Below, piece by piece: positions 1 through 39,742 of a stretch of 39,742 bases of DNA; within the stretch, counting starts at the first letter, position 1, and the number at the start of each line of letters is the position of its first letter. A program made the position numbers and the translations under genes. Where the stretch lies: positions 1 to 39,742 of the forward strand of contig JAVHRB010000049.1 in NCBI GenBank assembly GCA_036171455.1, written 5' to 3'. The DNA is from Patescibacteria group bacterium (GTDB taxonomy: Bacteria > Patescibacteriota > Gracilibacteria > BD1-5 > UBA2023). Below the pieces are notes generated by a model. It was not told where the DNA came from. It searched no databases and saw only the letters and a list, made by a program, of their open reading frames with translations.

Positions 1-2048
1 GCGAAATCACAAAGCGGTAGCCCACGCAGCAAGCTGACGGGGAAAAGAGATTTTGAAACAATTTCGATTTCTCCGGTACTCCCGTTGATTTTGACGTACT
101 CCCCTATTGTATATTTTCGGTTTCCGACGACAAGCACGGGCAAATGCTTTTCCCGGGCAATGATGGCCAGATGTGACAAGAATCCTCAGTTTTCAGATAC
201 GATGCCTTGGATACTGGGAAAATACCGGGTGAGTCGTGGGGAAAGTATATCGGTATACAAAATTTTTGGTTCCAATTCGGAGGAATCGAGCATCGTTTCG
301 GTAACCAGATACCCCTGCGCTTCGCCTTGAGAGATTCCACTGCTTTGCTGCCTTTCCGGATGCCATCTCCGGGAGAGTTTGGATGGAAAATGAAAAACTG
401 CATACGAATCATACTCTCGCTTTCGTTCGATACATGCGACTTCGTTCAAATCCATATCCAATAGCTCTCCTATCGTGTGAAAATACGCGTTTCTCGGATT
501 TCAAAACACCATTCATGATATTTTCAAAACGAACTTTCTCAATTCGTTCAGATTTTTTATCATCAAAATTCTCGCGAATTCTCGGTATTGCTGGTAGATC
601 AATGCTGTAAATACCGGTATCCGATAAGCATTCTTTCTCCAATCCGGAAGCGCATTCCACCAGTCGAAAACGACAGTTGAAACGATCGATGTATCACTTG
701 CAGTGGAAAAAAACACATCCTCATCTGAAATTTCCAACGTGTTACCGATATACGAGGACATTTTTGGTTTGGAAATACCGATTTGGAAATCCGGATTGAA
801 AAATTCGGGCCTGGTTCACAAGATTTCTGAGATGCCAATCTTTTCATTTTTCAACAGCAATTCCAATTTTTTCAAATACTTAGCAGCAAAAATATTCACT
901 TCGAAAATAATCTCGTAGTCCGATAGGAAACATTGGAGCGATTGGGCAAAGTTCCCCTGGGATTTTTCTGAATCCAAAGCCTTTTTCAATCATATTACTA
1001 ATGAATCGTTCGATTTAAGAAACAGGGTATGGAAGATATTTTTTACCGTCGTAAGAATCGAAGCTATCCCGTGAAATCATAGGGAATGGGAATCTCCCGA
1101 AAAATCCAGTGTGGAAAGCAGAGTTTTTAATTCCGAATCCCGATCAATATAGAGTTCGTTTCCTACGATTCTCAAAAAATCATTCGGAACGTAGGTAATT
1201 CGGTGTTTCGTGTAGACGTTCATAACAGGACCATTTTTCTCGTATATCCGTTGTAATAGTGACAAGGTAAAAGGAGAAGGTCGTGCTGCAATCTCGGAAA
1301 CTTCGGTTTTTTCCAAATCGGGATATGAAAGATTTTTGAGAGCTTGGTCGACAAAAAGCAATTCCTGATATTTATCATGGGAAATCGTCGTAATGGGACG
1401 AGTTTGGAGAAAATACAATTTGCCATTTTTTACGCACCACTCGATGTCCTGAGGAAATCCAGATCGAAGCTCGATATCTTGGAAAATGCTCGCATCGAAA
1501 CCGCAAATTTTCATCCGTTCGTTCCAGTACGCGGATTTATTCGTGGGAACGATTTTCCCGCTCACGAGGTCTTCTCCGATTCCCGCATGGTATTCCACTA
1601 CCATTTCCCTCGACCCATTCGGGTTACGGGTGAAGCAGACTCCGGAAAAATCGGCTGGTACGTATTCCTGGACTATCAGAGAAAGGGTATCGGATTTGCC
1701 TCAGGACATTTCCTGGGATTTTGTTATGGTCTCTCGTATGGCTGTTTCGAGCCGTTCCGGGGGGATGTCGATTTCGGTATGAAATTGTCCAGCCATGGAT
1801 GATTGCTCGCCATCCTCTAGCAGAGAAGATGATCGCACGGCGTAGGAGATTTTGGGGAACGAATCGCGGATATTGTTACAGAGTTTCACAAGCTGAGAGA
1901 AATCATTTCAAACGAAAATTATCGTGCTCGTCGGCAAGGCAAGGAACGGAGGCACAGAAAACCCAAAATCGACGAGTCGTTTGAGATTTTTCGTTTTACT
2001 TCCGATACCGGCCGTTTCATCCGATAGGTCGTTTTGCTCGATATACAT
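1..2048 (-). CDS. PEP-utilising enzyme family protein (PPDK_N-type ATP-grasp domain, unknown middle region, swivelling phospho-His PEP-mobile domain); C-terminus runs off the window start
   Basis: ATG at 2046-2048 (MYIEQNDLSDETAGIGSKTKNLKRLVDFGFSVPPF). YAVRSSSLLEDGEQSSMAGQ and FPQDIEWCVKNGKLYFLQTRPIT are PPDK_N signatures. IVSEN-G-GFLSHLAIIAREKHLPVLVVG (first G = TGA 186-188) is the GGxxSHxAIxARE swivel-His motif. Track ORFs 1701-1889, 1077-1604, 513-761 and 186-461 share one frame and are joined only by TGA. The gaps between them translate without TAA/TAG. Confidence 0.8.
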
Positions 2049-2064
2049 GCTGAAAAACTGAAAA

Positions 2065-3297
2065 TTACGACTCCCAAAACCTGCCGAGAAATATGGCGCC
2101 TCGCTTTTCTAATTCTATCCCCGTCAATCTCGCATCAAAACAATTTACGTATCCGTCGCAAACGACGATAACCCGAGATCCTTTCGGAACCTGGGAAAAA
2201 ACACTTTCAATTTCAGAAGTCGGGGTGGACAGGATCGGAATGGAAACCGCTCCATCCCGATGCTTGGCAGAGTACTTTTCAGCCCCTCTCGAATCGACGA
2301 AAATGACTCCGCGTTTGGACTTTTCCAAAAGCTGCGCCGGAGTGAATACCAATCGGTAATTCTCCTGGTTATAGACTTTATTGAAATTGATCTTTCCTTC
2401 CCATGTTCCTCAGAACTCCACCCAACCATTGGCACCGCTTTCGAGGTACTTGGCCGCGATTTTTTTCGAGTCCAGGAATTCGGTAACTTCTTTGCCGCGA
2501 ATCCCCGACCAGCAGAGCACATAAATAAAGCGATCTTTAGGGAGTTCCACCCATCTGCCAGCCTGGAGATCGGCAAATCGGATATGGAGGCTCCCCGACA
2601 TATGACCGAGGTCGTACTCCAAATTTTCCCGGGCATCGAGAACGATATAACTCCCTTCCGGCTTTTTGAGTTCTTTGGCAAAATCGGCATTCGAAATCTT
2701 CCGATCGGAACTCCGATTGAGAAAATAAAAAAGTTCGTCGGCATTGACTAGAGTATTGCCGGAACCCGAAACCATTTGAACTTGCGATCCAGAATTTTCC
2801 GGAATAAGAATGCCGTTTGTAGTAGGAAAAGAAGTGTTTTGATTGGCAATTCCATCCTGTATCAAAACCTCCTCGGTTGATTCTGGAGGAGATACATGAA
2901 CTTCCTTAATCCATTGCCGGTTCGGTGTATCCTGTTCATTCTGCTGATAATATAAATCGTACGCATAGGCTCAAATTCAGGAAATCGCTATGAGAATTAC
3001 TAGGGAAACCAGCCAGAATTTCACTTTGTTATTGATAAAAGCCCCTCGGACAAATTGCAAAAAGATGGAAAATATCCCAGCGGACAAGGCAAAAGCTACT
3101 GCAAAAAAACTTCCAAATTGCGATGCTACCTGAATGATGAAATCCGGAGGTGGAACGGCAAAGGCATTATCCGTGTTACAAATATACATGAGTAACGCTG
3201 CGCAGAGTCCGATTCTGGATAGTTTTTTCATGCTTGATTTTGGATTTGAATCAAAGTATATGTAATTTTTTTTATTGAACATGGGGAAATCATTCAA
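2065..3297 (-). CDS. membrane-anchored tandem rhodanese-domain protein (sulfurtransferase-like)
   Basis: ORFs 2977-3297, 2410-2865 and 2065-2352 share one frame and are joined by TGA 2977-2979 and 2410-2412. The true stop is TAA 2065-2067. The N-terminus is hydrophobic (MKKLSRIGLCAALL, LVSLVILIAIS). Domain 1 has the CxxxxR active-site loop (YVLCWSGIRGKE); domain 2 (VVCDGYVNCFD) lacks the Arg. The start may instead be the internal ATG 3229-3231. Confidence 0.8.
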
Positions 3298-3515
3298 AAT
3301 TTACCGACTCACCATGGTGAACTACAAAACTAACGAAAAGCACATGATTTATGAAAGTTTTAAATCGAAAAAACAAAAAACGCAGAAATCGACAAGGAGT
3401 TCTCTACCACGAGAAATCTGAAGCCAAATTTGAGTACCGTAGTGAGGCGTACGATAGTACGTTGAACGAGGAACGGAACATTTGACAAGGAGTTCGCGTT
3501 TTGCCAGGGTTCTGT

Positions 3516-4601
3516 CTACGCTCCGAATTTGAAAAGCATGACATCCCCATCCTGTACCACGTATTCCTTCCCTTCCATCTTCACTTTTCCCTTTTCACGA
3601 GCTGGAGCCCAGCCTCCGGATTCGACGAGATCATTCCATTTTACCACGTCGGCCTTGATGAATTTTTTCTGAAAATCAGTATGGATGACACCGGCAGCTT
3701 CTGGAGCGGTCCAACCCTTTTTGATAGTCCAGGCACGGACTTCGATTTCCCCGGCGGTAAAATAGTATTGAAGTCCCAGTAAATCATAACAAGTCTTAAT
3801 AACCACATCCGTAGGATTGAAATTGATACCCAGGGAATCGAGGTATTCCCGGCGGTCCGCCTCGGAAAATTCCATCATTTCTATTTCGAGTTTGGCACTA
3901 ATTGGCAATACCGGAGCTTTCGAATCGATACCAGTCAATGCACGGAGTTCTGATTCGGACTGCAATACTTCACCTTCATCGACGTTTACTGCGTATATAA
4001 AGGGTTTGTTCGTCAGGAGAAACAGATCTTTCAATAGCTCAGATTCCTCGGGAGTTCGCTCAAAATCAATGGCAAGTGCCCCGGATTCGAGATGTGGTTT
4101 GAGTCGTATATAAATTTCTGCTCGAGCTTTAGCATCCTTATCGCCAGAACGAGATTTTTTGTCGTTGTCACCCATTCGTCGCTCGAGAGAATCGAGATCG
4201 GCGATGATAAGCTCGGCATTGATAACTTCGATATCTCGCTTTACATTAACAGAACCGTTGACATGATGAACGTTACTATCAGAAAATCCGCGCACCACCT
4301 GGAGAATAGCGTCTACCTGACGAATATGAGAAAGGAATTTGTTTCCGAGTCCTTCACCCTTGGATGCTCATTCGACGAGTCCGGCAATATCCACGAATTC
4401 CACGTTCGCAGGGACGATTTTTGAACCATTGACCGTGACGCGGAGTTTTTCGAGCCTATCGTCGTGAACATTGACGATACCCACGTTCGGCTCTATAGTA
4501 CAGAACGGAAAATTGGCGGCTTCTGCCGCATATGACTTGGTCAATGCATTGAACAAGGTTGATTTCCCTACGTTGGGAAGTCCGACGATTCCTACTTTCA
4601 T
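3516..4601 (-). CDS. ychF: ribosome-binding ATPase YchF (Obg-like GTPase family)
   Basis: [22 protein letters not shown]-loop and [10 protein letters not shown] are present. In [20 protein letters not shown] the G is TGA 4368-4370. The C-terminal end reads [14 protein letters not shown]. Stop is TAG 3516-3518. Length is 361 codons, typical for YchF. Confidence 0.95.
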
Positions 4602-4604
4602 ATT

Positions 4605-4919
4605 TTAATAAATTTCAACTTGACTGGGGGTTCCACCGACGGTATTTTTAGCATCTTTTACAACCGGAACTACCCCATATTCACTGAATACGACGTAGAA
4701 TCCGATGATGGTCATAATGAGCAGTATGATACCGACAAGACGAGTTACTGGACGCACGTGCGTCGAATATTCCCGAAATTTATAGATATGGATTTTGGCA
4801 ATCAAGTAAAAACTCCAAACCATAAGGAGGAGCGTAACGAGGATTGCGAAATACAGCCAAAATGCGAACATAGTGCTATGGTATCGAAAAAACGGAAAAA
4901 ACAAAATAATATCATTCAA
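4605..4919 (-). CDS. small integral membrane protein, unknown function
   Basis: TTG start 4917-4919 with AGGAG about 7 nt upstream; alternative ATG 4869-4871 (MFAFWLYFAILVTLLLMVW). Two hydrophobic helices. TAA 4605-4607 abuts the ychF start, and the gene begins 9 nt after the murF-like stop, so it sits in an operon context. Confidence 0.6.
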   Translation of the reverse strand: MNDIILFFPFFRYHSTMFAFWLYFAILVTLLLMVWSFYLIAKIHIYKFREYSTHVRPVTRLVGIILLIMTIIGFYVVFSEYGVVPVVKDAKNTVGGTPSQVEIY

Positions 4920-4928
4920 ACCGTACTC

Positions 4929-6236
4929 CTAAACTGGGGCGATGAGGGTGAAATACTCACTTTTCTTTTTCAACCAGCGGTGAGACTGTCGACAAAGGTT
5001 GTCAGAATCTCGCATGTCGAAAAGAAATTCCTTAATTCCTTCTTCGAGAAAAATTGTGTTTTGACTTCCTTTTACGAAAATAACCTTCTGTCACTCGATC
5101 TCATAGAGGATTTCCCTCACCCGTTGTCCGGCGATTTTCGAATTCGCATAATGATATACCCGGGCTTCTCCGAGGTATTCACGAAGGGTTTCTAGAACAT
5201 ATTTTTGCATGTTTTCTCCTACGAGAACCACAAAAGCCGGGGCTAGTAATTTGATTCTTTCCGCGATATCACGATGCAATTCCTCGGATTCTCCGCCGAG
5301 TTCCCGCATATCCCCAATAAACAGACATTTATGCAGATCTAAAGGTAATTCACTGAGATATTCGATTCCTGCAGCTATCGATTCGTGGCTTCCATTGTAG
5401 CTTCCATCAATAATTGTAGTATCGTTGACCCCATGTAAAATAGAGCCTCTTCCTTTTTGTGGGACGAGGTCTTCGAAAATTCCAGTAACTTCACGAATAT
5501 CGCGTCCCAAAAATTGCGCGAGTGCAAAAACTGGAAGAATATTATATGACTGGTGTGAACCAACCACGGGGACTTTTACTGGGATACAAACATCGACCAG
5601 TTCCACATCGAATACCAGTCCTTCCAGGGTTGATTGAACTTGGATTGCCCGAAAATCAACTGGTTCGACGGATTTCCGACCAAATGAAAGCACGTGTTCA
5701 TGCGGATGTTCGGATAGATACCGGCGGATTTTAGAATCATCGGCATTAATGATACAGTTTTTCGATTTTGGAATGAGTTTGAGCTTTTCCTCAACATATT
5801 GGTCATAGCTATCAAAATTCTCGACATGATTTTTGGAAATAGCAAGAATCACTGCAACATCCGGTTCGCAGATGCTCGTAAGGTAATCCATTTCTCCCGG
5901 ATGATCGATGCCGTATTCCAATACGAGATATTTCGGATATTCCTTTGCAAAAAAAGCCAACCAAATCCCCCGAATAAACACTCAAATCCACAAAAAAGGA
6001 TTGCTGTGAGGAGAAGTGGATTGCATAATAGTTAGTGGCACCCCATATTCACCATTGTAATTGTGGATCGATACTCCAACGGAATAGCTCCCATATAAAG
6101 CTCAGAGCGCGTCTGATAGGAAATGGGCTGTCGTAGATTTGCCAACCGTTCCGGAAATAGCCACCACATATGGCGAGTGGCGTTTGATAATCCGAGCCGA
6201 AAGGTATCGGAGTATTTTTAGTGCGATTTGTTTCAT
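4929..6236 (-). CDS. murF: Mur ligase family protein, MurF-like (UDP-MurNAc-tripeptide--D-Ala-D-Ala ligase) with a very short N-terminal region
   Basis: VVAISGTVGKSTT P-loop. DGSYNGSHESIAAGIEYL and FIGDMRELGGESEELH match the MurF-type DDSYNANP and GDMxELG motifs. C-terminal VIFVKGSQNTIFLEE. ORFs 6102-6290 and 5091-5981 are joined by TGA 6102-6104. TGA 5091-5093 is read through to TAG 4929-4931. Start is ATG 6234-6236 (GTG 6288-6290 is possible). Confidence 0.78.
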
Positions 6237-6376
6237 AAAACGTGCCAAGTATAACGAACTAAAATATAAGTCAAAACATAGATTTTTCACGAATACAAGG
6301 GTTTATATGAAAAGTCTATTTGCGTTCACGAAAAACTCTCTATAATACCATTCATAATATTCGTTACACCTCGCTT

Positions 6377-6754
6377 ATGGCGCAAATTACAAAAGATGGT
6401 TTTGTTTTTACCATTATAGATGAAATTGAACAACAGTACTCGGAACTCGTAAAACTGGTCCTAGCTACCGAGAGTATGGACAACTCCGAAAAGCAGTATT
6501 GGTTCGATATTCTTCCTTCTATGTCCAACGATCAGATTGATCGATTATTTGATATTTTGGAAACCGAAAGAAAGAAATTGGAAGAATTAGAAATACGGTA
6601 CCAAGAAGAAATTCAGAACCTCAACGAAAAACACCTCATTGAATGGCAAGAATTCCAGTCCAAAGATACCCGGGATAAAGTTTCTCAGGCAGAAGCCAAA
6701 GATAAAAAGGATGATGATACGGACAGCATTCTCTCCATGCTCAATAACATCTAA
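6377..6754 (+). CDS. hypothetical acidic coiled-coil protein
   Basis: First ATG at 6377 (MAQITKDGFVFTIIDEIEQQYSELVK...ERKKLEELEIRYQEEIQNLNEKH). TAA 6752-6754, followed by a hairpin terminator. No family recognised. Confidence 0.6.
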   Translation: MAQITKDGFVFTIIDEIEQQYSELVKLVLATESMDNSEKQYWFDILPSMSNDQIDRLFDILETERKKLEELEIRYQEEIQNLNEKHLIEWQEFQSKDTRDKVSQAEAKDKKDDDTDSILSMLNNI

Positions 6755-6760
6755 CCAACA

Positions 6761-6785
6761 AAGTCCGATTCCATCGGACTTTTTG
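6761..6785 (+). terminator. rho-independent terminator hairpin
   Basis: aagtccgat (6761-6769), loop tcc, atcggactt (6773-6781): a perfect 9-bp stem running into a T-run (6780-6784), 7 nt after the TAA of the upstream gene. Confidence 0.7.
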
Positions 6786-6791
6786 AAACCT

Positions 6792-8717
6792 ATGCTTACC
6801 TCGCGCATTTACAAACACCACCCCGACGAACGTACTATCCAAGTCTCCACGAAGCGTATTCAACTCAATGATCGTTCCACGCTCTACTTTCAAATTTTCG
6901 CGGAACAAAGCGCGGTAATTGCGCTGTTGGAATCTCAAATCGTCGAACTTTGTACCGATTACCAGCTTCGCAAAGAAAGTGAAGAAATTTTCTTTTCCAA
7001 GCTGCTTGCGGGCGTCAACCGTATGATTCAAGGACAGTCGCATACTTTTTCTCGATCGTGACTCCGAGCTTTTCTCGGGATTATTCGAGGATCAGAACTC
7101 CAGTTTTCCATCTGCGGCAACTATCAAACGTACCTTCAACAAGAAGATACCGTGATAAATATCGCCGATGGAATGAGTACCAGCGAAATGGAATTTTCCT
7201 ACGTTTCCAACGGTTCTATCCAGCCGGGAAACAGTTTGTTCGTATCCAATCGCGACCTTCTCAGTTTCCTCACCAAAGAAGACCTGTGAGAATTCAGTCT
7301 CGACCACGACCCATCCATTATAGAAAATCTTATTTCTCGAGAAGCCCCAGACGAAGTGGTTGACTGCCTCCTCTTCTTTTACGAAGAACATAATATCACG
7401 GAACCACTCAAACGTTTCTGAAGGTCTGGTCCGAACTTTTTCGATACTGCAAAAGAATTTATTGGTACGGGATATCGAGGTATTGCTGAGAAAATAAAGA
7501 CCTTAGAGCTGAAAGAGCGATATGAATCTGCTATTTCACATCCAAAAATCCAAGCATTCGCCAAAAAGAAGTCCGTCAGAATTGGTATGTTCGTGATTGG
7601 TATAACCGTTTCACTCTCCCTGCTCATACTTATAGTTCGGTCAGTTTTCTATACCAGTATGACGACTGCCGTTCCCGAAGAATACAAAACTAAACTTATA
7701 GAAGCGGAACAAATTATTGGAAAATCGACACGGGATATCGCCAATCGGGAACTTTTCAAGGAAAGCATTTCCAAGGCGGAAGCCCTCGTATTCGAAGTTC
7801 GGGACAAAAAAATGTTTGCAAACGACGTCAAAAGTCTCCTAGACAAAATTTCTGTTCTCAAACGGCAACTCAACGGGATTGAAAGTATCAGTCTAGACAA
7901 CAAACCCGCCGATTATTTATTGCCAGCAGGTACGATGCCGATAGCACTCCTCGAAAATACCAAGAAAAATTACGTCGTAGCGAGCAAAGGGATATACGGA
8001 CCGTTCGTTAAGGGAACCGAAACGAAATTCCTCGCGTTTCCCGATGACGAAACAGCGAAAAGCGCAGATATTACTACCGAGGGAAATATTTTCATCCTCA
8101 CGAATAATAATAAAATCATTCGTTTTTCTAAAGGCGTTTTCAGCTACATCAACGTAGAAGGACAAACGACTTGGGAGGCAAGTTCCAACATTAAAACCTT
8201 CATCGGGAATATCTATCTCCTCTCCGAAGACGGTACCCAAATCTACAAACACCGGCCAGGAGTCGTGGGATTCAGTGCGAAAGTTCCCATGATTGAAGGT
8301 TCGCTCATGGGAAAAAACGTTCTGGACTTTACGATCGACGGAGGATTTTACGTACTCCAATCCGACCTTTCTGTAGAAAAGTATTTCACTGTACCAAGTT
8401 TTTCTCGTACCGGAATTCTCTTGAATAAATTACCAGACAATTATCGAGTTTCTGGCGATCATCCAACAAAAATCTATACGGTCTCGAGTTCGAACTTTGT
8501 CTATATGCTCATTGATGGACGGGTATGGATTTTTGAGCCGGATTCCAAGAATTTCAAAAATATCCATGGAATCAAATATGTGGGACAGTTGGAAGTAACC
8601 GGACAAAGTATCAGTTCTCTCCTGGCTCCGAAAGACGGAGAAATAAACGTAGTCACCGAAAAAGGGATTTCCAACGTCAAATTCGAAGTTTCCGATAGCA
8701 AGATTATTCTCCGCTAA
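6792..8717 (+). CDS. single-pass membrane protein: cytoplasmic PP2C-like (apparently degenerate) domain, TM helix, extracytoplasmic beta-propeller-like repeats
   Basis: ATG 6792. ORFs 6639-7061 and 7587-8717 share one frame, bridged by a TAA/TAG-free stretch with TGA at 7059, 7287 and 7419. LGIIRGSELQFSICGNYQTYLQQEDTV and SIQPGNSLFVSNRDLLSFL resemble the PP2C core but lack the usual GDSR Asp. TM helix is MFVIGITVSLSLLILIV. The C-terminal half has repeated beta blocks (NIFILTNNNKIIRF, NIYLLSEDGTQIYKH, GGFYVLQSDLSVEKYF, FVYMLIDGRVWIF). TAA 8715-8717. Confidence 0.7.
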
Positions 8718-8743
8718 TGCTGTATATTACCGAAGGGATTCTC

Positions 8744-9298
8744 ATGGAAAAAATAGAAATTCGGGATCGAGAAAAATCCTATCTCGTTCTCAGTAAGGAC
8801 TTTGGGAAAATGCGTGGTTTCTATAAAGAAACACCAAAAACTACGCCGAGCGATATCGGAAATGTCATAGAAATCGCCATAGAAAGGAAATGAGAAACCA
8901 ATCATATCAAGTCCTGTCGTCCGAAATACGGATTTCACATATCAAATCTCGGTTTCGACGGCGTACACAAATTTCTCCTCATACTGGCGTTTTGTAAAAA
9001 GCAATTGCCCGATGGTGGGGGTGATGGAGCAATATATCGGGATCTGGTTTCTCTGGTCCAACTCTCGGAACATCACGATCCAAATATCCTCCTATTCCTC
9101 TGCGAAGCCCGACTCCTCTCACTGTTCCAACATTGGCCAGAACGATTGAAGAGTACCACTCTCGAAAAAATCAAAGGCCTTGCCGCCGAACACTCTCTCG
9201 AAGAACTTATTAAAATTCAAGGAATTCCTCAAGAACTCTACGAAACTACTCATCTTTACTTTCTACAATCGTATCCATGAACGAATTCATCTATATAA
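8744..9298 (+). CDS. hypothetical protein (weak RecO-like N-terminal OB-fold impression, not established)
   Basis: ATG 8744 (MEKIEIRDREKSYLVLSKDFGKMRGFYKE). Same frame as ORF 9005-9280. In-frame TGA at 8891-8893 and 9278-9280. TAA 9296-9298. Overlaps the pilD start by 22 nt. Confidence 0.5.
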
Positions 9299-10125
9299 CT
9301 ATCGGCATACTGTGAGCTATCCTCGGAAGCTTTGCTTCTGCCGTTATTCCACGAATCAAATACAAGCAGGATTTTGTCGCCGCACGAAGCGAATGTCCAA
9401 ATTGTCACCACCATTTGGGAGTTTTCGACCTATTCCCCATCTTTTCTTTTGTCTTTTTACTCGGAAAATGCCGATACTGCAAAGCAAAAATTCCTCCGTA
9501 TCATTTTCTTTTGGAATGAAGTATGGTCGGCGGATTTCTCCTCGTAGCCATGCGTTTTGTCGATATATCCGCAGTGGTTTTGGGCGATACAGCACAACTG
9601 GCACGACTCATATTCCTGCTGATTTCCATGTTTGTTACGGTGGTGTTTACGGCGTACGACCTCATGTACCTGGAAATTCCAGACGAGTTTATGATTCCTT
9701 TTCTCATTATCGCATTTTTCGTTTTGAGTGGAGCTCAATTTTTGCCGGCTGGTACATTTGAATATTTCATTGCTTTCAAAGATTATGAATACTTAAACGT
9801 AGTATTATATCAAGCATTTTTATGAGGCGTTCCCATCTTCCTTTTTTTCTATCTCCAACGGTTGGTTTCCAATGGAGAATGGATTGGTGGAGGCGATCTG
9901 CGAATCGCCATGTTTATGGGATTTGTCGGAGGGGCAAAAATCGCCTGGGTCTGACTTTTCCTTTCGTATATCATCGGAAGTGTCGTCGGGGTAGTGCTAC
10001 TCGCGATATACCGGAAACGATGAATGCAAATACCATTTTGACCATTTCTCGCCTGTGGCCTATGGGCGTCTATGGTGTGGTATGAACCCATGATTAGCTG
10101 GTATTTAAAATTATCATTAATATAA
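9277..10125 (+). CDS. pilD: prepilin peptidase / N-methyltransferase (peptidase A24, PilD family)
   Basis: ATG 9277. ECPNCHHHLGVFDLFPIFSFVFLLGKCRYCKAKIPPYHFLLE is the Cys4 N-terminal domain. YDLMYLEIPDE and GGGDLRIAMFMGFVGG are the two catalytic Asp regions. IPFGPFLACG is present. Six in-frame TGA, e.g. 10039-10041 = Gly of PFGPFL. TAA 10123-10125. Confidence 0.9.
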
Positions 10126-10203
10126 TAAATTAAATAGTCAATACATCATAAACCGACAAGCGCAAAAAAGAGCATATACTCCTACTAATTTCAAACAAAA
10201 AAT

Positions 10204-10740
10204 ATGACTGATTCCAAAAAAATAGCCGCTATACGCGACCTGATTGAAAGTGCACAAAAATCGATAACGACCGCGAGGAAAATACTTTCCACTATGGGAG
10301 ACGAAACAGAATCCCCCGATATGGAGATAGATTTGAGCGGACTTCAAAGCTATAAGAGCGGTCCGAACAAAATCGTCGAAGGGGTTTTTACCGGTGAAGC
10401 TATGCTCGGATCCGATGGAAACATGTATCCCGTTCCTCAAAATTATGCTTCGAAATCGCATCTTGTCCAAGGGAGCAAACTCAAAGCGACTATGAGTGCT
10501 GATGGAAAAATCACCTACAAAATCATCGAAGAAATCCCCCATGATACCCAAGTTGGTCTTATCACGATGAACCGAGATAAATACCAAGTCGTTTCCGAAG
10601 GCAAAACCTACAACGTACTCACAGCGAGTATAACGTTTCTCAAAGCGAATATTGGGGACAGTGTTTCACTCCGCTTGCCACATGGAAAAGAGGCCACCTA
10701 TGCCACACTCGAAGCCGTCATCCCAAAAGAATCAATATAA
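10204..10740 (+). CDS. hypothetical protein
   Basis: Intact 178-codon ORF even under the standard code (MTDSKKIAAIRDLIESAQKSITTARKIL...GKTYNVLTASITFLKANIGDSVSLRLPHG). TAA 10738-10740. No family recognised. Confidence 0.65.
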   Translation: MTDSKKIAAIRDLIESAQKSITTARKILSTMGDETESPDMEIDLSGLQSYKSGPNKIVEGVFTGEAMLGSDGNMYPVPQNYASKSHLVQGSKLKATMSADGKITYKIIEEIPHDTQVGLITMNRDKYQVVSEGKTYNVLTASITFLKANIGDSVSLRLPHGKEATYATLEAVIPKESI

Positions 10741-10761
10741 TTCCATCTAACTTTTTCCAAT

Positions 10762-12213
10762 ATGCGACGCTGATGAACCAATAGAACGAGTCCTCTGTCC
10801 CTTGCCGTCCCAATAATCATAGCCGTTATCGTCTTTGTAATCATTGTCAAAGCGGTAATGAATCTCGGAGCCAGTAATGCTACTACCGAAGCTACCAAAG
10901 CTGCTGCTGGAACCGCCAGTGTGAATATCTTACCGGCAAAAGATGCCAAAGTAAGTATCTACATGTCTTCCGATTCTCAAAACGAAATCACCGGTCCAAC
11001 CAAAATGTTCCCAACCGACAAGATGGTACGGGTAACCAATGGAGAAAGCGAGGTAGAAATAGAAGGTTCTACAGCAAAAATCTATATCGAAACCCTGAGT
11101 GAGCTCTCCTACAAAGGAAAAGTTACCGAACAACAGACATTTGAACTCCTCAATGGGTACGTATGGATGGATACTCCGAACGGGGATGTGTCACTCAATC
11201 TCAAGTTTTTTTCAACAAAGTTTGCACCCGGGTCAATCATTATTGCGAGTCAGAACACGAGGGCAAGTAATTTGTACGTCATCAAAGGAGAAGCGGAAGT
11301 GAAAACTGAAGGAGGAACGGCTCGGGTAGCGAGTAGTCAGATGATTTCCCTCTTGCAATCCGAAACCAAAAATACCAACCTCGGAGACAAATTAGCCCCT
11401 TTGGATGATTTTGTAAAACAATCGAGCATTTTTAAACGAAAGGATGGGGCTACGCTATTGGCAGCTTCCGATTCTGCTACCGTCGATGCCAGCGGGGCAA
11501 TCACGGACAATTCGACGGTTCCAACGGTTTCCAATAAAGTGATTTCTATTACCTATCCAGAAGACCAGATGATGGTGGATAATGAGAAGATTTCCGTCGA
11601 AGGAAAAATTCTCAGCCCAAACGTCAAACGGCTCACGATTGGCAAGCAAGAAGCGAAGATTTTGGTAGATCAGAATACGTTCTCTATCAAGGAATATCTC
11701 CTGACTGATGTCGTGAATTTTATCAATTACCAAGCCTTTGATGCGGCTGGCGGAGTCGTGGAAACTGGCGTCGTAACAGTAAACCTCAACAAAAAGAAAG
11801 TAACTACGAAAAAACCTGACGTAATAAATTACCCAGTATCCAGCAAAGATTTCAAGGTACTTTTTCCGAGTGAAAATCCGTATAAGACTACCGATACAGC
11901 TGTCAAGATCCGAGGATCATTCGCGCCAGATTTGGTCAAATTCATAAAGGTCAATAATTACCAGCTCCAACAGTTCAAACAGTTCGGCACCAGTTGGACC
12001 TACAACGCGAGTATCGACAATGGGAATATGGAAGAAGGGGTAAACGAATACCTCATTACGTACTACGGTACCGATGATTCTATCCTCTACACGAGCAAGA
12101 TCTATATCGTAAAGGAAAAGGCAGCTCCCGTTGTACTACCATGACTCGAAACGCCAGCAACCGGAACCATTCCAAGTACTTCCACGGGCAGCGGAACTGG
12201 TTCAAATCTCTAA
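10762..12213 (+). CDS. membrane-anchored FecR-like / Ig-like domain protein
   Basis: ATG 10762 (MRR-G-G-TNRTSPLSLAVPIIIAVIVFVIIVKAV; TGA at 10771 and 10774, then a TM anchor). VRVTNGESEVEIEGSTAKIYIETLSELSYKG...LLNGYVWMDTPNGDVSLNLKFFSTKFAPGSIIIASQNTRASNLYVIKGEAEVKTEGG resembles the FecR beta-sandwich. The C-terminal half looks like Ig-like beta domains. TGA 12142-12144 is read through to TAA 12211-12213. Confidence 0.7.
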
Positions 12214-12223
12214 TTCCAAAACT

Positions 12224-12937
12224 ATGTCCTGCCGACGTTCCGACTTTGTAAAAATATTTTTGGACCACGGTGGAAACTCAATTATTGAAGTAATGGTGGT
12301 AGTTCTCGTAGTGACCATAGGAGTTGTTTGAGCCTATCAAATAACTTTCAAGGGAGTCACTCTCGCAGCTACGACAGAGAATCGCATCAAAGCGATAAAC
12401 ATAGCTCGGGAAGGATTGGAAATCGTAGAAAATATACGAGATACCAATTGGGTGAAACTTTCCAGCGATCTCAATGGGTGTTGGGATGTGATAAATTATG
12501 ACGTTACCTGTATCGGCAGCAGTACGGGAGCTAGTACCAACAAAATCGTTCCCGGTTCCTATATTACTTCGCAAAATGCCAACGGAACTTGGGTTCTCAC
12601 TGCGGTAGCTGGGCCCGTAGGAACTGGATCAGTATATCGCTCGAAATTTCCTGTATACCTCGATACCAATGGTCTGGTTACTCAGTCGGGATGATATACG
12701 GCACTCTGTACCCCAACAGTAACGAAAAATTGCAAGACTCCGTTTACCCGGGAACTCATAATCACTCGGCCGACGGATTATTCCACTATCGATATCGAAG
12801 CGAAGATTACCTGGACGGAAATTGGGAAAACCGATCCGTTTGAGGTAAGAATACCGTATACGCTGTTCAATTGGAAATACCAGTTCTATTCATTTCTCCA
12901 CCCTTTGATTTCTCATAGTAAATTGATTAGCGGATAA
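12224..12937 (+). CDS. type IV pilin-like protein (prepilin-type N-terminal cleavage/methylation signal), 237 aa
   Basis: ATG 12224. [40 protein letters not shown] has a short basic leader, Gly at -1, Glu at +5 and about 20 hydrophobic residues. This is followed by [17 protein letters not shown] and a Cys-containing globular domain. TGA at 12329 and 12692. TAA 12935-12937. Confidence 0.85.
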
Positions 12938-13683
12938 TATTCCTATACAATGCCAAAGTACTTTCGCTCTCTTTTTTAAGTAACAATCCGATTTATATCT
13001 CTTTCAAATGCTAATCTATGTTCTATAGAAGTTCCGATCTTAAAAAGATTTTTTTAAATCACGGTGGAAACTCGATTATTGAGGTAATGGTAGTTATCGT
13101 GGTAGTAACCATGGGAATTGTCGGAGCCTATCAAATAACTTCCAAAGGTATAGTTTTAGCGGCAACGACAGAAAACCGCATCAAAGCAATAAACATAGCT
13201 CGGGAAGGATTGGAAATCATAGAAAATATACGAGATACCAATTGGGTGAAACTTTCCAGCGATCTCAATGGGTGTTGGGATGTGATAAATTATGACGTTA
13301 CCTGTATCGGCAGCAGTACGGGAGCTAGTACCAACAAAATCGTTCCCGGTTCCTATATTACTTCGCAAAATGCCAACGGAACTTGGGTTCTCACTGCGGT
13401 AGCTGGGCCCGTAGGAACTGGATCAGTATATCGCTCGAAATTTCCTGTATACCTCGATACCAATGGTCTGGTTACTCAGTCGGGATGATATACGGCACTC
13501 TGTACCCCAACAGTAACAAAAAACTGCAAGACTCCGTTTACCCGGGAACTCATCATTACTCGTCCGACGGATTATTCCACTATCGATATCGAAGCGAAGA
13601 TTACCTGGACGGAACTTGGAAAAACCGAACCGTTTGAGGTAAAAATACCATATACCCTCTACAATTGGAAATACCAGTTCTAC
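12224..13683 (+). repeat. tandem duplication of a 666-nt pilin module (period 794 nt): 12224-12889 and 13018-13683
   Basis: The two copies are collinear from their ATGs with no indels. 12426-12723 is identical base for base to 13220-13517 (298 nt), bounded by G/A mismatches at 12425/13219 and 12724/13518. The 5' 200 nt is clearly more diverged. Confidence 0.9.
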
Positions 13684-16600
13684 ACCGACTCCACAGCTCC
13701 AATCGTAAATTGCGTAGCGAGTTGGAGTTCTTGCAATGCATCTTGTAAACAAACCTATTCCATAACAAATCCTGCAAGCGGAGGAGGTACGGCTTGTTTT
13801 GCAGCCAACGGTACGATTCGTGCTTGTACTTGAGGAGCTTGTATACCACCTGCACCATCATGCGAAGCAAATCCCGGCTATGCTAATGCGACCTACACGA
13901 CCGGAACACCTACGGTGGCAAACCAGTCTTGGCAGAATACAAACCCGACCGGTGCTTGTTATTACGCATGTACGGGGATTTATAGTGGAACGAGTTGTAA
14001 TTTGCTGACCATTACGGGAACTGACGCTATAGGGAGAAGTTGGGCCAATGGGACCTACGCACCTACTTGTAGCGACTATCGATTTCCAACGAATCCAAAA
14101 ACCTATTCTGGAAGCACGGGAAACGGAATTTATCAATTAGATCCTGCTGGATGAAGTCCATTCAAAGCCTATTGTGATATGACGACAGACGGAGGCGGAT
14201 GGACGGTCATAGCTTCGGATGGTCCGGGAAATACTACGCAAAGCCTTTCGGCCCTCTGACAGAATCCAACCCCAACGACTGCTGGAATGATTCCCTATTT
14301 TATCAATGGGAAACTCAAGGACTATTCTACGGCCATGAAAGTCGTGAGTATAGCAGATCCGACAAAAAATATGACCTATGATACGACTCCAACTTGGCTA
14401 TGAAGTACCTTGAGTTTGGCGAGTTCCGAATACGGATATCTGTACGCTGGAGCTAATGGTTTCGAATGAGGGGCCAATGGTTCTCATAAGTGTAACTTCT
14501 CCATCATCGTAATCGGAAACCAAGCTTGCAGTGCAGGCTGGTCCACCCCCTATCCGACCAACGGTGAAATTTATGGTGCCGTTAAAGGCAATACCATTCC
14601 TGCCTACGGCGCTATCGGGCACTCTTGGCAATTCGCAGGAAACGGTTATGCATTCAGACTCTGATGGACTATTCCCGATCCAGCTTACAGTTCATATTAC
14701 AATAACAGAGTATCGTCCTATCTCATGATTCGGAAAGATTCGACTTATACAACCATTGTCGGGGATAATGCCACCGGGAGAAAGTGGAGCGACGGGTCAT
14801 ATGCCAATACCTGCAATGACTACCGCAATCCGGTCGTACCAAAAAAGTACCTGGGGAAAACTGGTGATGGAATCTATTGGATAGACCCGGATGGGGCAGG
14901 GGCAAACGTGCCTTACAAAGCCTACTGTGATATGACGAACGACGGAGGAGGATGGACACTCGTCCTCAAAGCTGACGGAAGCCAGAATAATTTCTGATAC
15001 AACTCGGCCTACTGGACCAATGCCACCACTCTCAATCCTACAGCTTTTGATCATGATTCGACGGAATTCAAGAGCGAAGGCTTCGGTACGATGAAATTCT
15101 CCGAAGTACAATTGGAAATGGATACGGGAATCATCAAGAAAAAAATAGTCTTGCCTGCATCGGGAAATTCACTTCAAGAAATCTTCAAACGATGATATCA
15201 AAGTACTTCATTATGAAAGAGTACCTGGCTTTCCATGGTACCCGGTTCTTCCCTACAGCCGAACTGTAATATGGAAGGAATCAACGTGACACCGTCGGGT
15301 GGATCCCGAAAGGCACGTATCGGTTTTTCCGCAAATCAGGAAAATGACTGCAATACGAACGACAGCGTAATCGGAATATGACTTACGGATGCTGCCTATA
15401 CCACGGGTAACAAATGCGGAAGTACCTTATGTAGTGCATGAGTTGTGGATACCAGCTCCATCGGATACCTCTATGTTCGTTACGATAATTCATCGGTTTC
15501 CGTAATCGGAGATAATGCCGCAGGGAGAAAATGGTCAGATGGATCATCTGGGACCAGTTGTTACGACTACCGATATCCTACCAGTCCGAAAGCTTATGTT
15601 GGTAGCACTGGCGATGGGACATATTGGCTCGATCCGGACGGGGTCGGAGGCCCTGGAGCTCCATACAAAGCCTATTGCGATATGACGACGAATGGTGGAG
15701 GATGGACTTTGGTTCTCAAAACCGATGGAAATCTATCAACTTTTGCCTACAGTTCTGCTAATTGGACCAGCAATACCCCCCTCAATGAAACTTCCTTTGA
15801 TCATGATACGACGGAATTCAAAAGTAGTGGGTTCAGTACGATGAAATTCTCTGAGATACTTCTTGAAATGTCCACCGGGGGTGTTAAATGAACGGTTGCC
15901 ATACCGATGTTCTGAACTTCCCTCAAAGACATTTTCTCCGGATGATATCAAAATGCTGCTGCTGGAAAAAGCGCTTGGATGTCCAGTATTGCGGGATCGT
16001 CATTGCAACCTTACTGTAATATGGAATGAGCCAATGTGATTCCAACGTGAGGGGCTCGTGCTCGATTATGATTTACGAGCAATAATGAAAATGACTGTGG
16101 AACGAATGATAGTGTTATTTGAGTGGGATTCACGGGACCAACCACAGCCGGAAATCTCTGCTGAAGCACCCTTTGTAGCAATTGAAACGTTTCCACTCCA
16201 TCTTTCTGATACGTGTATATCCGTTTCAACAATGCTTCAGCGCTAACTGTTATGTGAGACAATCTCTCGGGCAGGACCTGGTCGAACGGCGACTTTGCCA
16301 AAAGCTGTTATGATTACAAATATCCTACTTATCCTAAAATTTACTTTTGAAGTACAGGAGATGGAACATACTGGATAGATCCCGATGGAGTCGGCGGAAC
16401 TTCAGCATTTAAAGCCTATTGCGATATGACAACGGACAGTGGTGGTTGGATGGTATTCCAAAAAAGATTTGATGGTAGTGTTGATTTCTATCGAAATTGG
16501 GCCGATTACAAATCCGGATTCGGGGATACCAATTCGGAACACTGGCTCTGAAACGACAAATTGAACGTTCTTACGAGCGGTTCGAACGTGAACGAACTCT

Positions 16601-18321
16601 ACGTAGCATTGAAAGCAGCTGACAATACAGAGGTCTATGCGAAATATTCCTATTTCCAAATGCAGGACGAGGCTGGAAAATACAAACTTTCCGTAGGGGG
16701 GTATACGGGAAATGCTGGAAACGCGTTTTGAGGACACGACGGATATAATTTTACGACTTACGACCAAGACAATGATACCTATTCTGGGAACTGCGCTACA
16801 TCGTTCCACGGTGCATGGTGGTATTCCGCTTGCCACGTATCCAATTTGAATGGGAAATACCTTCCGGGTACACATCTCAGTTATGCGGACGGAATGGAAT
16901 GGTCAACTTTCAGAGGACAATACGAAGGGATGATGGAAACGAAAATGATGATTCGACCGACACACACAGTAATGACCTATATCATAGGTAATGACACAAT
17001 CGGTAGAAAATGGTCCGACGGCACGTATGCGAGCAGTTGCAATACCTATAGGAATCCGACCGCTCCGAATATCTATTCCTGGGATACCGGCAATGGAAAC
17101 TATTGGATTGACGTGGACGGGACTGGTCCATTGGCACCTTTGCAAGTCTATTGCGACATGTTGTCTGATGGAGGATGATATACCTACTATGCCATAAATT
17201 CCGGATTGAGCACCAGCGCCTACACCGATAACGACAGTTGCAAGGTTCTTGGTTTGCAAATGGTAATCCCGAGATCCAAATCCCATTGGCTTTCCATGAC
17301 ATCGAAATACGATAGTTCGTATTTCGCTACCGTACCGGGAATCTATAGTCCGGTAGGTGGAACATCCTATACGTCGTGCATCATGCGCGACCATGCGGTA
17401 TACAGTACGTGATGCCCCGATTGGCAGGCGCTCGACGGTGGGCATTGGTGGATACGAGATACTGTTTTTAATGAACCGAATGGGGATTATACTGCCGGAT
17501 GTTGGCTCTCGACGTATGGATGAGTTACCGCGACTACCATCAACAATGACCAAATCATCAACGATTATAACTGCAATTATTCGACCACGAAATATATTTG
17601 TTCTACCAATGACAAGACACCTTCGAACATCATAGTAACAGGAAACGACACTACTGGAAGAAAGTGGTCAAACAATACCTATGCGACAAGTTGTAATACC
17701 TACAAGAATCCATCCGCGCCAAGGTTTTATACGGGCGACATCTGAGATTGATCCTATTGGATAGATCCGGACGGAATGGGGACTGGAGCATTGCAATTCA
17801 AAACCTATTGCGATATGACCACGGACGGGGGCGGATGGACATTAGTAGGAAGAAGCGGAAACGCTTGTACCAACAGTGCCGACTATGGATTTTTCAAAAA
17901 CACTCTGACCGACCCTTCTGACATAGCCGAATGTTACTCAGCAGACGTGAGCAAATTGGGGTTCAGCAAATTGAAATTTTGAGGGTTCAGCGATACGGGC
18001 AATTTTGCCATTACACGAGGTTTGACTTTTTCAATGTCGGCATCAACGTTAATGAACGCGGCCAACAACGAATCTACTGCCGCTTGGAATTTTTCTTCAA
18101 CGGCTTGAACGGGCTTGGATTGTGGAACATGAAAGACTTGGAATAGATGAGTTTCTACCGCCATTAACAATACCTGATTTCCTTTTGCGTGTACTCATGC
18201 GGGTTGTTCATGACAATTGAACTGGACTGGAATCGGAAATACGAACAATTATTTCGAGTCATGCTATCTTCCTACCGACAATAGAGATTTATGACCGTAT
18301 TATTCCGTTTGGGTACAGTAG
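13018..18321 (+). CDS. giant type IV pilin-like adhesin (1767 aa): prepilin signal + pilin domain + TSP1-like Cys module + six fibrinogen-like YCDM..GGGW lectin modules
   Basis: ATG 13018 is preceded by in-frame TAA 13012-13014. Checked line by line, the frame is free of TAA/TAG up to TAG 18319-18321 and holds 38 in-frame TGA by my count. Residues 1-222 parallel the upstream pilin ([29 protein letters not shown]). Each downstream module carries GR[KS]W..G.YA..C..Y..P and G.G.YW.D.DG.....P...YCDM..DGGG. Confidence 0.85.
13711..13842 (+). other. thrombospondin type-1-like six-Cys module inside the giant pilin
   Basis: [45 protein letters not shown] compares with the TSP1 pattern WSxWSxCSxxCG...GGxxC......C....C. 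Confidence 0.5.
14005..18318 (+). repeat. six tandem protein-level modules (about 650-750 nt each) of the giant pilin; starts near 14005, 14749, 15499, 16243, 16975 and 17629
   Basis: YCDM codons occur at about 14170, 14923, 15670, 16417, 17149 and 17803. Modules 2 and 3 are close paralogues by eye over their whole length. The other modules share only the N-terminal 70-80 residues. Confidence 0.8.
16243..16977 (+). other. complete fibrinogen-related domain (FReD / fibrinogen C-terminal globular domain), module 4 of the giant pilin
   Basis: [68 protein letters not shown]...[16 protein letters not shown]...[37 protein letters not shown]. All canonical FReD motifs appear in order. Confidence 0.85.
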
Positions 18322-18501
18322 GCTCAATAGGCAAAAATATGTCCGAAATATTCCAACGTCAGGTTGAAAAAACAGGGATAATCATCGTGGGATTGTTTGT
18401 ATAGACAAAGTATTCGAAAAAGTTAGCTTTTATTTACCGCCTATAAATTCGGAATGCGGGTCGTTGTTTCGATAAAGCCAAAACTTCATTGTAGAAACAA
18501 C

Positions 18502-18542
18502 AAAGAAAGAGGACTCGGCTTGTCGCTGAACCCTCTTTCTTT
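18502..18542. terminator. possible bidirectional terminator hairpin between convergent giant genes
   Basis: aaagaaagagg (18502-18512) pairs with cctctttcttt (18532-18542): an 11-bp stem with a 19-nt loop. A second 8-bp hairpin gttgtttc/gaaacaac lies at 18463-18501. The loop is large and the U-tract weak. Confidence 0.4.
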
Positions 18543-18572
18543 TACGTATCAAACCCCGTTCCGATACCCCCC

Positions 18573-21173
18573 CTATTCCCCCACCACAAACTCCTTTTCC
18601 GCATTCAAAATCGTTCCATCCACGTAATTGGCCGAAAGCTTTACATTGAACGTTCCGCTTTTCTCAAAGATATGGTTCGGAGTCGGGCTCTGATCAATCG
18701 GAGTGCCGTCTCAGAAGTCCCAGGAATAGGATTCTAACTGTCAAATAGTACCTTCCTTCGTTCGAAATTCCACGATTTTTCCAACGATTCATTCAGATAC
18801 CAAACTTTCTATTTCCAATTTCTTCGTCAATTCCTTGATAACGAGTTGTCGTGATATTGATTCCTTGTCCCCATCGGTTTTTACGACGGTAAGTTTTACC
18901 GTATATTCTCCGGGAATGGAATAGCGATACATTTTCACGGCTTCCCCTTCAGAAGAAGGTTTTCCTTCTCAGAAATCATATATAAATTGCGATATCTTGC
19001 CAGAACGTACTTTAGAAGCCGACGCATCGAATTTTACATCGACCGTAGCATACAAATCATCCAAGGTATCGTTGCCATTAGAACTTATCTGAAGCGAAGG
19101 AACGATTTCACGCGATTTCCCTTCAATGGTAATTTTTTCGGTAACTTTTGTTTCATCGCCCGTACCAATTTTGGCAAATACGTACGTAACCAATATTTCA
19201 TATTGCTTTTCTTCAACGAAATTATAATCGATTTTCGTTCCTTTTTTTTCTTCGCCACCAATCTTCCAAAGTATTTCTTTTACTTCATATCCCGGGTTGG
19301 TCACTCGGATATTTTCGCCATTGAACGTAATTTTCTGGGGAATTTGTATATTCTGTATCCGATACGATCAGAAATCGTGATCAAATGTACCCTTAATAAT
19401 ATCCGTTCCTGATTCATCCGTCGCCATCAAGAGGGAATCGGTTCATTTTTTTGATAATTGTAGTGGTCGTTGAATCGTTATCTTTTCTACAAAATCAGCT
19501 TTGTTTTTTTCGGAATCGATTACTTCTGCTCTCACCGTATAGGTTCAGATACTCATAAACGTATACTCGAACGTTTCATCTTTCCCTACTGGGGATGCAT
19601 TATCTCAAATATACCAGCTAATATCGGTAATATCAGCCCCTTCTCTCGTTTTGAGGTCAAGGAGCTTGAAAGCGTACTTCGATGGTTCTACCAAATCCTG
19701 GGTTGCCTGTATATCTCATTGTATGACACTTTCAGATTTGGAATTAATAGTAAATACCCTATCACAAATTCCCGGTTTCTTTTTTGGTGTCTGGATTTCT
19801 AAACAAAGGTTCTGTTCAATGTCTTGAATTCGAACACTGAATTTTGCCTCTTCGGAAGATACGACGTCGAATTTCGGTCAAATATACCATTTCAGATTCC
19901 CTATTTTTTTGAGATCGGTGGCGTCGAACAAGTAGTTGGAAGCCGTCTTTTGAACGTTGACCGCACCAAGCAATCGAACCTCAGCGAGGGCAATATCCAC
20001 TCGTTTCGCCTCGCGCGTTACCCGATCCTTTCCACGATAATATCCCGTTGGAGCGTAATTGCCAGCTTTAGTGTATTCACAAGTAATACTCGTATCGGTG
20101 GCAGGATCTGTTCCTTCGTGTTTGACACCTCCGTTTTGGCAATCGATAAAATAACCTTCGATATCCAGGGATTTTCTCGCATATACAACATCCGAGGAAA
20201 GATCATATTTGAGGGTTATCGGACCGATAAGATTGTTCAAATCTCCCAATTCTGCCCCATCTTTGAAATCTTTGGAAAGCAAAAGCGTATTGTCATATAC
20301 GATTACCCCACCAGTAGGCCGAACGAAATCCTGAGCCCCAATCTTATCGAAAAGGAACGCCCAAAAACCGATATTGGAAAACAGGAGCATTCCCGTAAAA
20401 ACCGATAATACAATGAATATAGCCCGCTTCTTCTGATTTCCCTTGGAAAGGTATGATTTGAATAGGCAATATATGAAAACAATACTAAGAGTAAACGTCA
20501 GAGTACCGAAAATACCATTTACCAAAGTGGACAACAGCGCTTTGACATCCGCCGGGTTAATTCCAAAATTTATGAAAAATTTGGCCTGATCCGGGTTAAA
20601 TACGATGTATGCAAGAAATGAGCCAAGAAAGATTAATGATACGAAAAGCAGTGCTCACATAATCCGCATAATTTGTGCCGGGGTTACCGGATTTTTCTTT
20701 ACAACAATCGGCGGAGTTGGAGGTATGGCACCATCGGAAACCGGTGTACGAGGACTGACACTGGGACTGACACTGACGCTGGGACCGGCACTTGCCAATA
20801 CTTGATCGAGGATGCTCGCATTATTCTCGGAATCAACCACTGGAATAGCAGTGACCGGTGGTAATGCTGCCGAAGGAATCGTTGTATCAACTTGGCCTGG
20901 CGATGATATGATGGCACTTTCGGGAATGAACGATGTTGGTGCCGCTACTGCGGATGCCACTGCTGGATTCGGCATTATTGAAGGAGAAACTCCCGTGGGG
21001 AGGACTCCAGGAATTGGCACTATCGGATGAGAAACAGAGGGAGTTGGTATATTTGCCACTACCGTAATGGGTGCAGTTTCAGAAGCAATTGGAACCGCAA
21101 GGATTTCATCCAAAAAACTCGGTCGTCCAGGTGCTTCGTCAGGGGTATTCGGGGTGGGAGTATCGTTATTCAT
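18573..21173 (-). CDS. multi-pass membrane protein (866 aa) with Pro-rich N-terminal tail and 4-5 PKD-like extracellular domains
   Basis: ATG 21171-21173. ORFs 20655-21173, 19878-20534 and 18969-19304 share one frame, joined by TGA 20655, 19878 and 18969; the gaps translate cleanly. TAG 18573-18575. TM segments are ALLFVSLIFLGSFLAYIV, GIFGTLTFTLSIVFIYCLF and AIFIVLSVFTGMLLFSNIGFWAFLF. PKD signatures are YSWDF-G-DGTPIDQSPTPNHIFEKSGTFNVKL (G = TGA 18711-18713), FIYDFGEGKP...YSIPGEYTVKLTVV and ISWYIGDNAS...GTYTVRAEVID. Confidence 0.8.
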
Positions 21174-21203
21174 ACAGAAAGAGTAAATTCTAACGGGGAA
21201 AGA

Positions 21204-24200
21204 TTATTTGAGCCAATCCGGAAGATCATCGACGTTAGCTGTCGGTTGGATTTCCAACATGGGGGTCGTGATTTTCGGTTTCTTTGGCTTTGGTGGTTTT
21301 TCGGTTTTCTTTTCTGATTTCATACTAGCGGGTTCCGGAAGATTATCAGCAAGAGGGGCTGGTTCGGGAAAGCCGTAATTTTTTTCTATTTCAGCATCTC
21401 CGAAAATATCGTCTTCTTCGGGTGGTACGACTTCTGCTGATACTGGTGGTGAAACTGAAACTACCGGCTCGAAATTCTTTAACCAATCGGGTAGCTCCTC
21501 GTTTGCTGGCTCTGGAACTGGCTCTGGAACTGGCTCTGGAACCGATTCCAAAGACGGACTTTCCATTGATATATCCGGAATCGGTTCATTTTCCAATACT
21601 CATGCCGTTGGTTCATTAACTCCTGGAAGTTCTTCATCTCGTTCTTCCATATCGTTCGAGTCTTCTTGTGGTAGTGTCACCATTGACTCCGTCTCATTTG
21701 AATTTTCCAAGGAAGCGGCTACTGGTTTAGTTTCCGTTACATTCGAACCTACGAGCCAGCTCGGTAATTCAGATTCTGGAGGAGTCCCTATTGAAGGCGG
21801 TATTTGCGATTGTGAAATATTCGCAAAACTATCTTCAGTAGCAGCTTCTGGAACACGTTCAACTTCCGGTACGTTCGTAAGTCGATCCGTGGTACTTTTG
21901 AGCCAATCCGGTATTTCAGCAGTGACTTCCTGGGCTGGTGTGGTTCCAATTGAGGACATCGGATCCGTCATTGGGGCTATCGGAGTCAATACGGGACGGG
22001 GGGGTTCAATTGAAGTTGCAGAAGTACCTTGTGACAGAGAACCGAGAATATCAGGAGTATGTGATTGGGAAAATGGTATCGGTTCTACCGTCGGAGTCAC
22101 AACCGGTGTCGGAATTACCACAGGAGCTGGTCGTGGAACATTTACTAGTGATGGATTCGGTTTTCCCTTTCCAAAAACGCGCTCTATAATAAAATCCTGA
22201 AATCAAAGACTTCCATTTTTGTTCATAATCTTGAAGAAAATAAACAACAGAATACCCGCACCAACTACGATTCCGATAATCCATAGAAACACTTTCATAA
22301 TGTTCATCAGAAGTCCACTCAAACCCGTACTAGGTGCCGCAGGAGCCGGTGCCAACTGGTCCGAAGGAATATTCTTGCTACCTCCGTAGATAATAACACG
22401 AAGTTGTTCCTTGAGAATCAACTTGTCGCCATCTGGAATTTCTTTGTCATCCTTGATATATCCAAGGATTTTTTCACCGATAGTCTTATTCATTTCCAAA
22501 TTCGTTGGGTGGGACAAAATTTCTCAAACCAAGCCCGATTTTTCATCCTTACCGAAAATTTCCTCGTATTTCGTATTGCTTTTCGGAATAAGTTTTCAAA
22601 GTACACTGGTCGCGAGTCCGATATCATCCTTCGTTTCAGAATCCGTTAGGAGGAAACTATCCAGAATATCGAGAAATTCGCTTTTTACTTCATCCTTGAG
22701 AGCCAGTTCAGAAATCTTCATCTGGAAATCGATAATCGTTTTCGTTTTCTCACGATCATCCGGCCAGTTTTCCTGTAATTGACTCAATAGTTGCATGAGT
22801 TTGACTCTATCTCCTTCTGGAGCTTTGTTAGCAATAAGATCCTTAAGTGTCGCAAGACCTTCTTTTTCTTTGTCAGTAAGACCAGTTGGAGCTTTCGTTT
22901 CCGTTTGTTTTTCCGGCGTTACTACCGTATCCGAATAGGTTAGGAGTACTTTCAAATCCCGGCTTCCAAGTTTTTTTCCTGCTGCATCGAATAGGGTAAT
23001 TCGTATGGTCCGTTCTTTTTTCGCATCGAATTTTTTGATGACGAAAGGGGCTCCGCTCGTATACGAATCTGTACCTTTGTTATCGGCATCATCGGCAGGA
23101 TCACCATTGAGGTCAGTATCTACCTGGATATCAGTATCAACGGCATATTTGGCAACGCCTTCATTTTGTCCAAGATACAAATATACGGCTGCTGACTTGT
23201 TTTCTACGATAATAGTATTCCCTTCCATGCTTGGATAGGAAAATACATTTACCGAATCTTTGGAATTCTTTATCTTATTCGCGTTCACTACGTCTTTTCT
23301 CAGGGTAACGGTCGTAGTTTTGGTACTTGTTCCATCCCCCACTTCCAAGGTTACTTCCCTATTCTCCAATTCATCCGGAACCGTCACAACGAAACTATCG
23401 GGATTTTCGGAAGTGGAATCGCCTACGGTCCATTTCACAGTGGAAAATACTCCCGTAGTAGTATTGAACAATGCATAGGTGTTCCCCACCCCGATATATT
23501 CGAGATTCGGTACGATTTCATTCCGAACGACGATTTGTTGATATCTGGTATTAGAAATACCGCGATATCCCGCTTTGACTTTCATATTGTAGTTTCCCGG
23601 TACGGAATATTTATGCCGTACGGTCGGTTCCTTGGTCGTTTCATCATAAAATCCATCACCGTCGAAATCCCATTTGTATTCCACATCACTCGACAAATCC
23701 TTTTCAATAATATTTTTTACTGAAGCTTGGAAAGTGACTTCTTCTTCTACTCGAACTTGAGAACTGGAAGCTTTGAGTGTGATGAGTGGTGTATTAATAT
23801 TATCGCTCGCGAGCACAATGGAATACCGTTCATCATGAATTTCCTCGGAATTCACTTTAGCACCGTTAGAATCTTCCATTGATACTGCGAAAAAATATTT
23901 TCCATTGATCTTCGGTACGACAAATGTCGTTTTTGGCCCCTTGGTGATTCGAAAATCCTGTGGTTCCGGATCACTGTCGGTATAATAGTACCAAAGATAG
24001 GAAACAATAACTCCGTCAGGATCGACGGCATTATTGAGTACTACGCTAACCACCACAGGGTCCACATCGGTCTTATCAGCAGAAATGTCGATAGAGGCAA
24101 ACTTTGGCAATGCATTTTCCACTTTGACATATATGGTAGCATTACTGGTCTTATTTGATTTTTGGGATCGTATCGTTAGAGAAACCGGAAAACACCCAAG

Positions 24201-26702
24201 TTCGTCGAACTTGTAAGAAAACTGTTTCTGTGTTGAAGTCTTTCCCTGATATTTCCAAATATAGTCGAGATTCTCCGTTGTACCATCAGTATTCACACTC
24301 TCAGTACCGGAAATCTTCAGAGCATCAGTACGGTTCGTAACATAGGCTTCCCCGGTTGGGCAAGCATCAGGAGTCACCTCCATACTGTCGTTTCACTTGT
24401 TTACGCCGATAACGGCCTGAGGGGAATCCGTATCGACGATATAAACCTTTCGGGCTATAGAATTGGAAGTCCCAGAATCGGCATTTCAGCGAACGGTAAG
24501 CCGAACATTATACGTACCGGATTTCTTGTACGTGTGAAATATTCGTGCTTCACCAGAATTTTCCGTTTCTCCATCACCAAAATCCCATTCGAAAACGGTC
24601 GCTTCCTTGGATTCAGCAACGATGGCAACAGAAGTCCCGATTGGCGTGATTTTTGGAGTAACGATCAGTTTGACCGAAAGTAACGAACTAATCTGGATAT
24701 CTTTTTTCGCCTGAGTCGTTTTTCCCTGTTCGTTCGTTATATCCAACAATACCGTGTGCATACCTTTCGTATTGAACGTATATTGTCCCAACATTCCGCT
24801 ACGCAATGAATTATCAAGTTCGATTTGTTCTCCATCAATCGTCCAAACAAAGGTAAGTTTGCTCGAATCGAGACTGTCCGGGTCAAAACTCCGGGTCGCA
24901 TCGAACGAAATGGTATTGGGTGTTTCGGAATTGATGGATTTTGCCTCAAAATTCGCGATTGGATTTTTGGAATCAATCTGGACCCTCAAATTATCTGTAT
25001 CTTCTTTACCTCCGGCAGACACCGTCTTGAGGCGAACGATATAGTCCCCCATTCGGGCAAATTTATAATTGATCGACTGGTTCTTTGTGGTATAGAGCGA
25101 TTTTCCACTATCAGCCTCCAAGATACTCCATTCATAGGTCAAAAGCGCATTCGAAAGATTACTCGTAGCATTGAATTTGAAATCGTCACCAGCAAACCCG
25201 GTAGTTTTGTTAGCACGTATCGACGCTATCGGATCCTGAGAAATCAGACGGATAATTTTTTCGATTCCAATAGGGCTTTCATTGGTAGTAATTTTAATTT
25301 TCACTGTGTAAATACCTTCCTGAGCATATACTTGCCGTTCGAGTTTTGGCCCTCCATTATAGGAGCTAAGATTCCCATTGCCAAAATCCCACTCTGTTTT
25401 CATAATGGTAGCTCCGGCAGCTGGCGTACTGGAAGAAGCATCGATAACGAGACCGGCACGACCTTGATTCGGAGTAATTTTAAACGTATCGATACTACTC
25501 GCATTTGCACCATTGATGAACAGGAGGATATTTGCAAGTCGGGGGAGGACTTGAATTTCCTGAGTACCGACGAATGGCATAATATCGACTTTTCCTTTGG
25601 AATTCCGACTCGCGGAACTAATATCCAAATTTACCGTATATACGGATTCCGATGAAAATTTATAGCCAATAGAAGGTCCTTTCCCAATGACTTGTCGGGT
25701 ATTTCCTGCACCTCGAATCCACCAGACATAGTTCGAATCTGGAATCGTTACCCCGGAAGGATCTCGTGCTTCCGTAGCTCGGAGTGTACTCGTGAGCGGA
25801 GCATTTCACGAAGTCGGGGTAGCGGTGATTTTTGCGGTAATACTCCCAACCTTTATCTTTGTCAAAAAATCTTTGAGCGCATTTCCTAGACGTTCTATGT
25901 ACACATCAGAATCTGGATATTTTTGAATGAGCGCCAATTGGTTCAGTACGTTGTTGGTAAGACTGGTATTAAAATCCATGGTGGAATCCGAAAAAGTGTC
26001 CTTGGATTGTTCCAGGACACCACGAAGCAAGTTGATATTTTTGGTGGACAGCTTGCCATCGACTTCTTGTTCCTGATCCATGTCTTGCATGATTTTCAGA
26101 ATGCTGGAACGGTAATAGTCAAAACCTCGAGAATCGTTCGTCGCCGCAAAAGTGGTATCGATTACAAAAGGATTTCCCCACTTTTCCAAAAACGTTACCG
26201 GTTTGATCAGGCTGGTATTCGGAGTAGCAGAACCGTTTCCGATAATGAAAGTAGTAATGCTCCATGCGAAGAAAATAATCAATAGCCCGATAATGGCACG
26301 GAAAATAATTTTCTTTCCGCTTTTGACTTTTTCCTCATCGCCCGCAGCGGTCAGGATGGAAAATCCTGCCCACATAATCAGGATAACTACGATGAGTGTC
26401 AGGAATCCAAGGAGATAGATGATAATATCCTGAACGTACTGGGAAAATGTTTTTCCAGTCTCGATACCAGTAATACCGTCTTTCACCGTATCCGTTCCAT
26501 TTTTGAGAGAACAGTAATTTGGATCATTGGAATCAGCACTGTTACAGTACGGTACCTGCTCAGTATCAACACACAGTGGAGGTATACACCATGCTGATAC
26601 CGATGGCGTTGCAATGAGGGAAGATGAGTCATTTCAAACGAGAAATGGAGATGTCAGTATGACCAACATGATGATGAATCGCACCAAACGAAGCATATTC
26701 AT
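21204..26702 (-). CDS. giant surface protein (1832 aa): signal peptide, TrbC/VirB2-like (T4SS-pilin-like) two-TM domain, at least 7 PKD-like domains, helical region, TM helix, Pro/acidic tail with PDWLK repeats
   Basis: ATG 26700-26702 (MNMLRLVRFIIMLVILTSPFLV), with in-frame TAG upstream at 26745-26747. ORFs 25806-26486, 24486-25628, 22596-24383, 22203-22517, 21600-22121 and 21204-21596 all share one frame, separated only by TGA (25806, 24486, 22596, 22203, 21600); the linking gaps have no TAA/TAG. TAA 21204-21206. LIMWAGFSILTAAGDEEKVKSGKKIIFRAIIGLLIIFFAW resembles CPR T4SS-pilin-like proteins. PKD signatures are EWDFGDGETENSGEARIFHTYKKSGTYNVRLTV, YKWDFDGDGFYDE...YSVPGNYNMKV and TEWDFGNGN...GIYTVKIKI. 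Confidence 0.75.
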
Positions 26703-26776
26703 GAAATTTATAGAGTAATGAGCAAAAAATGCCTTACCCTGACACTATCACAAAGCGGGCGGGAAAGCAAAAAAAG

Positions 26777-28165
26777 TTAGTTTTCGCAAGAAACTTCGAA
26801 TCCAGTACGGTCGAGCAGCTGTTTTTTCCGGCAAGCAACCTGATTTTGTACCGTTCCGAGAATAATTTTTGCATTTTGATCCGGACGGTCGAGTGCATGG
26901 CCAAATGATTGTTCGAACTCGGAAGTAAGCCCACTATCAAAATTCACGAGGGTAACATCCTGACCAGGTATGAAACTGTCGTACTGTACCCAGGGATAAT
27001 TTTTGTTCATGTTCTGTTTGTTAACTTTGAGTGTTTCGAGAACATCATTTCTTGCGGGAAGGTATTGCGGAAAGTTCGCGCTATAGAGTTCCCCAGCCGA
27101 TTTGGAAGTGAGATACCCGACAAAATCTCCAGCCGCGTTGCTATTCATGGAAAACTTCGAAACGGCAAAATAATTATATCTCGCTAAGTTAGTCTTTTTT
27201 CAGCTTTGAAACTGCGGAACGGGGGCGGAACGCAAGTCTTTTTTACTCAATGTTGCACTGTCTCCTGCTCGCTTCACGGAATATTCAATTTCTCGTAACA
27301 GAGAAGGAAAACCAAAAATTACGCTGAGTCTTCCAGTAACGAACATGTCCGTCGTAGACAATGCGTTCTGTTCCATTTCGGAACGAATCGAAGTCGGATC
27401 GGTCATTTCTCCGAGGGTTTTTGCGTATTTAAGATATCCGTCCAACCCTTTGACTGCAGCATCCTCCCCCGTTCGAACCACGGAGTCAATATTGTTTTGA
27501 ATGAGAAAAAGACTCGCAACACTCGGGGCTTGGGTAATATATTTGGAACCAAGTCCGAGTGCAACGGGAGCATTGACAGACGTATCCAAAAAAGCAGGTT
27601 CAAATTCTTCCCAAGTAGCTGGAACGGAACTGTCGAGAACCGATCGGTTATAGTAGGCTCACATGGTTTCATATCCGATTGGTGCACCCCGGAGTTTCAT
27701 AATCTGTATATCTGCTCCCTGGTCGTTTTTTGCAGGAGTAATCTCAATGAGAGGATCGAAAAGTCGATTGAGATTTCGAGAAAGATCCTGTCCATCGAAA
27801 AAAGTATCGGGAAGTGGATCGATCTTTGATTCAAGGAGACCCGCTCCAGTCGACGGAACTACGAAAATATCCGGAGAATTCCCATCAGCAATCACGTTGA
27901 TGAGCGTTCGTTCGTAATCCTGATAGCTCGCGAATTTGGTAAAAACGATTTTTGTATTCGCATACATAGGCTTTTGCGACTGAAAGTCAGCAACAAGTGG
28001 TTCAAATCCCGCAGTATCATCACCCACCACCCAAACCGAAAGTTCGGTAGGTCAAGTTGGTCATTTTGCTGCTTTTTTCCCTTTGGTTACCATCAGCATA
28101 GCAATGACTAAACCAACAATAATGACACCAATGATGGAAAATACGATGATTTTTTTGGGAGACAT
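26777..28165 (-). CDS. membrane-anchored extracellular solute-binding protein (family 1 SBP-like), orphan
   Basis: ATG 28163-28165 (MSPKKIIVFSIIGVIIVGLVIAMLMV). ORFs 27659-28030, 27200-27589 and 26777-27148 share one frame, joined by TGA 27659 and 27200. TAA 26777-26779. VWVVGDDTAGFEPLVADFQ...DIFVVPSTG...RLSVIFGFPS fits the SBP_bac_1/8 layout. No permease or ATPase gene is adjacent. Confidence 0.7.
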
Positions 28166-28192
28166 GGGGGTATTCAGATTATGAAATTCGAC

Positions 28193-28588
28193 TTAACGGA
28201 GATGAGAAAGGAGCAATTTTTGCACCCGTTCCAGTTCCTCGGAACTCGCTTGCGGTTTAGATTCAAAACGGACTTCTTCCATGGAATTGGCCGGAATTAT
28301 GTGGAGATGTGCATGCGGAACTTCGAAACCGAGCACGTGGTATGTGGCTCTCGCAGTACCAAAAGCCGTTTTGCTGGCTAGAGCAATTTTTTGGGCTACT
28401 TGGAACAATTCGCTATAAAAAGGCTCATCCAGCGATTCAATCGCGTCAACGGCCATTTTGGGAACAACGAGCACATGACCCGGTCGCAAAGGATGAATAT
28501 CGAGAAATGCAAAGACATATGGAGTTTCATAAATCTTGTAGCACGGAATTTCCCCCTCGATAATTCTAGTAAAAATAGTTTTGGACAT
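28193..28588 (-). CDS. HIT (histidine triad) family nucleotide hydrolase/transferase
   Basis: MSKTIFTRIIEGEIPCYKIYETPYVFAFLDIHPLRPGHVLVVPK and the HxHxHxx motif VPHAHLHIIP. ATG 28586-28588, TAA 28193-28195. Confidence 0.9.
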   Translation of the reverse strand: MSKTIFTRIIEGEIPCYKIYETPYVFAFLDIHPLRPGHVLVVPKMAVDAIESLDEPFYSELFQVAQKIALASKTAFGTARATYHVLGFEVPHAHLHIIPANSMEEVRFESKPQASSEELERVQKLLLSHLR

Positions 28589-28842
28589 AGGAAGAGTATA
28601 TGTGAAAACGTCTCATTTTTCAAATTTACAAACTACAAGTTTTCTTTACAATCCTTTTCGAGATCACCTTAATATATCTGGAACCTCTGAAATATGTCAG
28701 AATTTGAAATCAAATTCAAGTTCCAAGCAAGGCATACTCCTCAAGAACAGAAATTTGATTGTGCATCGGAGAAATGAACGAAAAATTTCGATTTTACCGA
28801 GGAATCCATGAAGATTTCCTACTTTCTACGAACTATAACAGC

Positions 28843-30288
28843 ATGCACAATACCAAAACCACCTTTTACGTCAAAACGTTCGGTTGTCAGATGAACTACG
28901 CAGATTCTGAAAAAATCCACCGAGTTCTTTTGCAGGCGGGATGTCTCAAAGTACTCGATCCATCGCTCGCGGATATCATCGTCATCAACACCTGTTCTGT
29001 TCGGCAAAAGGGCGAGGATCGGGTATTCGGATTCGTTCGGGAAGTACGGAAATTTGCAAAAACCACCGGTAAAAATCCGGTAATCGCCGTAACAGGATGT
29101 ATGATCCGGAAAACAGGATTAGCCAAACGGTATCTCGAAACAACTGAACGCGATCAAGTCTATACTATTACCCTCCTCGGAGGAGAGGGAAATTTTTGGA
29201 ATTGGGACGATCCATTACTGCTCCGGAGCGATGACATCGATCTCGTATTCCGGATTGAAGAAACGGGCCACCTCGCCAAGATGCTCAGCGTCATATTGGA
29301 CCGCGATTTCGGGAACGACGAGAAATGGGAAGAATACCTAAAAATTTCCCAAATCAGCTCGACTGCGGCTTCGGCGAACGTCATTATCCAGACGGGATGC
29401 GACAATTATTGTACCTTTTGTATCGTACCATATACCCGGGGTCGCGAATACTCCCGTCCTATCGCGGAGATTGCGGACGAAGTTAGAAACGTCGTGGCAA
29501 ATGGTGCAACGGAAATCACCCTGCTCTGACAAAACGTGAACAGTTATGGAAAACTTACCCGAAAAAAACTCTGGAACGAAGAAGCACTCACTTGGGAAAA
29601 AACGGGATCAGTTACCCCATTTCGGGAACTTCTTAACGAACTCGGAACGATTGACGGACTCAAGCGAATCCGATTCACCTCGAGTAATCCGCATGATATG
29701 ACTCCGGATATATTGAACGCACATTTCGAGATTCCTTCGATGTGCCCATATCTCCATTTTGCTCTCCAATCCGGTTCCGACGCGGTACTCTGACGAATGA
29801 ACCGGAAACACTGATATCATGATTTCAAAATCCAACTCGACTATCTCCGTTCGAAAGATCCGCTGTTTTCCGTGTCCACGGATATTATCGTCGGATTCCC
29901 CGGGGAAACAGCACAGGAATTCGAGGAAACTGCCCAGGCTATGCGGGAATGTGAATTTGATTTTGCCTATGTCGCTCGCTACAGCGTCCGAAACGGAACC
30001 GTTGCTTCAAAGCTCGAAGATGACGTTTCCGCTACCGAAAAAGCCCGAAGATGGTCCATACTCAACGATATTCTCCGGGATTCGGTACGAAAGAGGAATC
30101 TCCTCATGATCGGTCGAACTGAGGAAATCCTCATATCTGGATCCGAGAGTGATACCCTATTCGTCGGAAGGACGAGGAATTTCAAAGAAGTGCATCTTCC
30201 GAAAAGTCAAGACCTGCAAATCTGAGATACCGTACTAGTAAAAATTACAGATCTCGACGGCTGGGCTCTGCGAGGAGAACTGGTATAA
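28843..30288 (+). CDS. miaB: tRNA-2-methylthio-N6-dimethylallyladenosine synthase (radical SAM methylthiotransferase, MiaB type)
   Basis: FYVKTFGCQMNYADSEKI (UPF0004 domain), GCDNYCTFCIVPYTRGREYSRP (radical SAM CxxxCxxC) and ITLL-G-QNVNSYG (TGA 29527-29529). TRAM-like end is TVLVKITDLDGWALRGELV. ORFs 28759-29529, 29536-29793 and 29872-30225 share one frame. TAA 30286-30288. Start ATG 28843 was chosen; an upstream alternative start is possible. Confidence 0.88.
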
Positions 30289-31378
30289 TATAATCTATCG
30301 CGCTTTTTGCGGAAGTACCGTATGACGTTTTGCGGAAATTCCGGAGCGTTTCGAGCACGTTTCATAACTCGGACAAGCGGGATTCAGATAGTACGATATG
30401 TTCCGGATTGATGTTTTGATACTCCACAGCATTCACGTATTGGTGATTAAACGAGGAAATCCCGAGTGGTATCATAATAATCCGTAGTCCAAACAGTTCG
30501 CATTCTGCGAGTGTAGTCGCCGCAGCGCGAACGATGGCGATATCTGCATCCGCATATGCTTTTGCAAGTTCTTCATGGAAAAACCATTTTTTTACGTAAA
30601 CATTCGGGTATTTTGAGAACTGGTCAAAAAAATGTTCGTTGAGAGTGCCGAGTGCCACAGTAAAATGTACTTCTGGGAAATCATTCACACAATCGAGTAG
30701 CTGTTGGAAAATCATGGTTGATCCGAGACCTCCACACTGGACTACTATTCGAGTAGCAAAATTGTCGTTTTTTCGGACAAACGGATGGGAATGCAGATAT
30801 TCCGTAAAGATAGGATCAATCCATTGTCCGACAAATTCCGTCGGCACGCCATGAAAAAATTTCCCAGCGCTCTCGAATCCGAGAAATACCCGTTTCGAAA
30901 AATATCATACCACGCGGTTCGTGAGTCCTGGTATTGTGTCGGATTCATGAACGTACATCGGGATTTGCATGAGCCAAGCGCAGATTCCTACGGGAAGTGC
31001 CACTCCCCCGCCCTTGCAAAAAATGGCCGTGGGTTGAATTTTTTTGAGTGCCTGGTATGATTGGAAAAGTGCCTTAACAAAAAAAAGCGGTTGCAATAAA
31101 TTTCTCCAGGAAAATTGTCGTCGAAATTTGATACCCTGAATGGGAAAAAATTGGATTTCATGCTCAGAAGCCTTGTTTTCATCCATTCCTCCGGCTTCTC
31201 CTATCCAAATGCAATCGATACCATGAACTGTTTTGAGTAGGTCGTGCAGCATGATGATAGGCAATATATGACCTCCGGAACCACCACCGATACAGGCAAT
31301 TTTTGGAATCGTTGACAGAATGGGAATTTTAGGATTTTCCCGGGATTTTTTATTGTCGATATACACTTTTTTAGTCAT
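30245..31378 (-). CDS. murG: undecaprenyldiphospho-muramoylpentapeptide beta-N-acetylglucosaminyltransferase (MurG)
   Basis: ATG 31376-31378 (MTKKVYIDNKK). CIGGGSGGHILP matches the GGTGGH motif. The C-terminal domain reads IVVQCGGLGS...ADIAIVRAAATTLAECELFG. ORFs 30905-31516 and 30362-30847 are joined by TGA 30905. TGA 30362-30364 is read through to TAA 30245-30247, giving a 44-nt convergent overlap with miaB. Confidence 0.85.
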
Positions 31379-32483
31379 GACTGAGTGAGTATTTTCCAGA
31401 AATATTTCGCCGTATGGTACCGAAAATCTCCATTTTACCAAGTTCAGCCTGTATTTCGGTCGTATTGGCTCGGAGTGCCTCTGCGAGTCGGTCGACGGTA
31501 CACTCGTTTCCATCAAGCACGATCAAGATATTCCGTTCGAGAGAATTTTCCGAATTGGGAACAGCAACCGATGTAGCAAGGGATAATCCGTATTCGTTGA
31601 GGATATCGTCCGGAGAGAGCAGAAGCTTTGCCGATGCGTTCTGAATGAGACGATTGGCGCCGAGGGAATTCCTCCGGGAAATATCGGACGGGATGGCGAA
31701 CACGTCTTTTCCCATTTCGAGGGCAAGTTGAGCCGTGATGAGGGATCCGGATTTTTCCTTGGCTTCTACGACAATGAGCCCCCGGGAAAGTCCAGCAATG
31801 ATTTCGTTGCGTTGTGGAAACGTATATGGAGCAGCTTCCATACCAATAGGAAACTGGGAAACTACGGCACCGCCCGAACGGATGACCCTCTCAAAAAGCG
31901 GTTCGTGGGAACGGGGATATGGCCGGTCGATACCGCTGCCGAGCACGACGATCGTGTGACCCTGATATTGTAAAGCGGTTTCATGTGATAGTCCATCGAT
32001 TCCAAGTGCTCCACCAGATACGATAGAAATTCCGGCTCGGACGAGTTTCGGAATGAAACTTTTGACAATCTGTTCCCCATACGGGGTCGCCTGACGGGAA
32101 CCGACCATGCCGATATTGATACCTTCAGAAACGATATTACCCCGGACATAGAGCAAAAACGGAGGATTGGGAATATTATGGAGTTCCTGTGGAAAATCCA
32201 TATCCGAATAGAGCAGAATCCGAATGTCCGTATCCTCGATTTTGGTTCGGTATACGGAAAATGTCTCATTCAACGAGCCGCTGTGGATTTTTGCTTTGCG
32301 CTCGTCGGTCAGGGGTATTTTTTGGAATACCAATGATAATATCCGTCCGGGATTTTCCCATGTCTCCGACTCGATTGTCCGCCTGAGGGTGGCATCGGCG
32401 AAAATGGCAAACAAATCCCGATGAGTACAGCCGAGAAAGTGCAGGTATGACCAGGAAATAGACGTTGGAATCTGGGTTACCAT
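31371..32483 (-). CDS. dprA: DNA-processing protein DprA (SMF family)
   Basis: PPFLLYVRGN, GMVGSRQATPYGEQ, SGGALGIDGLSHETAL, IVVLGSGIDRPYPRSH and VEAKEKSGSLITAQLALEMGKDVFAIP are present. ATG 32481-32483 overlaps the upstream TAA (ATGGTAA). TAA 31371-31373 overlaps the murG start. Confidence 0.88.
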   Translation of the reverse strand: MVTQIPTSISWSYLHFLGCTHRDLFAIFADATLRRTIESETWENPGRILSLVFQKIPLTDERKAKIHSGSLNETFSVYRTKIEDTDIRILLYSDMDFPQELHNIPNPPFLLYVRGNIVSEGINIGMVGSRQATPYGEQIVKSFIPKLVRAGISIVSGGALGIDGLSHETALQYQGHTIVVLGSGIDRPYPRSHEPLFERVIRSGGAVVSQFPIGMEAAPYTFPQRNEIIAGLSRGLIVVEAKEKSGSLITAQLALEMGKDVFAIPSDISRRNSLGANRLIQNASAKLLLSPDDILNEYGLSLATSVAVPNSENSLERNILIVLDGNECTVDRLAEALRANTTEIQAELGKMEIFGTIRRNISGKYSLSHD

Positions 32484-33253
32484 AGGTGAAATGCCGTTTG
32501 AAATGCCAAATTTATTTGATCTGGTTGGTTGAGTATCAGTTGAGCACCGTACGTCGTAGAAACTGGTCCAGCCAAGAGATGGGAAGGAATTTGCGCATTT
32601 TTTGAAATTTGCCATTCCGTCGGATGAACCAAAGAAACTCGCAACACCTGGTATTCTAGAAAACACTGAATCAATATGGAATCCGGGATGGTTTCATTAA
32701 ATAAAACGATTCCTCTCTGCTCGTTTTTTTCCGCGATTTTCGTGAATATCTCCCGAGCTGGTTTTTCTTTGACGCTCTCAGTACATGACAAGATGCACCG
32801 TTTCAAGAATCTGAGGAAATGTCGAAGTTCCTGCGCATCCCTCGGAAACGGATATTCCAGAAATCCACTTTGGGAAACCGATGCGCCTATGAGCACGATA
32901 CTCCCCTGAAGTTCCTGTTCCCAAACCGATTCACAAAGGAGCATGACTGATTCGGACAGCATATCGAATTTAGTTAGCTCCCGGGTACCAAAACGCCAAC
33001 TCGGATCGATGCAAAAAATGAGGCAGGCTTCGTATGATTTTTCCTGCGTATATTCCCGGACAATCAGCGCGTTCTCCTCGAAATTGGATTTTTTGTAATC
33101 GATGCGGGAACATTCCTCTCAAAAAATATAGGGGCGAAGCTCATGAAAATCACCCGAATTCGCCCGAATTCGAGAAACGAAATTCCCGGAATACCGCGAT
33201 TGCAAATGCGTGTTCCGAAAACAGAAATCGAGCGTGTTACGATTGGCGATCAT
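32477..33253 (-). CDS. DUF58-family protein (MoxR-associated, vWA-like)
   Basis: SGNFVSRIRANSGDFHELRPYIFGEECSRIDYKKSNFEENALIVREYTQEKSYEACLIFCIDPSWRF matches the DUF58 G..eF...R.Y..GD....IdWk core. ATG 33251-33253 overlaps the moxR end by 17 nt. TGA 33119-33121. TAA 32477-32479. Confidence 0.72.
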
Positions 33254-34190
33254 ATTCGACCGGTATGCTGTTGAGAATTTCCTGTATCGAATCTGCTATC
33301 GTCACTCCTTGGGAAATCGCGCCGAACGTCAGTCGGATACGGTGGGAAAGCACGAACGGAAGCAGGTATTTGATATCTTCGGGAATGACGAAATTCCGAC
33401 CGCGCATCCGAGCGAGGACTTTGCTGGTAGATGCGAGAGCCAAAGCGGAACGCGTACTGATTCCATGGGTAAATTTGGTACCGACCTGACGCCGGAATCC
33501 ATCGATGAGCCGAGCGATATACTGGTAGATTTTCTCATCTACGAACGTATCGCGGAGACAAAGTTGCTTCCAAGAGTGGATATTTTCATGATTGCAGAGC
33601 GATGCTACTTTTTCATGATTCTCGGCACTCGCGAGAATTTTGGCTTCTACAGCCATGCTCGGATATCCGAGCTCATACGACAAGAGAAACCTATCCAGCA
33701 TGGCATCCGGCAACGTATACGTCCCTACTCCGTCATATGGGTTCATCGTTGCGACCACGAAAAATGGATCATTCAAAGGGAGCGAAGCATTCGCTATGGT
33801 CACTTGCTGTTCCTGCATGCATTCCAACAAGGCGGATTGTACTTTAGGTGGAGCGCGGTTGATTTCGTCAGCCAGTATGAACGAACTGAAAATCGGTCAT
33901 TTCCGGAGGATGAATTCCTTTTCTTTGGGATTGTAAATTTCGGCTCCGAGAATGTCCGACGGAAGCAGATCCGAAGTAAATTGGATACGTTTGAACGGAA
34001 TTCCGAGCGCCTGGGCCGCGAGGTTCGCGGACTTGGTCTTGGCCACCCCGGGAGGTCCGACGAGGAGAAGATGCCCGCCGGCGAGAAGTCAGAGCAGGTA
34101 TATTTCCAAGAGCTCCTGTTGTCCGTAGATATGTTCGGAGAGAGAAGCCTGGAAAGCGGAGACGAAATGTAAAAAATCCGGTTGTGTCAT
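33237..34190 (-). CDS. moxR: MoxR-family AAA+ ATPase
   Basis: ATG 34188-34190 (MTQPDFLHFVSAFQASLSEHIYGQQELLEIYLL-G-LLAGGHLLLVGPPGVAKT; TGA 34089-34091). FILADEINRAPPKVQSALLECMQEQQVT, FFVVATMNPYDGVGTYTLPDAMLDRFLL. TAA 33237-33239. Confidence 0.92.
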
Positions 34191-34379
34191 AGGGGTTTCG
34201 TAAAGTGATGCTGGGAGTGTATCTGAAAATTATCGGAGCGAAAAGAAAAAGTTACGAAAAAAGATTACGATATGGTGATTAAAAGGAAATTAAGGGGAAA
34301 TGTAGTTACTCAATTGGGGTTCAAAAATGCATTGCCTTCCATGCGTATATTTCAAATATCAAATACGAGAATATTTCTT

Positions 34380-36860
34380 TTAATTATAATATATTGACGT
34401 ATACGCAACATGTTGTTCATACCATAAGCAATCGATTTTCTTCCAAGTCATCCCAAAATTGCTATACTGAAAAAAATTAAACTGAGCATCCACGCAGTTT
34501 GAATTAGCCTGACTTGCGGGAATCGTACCGCTTACCGTAGAACTGGATGTAAAAGCTACTAGTTGATTTGCAGTTGCTGACTGAAAATTACCCGTGCAAG
34601 TACGTCAAGCTCATAGGTTTGAATAATACGATACAGTCGCCGTAGAATAAAAGATGGCTTGTGAAAATCCGCCTACCGAAAAACCATTACAATTCGCTGG
34701 TTTCGTATTCGTGCAATTATATGCACTAAACGGAACAAGGTCTATGGTTTGGCTGGCACTGCATCTATTTCCCGTATCGTATGTGTATGGATCTCCGCCA
34801 GTCGTATTATCCCAACTCCCATTGCAATCCTCATCCACTAATGGAGTTGAACTCGCGCTTCCCGTAATTCCACTACACTTTAAGTGTATGGGGAACTCTC
34901 CTAGAAAAGAACCGTCGCTCACTCGCACAAGCCTCACGGGTACATCGCTCCATGCGCCAATCAATCCACCGCTTGGAAGCCAGACCTGTGGGTGTGAGCT
35001 AGCATCACAGTTATATGTCTGAATATCGGTCCATGTAGTCCCGAGATAATATTGAATCTTACATCCTCCAGCTCCTCCATTCCCAGAACCTGCAATCCAG
35101 TCAACAACGAATTCTCGGTGATTGGGAGTATGTGTAAGCATAAGTCCACTCGGATTCTTCTGAGGACTGGCACATGCCGCAACACTCGTACTTCCTACTG
35201 GACTCACCAGGCTTCCCCCACAAGCGGTCGGATTTCCGCTCGCTTGTGGACAGTAACTGTTTGCCGGGCATATCGTCTGTGTAGCACTCGTGCTTCCGGC
35301 TGCACAATAGGATCCCGCGCTACAAACCGTCTGACTCGTAGCTCCTACAACGTTCGTATAGTATCCAGCATCCGTAGTAGATTGTACTCCGCCCACGCAA
35401 TACGTTCCTGCCACACATTGGGTCTGTGCAGTATTCGTTGTCCCTCCATTGTTTGGACTCGCCCAGTAACCCGCTGTGACAGGCTTACAGCTCGTCTGAG
35501 CCGTCAGATCTTGGTAGGTTCCTATTGCACAAGGTGTTTGAGCCTCAAGTCCAGCACTTGCAACCGCGAATCCCGCGCTTGCCGCTACGCAAGCATTGCT
35601 CCCGTTCCAATAGTATCCTGCCTGACACTGGAACTTGCAGACTCCCTCCGTAGTAGAATATCCCCAAGCTGCCGTTCCCTGAGGTCCATTGACCTGACTG
35701 TTTGGCGGAGCGGCTCCCGTACACGAATCCAGTGCGCACGCCCAAATCCCGCTCGCCACGTAGTTCGAATCGCAGGCCGTACTCACACTTCCGTAACTCA
35801 AAGTCCCGTTGCTACAGCTTGCAGTAACATTCCCAGTCCCGTTCGTAATGGGAGTTCCATAGGTAGCAGAAGCACCATGTCCCAAGCTCGCTATCGTAAT
35901 CCCACTCCAGGTCGCAGCCGTACATCCCACGGAAGCGCTCGAACTACTTATTACCGTACTTCCTCCGAGTTGAGTCTTGACAATGGTTGCCCCATACGAA
36001 ATGAGTGCGGTACTTCCTGTAGTATTCAGGAGTGTAGTAATGTTCTGGTTACTTCCGATATTTGCTCCCGAATACACGTTCTGCAGAGCGGTAACCATAT
36101 TGGTTATATCGGTATCGTTCGCAGGAAGAGTTCCTCCGGAATACACTACGACACTCGGATTGAACGAGTTCGGATTCAAGAGTGCCTTTCCATGAAAGAG
36201 AAGAGTTCCCGACAAAGAAGCAATGCTGAGCGCACTTCCGGTCAGAACCCCGCTATTCGTGACGATGCTCGGAACCGCGAGCACGTATACCAAGCCTCCG
36301 GTAGTAGTTTTTGCGGTGAGTCCATTGTAGTTTCCTCGTATGTACGCGATAGTCGGATCTCACGATGCGGCGTAGGCGGAGGCAATGAGGAGGTTCCGCT
36401 CCAGGGAAGCACTGATATCTCCTTCATATTCTGCTTTAATCTGATAGGCTTTCCCTTCCGCAAGCGAAGAGTAAACATATTCAGAATTCTTGAGCGGATC
36501 AGTAGGCTTCTGATTGATTCCTCCTCCCATGACGGTCGATTTGAGATAGTTTACTACCGATGATCCCACCGTTCCCTGGTTCCATACCACCCCTCAGGAG
36601 TACGTTACCGCAAAGGCGTTGTCCGGAGACGGATAGGACCCTGCCGTGATGATGCTGATATCCAGGGATTTGGAGATGTTCGCTGTATCCCCGACCCGGT
36701 CGGAATCCCGAGCTCGAGAAGAATACCCCCCGATAGAAATGAACCCGATAGCCCCGAGAATCGCAAGTATCGTGATAACGACGATGAGCTCTACGAGCGT
36801 AAAACCGAGAAGGAATTTCCGTAATAGTTTAAGTTCACCTATTTTTTTAGTGTGGTTCAT
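34380..36860 (-). CDS. second giant type IV pilin-like protein (826 aa) with Cys-rich CxxGxY repeats and a C-terminal Cys-rich globular region
   Basis: ATG 36858-36860 (MNHTKKIGELKLLRKFLLG/FTLVELIVVITILAILGAIGFISIGGY, a canonical G/FTLxE prepilin signal). ORFs 36594-36884, 36360-36590 and 34611-36293 share one frame, joined by TGA 36594 and 36360. TGA 34611-34613 is read through to TAA 34380-34382. Repeats are QTPCAIGTYQDLTAQTSCKPVTAGYW, TQCVAGTYCVGG and QTVCSAGSYCAAGSTSATQTICPANSYCPQ (about 35170-35925). Confidence 0.82.
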
Positions 36861-36883
36861 AGGAAAAAGGTAAATTTTGAGCA

Positions 36884-36912
36884 ATTATATGATATTTTCG
36901 GGGGGGGCAAGT
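36884..36912 (-). promoter_or_regulatory. putative sigma70-type promoter of the second pilin gene containing a C8 (G8 on + strand) homopolymer
   Basis: The minus strand reads CTTGCCCCCCCCGAAAATATCATATAATTGC. TATAAT lies at 36884-36889, about 24 nt upstream of the ATG. TTGCCC lies at 36905-36910. The homopolymer at 36900-36907 spans the -35 element and spacer. The spacer is 15 nt as assembled. Confidence 0.4.
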
Positions 36913-36999
36913 TTTTTTGACTAAAAACCTCTAACATAGTACTATCTCTGTAGCTATTGTAATTCTGCAAACAAATTTTTAAAATCTTACCTTTTATAT

Positions 37000-37503
37000 A
37001 TGGGAGAAAAAATACCAAACGTTTCATCCGAGACCGTCAAAATACCGAGTGCTCCTGAAAATACTGTTTGAAATATGGTTGAATGTTTTAAATATATAAA
37101 AGGTCGAGCAAATCGAGAAAATCTCGACAAGATGATGTTCGAGTACGAGCAGGAAAAAAGTGAAATACTCAACAGTCCGTTGCAAGCGCTCATCCAAGAA
37201 ACGCTCGTATCTCTGTTGGACCATGGAATGAATCTTCAATCAAAAAGAGGAGAAAATATGATTGATTTCCTATGAAAACAAGGATATACCATAAGCGATG
37301 AAGTAAAGAAGCTGGTTATGGAAGGTCAGGATATTACCATAACAGCGGAAAATAAGAATGTCATTCTTCTGCCGTTACTGAAAAATAATCCCATAAACGA
37401 CGATATAGCTTACCTCCAAGTAACTCCTGTAGAATGAGGAGTAAAACGTACACGAAGACGTGCAAGAGAAGAAATAAGAGATAGGAGCTGTAAGGAATTA
37501 TAG
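37000..37503 (+). CDS. hypothetical protein
   Basis: First ATG (37000) after in-frame TAA 36922-36924. Same frame as ORF 37075-37275. TGA at 37069, 37273 and 37435. TAG 37501-37503, 15 nt before tspO. No family recognised. Confidence 0.5.
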
Positions 37504-37518
37504 ATATAATCTATCCCT

Positions 37519-37914
37519 ATGAATACTTACCAATGGTACTCGCAGCTTATTAAGCCAACCTGGTCACCTCCATCTTGGATTTTTGGACCCGTATGGTCAT
37601 TGCTGTATATCAGTATTGCCATTTCTTTCGGCAATGTTTTTTTCATGGCTTGGAAGCAAGAAATCACTTTTTTAACAGCGCTCCCTTTCTTGCTCAATAT
37701 CATCTGTAATATCGCATTTACACCGATTCAGTTTGGCCTCAAAAACAACCTGCTCGCAGCGCTCGATATCACTCTCATATTCATAACCCTGATATGGGCC
37801 ATGATAGCCATCTATCATCAAGCCCCTTGGATTACGTATATGCAGGTTCCCTATTTGCTCTGGGTTTCTTTTGCAACCATTTTACAGTTTAATATCACAT
37901 ATTTAAATCGGTAG
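37519..37914 (+). CDS. tspO: TspO/MBR family tryptophan-rich sensory protein
   Basis: MNTYQWYSQLIKPTWSPPSWIFGPVWSLLYISIAISF...PFLLNIICNIAFTPIQFG...MQVPYLLWVSFATILQFNI. Trp-rich with five hydrophobic helices. TAG 37912-37914. Confidence 0.85.
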   Translation: MNTYQWYSQLIKPTWSPPSWIFGPVWSLLYISIAISFGNVFFMAWKQEITFLTALPFLLNIICNIAFTPIQFGLKNNLLAALDITLIFITLIWAMIAIYHQAPWITYMQVPYLLWVSFATILQFNITYLNR

Positions 37915-38011
37915 AAAAACAGGTATTTTGCCATCATGTCGCGGGAATATATGAGTTTAAGAAATCTAACTAGGATTTTTTACCAATCCCCTTACACTTG
38001 GCAAAAAGCCT

Positions 38012-39313
38012 ATGAAAACAATCGTCATCGTATGAGGAGGAGCGGCTGGCATAATGTGCGCCGCAACCATATTGGAGAGTGCTCCGCCGGAACGGGAATT
38101 TCATATCCACCTGTTCGAAAAAAACGCCGTTCTCGGGAAAAAAGTATCCATTTCCGGAGGAGGTCGGTGCAATGTTACTACGGGAATCACCGACAAGAAA
38201 ACCCTCCTCGGAAAATACGTACGAGGGGCAGAATTTTTGCGATATTCGCTCGGGAAATTCTGACCGAAAAAAGTGGTCGAGTGGTTCGAATCACAAGGAG
38301 TCCCCATGAAATGCGAGGATGATATGAGAGTATTTCCCGTTTCGAATTCATGAGCCGATATCATCGGGGCTTTTGAAAAACTCTTTCAAAAGTACGAAAA
38401 CCATATAACAATCTACCATTCTACCACCATTCAAGATATTAAAAAATTGCTCTGATCCTATGTCGTAAACTACAAAGATCCTAGAAATGAATCTGAAAAT
38501 CCAGAAATCAAGGCAGATATAATCGTCGTCACCACCGGCGGAAATGCCTATTCACATACGGGATCGAGCGGTGACGGATATAATTTCGCGAGGAAAATCT
38601 GACATACGGTAACGCCGCTCGGTCCATCATTGTCGAGTTTTGAACTCTGGGAAACTTTTCCCAAGGAAATTTCCGGTATTTCCCTCCCGAAAGCCCGACT
38701 CAAATGGAATTCCGAGACGGTGACTGACGGACCGATGATTTTTACCCATTTCGGGATTTCCGGACCGGCACCGTTCGCACTGTCATCGAGGCTCGCGTTC
38801 GAAACGATAGACGCGAATCATCCACTCAAAATTTCGCTTGCGCCACTGGCCGGTTGGGAAACCGCCGATTGGGATACGTATCTCGAAAAAGAAGCCAAAA
38901 TCCACAGCAACCGGGAAATGAGAAACATTCTCGAAGCCCTCCCCCGACGCCTCGTCGATACGTTCGGAACCGCGGGAATCCTGCCGAACCGAATCCTCAA
39001 CCAAAAAGGCGCCACTCTGTCTCGGGAGGATCGTAAAACCATCGCAAAAATTCTCGGGGAAGGTATTCCCTTAACTATCGTAGCGAGGCGTGCCGGAGAT
39101 GAATTTGTAACGGCAGGCGGAGTGAATAATGATGAAATATGTACAGAGACACTGGGGTCAAAGCTCATACCGGGGCTCTATTTTGCAGGAGAAGTCCTCA
39201 ATATCGACGGGGTAACAGGAGGATTCAACCTGCAGGCGGCATGGTGTACCGGGAGAACCGTAGGGAGAAACATCCTGGAAAAAATATCGAGTCCGCCCGC
39301 CCCTCAATCTTAA
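38012..39313 (+). CDS. BaiN/HI0933-family FAD-dependent oxidoreductase
   Basis: MKTIVIV-G-GGAAGIMCAA (TGA 38033-38035 is the first Gly of GxGxxG). GKKVSISGGGRCNVT, VVTTGGNAYSHTGSSGDGYNFARKIGHTVTPLGPSL, DEFVTAGGV and LYFAGEVLNIDGVTGGFNLQAAW are present. ORFs 38054-38263 and 38630-39313 share one frame. TAA 39311-39313. Confidence 0.88.
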
Positions 39314-39331
39314 GAAAATCAAAAAATACTG

Positions 39332-39499
39332 TTATACCCAATAGAAATTGGTTTTCGGTGTTTTACGGTTACAGATTCGGAACAGGTTTCGTTTTTCTTC
39401 TTTCGGGAGCTTATCGGGAATAAGTGACTGAAGAAAAAAATGAAAGATGTCCGAATATGTTACTGGAAAAACCGGGAAACTGATTTCTATTGGGTATAA
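39332..39499 (+). repeat. 17-bp perfect inverted repeat enclosing 134 nt (candidate structured RNA or MITE-like element)
   Basis: ttatacccaatagaaat (39332-39348) is the exact reverse complement of atttctattgggtataa (39483-39499). Pairing extends 8 more positions inward if U.G/G.U pairs are allowed, which is valid only for a + strand RNA. Degenerate direct copies of the arm lie at 39611-39625 and 39701-39715. Confidence 0.6.
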
Positions 39500-39543
39500 A
39501 CCGGGGAATCGGCGCAGCATGTGAATCAACTCAAAAAATTTAC

Positions 39544-39569
39544 CTCCGAATTTGAATTCGGAGTTTTTT
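39544..39569. terminator. rho-independent terminator (A-tract / hairpin / T-tract, potentially bidirectional)
   Basis: aaaaaattta precedes ctccgaatt (39544-39552), which pairs with aattcggag (39555-39563). The hairpin is followed by tttttt (39564-39569). Confidence 0.7.
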
Positions 39570-39742
39570 ATGAAAAATTACTCTGAATTTCCCCAGAAAA
39601 AAGTAAAAGGTATCCAATAGAATTTTACCGAGTATTTCCGTATAATTCTCTTGAATAAATCGTTTATTCACTTTTGTTTAAAACAATATGGCTCTATTCC
39701 ACCCAATGGGAAAATAAAACCCTAATTTCTTGATTCACAATA

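Follow-up and report, generated by a model that had tools for sequence, protein, structure and literature searches.

Closest described systems

Gene conversion between pilin paralogues occurs in Neisseria, where many silent, 5'-truncated pilS cassettes donate variable segments to one expressed pilE gene in a system that includes a G4 motif with an sRNA. In Pseudomonas, a PilV-type minor pilin is part of the FimU-PilVWXE tip/priming complex, which presents PilY1, a separate non-pilin adhesin. Modular type IV minor pilins, such as Streptococcus sanguinis PilB (with a vWA module), PilC (with a lectin module) and ETEC CofB (PMC8179133, PMC9934059), are a described class that has been modelled to fit only at the pilus tip, and CPR examples were included in the survey of these proteins (PMC8179133). 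The Salmonella paralogues tufA and tufB, which lie 762 kb apart in inverted orientation, are converted over their full length by RecA-type non-reciprocal transfer; conversion increases ~1000-fold without mismatch repair, and its tracts of ~500 nt are stopped by diverged sequence (PMC5485169).

Here we describe a tandem pair of pilin genes in a CPR bacterium, a short gene for a 237-aa pilin and a giant gene for a 1767-aa protein, which arose by an old tandem duplication, probably followed by repeated gene conversion, with the bare copy upstream and the giant carrier downstream. Like modular minor pilins, the giant has an N-terminal pilin module, a short linker and binding modules, and tip-only polymerisation is predicted for this architecture (PMC8179133). 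It differs in that its carrier, a PilV-like module of 222 aa, has a bare counterpart gene immediately upstream, and in its cargo of ~1545 aa, far above the 860-aa extreme quoted for the class (PMC8179133). As in tufA/tufB, a pair of paralogues within one genome shares an unbroken identical tract a few hundred nucleotides long, for which RecA-type non-reciprocal transfer would account (PMC5485169); unlike the tuf genes, the copies are in tandem, only the middle is homogenised and one copy lies inside a much longer gene. The likeness to pilE/pilS is that gene conversion would act between pilin paralogues, whereas there are only two copies, both with a start and a leader, and no G4 motif occurs in 11.5-14 kb. 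As in Pseudomonas, a PilV-type minor pilin is paired, at the level of genes, with a large adhesin; unlike there, the adhesin array is fused to the minor pilin, and the TIGR02523 cut-off is not reached. Gene conversion at this locus is a known, ordinary kind of process, and the pilin pair opens no new question.

Genome, genetic code and gene order

The window is one whole contig of 39,742 nt from a source genome (G000) of 1.27 Mb in 103 contigs that is 95% complete. Close protein relatives recovered by protein search carry the label Candidatus Gracilibacteria, and the organism is a Gracilibacteria (CPR) bacterium that translates TGA as glycine. No long frames appear in the region under the standard code, and both pilin frames are open only if TGA encodes Gly (table 25, code 25). 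Both contain in-frame TGA codons; at codon 36 the TGA of the short gene is aligned with GGA in the giant copy, showing that the codon stands for glycine. Gene callers run without code 25 miss the short pilin. In a sister record, an antisense 278-aa ORF was called where the short pilin lies (L057 9063-9899, - strand, equivalent to window 12080-12916, - strand), and the short pilin itself is missing from the protein collection that includes the gene calls of this record.

With table 25, the + strand order is prepilin peptidase, a 178-aa protein, a 483-aa anchored protein, the 237-aa pilin, a spacer and the 1767-aa protein. Two PKD-repeat membrane proteins on the opposite strand converge on this gene string. 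The main features are as follows.

9277-10125, + strand: prepilin peptidase (PilD, peptidase A24), heading the same-strand gene string; Pfam A24_N_bact E 1.7e-23, Peptidase_A24 E 7.8e-07
10762-12213, + strand: 483-aa N-terminally anchored protein (P0003), the pilin's conserved upstream partner, from translation
12224-12937, + strand: short pilin gene, 237 aa (code 25)
12938-13017, no strand: spacer of 80 nt between the two pilin genes
13018-18321, + strand: giant modular pilin, 1767 aa, with 38 TGA codons read as Gly

The stop codon of P0003, which has weak Glucodextran_B-like Ig similarity, lies 10 nt ahead of the pilin ATG. Seven T2SSE-family ATPase matches occur in the genome, on contigs other than the window. 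The 80-nt spacer contains no terminator and its promoter matches are at chance level only; because neither a terminator nor a convincing promoter separates the two pilin genes, they are likely to be co-transcribed.

The short pilin and the giant modular pilin

Both pilin copies carry the prepilin motif GG/NSIIEV (HGG/NSIIEVMVV..., in which the slash marks the cleavage point) and have the features of a class III signal peptide, with a short basic leader ending in Gly, a hydrophobic alpha-1N segment and Glu at +5. The genome encodes a prepilin peptidase and assembly ATPases, in keeping with type IV pilins. The N_methyl family (PF07963, IPR012902) scores 22 bits in the giant copy, over its cut-off of 21.2, and 17.3-17.5 bits in the short copy, under it. 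TIGR02523 (PilV equivalog) matches at E 6e-7, with 30 bits against a cut-off of 52.2 and over the N-terminal 55 positions only, so we speak of a PilV-like N-terminus and not of PilV. In an AF2 model of the short protein (pLDDT 85.6), a helix of 59 residues (20-78) precedes five to six strands of beta-sheet. A Foldseek comparison with the PDB gave nothing at E <= 0.001, with no pilin among the top 50, and a profile search of PDB sequences had MshA as its sole match (E 0.89). By motif, context and modelled topology, not by family membership, the short protein is a predicted PilV-like minor pilin with a putative pilin fold. Position +1 is Asn (GNSIIEV; window 12224-12240 and homologues) in nearly all of the 43 aligned homologues, where canonical pilins have Phe or Met.

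The giant protein matches Pfam Fibrinogen_C (E 1e-90) and, in six stretches, NCBIfam GGGWT_bact (E 6e-85). Together with the pilin module at residues 1-222, this is the make-up of a modular pilin sensu Raynaud et al. 2021. Beyond the pilin module it has the following parts.

13684-14001, + strand: Cys-rich linker with one TSP1-like repeat
14002-18318, + strand: six modules of ~220-250 aa each with a YCDM..GGGW motif; motif period 657-753 nt

The linker is matched by a TSP1-array protein (P0057, E 1e-63) and weakly by Pfam TSP1_spondin (E 0.04). Only one of the six modules contains a complete fibrinogen-related domain. The TSP1-like repeat and the six lectin-type (GGGWT/fibrinogen-related) modules would be displayed on the pilin carrier. 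A T7 run at 13049-13055, within the codons for the giant's leader peptide (the short gene has T5 there), is the sole homopolymer of seven or more within 12.1-13.1 kb and is too short for a slippage tract.

Mosaic identity between the two copies

In an ungapped comparison, the short gene (12224-12937) and the first 222 codons of the giant are collinear at a constant offset of 794 nt, and 12426-12723 equals 13220-13517 exactly over 298 nt, as the earlier note had claimed. The diverged first ~200 nt and the scattered 3' changes that it had also described correspond to measured identities of 79% and 92%. The two copies are divided as follows.

12224-12425, + strand: copy 1, old 5' stratum (leader and alpha-1 helix); 42 mismatches in 202 nt, 79% identity with 13018-13219
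12426-12723, + strand: copy 1 of the identical 298-nt block, residues 68-167, start of the globular head
12724-12888, + strand: copy 1, intermediate 3' stratum (last beta-strands); 13 mismatches in 165 nt, 92% identity with 13518-13682
12889-12937, + strand: private tail of the short gene, 15 codons and a stop
13018-13683, + strand: pilin module copy 2, codons 1-222 of the giant, which holds block copy 13220-13517 and sites 13446, 13452 and 13459

Chance placement does not produce this mosaic. When the 55 differences were distributed at random over 665 sites, an identical run of 298 or more appeared in 0 of 200,000 placements, and an analytic bound gives P ~4e-13 for the run length; third codon positions alone also gave an equal run in 0 of 200,000 placements. 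Nei-Gojobori estimates separate three strata, with dS 0.87, dN 0.11 and dN/dS 0.13 for codons 1-67, dS 0.013 for codons 68-167, and dS 0.31, dN 0.03 and dN/dS 0.10 for codons 168-222. Synonymous changes make up 25 of 41 in codons 1-67 (16 are non-synonymous) and 9 of 13 in the 3' part, and both flanks of the block are under purifying selection. These strata, together with purifying selection on both sides, cannot be explained by constraint on the protein or by positive selection. Within otherwise diverged paralogues, an identical tract that is significantly long and includes synonymous sites is the pattern of concerted evolution. The proposal that the mosaic is a gene-conversion signature is upheld by the dS values, by the run-length probability and by the same mosaic in a second assembly. 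Across the genome there are just these two copies; other matches are distant pilins that align over the N-terminal helix only.

The same data bear on two other explanations. The idea of a recent duplication whose ends changed rapidly through positive selection, the middle being merely unchanged so far, could draw on the larger number of derived amino acids in the N-terminal part of the giant (seven, vs two in the short copy, against outgroups). It is nevertheless extremely unlikely because the end differences are mostly synonymous, with dN/dS ~0.1, the synonymous-site strata contradict it and the non-coding flanks of the copies are unrecognisable. Maintenance of block identity by selection on the nucleotides themselves, for example through an embedded RNA or regulatory element, is scarcely credible: the block has no Rfam match at E <= 1, its RNA fold is no better than those of shuffles (z +0.45), and orthologues vary freely at synonymous sites within it.

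Identity is at chance upstream of ~12212 and downstream of 12888 (8-15 matches per 30 nt). The earlier note had homology stopping exactly at a 16-codon tail of the short gene. That holds for clear homology, but a weak trace continues ~45 nt into the tail with an indel (P ~0.03), and the tail has 15 codons plus a stop. Positions 12915-12932 match giant positions 13702-13719 at 16 of 18 nt (shuffle P ~0.03), and the tail may be what is left, in a shifted frame, of the linker start seen in the giant. The spacer has no significant similarity to the 3' end of P0003 (P 0.33); with this result and so weak a trace in the tail (P 0.03), following the duplication into its flanks gave no precise tandem junction. 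Because clear homology ends at the natural C-terminus of the family, its sharp end is best understood as the border of a selected coding module, around which the non-coding DNA of an old duplication has decayed.

Orthologues and age of the duplication

Full-length homologues of 200-230 aa occur in all 41 of the 41 nearest genomes. Within the order, the pilin was found in 178 of 201 genomes (E <= 1e-15) and is single-copy in 176 of these 178; two matches occur only in G000 and in one ambiguous genome, whose second match is a fragment at a contig end. The copy-number check in related genomes that had been proposed for this pair finds it absent from 200 of them, the pilin being normally single-copy. 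For the short pilin, the best identity was 72% in a search of 5.8 billion proteins and 45% in a JGI metagenome scan, and exact look-ups of the code-11, code-4 and code-25 products returned nothing besides the sister record of the giant.

Gene order is conserved along with the pilin. A P0003 homologue lies directly upstream of it in L006, L007, L009, L010, L011, L012 and L037, and the order of anchored protein, 10-nt gap, pilin and convergent PKD gene is common to G000, L006, L007 and L037. The closest orthologue is that of L037, a Logan contig with ~71% nucleotide identity, in which 10 nt separate the pilin from the upstream gene, just as they do in the window. Compared with L037, G000 has 5.7 kb extra between the end of the pilin and the PKD gene. 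In all segments each G000 copy resembles the other more than it does the L037 orthologue, which indicates a lineage-specific duplication; that it is nonetheless old follows from the decay of its non-coding flanks. Because the pilin is single-copy across the order and always follows the 483-aa protein, the short gene is identified as the positional orthologue of the order's single-copy PilV-like minor pilin, and the giant as a lineage-specific paralogue. The short gene keeps the ancestral position and also more ancestral residues in its N-terminal part.

The pilins of relatives end one to four residues after ...NWKYQFY (...NWKYQFY[K/R]D, then stop). The single pilin of L037 continues past FY (1307-1457) into FYSDSSTATGPAPVAVNC, which resembles 12 residues of the giant and may be what remains of a C-terminal extension that was lost. 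A form with a linker may therefore be older than the split, and either the bare or the fused gene may have come first. The L037 sequence past FY, SDSSTATGPAPVAVNC..., resembles the first part of the giant's linker and overlaps the convergent PKD gene at its end. In a sister species of the genus (L010, G002:C25, 1453-3300) the single orthologue has 615 aa; its C-terminal part is a beta-propeller-like module (SBBP / Reg_prop repeat) attached at the same ...NWK..Y fusion point, and no separate bare copy is present there. A different module at the same fusion point points to the pilin as a recurrent carrier.

A second assembly and the resolution of the block

The second member of the giant protein's 90% cluster comes from GCA_036170835.1, where it lies on a contig equal in length to that of the window but recorded in the opposite orientation. 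It is 99.8% identical to the window, with 51 substitutions and 0 indels over 25.3 kb. The two-gene arrangement and the mosaic reported from the window recur in this assembly, with all 55 paralogue-specific sites unchanged. Within the duplicated region, window and sibling differ only by 12652 T>G, 12658 C>T and 12665 A>G, repeated at 13446, 13452 and 13459. The sibling state, CCG/TAT/GCC, agrees with the outgroup L037, which makes the window state the derived one in both copies.

In three pairs of G000 contigs the ends overlap by exactly 55 nt, pointing to a de Bruijn assembly with k=55. The three paired changes are either concerted evolution since the strain split or a bubble collapsed by a k=55 assembler, two processes that look alike here. 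Differences between copies could have been collapsed in the block interior (~12481-12668, the inner ~188 nt), whereas at either edge of the block k-mers phase the outer 55 nt, which are truly identical. On either reading the block is at least 99% identical between flanks of 79% and 92%, and the tandem order is secure because a unique 129-nt path of tail plus spacer links the copies. Short-read assemblies cannot certify perfect identity inside repeats longer than k.

Perfect identity could thus be partly a product of assembly, with a few real differences merged and a different allele chosen in each assembly, in which case the tandem and the mosaic would still be real and only the words 'perfect' and 'ongoing' would fall. 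We regard this as somewhat unlikely. The 55-nt contig overlaps speak for it, as does the spacing of 12652, 12658 and 12665, whose distance of 59-72 nt from the closest paralogue-specific position (12724) is slightly more than k; a density of three changes in 14 nt equals that of old paralogue divergence, and the two assemblies differ at precisely these three sites in both copies. Against it, the phased outer 55 nt on each side contain no differences, the unique tail-plus-spacer path shows that the tandem order does not come from a false join, both assemblies have the same structure in records whose differing orientation indicates separate assembly runs, and strain-level SNP clusters also occur elsewhere in the locus.

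Programmed variation is very unlikely, whether as recombination across the block that switches between a two-gene and a one-gene state or with the short gene as a pilS-like donor for the giant. Direct repeats of 298 nt at a distance of 794 nt are a substrate for RecA-dependent deletion, such a deletion would leave a chimeric giant gene in frame, and strain variation is concentrated in the giant (5.7 SNPs per kb vs 1.05 per kb nearby). However, both of the only two copies are complete, each with its own start codon and leader, and the part exchanged is identical rather than variable. The region has no G4 motif (11.5-14 kb), long homopolymer or simple repeat, and inverted repeats or a recombinase were not noted. 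The same two-gene form is present in both assemblies, and the 200 related genomes do not have the pair. Judging from the repeats, deletion between them must occur at some low rate, with no sign of its use as a switch.

The giant holds 30 of the 51 substitutions between the two assemblies. They cluster at 15537-15861 (10, all at third positions), 17549-17578 (three, all non-synonymous) and 17703-17787 (10), and look like short tracts imported from diverged alleles and not from paralogues in this genome. Copying of cluster 15537-15861 from the paralogous module 750 nt upstream was considered and rejected, since five of the 10 sites match, which is the chance level. The variant 25-mers of this cluster occur nowhere else in the genome.

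Duplication followed by probable gene conversion

The history that we consider probable, old duplication with repeated conversion, would have run as follows. A pilin reading frame of ~0.67 kb next to the prepilin peptidase was duplicated in tandem long ago in this lineage; the upstream copy would have stayed a bare 237-aa pilin, and the downstream copy is the N-terminal carrier of the 1767-aa modular pilin. RecA-type non-reciprocal recombination would then repeatedly have copied one paralogue onto the other, so that the central 298 nt were homogenised most recently and the 3' quarter earlier, with the 5' third (leader and core helix) long unhomogenised and now too diverged to be drawn in easily. 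The conversion events themselves we infer from the sequence pattern. The genome encodes RecA (E 4e-135), the recombination machinery that such transfer calls for, and MutS (domain V) was not found in this 95%-complete genome, which apparently has no mismatch repair. By analogy, the behaviour of the tuf genes fits conversion that stays within the stretch where the copies are most alike and is blocked by the 5' third, now 80% identical. The locus offers a clean, textbook-style case of partial concerted evolution with three age strata, and suggests how a tiny, host-dependent bacterium could have built a very large adhesin by copying a minor pilin, making the copy a lectin carrier and keeping the bare copy.

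Function of the pair and other pilins of the genome

Both proteins would be cleaved by PilD and enter the same position of a pilus-priming or tip complex, and the giant would be able to sit only at the pilus tip. The earlier suggestion of a stalk subunit with a matching tip adhesin finds no support as worded: the short gene belongs to a single-copy PilV-like minor pilin conserved across the order, and a separate family of ~26 pilins with the canonical GFTLVELIVVI helix provides better stalk candidates. The pair is more likely the bare form and the adhesin-loaded form of the same minor-pilin carrier. A further reading, which we hold to be quite unlikely, is that the bare pilin and the lectin giant are interchangeable in one tip slot, with conversion keeping the partner-contacting head identical and RecA-dependent deletion and re-duplication varying the display. 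If so, deletion or re-duplication across the block would yield cells that show only the giant adhesin, or more of it, and a host-dependent CPR bacterium would have a simple recombinational route to vary its attachment organelle.

The ~26 pilins of this separate family share a nearly invariant GFTLVELIVVITILAILGTIGF helix, and some also carry GGGW modules. Their nearly invariant mature N-terminus is GFTLVELIVVITILAILGTIGFISIQGYSSSA, and their C-terminal parts range from 80 to >950 aa (examples are C1:117, C8:21683, C63:1700, C100, C84 and window 34380-36884, - strand). At the DNA level, mean identity over those 96 nt is only ~69%, so that the sameness of the N-termini is attributed to selection and not to conversion. 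Many of these genes lie 100-250 nt from contig ends, which indicates that the family breaks the assembly. At least three of the ~26 have a GGGW/fibrinogen-type motif.

What the first reader, a model, noticed from the sequence alone, without database searches (positions are those of the whole stretch)
13018..18321. 1767-aa type IV pilin fused to an array of animal-type adhesion/lectin modules
Seen: one uninterrupted table-25 frame of 1767 codons. The N-terminus is a bona fide prepilin signal ([29 protein letters not shown]) plus a pilin globular domain. It is followed by a six-Cys WSxC module, a second Cys-rich stretch and six modules of about 220-250 aa. Each module opens with I.G.N..GRKWS.G.YA.SC..Y.NP and G.G.YWIDPDG.G...P...[12 protein letters not shown]. 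That signature opens the fibrinogen C-terminal (FReD), intelectin and related lectin folds. Established: type IV pilins are normally about 120-200 aa. I know of no described pilin carrying FReD-type modules. Inference: this is a pilus-displayed multivalent lectin, probably a tip or minor pilin. It is plausibly the host-attachment device of an episymbiotic or predatory CPR cell. pilD lies 3 kb upstream.
Basis: partly seen in the sequence, partly recalled or inferred. Interest (0 to 1): 0.9.

Follow-up and report, generated by a model that had tools for sequence, protein, structure and literature searches.

The report
Giant pilin carrying six lectin-like modules
A Gracilibacteria (code-25) genome encodes a real 1767-residue type IV pilin fused to six fibrinogen-related lectin-like domains, probably a pilus-borne adhesin; it is an extreme example of the known "modular pilin" design, not a new kind of system.

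Summary
Window 13018-18321(+) is one frame of 1767 codons with 38 in-frame TGA and no TAA/TAG before the final TAG. TGA falls on invariant Gly positions of homologous families, so the code is table 25.

The N-terminus is a class III (prepilin) signal. The pilin module belongs to a Gracilibacteria-wide, PilV-like family of about 205 aa. This family sits in a conserved cluster with PilD.

Two Cys-rich stretches and six modules follow. All six share the bacterial "GGGWT" N-subdomain (NF040941). They differ beyond it:
- M4 is a full ficolin-like FReD.
- M2 and M3 have a divergent FReD fold closest to intelectins (AF2 pLDDT 92, Foldseek).
- M5 is a weak, shortened FReD.
- The C-terminal halves of M1 and M6 are unassigned.
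- TSP1 similarity is not significant.

The closest relatives have only the short pilin at this position. The long gene is therefore a lineage-specific duplication plus a 4.6-kb array.

Novelty is lower than claimed. Modular pilins are established. Pilin–fibrinogen_C architectures are already catalogued (10 proteins, Raynaud 2021). I also found three single-module pilin fusions. What is new is the scale and heterogeneity of the array.

Best reading: a minor-pilin adhesin displaying a multi-specific lectin array. Function is inferred.

The parts
13018..18321 (+). Whole gene: 1767-aa modular pilin (code 25; 38 TGA=Gly; TAG stop)
   Evidence: The same protein is in NCBI as P0087/P0053, translated with TGA=Trp.
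13018..13068 (+). Leader peptide, aa 1-17, ending in Gly-Gly; predicted PilD cleavage after G17
   Evidence: Read from the sequence. Family alignment A1 shows the conserved G|NSIIE.
13069..13134 (+). alpha1-N hydrophobic segment [22 protein letters not shown] with Glu+5
   Evidence: N_methyl 19.0 bits (GA 21.2). 29 of 48 family members hit PF07963.
13018..13683 (+). Pilin module (aa 1-222), member of a Gracilibacteria-wide ~205-aa PilV-like prepilin family
   Evidence: The invariant motif is AxxxARExxExxxNIRDTN. The fold itself was not modelled.
13711..13842 (+). Cys-rich module 1 (six Cys, WSSCNASC...); TSP1-like only by eye
   Evidence: TSP1_spondin E 0.023, 15.4 bits against a cutoff of 41: not significant.
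13861..13998 (+). Cys-rich stretch 2 (C282, C314, C318, C327)
   Evidence: Read from the sequence. No family match.
14005..14751 (+). Module M1 (aa 330-578): GGGWT N-subdomain plus unassigned C-terminal half
   Evidence: Fibrinogen_C 27.4 bits on profile positions 11-51 only. The C-terminal half has no PDB sequence hit.
14752..15498 (+). Module M2 (aa 579-827): divergent FReD-superfamily fold, intelectin-like
   Evidence: AF2 with a 53-sequence alignment gave pLDDT 91.9 and pTM 0.90. Foldseek top hits are XEEL, intelectin-1 and LSVL, then ficolins and fibrinogen. The family profile hits intelectins best. 6128 relatives were found.
15499..16245 (+). Module M3 (aa 828-1076): same type as M2 (62% aa identity)
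16246..16977 (+). Module M4 (aa 1077-1320): canonical full-length fibrinogen-related domain, ficolin-like
   Evidence: PF00147 221 bits over profile 12-220/221. Ficolin-1 E 3.9e-59. The DQDND Ca site and the NC...CH pair are conserved.
16978..17631 (+). Module M5 (aa 1321-1538): GGGY variant, shortened, with a weak P-subdomain remnant
   Evidence: Fibrinogen_C 17.6 bits, below GA. A second weak stretch matches MFAP4 188-233. hhalign. A homologous module occurs in L096.
17632..18318 (+). Module M6 (aa 1539-1767): GGGWT N-subdomain plus unassigned C-terminal half
   Evidence: Fibrinogen_C 23.9 bits on profile 12-52. The C-terminal half gave only spurious PDB hits.
12224..12937 (+). Tandem short paralog: 237-aa cargo-less pilin, positional ortholog of the conserved Gracilibacteria pilin
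   Evidence: Almost identical to aa 1-222 of the long protein. A 100% identical DNA core spans 12414-12713 and 13208-13507. Synteny.
9277..10125 (+). PilD prepilin peptidase (A24)
   Evidence: PF06750 82.9 bits, PF01478 29.9 bits
6711..12213 (+). Conserved gene cluster upstream (668-aa, 193-aa, PilD, 178-aa and 483-aa proteins), syntenic with the pilin across Gracilibacteria
   Evidence: tblastn against 80 loci found these genes in 9-30 loci in the same order.

Best explanation
The gene encodes a modular type IV pilin. A PilV-like minor-pilin module is made with a class III signal. I expect the neighbouring PilD to cleave it after Gly17. This module carries a 1540-residue extracellular cargo: two Cys-rich linkers and six globular modules of the fibrinogen-related superfamily, of at least four subtypes (one ficolin-like, two intelectin-like, one shortened, two divergent).

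The proposed mechanism is as follows. The alpha1-N helix anchors the protein in the membrane. It then docks into the pilus, most likely at or near the tip, because a cargo of this bulk cannot pack in the filament body. The lectin-like array is held away from the cell and binds surface glycans. Acetylated sugars are the likely ligand for M4, and diol-bearing microbial sugars for M2/M3. This gives multi-specific attachment to the cells on which this episymbiotic or predatory bacterium depends.

Shown: the ORF, the code, the domain identities, the synteny and the lineage-specific origin.
Inferred: PilD processing, incorporation into the pilus, tip position, lectin activity and the ligand.
For: ORF and code:
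-.

Pilin identity:
- The family has 52 homologs. Several are named prepilin-type N-terminal cleavage/methylation proteins of Ca. Gracilibacteria.
- Conserved G-1 and E+5.
- 29 of 48 members hit N_methyl and 29 of 48 hit PilV.
- PilD sits in the same conserved cluster.

Cargo identity:
- NF040941 matches six times.
- M4 is a full FReD at 221 bits and matches ficolin-1 at 3.9e-59 with the Ca site conserved.
- The M2 model has pLDDT 91.9, and all its top structural matches are intelectins or FReDs.

The design recurs:
- The same pilin family carries a beta-propeller in L005 and Cys-rich extensions in P0006 and P0007, joined at the same point.
- Three GFTLVE pilins carry one M2-type module. Two of them come from recoded genomes.
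- Pilin-fibrinogen_C architectures are listed in PMC8179133, Dataset S1.

Precedents:
- Characterised modular pilins PilB and PilC act as adhesin and lectin respectively, and are modelled at the pilus tip (PMC8179133, PMC9934059).
- Type IV pili mediate host adhesion in CPR bacteria and are expressed in Gracilibacteria (PMC11452946, citing Xie 2022).

The gene is native and under constraint:
- TGA makes up 19% of Gly codons in the array, as in neighbouring genes.
- 24 synonymous against 6 non-synonymous differences separate the two public versions of the contig.
Against: - N_methyl and PilV scores for this protein are below the curated cutoffs.
- The pilin fold was not modelled.
- No pilus assembly genes (pilB/C/M/T) lie in the window.
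- Glu+5 is present, whereas some tip pilins lack it, so the position in the filament is open.
- Four of the six modules have no demonstrated ligand site, and two have unassigned halves.
- FReDs in animals also bind proteins, so glycan binding is not assured.
- No expression data and no read-level validation exist. The host is unknown.
Confidence: 0.6

Rival explanations
1. The class III signal serves only as a secretion and membrane-anchor device. The protein is displayed on the cell surface, or in a short pseudopilus or bindosome-like assembly, rather than on an extended retractile pilus. It still acts as an adhesin.
For: The cargo is very large (1540 aa). No assembly ATPase or platform gene lies in the window. 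From established knowledge, archaeal sugar-binding proteins use class III signals without forming long pili. The conserved cluster partners (668-, 193-, 178- and 483-aa proteins) have no recognisable pilus domains.
Against: The pilin module is a conserved, PilV-like family with an intact E+5 and a globular domain. Characterised modular pilins are found in filaments (PMC8179133, PMC9934059). CPR bacteria lack an outer-membrane secretin that would exclude bulky subunits (established knowledge).
Confidence: 0.2
2. The array binds proteins, or mediates kin aggregation or biofilm matrix attachment, rather than recognising host glycans. Alternatively it targets a eukaryotic host surface.
For: FReDs of fibrinogen, tenascin and angiopoietin bind proteins. 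M4 is 50-54% identical to animal FReDs. M1 and M6 have no assignable ligand site.
Against: The best PDB matches of M4 are the acetyl-sugar lectins ficolin-1/2, FIBCD1 and tachylectin-5A, with the Ca-site motif kept. M2/M3 are closest to intelectins, which bind microbial glycans. Gracilibacteria are thought to depend on other microbes (PMC11452946).
Confidence: 0.12
3. The long ORF is an assembly chimera or a decaying pseudogene created by the 300-bp exact repeat shared with the upstream pilin.
For: A 100% identical 300-bp core is shared with the short paralog. SNPs cluster in repeated parts of the gene. Only one contig lineage carries it. No relative has the same architecture.
Against: The junction between pilin and cargo (near 13684) lies outside the exact repeat. 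Both unique flanks are contiguous, and only one path uses all the segments. There are 1767 codons without TAA/TAG. TGA usage is native. The 24:6 synonymous to non-synonymous ratio indicates selection on this frame. Internal repeats are at most 20 nt.
Confidence: 0.04

Closest known systems
Modular type IV pilins PilB (vWA) and PilC (ConA-like lectin) of Streptococcus sanguinis (PMC8179133, PMC9934059)
   Same: Both have an N-terminal class III signal and a small pilin module with a functional adhesion or lectin module grafted at the C-terminus. Both occur in a monoderm-type envelope. A tip location is proposed for both.
   Different: PilB and PilC carry one module each and are about 3-4 times smaller than this protein. 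The cargo folds differ (vWA and ConA-like rather than FReD). Their function is shown experimentally, whereas here it is inferred.
InterPro architecture IPR012902-IPR002181 (pilin + fibrinogen C), 10 proteins in Dataset S1 of PMC8179133; also P0150, P0159 and P0173 found here
   Same: A prepilin N-terminus followed by a fibrinogen-related or GGGWT-type domain. Two of the three found here come from recoded, Gracilibacteria-like genomes and carry a module 47-49% identical to M2.
   Different: These proteins carry a single module, are 420-510 aa long and have a canonical GFTLVE pilin. The window protein has six heterogeneous modules on a PilV-like NSIIE pilin. None of them is characterised.
Ficolins, FIBCD1 and tachylectin-5A (FReD lectins for acetylated sugars)
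   Same: M4 aligns over the whole domain (E 1e-51 to 4e-59) with the DQDND calcium site, the Cys pair and the His conserved.
   Different: These are animal, secreted, oligomeric proteins formed through collagen or coiled-coil stalks. M4 is one bead in a bacterial pilin. Its ligand pocket residues were not verified.
Intelectins / X-type lectins (hIntL-1, XEEL, lamprey LSVL)
   Same: They are the best profile and structural matches of M2/M3. The CNT..xIGxG motif is colinear with the intelectin CNTEHHCIGGG ligand-site segment.
   Different: TM-scores are only 0.45-0.54 and identity is 13-14%. The sequence match is significant only in the N-subdomain. The Ca and ligand residues are not conserved one for one.
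Bacterial multi-GGGWT surface proteins (NF040941; P0054, P0080-P0086) and giant fibrinogen-C surface proteins of Absconditicoccaceae epibionts (PMC13059738)
   Same: They have arrays of 2-5 or more GGGWT modules at about 250-aa spacing in large surface proteins. In the epibionts they are proposed as host-interaction candidates.
   Different: No class III pilin N-terminus was seen in the sequences I examined.
PilY1/PilC tip adhesins and CofB
   Same: A large adhesive protein is presented by the minor-pilin tip complex.
   Different: PilY1 is not a pilin. CofB carries beta-repeat and beta-sandwich domains. None has FReD modules.

Membership tests
Type IV pilin (class III signal peptide, PF07963/IPR012902) | Short hydrophilic leader ending in Gly at -1 | tested here: met
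   [17 protein letters not shown]|N. The Gly is conserved across the family alignment A1.
Type IV pilin (class III signal peptide, PF07963/IPR012902) | Glu at +5 followed by a hydrophobic tract of about 20 residues | tested here: met
   NSIIE + [18 protein letters not shown]
Type IV pilin (class III signal peptide, PF07963/IPR012902) | N_methyl HMM at or above the gathering score | tested here: inconclusive
   19.0 bits for the pilin segment alone (15.6 for the whole protein) against a cutoff of 21.2. 29 of 48 family members match at E<0.01, best 8.7e-7.
Type IV pilin (class III signal peptide, PF07963/IPR012902) | Cognate prepilin peptidase encoded | tested here: met
   PilD at 9277-10125, syntenic with the pilin in 12 loci
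Type IV pilin (class III signal peptide, PF07963/IPR012902) | Alpha-beta 'lollipop' fold of the globular head | not tested
The profile search of A1 against PDB gave only weak N-terminal hits to pilins (E>1).
Type IV pilin (class III signal peptide, PF07963/IPR012902) | Processing by PilD and incorporation into a filament | not testable with these tools
   Needs proteomics or immuno-EM.
PilV-type minor pilin (TIGR02523) | HMM at or above the cutoff of 52.2 bits | tested here: not met
   21-23 bits over residues 17-69 only. 29 of 48 relatives hit, none shown to reach the cutoff. It resembles PilV but membership is not shown.
Modular pilin (sensu Raynaud et al. 2021) | [quoted passage not shown] | tested here: met
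   Pilin module aa 1-222 plus Fibrinogen_C/GGGWT modules
Fibrinogen-related domain (PF00147) | Full-length HMM match (A, B and P subdomains) | tested here: met
   Met for M4 only: 221 bits, profile 12-220/221. M1, M2, M3 and M6 match the A-subdomain only (24-31 bits). M5 scores 17.6 bits, below GA.
Fibrinogen-related domain (PF00147) | Ca-binding DxDxD motif and P-domain disulfide | tested here: met
   In M4, [27 protein letters not shown] aligns with the ficolin-1 segment [26 protein letters not shown]. This was not assessed for the other modules.
Fibrinogen-related domain (PF00147) | FReD fold for the non-canonical modules | tested here: met
   Met for M2, and by 62% identity for M3. All 50 top Foldseek hits are FReD-superfamily proteins with probability 1.0 and TM 0.33-0.54 (most 0.38-0.54). 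M1, M5 and M6 were not modelled.
Intelectin / X-type lectin | Ligand-site Ca ligands (N260, E262, H263, E274 in hIntL-1; recalled from memory) | tested here: inconclusive
   The colinear motif [12 protein letters not shown] aligns with GCNTEHHCIGGG only in a sub-threshold alignment. The residues are not identical.
NF040941 GGGWT_bact | HMM at or above the cutoff of 30 bits | tested here: met
   279 bits, six stretches
Thrombospondin type 1 repeat | HMM at or above the cutoff | tested here: not met
   TSP1_spondin 15.4 bits against 41, E 0.023. TSP_1 itself was not reported.

The most novel reading that the evidence does not exclude
The conserved Gracilibacteria PilV-like pilin acts as an exchangeable carrier whose C-terminal cargo sets host range. 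The cargo is a FReD array here, a beta-propeller in L005 and Cys-rich modules elsewhere. The tandem cargo-less and cargo-bearing paralogs share a 300-bp identical core. This could let the cell switch or reshuffle cargo by recombination, a form of adhesin variation. The FReD and intelectin-type lectins would be the bacterial counterpart of the folds animals use to recognise bacteria.
Probability: 0.15. Interest if true: 0.7.

Novelty: new variant of a known kind. Interest (0 to 1): 0.5.

Why it matters
No Gracilibacteria are cultivated, and how they recognise their partner cells is unknown. This gene gives a concrete, testable candidate. It is a pilus-borne protein whose modules belong to lectin folds (ficolin-like and intelectin-like) that animals use to recognise bacterial surface sugars.

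Individual modules could be expressed and put on glycan arrays or on candidate host cells. That would turn the host-range question into an experiment.

The protein also extends the known size range of modular pilins. The largest case highlighted in the 2021 survey was 860 aa. Finally, it shows a conserved pilin family acting repeatedly as a carrier for different cargos.

Tried and rejected
- A single-sequence AlphaFold run of M2 gave pLDDT 31 and was useless. It cost one of the two jobs, so the pilin head and M1, M5 and M6 could not be modelled.
I used substrings of the NCBI version (Trp at TGA) instead.
- The whole-protein homolog search was swamped by tenascins and found no protein with the same architecture.
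- A metagenome scan with the pilin-cargo junction found only GGGWT-motif matches and no ortholog of the fusion.
- The profile of the pilin family against PDB gave no significant pilin hit.
- The C-terminal halves of M1 and M6 gave nothing in PDB or among the fetched proteins. The WD40 hits for M6 are repeat-summed noise.
- By eye M5 looked like a C-type lectin (WWIRD...EPNG). No Lectin_C hit supports this. The weak evidence favours a FReD P-subdomain remnant instead.
- The TSP1 reading of the WSxC module was rejected as not significant.
- One literature search was wasted because 'FReD' matched 'fredii'.
- Cluster look-ups of M2-type relatives returned only 'hypothetical protein'.
- The promoter and terminator scans were not above the shuffled expectation.

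Full report
**1.

Window 13018-18321(+) reads as 1767 sense codons. It has 38 in-frame TGA and no TAA or TAG until the terminal TAG. TGA encodes Gly, not stop or Trp, on three grounds:
- In sister modules '[10 protein letters not shown]' aligns with '[12 protein letters not shown]'.
- Codons 733 and 788 fall on a nearly invariant and an invariant Gly of a family of homologous domains (alignment A2).
- Codon 1178 is the Gly of the FReD 'WLG' motif, as seen in the alignment to ficolin-1.

TGA supplies 19% of Gly codons in the array. Neighbouring genes use it for 4-23%.

The same protein is already in NCBI, translated with TGA=Trp. The record is GCA_036170835.1, contig JAVHPY010000078.1, 39,742 bp, which is this window reversed. 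A second public version of the contig differs by 51 substitutions over 25 kb. Thirty of them lie in this gene, which makes up 21% of the compared length (binomial p 4e-9). Of those 30, 24 are synonymous and 6 are not. The frame is therefore intact in both versions and under purifying selection.

Inside the array the longest exact repeat is 20 nt, and module DNA identity is 51-63%. Repeat collapse is unlikely.

**2. The pilin part**

The N-terminus reads [17 protein letters not shown]|[23 protein letters not shown]. It has Gly at -1, Glu at +5 and a hydrophobic tract. For the pilin segment scanned alone, Pfam N_methyl scores 19.0 bits against a cutoff of 21.2 (15.6 for the whole protein). TIGR02523 (PilV) scores 21-23 bits against 52.2. 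Both are below cutoff.

The family evidence is stronger:
- Residues 1-222 belong to a family of about 205-aa proteins found across Gracilibacteria (52 hits). Several are named 'prepilin-type N-terminal cleavage/methylation domain-containing protein' and several carry PF07963.
- The alignment shows a conserved G|NSIIE and an invariant AxxxARExxExxxNIRDTN motif.
- 29 of 48 members hit N_methyl and 29 of 48 hit PilV.

I could not model the globular head, so its fold is untested.

PilD (A24 peptidase) lies at 9277-10125.

**3. Genomic context and origin**

A conserved gene order recurs in Gracilibacteria loci:
- 668-aa protein, 193-aa protein, PilD, 178-aa protein, 483-aa protein, pilin.
- Then, on the opposite strand, an 866-aa PKD protein, an 1832-aa protein and a solute-binding protein.

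In the two closest relatives the single short pilin is followed directly by the PKD gene. These are L002 (63-89% protein identity across the cluster) and L003. The window has about 5.4 kb extra at that point.

The window carries two tandem pilins:
- A 237-aa cargo-less copy at 12224-12937.
- The 1767-aa copy.

The two are nearly identical up to 'NWKYQFY' (codon ~222) and share a 100% identical DNA core of about 300 bp. The long gene is therefore a lineage-specific duplication of the conserved pilin joined to a 4.6-kb array. The pilin-cargo junction lies outside the exact repeat, which argues against a chimera.

Among 80 species-representative loci, none has GGGW motifs in the pilin ORF. A metagenome scan with the junction region found no ortholog.

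**4. The cargo**

After two Cys-rich stretches come six modules of 249, 249, 249, 244, 218 and 229 aa. The first stretch, WSSCNASC..., matches TSP1_spondin only at E 0.023 and 15.4 bits against a cutoff of 41. That is not significant.

All six modules share an N-terminal subdomain of about 75 aa (GRKWS..SC..Y.NP...G.G.YWIDPDG....YCDM..GGGW). It is matched six times by NCBIfam NF040941, 'fibrinogen-like YCDxxxxGGGW domain', at 279 bits. The modules differ beyond that subdomain.

| Module | Assignment | Evidence |
|---|---|---|
| M4 | Canonical full-length FReD | Pfam 221 bits, profile 12-220/221. Ficolin-1 E 3.9e-59; FIBCD1 and tachylectin-5A close behind; DQDND calcium motif and Cys pair conserved. 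|
| M2, M3 | Divergent FReD-superfamily domains closest to the intelectin (X-type lectin) branch; 62% identical to each other | Details below. |
| M5 | Shortened (GGGY variant), with a weak P-subdomain-like segment | |
| M1, M6 | C-terminal halves unassigned | |

The nearest relatives of M4 are a FReD on another recoded bacterial contig (65%) and animal FReDs (50-54%).

For M2 and M3:
- They belong to a large uncharacterised family: 6128 proteins at E≤1e-3, about 150 of them matching over the full length at about 40-47% identity.
- The family profile hits intelectins best in PDB (1.6e-12 to 4e-10), though significantly only over the N-subdomain.
- An AlphaFold model of M2 built on a 53-sequence alignment reached pLDDT 91.9 and pTM 0.90.
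- Its Foldseek matches are all FReD-superfamily proteins. XEEL, human intelectin-1 and lamprey LSVL come first (E 5e-7 to 2.5e-6, TM 0.45-0.54). FGL1, ficolins, MFAP4 and fibrinogen follow.

The array is therefore heterogeneous. 'Multi-specific' describes it better than 'multivalent'.

**5. How it most likely works**

By analogy with characterised modular pilins, the pilin module is the carrier and the array is the functional cargo. The analogues are S. sanguinis PilB (vWA adhesin) and PilC (lectin module that binds glycans and is modelled at the tip with PilA) (PMC8179133, PMC9934059).

The proposed steps are these, all inferred:
1. PilD cleaves after G17.
2. The alpha1-N helix docks into the filament.
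3. The 1540-residue cargo can only be accommodated at or near the tip.

From established knowledge, CPR cells lack an outer-membrane secretin that would exclude bulky subunits.

M4 resembles lectins for acetylated sugars. M2 and M3 resemble intelectins, which bind microbial glycans. A glycan-binding adhesin for partner cells is therefore the most economical reading.

Type IV pili are expressed in Gracilibacteria. They are reported as essential for host adhesion in a Saccharibacterium (PMC11452946, citing Xie et al. 2022). Giant surface proteins with fibrinogen C domains have been noted as host-interaction candidates in the related Absconditicoccaceae (PMC13059738).

None of this is shown for this protein. 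Processing, pilus incorporation, position in the filament and ligand are all inferences.

**6. The design recurs**

- The same pilin family carries a beta-propeller in L005 (SBBP, 35 bits against a cutoff of 20.5) joined at the same junction.
- It carries Cys-rich extensions in P0006 and P0007.
- Among the M2-type relatives, three proteins (P0150, P0159, P0173; 422-512 aa) have canonical GFTLVE prepilin N-termini followed by one M2-type module. Their N_methyl scores are 26-27 bits, above the cutoff. Two of them show the Trp-for-Gly signature of recoded genomes.
- Dataset S1 of Raynaud et al. 2021 already lists IPR012902-IPR002181 (8 proteins) and IPR012902-IPR013545-IPR002181 (2). It also lists pilins with TSP1 (1 protein) and C-type lectin (3 proteins) domains.
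- That survey highlighted an 860-residue protein as its most extreme case.

**7. Verdict**

Three corrections apply:
- The novelty claim is wrong. Pilins with fibrinogen-type modules are catalogued, and I found more.
- The modules are not uniform FReDs.
- The TSP1 reading fails.

The finding is a new, extreme variant of a known kind, the modular pilins. It has six heterogeneous FReD-superfamily modules on a conserved PilV-like carrier, and it arose by a lineage-specific duplication.

Rival readings remain open:
- Surface anchoring without pilus incorporation (0.2).
- Protein-binding or aggregation roles (0.12).
- Assembly artefact (0.04).

Interest is moderate. The gene is a good, testable candidate for host recognition in an uncultivated lineage, but it is not conceptually new.

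Noticed in passing
window 21204-26702 (-): The 1832-aa neighbour has an N-terminal type IV secretion system pilin domain (PF18895, 35.3 bits against a cutoff of 26.6) followed by a PKD-domain array. This is a second 'pilin plus adhesion array' design, here on a T4SS pilin. It is syntenic across Gracilibacteria loci.
   Followed up: partly
window 34380-36884 (-): A second large pilin-like protein (826 aa) has a canonical GFTLVE N-terminus (N_methyl 20.1 bits, just below cutoff) and a long Cys-rich region with no Pfam match.
   Followed up: partly
window 12414-12713 and 13208-13507: The tandem short and long pilin genes share a 100% identical core of about 300 bp between diverged ends. The other public version of the contig carries the same three substitutions in both copies (12652/12658/12665 and 13446/13452/13459). 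This suggests gene conversion or ambiguous read placement.
   Followed up: partly
window 13018-18321 compared with L001: 30 of the 51 differences between the two public versions of this contig fall in the long gene (p 4e-9). There are all-synonymous clusters at 15537-15861 and 17703-17787. This points to a microdiversity hot spot or inter-module conversion.
   Followed up: partly
L005 5093-~6850: The homologous pilin in another Gracilibacteria-like MAG carries a beta-propeller cargo (SBBP repeats) joined at the same NWKxxYY point.
   Followed up: yes
proteins P0150, P0159, P0173: Three 420-510-aa proteins have canonical prepilin N-termini and one C-terminal M2-type (intelectin-like) module. 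Two of them come from recoded genomes.
   Followed up: yes
L083 1-9900: A bacterial contig carries a tandem run of six genes, each encoding He_PIG plus a Fibrinogen_C domain, followed by a seventh with He_PIG only. The FReD of one of them (P0245) is 48% identical to M4. Canonical FReDs are therefore expanded in some bacteria.
   Followed up: no
window 31371-32666 (-): DprA, the DNA-processing protein of natural competence (PF02481, 240.8 bits), lies in the same window.
   Followed up: no
window 6711-12213 (+): Four conserved proteins of unknown function (668, 193, 178 and 483 aa) flank PilD and always precede the pilin in Gracilibacteria. They may be lineage-specific pilus components.
   Followed up: partly

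Follow-up and report, generated by a model that had tools for sequence, protein, structure and literature searches.

The closest solved relatives of the domain described here, in sequence as well as in structure, are M- and L-ficolin, FIBCD1 and tachylectin-5A (TL5A), lectins of animal innate immunity built on a fibrinogen-related domain (FReD). Their ligand sites have been mapped residue by residue: Ca2+ is held by two Asp side chains and two main-chain carbonyls (Asp393, Asp395 and residues 397 and 399 in FIBCD1), and the S1 acetyl pocket is composed of Tyr405, Cys414-His415 joined by a cis peptide, Tyr431, Ala432, and Trp443 or Tyr (PMC3908420). A second described system is that of modular type IV pilins, in which lectin and vWA modules are displayed for adhesion, as in Streptococcus sanguinis PilB (vWA) and PilC (ConA-like lectin), and among which long multi-domain proteins are documented (Raynaud et al. 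2021, PMC8179133). Architectures combining a pilin with IPR002181 are already found in InterPro for 10 proteins, eight of them IPR012902-IPR002181 and two IPR012902-IPR013545-IPR002181 (PMC8179133, Dataset S1), while no FReD-bearing pilin has been studied so far. In Gracilibacteria, type IV pili are expressed and host attachment is assumed (PMC11452946); Absconditabacteria employ giant surface proteins, proposed as adhesins, as well as pili (PMC8080830).

The protein analysed here is encoded in a 39,742-nt stretch of DNA, hereafter the window. It resembles modular type IV pilins in that putative ligand-binding modules are grafted onto an N-terminal pilin module, and differs from them in its six modules, its length of 1767 aa, its sub-threshold pilin HMMs and its source, an uncultured code-25 CPR bacterium. 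Module 4 shares with ficolin, FIBCD1 and TL5A 43-53% identity over nearly gapless alignments, the fold (TM 0.91-0.94), two Cys pairs, the DxDxD Ca2+ ligands, and the Cys-His, Tyr-Ala and aromatic (position 405) residues of the pocket. In contrast to these animal domains, it belongs to a CPR bacterium and has Gly residues encoded by UGA, carries a bacterial N-terminal prefix (GR.WS.G..A.SC.DY) that animal sequences lack, and has Gln at the pocket position occupied by Trp443 or Tyr; moreover, it stands fourth in a row of six modules of a pilin-like protein, whereas ficolin-type FReDs follow a collagen or coiled-coil oligomerisation stalk. We favour, at a probability of about 0.6, the reading that module 4 is a native FReD in a PilV-like minor type IV pilin, acting as a lectin that is displayed on the pilus, binds acetyl-glycans in a Ca2+-dependent way and serves host attachment.

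The recoded gene and its six modules

With TGA read as sense, positions 13018-18321 (+) form a single uninterrupted ORF of 1767 aa that holds module 4 in frame, and the public gene call on this contig has the same length (P0271/P0241). Its parts are as follows:

13018-18321 (+): whole gene of the modular, prepilin-like protein, from ATG at 13018 to TAG at 18319-18321, with 38 in-frame TGA (Gly) codons
13018-13701 (+): leader and pilin module (aa 1-228), with a leader motif and below-cut-off matches to TIGR02523 PilV and PF07963 N_methyl
13702-14016 (+): Cys-rich linker (aa 229-333) without a Pfam match
14017-14760 (+): module 1, GGGWT head and a body of unassigned family, without a match in the fetched loci
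14761-15507 (+): module 2, GGGWT head and a body that has a paralogue in module 3 and is 29% identical to locus L082
15508-16254 (+): module 3, GGGWT head and a body that shares 60% identity with the module 2 body
16255-16986 (+): module 4 (aa 1080-1323), a complete FReD and the main finding, by PF00147, PDB sequence matches, AlphaFold and Foldseek
16255-16449 (+): head of module 4, containing SCYDYKYP, by the NF040941 profile and identity to the sibling heads
16348-16959 (+): extent of the PF00147 match in module 4 (aa 1111-1314)
16549-16551 (+): TGA at the invariant Gly column of the FReD 'WLG' motif
16987-17640 (+): module 5, a divergent head and a body common to Myxococcales and Polyangiaceae proteins and viral contigs
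17641-18318 (+): module 6, GGGWT head and a body of unassigned family

Module 4 is internal rather than terminal. Its head shares 60-72% identity with its siblings in the protein and 46-56% with the heads of other FReDs. Comparison of module 2 with PDB sequences gave a match confined to the head, while the body of module 5 showed 41-48% identity to L028, L060, L072 and L078 and 38% to L126 and L127. A search for an orthologue with the same six-module architecture found none.

Four in-frame TGA codons lie in module 4, at 16255, 16348, 16549 and 16729. Translation of 16243-16977 (+) returns exactly the protein letters quoted in the earlier note, with '*' at codons 5, 36, 103 and 163, which are these four. 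The paralogous modules carry Gly at the first two sites (16255 and 16348). Elsewhere in the window, a TGA of YchF falls at a position that is Gly in the E. coli and H. influenzae proteins, and the four TGAs of MiaB fall opposite G, K, D and G of Bacteroides MiaB, never opposite W. Because TGA aligns with Gly in YchF, MiaB, the WLG motif and the sibling modules, UGA is, on these alignments, Gly and not Trp in this genome (genetic code 25), as had been claimed for the domain. ORF coverage of the window doubles when TGA is read as sense, and no tRNA genes were found in the window. The CPR origin was likewise confirmed, YchF being 92-93% identical to that of 'Ca. Gracilibacteria bacterium', Ca. 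Gracilibacteria being another name for Ca. Altimarinota, within the Patescibacteria group. The bacterium is a tiny one, of a parasitic type.

The earlier note had also held the domain to be native. That module 4 might instead be animal DNA, whether a contaminant, a product of chimeric assembly or a very recent acquisition from an animal, is suggested by the protein search, where all source-named sequences among the best 120 matches were animal, at 45-54% identity. This explanation is effectively refuted by the four TGA-Gly codons inside the domain, one of them at the invariant WLG Gly, by a frame continuous with bacterial modules on either side, and by GC, GC3 and TGA-Gly use that match the rest of the gene. 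Furthermore, the head is close to its siblings, no animal sequence among the best 120 matches exceeds 54% identity as against 63-65% for a FReD from another recoded contig, and the public assembly GCA_036170835.1 contains an identical gene.

Fold and ligand site of module 4

A profile search of module 4, with TGA as Gly, against Pfam PF00147 (Fibrinogen_C) covered profile positions 12-220 of 221 with E=2.1e-65 and 221 bits, compared with a cut-off of 22, so that the full-length coverage called for in the earlier note was obtained. Comparison with PDB sequences revealed a nearly gapless alignment to human ficolin-1 (E=4.7e-59), and ficolin-2, FIBCD1 and TL5A also align nearly without gaps; judged by these sequence scores, the similarity to FReDs is well beyond chance. 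The FReD hallmarks were all found, in order, ending in GAWWY..CH.SNLNGKY. An AlphaFold model, for which the public translation with Trp at three TGA sites served as input, reached pLDDT 90.9 and pTM 0.89. Foldseek against the PDB superposed this model on FIBCD1 with TM 0.94 and an rmsd of 1.7 Å, and on the ficolins and TL5A with TM 0.91-0.92; the model thus has the A, B and P subdomains of the FReD fold. The description of the domain as complete and canonical is corroborated by profile, structure and motifs alike.

The published FIBCD1, TL5A and ficolin site residues (PMC3908420) were used to map the ligand site:

16306 and 16420 (+), within the head at 16255-16449: A-subdomain Cys pair C1097 and C1135, by aligned columns
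16768-16788 (+): Ca2+ loop D1251-Q-D1253-N-D-T-Y1255-S-G1257, corresponding to FIBCD1 Asp393, Asp395 and the main-chain carbonyls of 397 and 399
16792-16836 (+): P-subdomain Cys pair C1259 and C1272 with F1263 between them, followed by H1273, corresponding to FIBCD1 Cys401-Cys414, Tyr405 and His415
16882-16923 (+): further acetyl-pocket positions, Y1289-A1290 corresponding to FIBCD1 Tyr431-Ala432 and M-ficolin Tyr271, and Q1301, then Y1302, with Q1301 corresponding to FIBCD1 Trp443

Both Cys pairs occupy invariant or nearly invariant alignment columns, and the disulfides are predicted from them. The Ca2+ side-chain ligands D1251 and D1253 are conserved in a loop of the same length as in FIBCD1, and C1272, H1273, Y1289 and A1290 of the acetyl pocket are conserved as well. 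F1263 is the residue that human M-ficolin has at the Tyr405 position. Position 1301 is Gln, where FIBCD1 has Trp443 and the ficolins and TL5A have Tyr, and Tyr1302 adjoins it. Five of the six S1 positions are therefore compatible with acetyl-binding FReDs. The acidic Ca2+ loop and the Cys pair proposed previously are present, and the pocket departs from expectation at one residue, Gln1301, which could weaken or alter acetyl binding.

This substitution bears on whether module 4 binds acetylated sugars at all, or instead a protein ligand, as fibrinogen gamma, angiopoietins and tenascins do, or has lost binding and acts as a structural spacer. Gln1301 replaces an aromatic pocket wall, F1263 lacks the hydroxyl of Tyr405, the sister FReD of L001 carries Tyr in place of the His415 equivalent, and domains of the same fold bind proteins, with tenascin and angiopoietin among the Foldseek matches. 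We nevertheless consider such a loss or change of ligand quite unlikely, in view of the fact that the closest solved relatives are acetyl-binding lectins, that the Ca2+ ligands and the equivalents of Cys401-Cys414, His415, Tyr431 and Ala432 are all kept, that M-ficolin binds acetyl in S1 with the same Phe, and that Tyr1302 could fill the pocket wall. We surmise that module 4 recognises acetylated sugars in a Ca2+-dependent manner, with groups of the GlcNAc, GalNAc or ManNAc type as putative ligands, for which surface glycans of a host or prey cell, such as those of peptidoglycan, O-antigen, capsule or S-layer, would be candidate sources. It probably grips the sugars of a host cell.

N-terminus, neighbourhood and display

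The N-terminus carries a short, basic leader that ends in Gly at -1; Glu is found at +5, together with a hydrophobic stretch of about 20 residues. In a prepilin-like protein, Gly(-1)/Glu(+5) before a hydrophobic helix is the signature of a class III signal, although the +1 residue, Asn, is atypical compared with the usual Phe or Met. TIGR02523 (PilV) matched with E=7.6e-5 and 21-23 bits, below its 52.2-bit cut-off, and PF07963 (N_methyl) with 19.0-20.1 bits, below 21.2. Since both pilin HMMs are sub-threshold, the pilin assignment is based on the leader motif and the prepilin peptidase context. No relative of solved structure was found for the pilin module, and its single-sequence AlphaFold model (pLDDT 33) was unusable. 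Two upstream genes complete the context:

9277-10125 (+): PilD-like prepilin peptidase, about 3 kb upstream (A24_N_bact E=1.7e-23, Peptidase_A24 E=7.8e-7)
12224-12937 (+): paralogue of the pilin module alone, 237 aa, directly upstream and with the same N-terminus

The public gene call agrees with the peptidase at 9277-10125, and the DNA repeat 12212-12511/13006-13305 is 85% identical. Among the window genes scanned, PilD was the only pilus assembly gene recognised, and PilB, PilC and PilM-O did not turn up. Neighbouring genes encode giant PKD surface proteins. The class III signal-like N-terminus and the upstream prepilin peptidase agree with the earlier placement of the domain inside a pilin-like gene.

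The N-terminus might alternatively serve as an anchor or export signal of a surface-displayed protein that is not a pilus subunit, its modules forming a fibrous adhesive coat comparable to the giant proteins of Vampirococcus. The sub-threshold HMMs, the unusual Asn at +1, a length that is very large for a pilin, the giant PKD proteins of the neighbourhood and the proposed adhesin role of such giant proteins in Absconditabacteria (PMC8080830) are all in line with this, as are the FReD and GGGWT proteins of L149 (proteobacterial-type), whose hydrophobic N-terminus is not of class III. Against these points stand the class III signature itself, the prepilin peptidase gene in the same cluster, the short pilin with the same N-terminus directly upstream, the FReD of L004, which is carried by a paralogue of genuine N_methyl pilins, and the documented long modular pilins (PMC8179133), so that we regard a non-pilus coat as unlikely. 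In our preferred reading of a minor pilin, PilD would cleave the leader after Gly17, and the hydrophobic N-terminal helix would insert the protein into a type IV pilus or position it at the pilus tip. Strung together, the modules may then act as a multivalent adhesin, whose other five modules, with their common head and differing bodies, would broaden the range of ligands.

Prokaryotic relatives and origin of the domain

All six modules match NF040941 (GGGWT_bact, the NCBIfam 'fibrinogen-like YCDxxxxGGGW domain'), with six stretches and 279 bits over the whole protein and 56.7 bits for module 4 (cut-off 30). This family of bacteria, archaea and phages shares its head with all six modules; no fewer than 416 stretches of GTDB species genomes and 45 viral contigs contain this head, with differing bodies. 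Most members consist of the head of about 46 residues and a non-FReD body, module 4 being among the few with a complete FReD body, and six NF040941 heads in one polypeptide were not seen elsewhere.

Complete FReDs also occur in Castellaniella sp. GW247-6E4, in Pseudomonadales and Myxococcota MAGs, and in L001, L004, L149-L151 and L165, at 42-65% identity to module 4; several of the carriers are metagenomic bacterial contigs. The nearest, at 63-65%, is that of L001, the other recoded contig mentioned above; the remainder are only about 50% identical, and none is characterised. Several share the WSDG...C.DY prefix of module 4. In contrast to module 4, these prokaryotic FReDs are usually single and C-terminal, preceded by a signal peptide, an He_PIG-like domain or some other anchor. 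On the TGA-recoded CPR contig L004, the FReD ORF lies next to a pilin whose N_methyl match is above threshold, and shares 84% identity with the pilin-proximal part of that protein; the neighbouring ORFs bear either a ConA-like lectin module or a further GGGWT module. Other CPR pilins with GGGWT heads were found in L029 and L042. Because similar domains are scattered through other bacteria, module 4 is an unusual member of known families and not new in kind. The rarity assigned to it in the earlier note was overstated, given the NF040941 loci, the scattered complete bacterial FReDs, a second recoded CPR FReD and the listed pilin-IPR002181 architectures. On the other hand, the prokaryotic FReDs form a small, uncharacterised set and not a large, already characterised bacterial clade.

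Module 4 is about equidistant, at roughly 50% identity, from animal and other prokaryotic FReDs. In neighbour-joining (NJ) trees it groups with L001 in 88-94% of bootstraps, and beyond this grouping neither NJ bootstraps nor diagnostic sites place it. Rooting the NJ trees with an outgroup places the canonical FReDs of other prokaryotes between two groups, the divergent FReD-like domains of prokaryotes and the animal FReDs as a whole, with weak support. Because of this equal distance and this lack of placement, the old inter-domain transfer with codon amelioration that had been suggested is neither shown nor refuted by the sequences in its age and direction. Module 4 belongs with the bacterial GGGWT-head family, in which a constant head is combined with exchanged bodies and a canonical FReD body is rare. 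Body swaps behind the head are seen in the six modules here and in L004 and L149, where adjacent paralogues share the head and differ in the body. We raise, as a tentative and rather doubtful idea, that the GGGWT head of about 60 residues is an ancient prokaryotic adaptor with swapped bodies, the canonical FReD body being one of them, and that animal FReDs descend from a bacterial adhesin toolkit. If true, ficolins, fibrinogen, angiopoietins and tenascins would derive from bacterial adhesins and not the reverse, and the head-sharing intelectins and collagen C-propeptides would perhaps likewise be of bacterial descent.

A fibrinogen-related domain in a modular prepilin-like protein

The translation of 16243-16977 (+) is identical to the string quoted in the earlier note, with stops at codons 5, 36, 103, and 163 and in-frame TGA at 16255, 16348, 16549, and 16729. 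When TGA was read as Gly, this 245-residue segment matched PF00147 (Fibrinogen_C) over profile positions 12-220 of 221 (nt 16348-16959, E=2.1e-65, 221 bits against a cut-off of 22 bits), and a PDB sequence search returned human ficolin-1 (E=4.7e-59, one one-residue gap in the alignment), together with ficolin-2, FIBCD1, tachylectin-5A (TL5A), MFAP4, angiopoietin-like proteins, tenascins, and fibrinogen chains. The earlier description of a complete fibrinogen-related domain (FReD) was thus right; the match spans the full length of the profile, and the domain is real and far above chance. An AlphaFold model from a 37-sequence alignment, whose query row was the public Trp-substituted copy and not the TGA=Gly sequence, reached pLDDT 90.9 and pTM 0.89 and superposed on FIBCD1 with TM 0.94 at 1.7 Å; the FReDs of M-, L-, and H-ficolin, TL5A, ANGPTL2, MFAP4, and tenascin were superposable as well.

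The domain forms module 4 of a large protein, whose gene and neighbors are as follows.

Genes at and around the large prepilin-like gene
9277-10125, + strand: prepilin peptidase (A24_N_bact E=1.7e-23, plus Peptidase_A24), ~3 kb upstream of the large gene on the same strand
12224-12937, + strand: short pilin of 237 aa, a paralogue of the pilin module alone, directly upstream of the large gene
13018-18321, + strand: large prepilin-like protein, a single ORF of 1767 aa
18573-21173 and 21204-26702, - strand: large surface proteins of 866 and 1832 aa, directly downstream of the large gene on the opposite strand

The N-terminus of the large protein carries a class III (prepilin) signature, namely a basic leader with a terminal Gly, a Glu at +5, and a hydrophobic helix, while pilin profiles score below their cut-offs (N_methyl 19 vs. 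21.2 bits; PilV TIGR02523 23 vs. 52 bits). A PDB sequence search with the pilin module gave no match, and its single-sequence AlphaFold model failed (pLDDT 33). A surface anchor without a pilus role is a rival explanation; the best reading, we infer, is a modular minor pilin, on the pattern of PilB and PilC from S. sanguinis (PMC8179133). Behind the ~228-aa pilin module and a Cys-rich linker follow six modules of 218-249 aa, each opened by a head of ~65 residues (G(D/N)..GR.WS.G..A.SC.DY..P....Y.G.TG.G.YWIDPDG......YCDMT.DGGGW). Every head has matches to NCBIfam NF040941 ('fibrinogen-like YCDxxxxGGGW domain') and to PF00147 positions ~11-59, and module 4 is the only one of the six with the rest of the FReD behind its head. 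The bodies of modules 2 and 3 share 60% identity and are ~30% identical to one deltaproteobacterial protein; the remaining bodies are unrelated to one another, with body 5 showing 41-48% identity to proteins of Myxococcales and Polyangiaceae and 38% identity to two viral contigs. Some sibling bodies also occur behind GGGWT heads in other organisms.

The Cys-rich linker (13702-14016, +; 'SWSSCNASC...GGGTAC...IRACTGGAC') resembles a thrombospondin type 1 repeat, and no Pfam match to it was found even at E<=1. The near-identical 237-aa pilin stops right where this linker begins in the large protein, and the DNA repeat 12212-12511/13006-13305 is 85% identical; the short gene could encode a partner pilin or serve as a substrate for recombination. 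Another giant pilin-like protein (34380-36860, -; 826 aa) has a canonical LLGFTLVELIVVITILAILGAIGF N-terminus, similar to pilins of a metagenomic array described below (L004), and long Cys-rich repeats. The 866-aa surface protein has Pfam PKD-domain matches, and the region downstream of the large gene looks like a cell-surface or adhesion neighborhood.

Genetic code and native origin

Reading TGA as sense doubled the six-frame ORF coverage of the window and extended the longest ORF from 599 to 1847 aa. In the window's YchF, the sole TGA falls on a Gly of the E. coli and H. influenzae structures; within conserved MiaB sequence, four TGAs correspond to G, K, D, and G in Bacteroides MiaB, never to W. 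In module 4, one TGA encodes the invariant Gly of 'WLG', and two others are Gly in the paralogous modules. The window uses code 25 (UGA=Gly), not code 4; no tRNA genes were found in it. Its YchF is 92-93% identical to NCBI proteins of 'Candidatus Gracilibacteria bacterium', a name synonymous with Candidatus Altimarinota of the Patescibacteria group. The public protein copies of the large gene (P0271, P0241) carry Trp at 38/38 TGA codons, i.e., a table 4 reading, and therefore conserved FReD glycines such as that of WLG appear there as Trp.

A near-identical public contig exists (JAVHPY010000078.1, assembly GCA_036170835.1), from which window 10018-21321 differs at 41 of 11,304 nt. An exact look-up with a TGA-free HIT-family protein of the window gave no match. 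The variant positions are concentrated in the module heads and in the duplicated pilin segment, whose two copies carry three identical changes, a pattern that suggests strain variation or polishing ambiguity in repeats; two of the variants alter module 4 (S1141G, V1274G). The remainder of the window is an ordinary bacterial chromosome encoding YchF, a Mur ligase, MiaB, MoxR, a solute-binding protein, PKD surface proteins, and pilins, and module 4 does not differ from the rest of its gene in GC (0.44), GC3 (0.46), or TGA-Gly use (4/31 Gly codons). Contamination or a chimera as the source of the FReD is excluded by these neighbors and by the matching composition, in agreement with the earlier claim of a native domain.

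Distribution and history of the domain

In animals, FReDs have central roles in innate immunity and clotting, and the domain is usually regarded as an animal invention. Searching 5.8 billion proteins with module 4 gave 844 matches at E<=1e-10, and the named proteins among the best 120 are all animal (45-54% identity), so complete FReDs are mostly metazoan. The earlier statement that FReDs are overwhelmingly metazoan holds to this extent, but complete copies also occur in several prokaryotes.

FReDs found in other prokaryotic genomes
L004, MAG labelled Peribacteria: complete, 50% identity to module 4
L005, Castellaniella sp. GW247-6E4: complete, 42% identity
L006, Pseudomonadales MAG: complete, 42% identity
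L008, Myxococcota MAG: complete, 47% identity
L007, Bradymonadia MAG: two altered copies

Gene-dense bacterial contigs from metagenomes add further FReDs (L149-L151, 681-781 aa, PF00147 E=1.9e-60; L165; L181), and among GTDB species, each represented by one genome, at least 416 related stretches were detected, mostly head only. With complete FReDs in L004-L006, L008, and L149-L151 and heads this widespread, the uniqueness implied earlier is not established. The nearest relative of module 4 is the C-terminal FReD of L001 (JGI contig Ga0376277_0006988; 63-65% identical), whose genome is TGA-recoded too, as ApbE falls into pieces under table 11. No whole-protein orthologue was found in the protein collection besides the gene itself, and our literature search found no paper on FReDs of bacteria or CPR, nor any naming the assembly. 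NCBIfam and InterPro do, however, already contain FReD-like domains of bacteria and architectures that combine pilin and FReD; a supplementary dataset on modular pilins lists IPR012902-IPR002181 in 8 proteins and IPR012902-IPR013545-IPR002181 in 2 (PMC8179133).

The FReD body was not found in deposited phages, where the head alone occurs in hypothetical proteins of T4-like cyanophages (12 records, including Cyanophage S-RIM14 and Synechococcus phages S-ShM2 and S-SSM2, at ~31.6-34.2 kb; 51% identity over 47 residues); 45 IMG/VR contigs likewise gave mostly head-only matches. Two Logan contigs (L002 and L003, SRR32944843 and SRR32944839; 10001-11098) encode a 365-aa protein (P0008) with a He_PIG-like region and a complete FReD, surrounded by many small ORFs without assigned function at a contig GC of 0.59; a phage assignment was dropped, as seven neighboring proteins had no PHROG match. 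In a MAG of GC 0.39 from the species-representative set (L012, CBDDTI010000143.1, 5775-6089), a FReD fragment begins abruptly mid-domain, like a eukaryotic exon, and is possibly eukaryotic contamination.

Contig CAYZVC010000003.1 (L004, 1-7323; labelled uncultured Candidatus Peribacteria) carries a tandem array of four modular pilins that differ in their C-terminal modules: one has a FReD, one a GGGWT head before another body, one a ConA-like lectin, and one a Gly-rich region. Above-threshold N_methyl matches are present in two of them, one with the ConA-like lectin (Laminin_G_3, E=3.8e-27) and the other with the GGGWT head and non-FReD body. The FReD ORF runs off the end of the contig and shares 84% identity with the pilin next to it over residues 149-222 of the latter; a complete FReD on a pilin is thus present in a second recoded CPR lineage. 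Identity between these two genes is 64% up to 'CDMTT.GGGW' and the bodies beyond are unrelated, so these adjacent paralogues differ by a body swap exactly at the head. The contig is clearly TGA-recoded: each of its pilin genes contains 6-27 in-frame TGAs, whereas Peregrinibacteria use the standard code; the taxon label or the code assignment deserves a check. A proteobacterial-type contig (L149, Ga0157369_10000012, 5710-11954, GC 0.62) shows the same logic of constant head and different body: the paralogues in its row have in common an N-terminal 'RGYAVL + hydrophobic' anchor as well as a 'GWGNPFGYC...SAGKDG.FQTTCAQA' module, and each has RKWSDG...GGGWT heads with its own body, which in one case is a complete FReD. 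The row gave no match to pilin or PilX profiles. Further CPR pilins with GGGWT heads were found in Saccharibacteria (L029) and Peregrinibacteria (L042).

The module 4 head is 60-72% identical to its sibling heads, with the maximum for neighboring module 3, compared with 46-56% to heads of other FReDs and 49% to that of L001. Its body is 64% identical to the L001 body and unrelated to the sibling bodies, so either module 4 is a mosaic of a local-type head and a FReD body, or the L001 head diverged unusually fast. At the DNA level the heads are just 63-84% identical without long identical tracts; recent gene conversion between them was rejected, and they are old duplicates.

A phylogeny with metazoan and bacterial FReDs, as the earlier note had proposed, was built by neighbor joining (NJ) with Kimura distances; module 4 and L001 grouped in 88-94% of bootstraps, but the pair was placed inconsistently. 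With the head included, 103/200 replicates kept animals monophyletic without the pair; with the body only, 139/200 placed it inside an animals-only group, usually beside long-branch mosquito FREPs. As the position flips with the head in or out, we trust neither placement. The other canonical prokaryotic FReDs fell between divergent prokaryotic FReD-like domains and animals with weak support, and the 12 diagnostic columns were mixed (body: 2 prokaryote-type, 4 animal-type, 3 neither). The old inter-domain transfer suggested earlier, in either direction, is therefore possible; the data fit equally well with a FReD body that has long been an uncommon member of a family of prokaryotic modules. Module 4 and mosquito FREPs (Anopheles/Topomyia P0078, P0090, P0095) share 'AGNAFGG', 'WSTFRG', and 'KMMIRP', which are not found in other animal FReDs; convergence or long-branch attraction seems more likely than real kinship.

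Putative acetyl pocket and role of the large protein

Published site residues of FIBCD1, TL5A, and ficolins (PMC3908420) were mapped onto module 4 through a gapless ficolin-1 alignment. The Ca2+ ligands D1251 and D1253 are retained in a loop of unchanged length, and C1259-C1272, H1273, and Y1289-A1290 are the equivalents of Cys401-Cys414, His415, and Tyr431-Ala432; Y1289 lies at the position of M-ficolin Tyr271, which is mutated in PDB entry 2WNP. The Tyr405 position is Phe, as in M-ficolin. The single real difference is Gln1301, at the position of Trp443 in FIBCD1 and of Tyr in the ficolins and TL5A; the next residue in module 4 is Tyr. The pocket is thus largely, not fully, canonical.

Acetyl-group chemistry is how ficolins, FIBCD1, and TL5A recognize microbial surfaces (PMC3908420). 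Gracilibacteria, which are thought to be host-attached, express type IV pili (PMC11452946), and the related Vampirococcus employs both pili and giant surface proteins (PMC8080830). For a modular minor pilin, we surmise that PilD would cleave the leader and that the N-terminal helix would dock the protein into a type IV pilus or at its tip, where the six modules together could act as a multivalent adhesin. Module 4 may contribute Ca2+-dependent recognition of sugar acetyl groups, aimed at a host or prey cell; alternatively, it may bind protein instead of glycan or be a non-binding spacer.

The large protein is an uncharacterized new addition to the FReD lectin domain, GGGWT_bact, and modular pilin families. 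Its FReD overturns nothing; what is unusual is the organism and the elaborate six-module arrangement, in which a near-canonical FReD with an almost intact Ca2+/acetyl site is encoded natively, with UGA-Gly codons, in a probable pilus-type adhesin of a CPR bacterium that is uncultured and host-dependent. This leads to the testable hypothesis that such episymbionts may recognize host envelopes by the chemistry that animal lectins use on bacteria, and the prokaryotic FReDs and their head-only relatives form a small, defined set for probing the origin of the domain.

Follow-up and report, generated by a model that had tools for sequence, protein, structure and literature searches.

Type IV pili are the main suspects in the still open question of how ultrasmall CPR bacteria recognize their hosts and keep hold of them; the literature credits these pili with the attachment of CPR cells (PMC11452946, PMC8080830). 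A long reading frame in the genome of a tiny, host-dependent member of the Gracilibacteria raises this question for a single gene: it begins like a pilin and continues into cysteine-rich domains. Is the gene intact, is its product a pilus subunit, and what might the additional domains do? It was analysed within a stretch of 39,742 nucleotides, referred to below as the window; the features discussed are listed in Table 1.

Table 1. Features of the pilin gene and of two further genes in the window. Positions are those of the window; residues are those of the 826-residue protein.
Feature	Residues	Positions	Strand	Basis
Prepilin peptidase candidate		9277..10125	+	PF01478 at 9625-9993, 31.5 bits, above cut-off; no other such match in the genome
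1767-aa protein with fibrinogen-type domains		13018-18321		
Whole gene		34380..36860	-	826 codons and TAA stop, TGA = Gly (table 25); homologous Gracilibacteria pilins
Class III (prepilin) leader, ends in Gly18	1-18	36807..36860	-	TIGR02532 and PF07963 matches at residues 19-39; similar leader lengths in homologues
Pilin head (~280 aa)	19-297	35970..36806	-	Starts with hydrophobic alpha1N helix FTLVELIVVITILAILGAIGF (Glu +5), ends at conserved QLGG
In-frame TGA, codon 167	167	36360..36362	-	GGA (Gly) in independent Logan contigs; Gly in homologues
Remaining in-frame TGA codons	89, 750, 752	36594-36596, 34611-34613, 34605-34607	-	
Ser/Gly/Thr-rich linker (GGSTVISSSSASVG)	298-312	35925..35969	-	Paralogue passengers diverge at this junction (alignment A1)
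Small beta-rich Cys domain, 5 Cys	313-405	35646..35924	-	Common to P0006, P0007, P0009 and C8 of the same genome
Ephrin-receptor-like (GCC2_GCC3-type) stalk, 13 Cys, seven AGxY-type hairpins	406-565	35166..35645	-	Homology, Foldseek, motif counts
FN3-like beta-sandwich, first half of C-terminal module	566-675	34836..35165	-	AlphaFold pLDDT ~95
Signature motif STPLVDEDCNGSWDN	671-685	34806..34850	-	T, D, E, C and W invariant across the family (alignments A2, A3)
Distal Cys-rich beta-hairpin region, ends ...IYYN	686-826	34383..34805	-	No known fold or family

The full-length reading frame requires translation of TGA as glycine. With table 11 the gene is broken into pieces of 96, 76 and 560 residues, and the standard-code reading was rejected because its stop codons (TGA at codons 89, 167, 750 and 752) split the gene. 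Translation of TGA as tryptophan (table 4) was also discarded, as homologues have glycine aligned at positions 89 and 167 and codon 167 is replaced by GGA in other contigs. The whole window requires TGA = Gly. Ten Logan contigs carry the gene, and two independent ones are collinear with it over ~2480 nt with two substitutions and no indel. The gene is not interrupted in these contigs; an interruption in read data was what the initial annotation had named as refuting its reading.

Four TGA codons that are stops under the standard code, in a protein with a high content of Ser, Thr, Gly and Ala, might have pointed to an artefact, be it a pseudogene, an assembly chimera or a sequence of biased composition without a fold. 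However, the need for TGA = Gly extends over the entire window, one TGA is GGA in contigs that are otherwise collinear, homologues exist for every segment, and both AlphaFold models are confident (pLDDT 81–83). This explanation is hardly credible and has already been refuted by contigs, homologues and models. The gene is not part of a pilus operon; the adjoining genes encode MoxR, DUF58 and TspO proteins. A scan for promoters and terminators gave sites no more common than expected by chance. A target of a diversity-generating retroelement was considered and dismissed, as the 3' part of the gene is present only once in the genome.

The protein starts with a prepilin signal, MNHTKKIGELKLLRKFLLG/FTLVELIVVITILAILGAIGF (the slash marks the cleavage site), with the cleavage context ...KFLLG/FTLVE. 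It has the properties of a class III signal: a short charged leader ending in Gly, a hydrophobic residue at +1 and Glu at +5, with the hydrophobic alpha1N stretch following the cleavage site. The assignment as a pilin made in the initial annotation is supported by TIGR02532 (20.5 bits, cut-off 16.3), with PF07963 falling marginally short of its own cut-off (20.1 versus 21.2 bits). The GspG-like model TIGR01710 matches residues 19–141 with E = 1.3e-6, yet with a score far below cut-off. The head shares 54–59% identity with those of P0004, P0005, P0019 and C63, the last from the same genome, all of which carry other passengers. The organization is that of a modular pilin: a head (residues 19–297) that recurs elsewhere with different passengers, a short linker (298–312) and the passengers (313–826), which comprise, after the Ser/Gly-rich linker, the small beta domain, a disulphide-laddered stalk, an FN3-like domain and a Cys-rich distal domain.

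The genome (1.27 Mb) encodes about 30 pilin-like paralogues with varied passenger domains, 17 of them with 370 or more residues. In about 20 paralogues the alpha1N helix with Glu +5 is identical nearly letter for letter, and only nt 43–158 of the gene are repeated elsewhere in the genome. Passengers on similar heads include fibrinogen-type, laminin-G/lectin (ConA-like), FISUMP and FecR-like domains in this genome, and TSP1 and ALK glycine-rich domains in relatives. The claim of two giant pilins within 25 kb is correct as to the 1767-residue fibrinogen-domain protein, which is present, but understates the repertoire, the genome having at least 17 pilin-like genes of this length class (370 aa and above). 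Both proteins combine a pilin-type N-terminus with animal-type adhesion modules in the same genome. The 1767-residue pilin differs in the class of its N-terminus (G/NSIIEV) and in its passengers, which are other domains and cysteine-poor; the two are not paralogous beyond this design. Apart from the peptidase candidate, the genome encodes seven T2SSE ATPases (PF00437), a VKOR protein and three DsbA-like proteins.

These data bear on the question of whether the product enters a filament at all. Signal and alpha1N helix could do no more than anchor the protein in the membrane, with stalk and end module projecting from the cell surface as a static adhesin or contributing to a fibrous coat such as that observed on related predators. 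Such a pilin-anchored surface fibril would suit a gene outside any pilus operon and a very bulky passenger (~515 aa), and the fibrous surface of Vampirococcus has been attributed to large membrane proteins (PMC8080830). We regard it as unlikely nevertheless: the near-identity of alpha1N with Glu +5 among so many paralogues is expected of an assembly interface rather than of a mere anchor, and the full pilus machinery is present.

All 28 cysteines of the protein are located between residues 313 and 811. Their distribution, 18 in residues 313–563 and 10 in residues 566–826, agrees with the two Cys-rich regions of about 250 and 260 residues given in the initial annotation, although the truly periodic stretch is shorter than ~250 residues and covers residues 408–563 (~155 aa). 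The preceding small beta domain, for which no family name was found, is predicted to be all-beta (pLDDT ~85–90).

The periodic stretch contains four CxxGx[YFW] motifs and seven [AIP][GN]x[YFW] hairpin motifs, and neither count was equalled in 20,000 shuffles. Its proposed relation to ephrin-receptor-like (GCC2_GCC3) repeats is borne out by homology and fold, but not by the profile PF07699, which gave 13.2 bits for a single stretch (residues 439–460, E = 0.079) against a gathering cut-off of 23.1. The repeats match P0014 in BLASTP (E = 4e-12, 33% identity over 165 aa), a bacterial protein which itself passes PF07699 with 66.6 bits in three stretches. They also match P0013 (E = 9e-7), which has a pilin-like N-terminus. 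The term ‘eukaryote-like’ was therefore too strong, as the same type of repeat occurs in these other bacterial proteins.

The stalk was modelled with a pLDDT of 81.4; in the linker-to-stalk model (m19a0beaf68cc) the first eight residues are below 50. The best Foldseek match is the mastigoneme protein MST1 of Chlamydomonas (E = 5e-6, 24% identity), followed by Elapor1 (E = 1e-2) and the cysteine-rich domains (CRD) of EphB6/EphA2 (E = 3e-2). Members of the TNFR family, also named as possible relatives, are found with weak scores only (4-1BB, TNFR2, CD40 and OX40; E = 0.05–0.3, probability 0.2–0.7). A PDB sequence search with the repeat region returned a single, spurious low-complexity match (3ult, E = 0.04). 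The predicted fold consists of stacked disulphide-stapled beta-hairpins as in the Eph receptor CRD, and the stalk is modelled as rigid and disulphide-laddered.

The Sushi domains of MST1 form ephrin-CRD-like disulphide ladders (PMC10602792). The CxxGxY hairpin and the predicted fold are common to the stalk and to PF07699 proteins (Eph receptor CRD, Elapor1, MST1 Sushi; PDB 8wa2, 9b4h), and like MST1 the modelled stalk resembles an extracellular rod stiffened by a disulphide ladder (PMC10602792). In contrast to these proteins, about half of the hairpins of the pilin are devoid of the corresponding cysteines, and the repeats are carried by a bacterial pilin and not by a eukaryotic receptor or flagellar hair.

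The C-terminal module comprises 261 residues and consists of the FN3-like domain, a TPxxDEDCNGxWDN motif and a Cys-rich beta region. The initial annotation had assigned these ~260 residues to no recognized family. No Pfam, NCBIfam or PDB sequence match was found, and a PDB profile search with the module gave nothing at E ≤ 1; the module is no orphan, however, but belongs to a conserved bacterial family with an FN3-like first half. In the AlphaFold model, residues 566–675 adopt the seven-strand beta-sandwich of the FN3 fold. Foldseek retrieved single FN3 domains for this part (TMt 0.5–0.6, rmsd 4.5–6 Å), while the fn3 profile (PF00041) did not match the protein itself and matched four of 15 relatives at scores below cut-off (E = 0.014–0.05). 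A hint of an F5/8 type C (discoidin) domain in two relatives was rejected on account of its overlap with the FN3 region and a score below cut-off.

The signature motif may bind calcium. The putative MopE-type metal-binding motif PF11617, looked for at DEDCNGxWDN, gave no match to the protein, and one of 15 relatives was hit with E = 0.044; this resemblance between sequences may serve as a lead only. In the distal region, Cys755, Cys789 and Cys811 are conserved, and relatives usually terminate in an aromatic pair. It is modelled with long strands and a pLDDT of 55–87. When the C-terminal model was compared by Foldseek with PDB and viral structures (BFVD), the first half matched FN3-type folds and the distal half nothing. 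The end domain is new and undescribed.

The module family comprises 163 clusters, in which the module is always C-terminal. Among the reference genomes, in which loci were located with the signature motif as search pattern, its occurrence was confined to Myxococcota, Bdellovibrionota and Gracilibacteria/Absconditabacteria, with ~1% of each carrying it. Pilins of several lineages bear it, and in genomes of the Bdellovibrio type it also occurs alone as a small secreted protein. In P0019, a close relative, the same head is joined straight to the same end module without a stalk. The end module has its relatives mostly in proteins other than pilins, so that its function is not necessarily linked to pili. 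A tree of the module resolves too poorly to identify a donor; the remaining copies on CPR pilins group together, and the copy studied here pairs weakly with a myxobacterial one.

We advance, as a tentative and somewhat doubtful proposal, that the module is an undescribed, horizontally exchanged domain for recognition of prey or host surfaces, specific to bacteria that attack bacteria. On this view, Gracilibacteria/Absconditabacteria would carry it on type IV pilins, Bdellovibrio-like organisms would secrete it by itself, and myxobacteria would attach it to cysteine-rich lipoproteins.

The module might, on the other hand, be no adhesin but have a structural role or a role in sorting, or act as an enzyme or toxin-like effector that the pilin carries to prey. 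Its constant C-terminal position with the usual terminal aromatic pair, the small secreted proteins of the Bdellovibrio-type genomes and a distal half without known fold are compatible with this. We nevertheless judge such a role quite improbable: neither the module nor its relatives revealed any catalytic motif or family match, the FN3-like sandwich of the first half is typical of binding or spacer modules, and a sorting signal would make no sense in a pilin, which is exported via its N-terminus.

Returning to the adhesin, we consider it reasonably probable that the gene product is a modular type IV pilin acting as a pilus-displayed adhesin. Cleavage of the leader behind Gly18 would fall to the prepilin peptidase whose gene lies 25 kb away in the window, and the shared alpha1N helix would permit entry into a common filament core driven by PilB/PilT-type ATPases. 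Because it is bulky, the subunit is probably of low abundance or located at the tip. The 28 cysteines may be oxidized extracellularly by the encoded VKOR/DsbA-type system. The distal module of FN3-like domain and Cys-rich region is the likely binding end, with the repeats as a spacer; the binding role is suggested by position and analogy, since the distal half is modelled with moderate confidence and has no fold match. Retraction of the pilus would then draw the cell onto its host. The gene belongs to a group in which similar heads bear alternative passengers, and its product is most likely one among many sticky pilus subunits that can replace each other.

As to its design, which is already known, the protein is a variant of the published ‘modular pilin’ plan. 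PilB, with a vWA module, and PilC, with a lectin module, are modular pilins of Streptococcus sanguinis, and the survey by Raynaud et al. (2021; PMC8179133) lists over 1,200 modular pilins, for which, as stated there, an adhesin role is presumed and CPR bacteria are among the carriers. The N-terminal pilin module, short linker and functional modules described in the survey are present in our protein, and lectin-type (laminin-G/ConA-like) paralogues in this genome parallel the lectin module of PilC. Compared with the modular pilins as surveyed, the protein has three to four passenger domains (~515 aa, 28 Cys) and an unusually large head (~280 aa), and neither of its passenger types is among the 15 commonest architectures quoted in that survey (PMC8179133). 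The type IVb minor pilins CofB of ETEC and TcpB of Vibrio cholerae have C-terminal beta-rich domains which, as cited in the same source, are thought to cap the pilus tip (PMC8179133). These are likewise large pilins with beta-rich domains beyond a flexible linker, but no sequence or fold match to them was found, the leader of our protein is short and type IVa-like, and the set of domains is different.

A large share of the coding capacity of a 1.27-Mb genome is spent on pilin paralogues. Annotation with the standard code splits such genes and assemblies break at the repeated 5' ends of pilin genes, which leads to an undercount of the pilins of code-25 bacteria. The combination of a near-identical assembly helix with many binding-type passengers suggests a combinatorial strategy, ‘one pilus, many tips’, which is testable. 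The C-terminal module is a compact target (~260 aa) for structure and binding studies. In the reference genomes it occurs only in three lineages known for predation or epibiosis; this distribution, if it holds, would suggest a shared tool for the attachment of bacteria to bacteria.

Under the standard code, the minus strand of the giant pilin gene breaks up into pieces of 96, 76 and 560 amino acids, with nothing but TGA codons between them. In translation table 25 (TGA = Gly), all 826 codons are open to a TAA stop, with in-frame TGA at codons 89, 167, 750 and 752. Every large gene of the window requires TGA as a sense codon, and the corresponding translations gave clean Pfam matches, among them DprA, MurG, MoxR, TspO, a MiaB-like protein and the PKD giants. 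In alignments, codons 89 and 167 stand opposite Gly in homologues. Ten Logan contigs carry the gene; two from other runs, L001 and L002, align with it over about 2480 nt without indels and differ at two positions. One change is synonymous; the other turns codon 167 (36360–36362) from TGA into GGA. This natural polymorphism in otherwise near-identical contigs directly supports TGA = Gly. Interruption of the gene in read data, named in the initial annotation as an observation that would speak against it, was not seen at the level of independent assemblies, as L001 and L002 are collinear with it and TGA encodes Gly. An artefact is excluded.

Coordinates of the giant pilin, its parts and the other loci discussed (residues are those of the pilin unless stated otherwise)
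Feature	Location	Strand	Length	Remark
Giant pilin gene	window 34380–36860	−	826 aa	ATG at 36860
Class III leader	residues 1–18			ends in Gly
Segment after leader	residues 19–39			FTLVELIVVITILAILGAIGF, Glu at +5
Pilin head	residues 19 to about 297			up to conserved QLGG
Linker	directly after QLGG			Ser/Gly-rich
Small beta-rich domain	residues 313–405
Cys repeats	residues 406–565
C-terminal module	residues 566–826		261 aa
MoxR (AAA_3) and DUF58 gene pair	window 32477–34190	−		directly downstream, 190 nt past the pilin stop
PKD-repeat giant	window 21204–26702	−	1832 aa	N-terminal T4SS_pilin domain (PF18895) at its residues 90–153
PKD-repeat giant	window 18573–21173	−	866 aa
Larger paralogue	contig C8, 19037–21781	−	914 aa	37 Cys
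Laminin-G pilin and adjoining module pilin P0053	contig L020, 5581–8044		444 and 347 aa	standard-code, CPR-like metagenome contig

The prepilin signal reported in the initial annotation is borne out by a TIGR02532 match to residues 19–39 above its cut-off; over the same residues, PF07963 scores just under its own. Residues 19–141 resemble GspG-type pilins (E = 1.3e-6), and all 28 cysteines are located past residue 312. The MoxR/DUF58 pair lies on the same strand, and no link between it and the pilin is evident.

The protein is best read as a modular type IV pilin as defined by Raynaud et al. (PMC8179133), with a pilin module bearing binding modules on the pilus. Among relatives, heads and passengers occur in different combinations. 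The head is 54–59% identical to those of P0004, P0005, P0019 and a paralogue on contig C63 of the same genome, all with different passengers: a thrombospondin type 1 domain (PF19030, E = 5e-13) in P0004 from a related Gracilibacteria MAG, a FISUMP-type domain in P0005 and a fibrinogen-like domain in the C63 paralogue. In P0019, the C-terminal module is fused straight to the head, and the 250 residues of beta domain and stalk are missing. These two parts are in turn joined to another type of head in P0006, P0009 and the C8 paralogue; the stalk is followed by an ALK/LTK glycine-rich domain (PF12810, E = 3.5e-10) in P0006, also from a related Gracilibacteria MAG, and by a FISUMP-like end in P0009. 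The same heads with other passengers, and the same stalk on other heads, indicate shuffling at the linker. By their profile matches, the P0004 thrombospondin and P0006 ALK/LTK domains add two animal-type modules to those seen on CPR pilins. The stalk resembles an insertion, which would extend the reach of the end module.

The stalk contains four CxxGx[YFW] motifs and seven AGxY-type hairpins at intervals of 14 to 32 residues; 20,000 shuffles of this segment never reached either count. The initial annotation had likened these repeats to ephrin-receptor-like, GCC2_GCC3 and TNFR repeats. The PF07699 (Ephrin_rec_like) score of 13.2 bits, below the cut-off of 23.1, places the protein outside this family by Pfam's own rule. 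Database searches identified P0011–P0014 as built from the same repeat type (E = 2e-18 to 1e-6); P0013 is one of the pilins with ephrin-like stalks from gut Alphaproteobacteria. The bacterial protein P0014 reaches 66.6 bits with PF07699 and shares 33% identity with the pilin along 165 aligned residues (E = 4e-12). Residues 300–570 were modelled with AlphaFold (mean pLDDT 81.4); the best PDB match of the model is MST1 of the Chlamydomonas mastigoneme (E = 5e-6, 24% identity), followed by Elapor1 and the cysteine-rich domains of EphB6 and EphA2. In MST1, ephrin-CRD-like repeats form a disulfide ladder with a spacing of about 11 Å which stiffens the filament (PMC10602792). From the repeat homologues, including PF07699-positive P0014, the PDB matches of the model and the MST1 ladder, we infer that the repeats are a real folded, ephrin-receptor-like disulfide rod, as modelled. 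Roughly half of the hairpins no longer have their Cys. The ephrin part of the comparison is supported despite the score below the Pfam cut-off, and the TNFR part is weak: TNFR-family and calcium-sensing-receptor cysteine-rich domains were found among the weaker matches.

The C-terminal 261 residues have no Pfam or NCBIfam match, and the profile of their family found nothing among PDB sequences at E ≤ 1, in agreement with the initial annotation, which had recognised no family there. Judged by sequence similarity, the region is nevertheless far from an orphan and belongs to a family: when 1.84 billion representatives were searched exhaustively with HMMER, 163 clusters matched at E ≤ 0.001, 124 of them at E ≤ 1e-10. 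The conserved core (LxLTHTxNxRxFTVSWTAGSGNGGAGGCxLQY...NCDA...VRLxRxSD...C...STPxIDEDCNGxWDN) is followed by a more variable Cys-rich part. Seven Cys, the D-E-x-C of the motif and one Trp are invariant or nearly so. The module is always C-terminal, the DEDC motif lying a median 97 residues before the protein end, and an aromatic pair (YY, YN, YF, YH, YR) closes most of the proteins (P0015–P0190) whatever their lineage; the pilin itself ends in IYYN. An AlphaFold model of this region (43 sequences, pLDDT 82.6) predicts a very confident beta-sandwich in the first 110 residues, matching single FN3 domains (TMt 0.5–0.6), and long beta-hairpins at moderate confidence in the distal 140, which match nothing in the PDB or among viral models.

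Scanning one genome from each of 185,579 species with a single search pattern gave 16 confirmed module loci, in Myxococcaceae, Archangium, other Myxococcota, Bdellovibrio, Pseudobdellovibrionaceae, one Gracilibacteria and one Absconditabacteria genome; one further bin encodes a module protein whose head resembles that of the pilin. Profile searches, counting the seed genome in each group, found the module in 4 of 251 sampled genomes of class Gracilibacteria, and in 3 of 201 each of Bdellovibrionota and Myxococcota; none of 284 from the rest of Patescibacteria had it. As it is also absent from a genome of the same genus, the module is rare, patchy and accessory. Its carriers are type IV pilins in code-25 lineages, small Sec-secreted proteins (245–330 aa) in Bdellovibrio-type genomes and cysteine-rich lipoproteins (560–880 aa) in myxobacteria. 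A clear pilin N-terminus was detected by motif in 15 of 162 family members, and a few more are pilin-like. The module pilin P0053 adjoins a laminin-G pilin, and near this pair is an intein-bearing GyrA gene. One Bdellovibrio MAG (G301) has six copies: three belong to small secreted proteins, and open frames of 1297–1972 aa end in the other three. The module tree lacks the resolution to point to a donor. Predation or epibiosis is known in all the named lineages. A tie of the module to these lifestyles is suggestive, drawn as it is from few genomes and one search pattern.

The genome (1.27 Mb, 95% complete) has 33 strict prepilin motif matches, about 20 with the common helix GFTLVELIVVITILAILGTIGFISIQGYSS and 17 of 370–914 aa; the 1767-aa fibrinogen-domain protein of the window, with a different pilin-type N-terminus, comes in addition. 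Passengers include fibrinogen-like, laminin-G/ConA-like (three genes) and FecR-like domains. The C8 paralogue shares the beta domain and CxYxCxxGYxW-type repeats and ends in a sub-threshold fibrinogen/COLFI-like domain. Apart from its 5′ 115 nt, which recur on at least 15 contigs with about 80% identity, no part of the gene is repeated elsewhere in the genome. Many pilin genes start within about 100–300 nt of a contig end (on C8, C19, C63, C10, C1, C85, C102, C100, C28, C82 and C88). The assembly seems to break at this conserved 5′ part of the pilin genes, which probably leaves the repertoire undercounted. The T4SS_pilin domain of the larger PKD giant suggests that this protein may be a second kind of fusion between pilin and adhesion repeats, on a type IV secretion pilus.

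Seven PilB/PilT-type ATPases, a single prepilin peptidase (located in the window), one VKOR and three DsbA-like proteins are enough for processing, assembly and oxidation of such a pilin. Its leader would be cleaved and the protein incorporated into a filament; a rival explanation is a static surface fibril anchored by the pilin part. As a modular pilin, it would probably display its binding modules on the pilus, at the tip or at low density, with the rod as spacer and the FN3 and Cys-rich module as the likely binding end, acting as an adhesin on some ligand. Alternatively, the end module could have a non-adhesive role.

The modular pilin design itself is already published; pilins combined with ephrin-receptor-type repeats were not found in the literature searched. 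New aspects are the presence of such a pilin in a CPR bacterium that uses code 25, its specific set of domains, a paralogue family notable for its size and for a uniform assembly helix and, above all, an undescribed C-terminal module family with a narrow taxonomic range.
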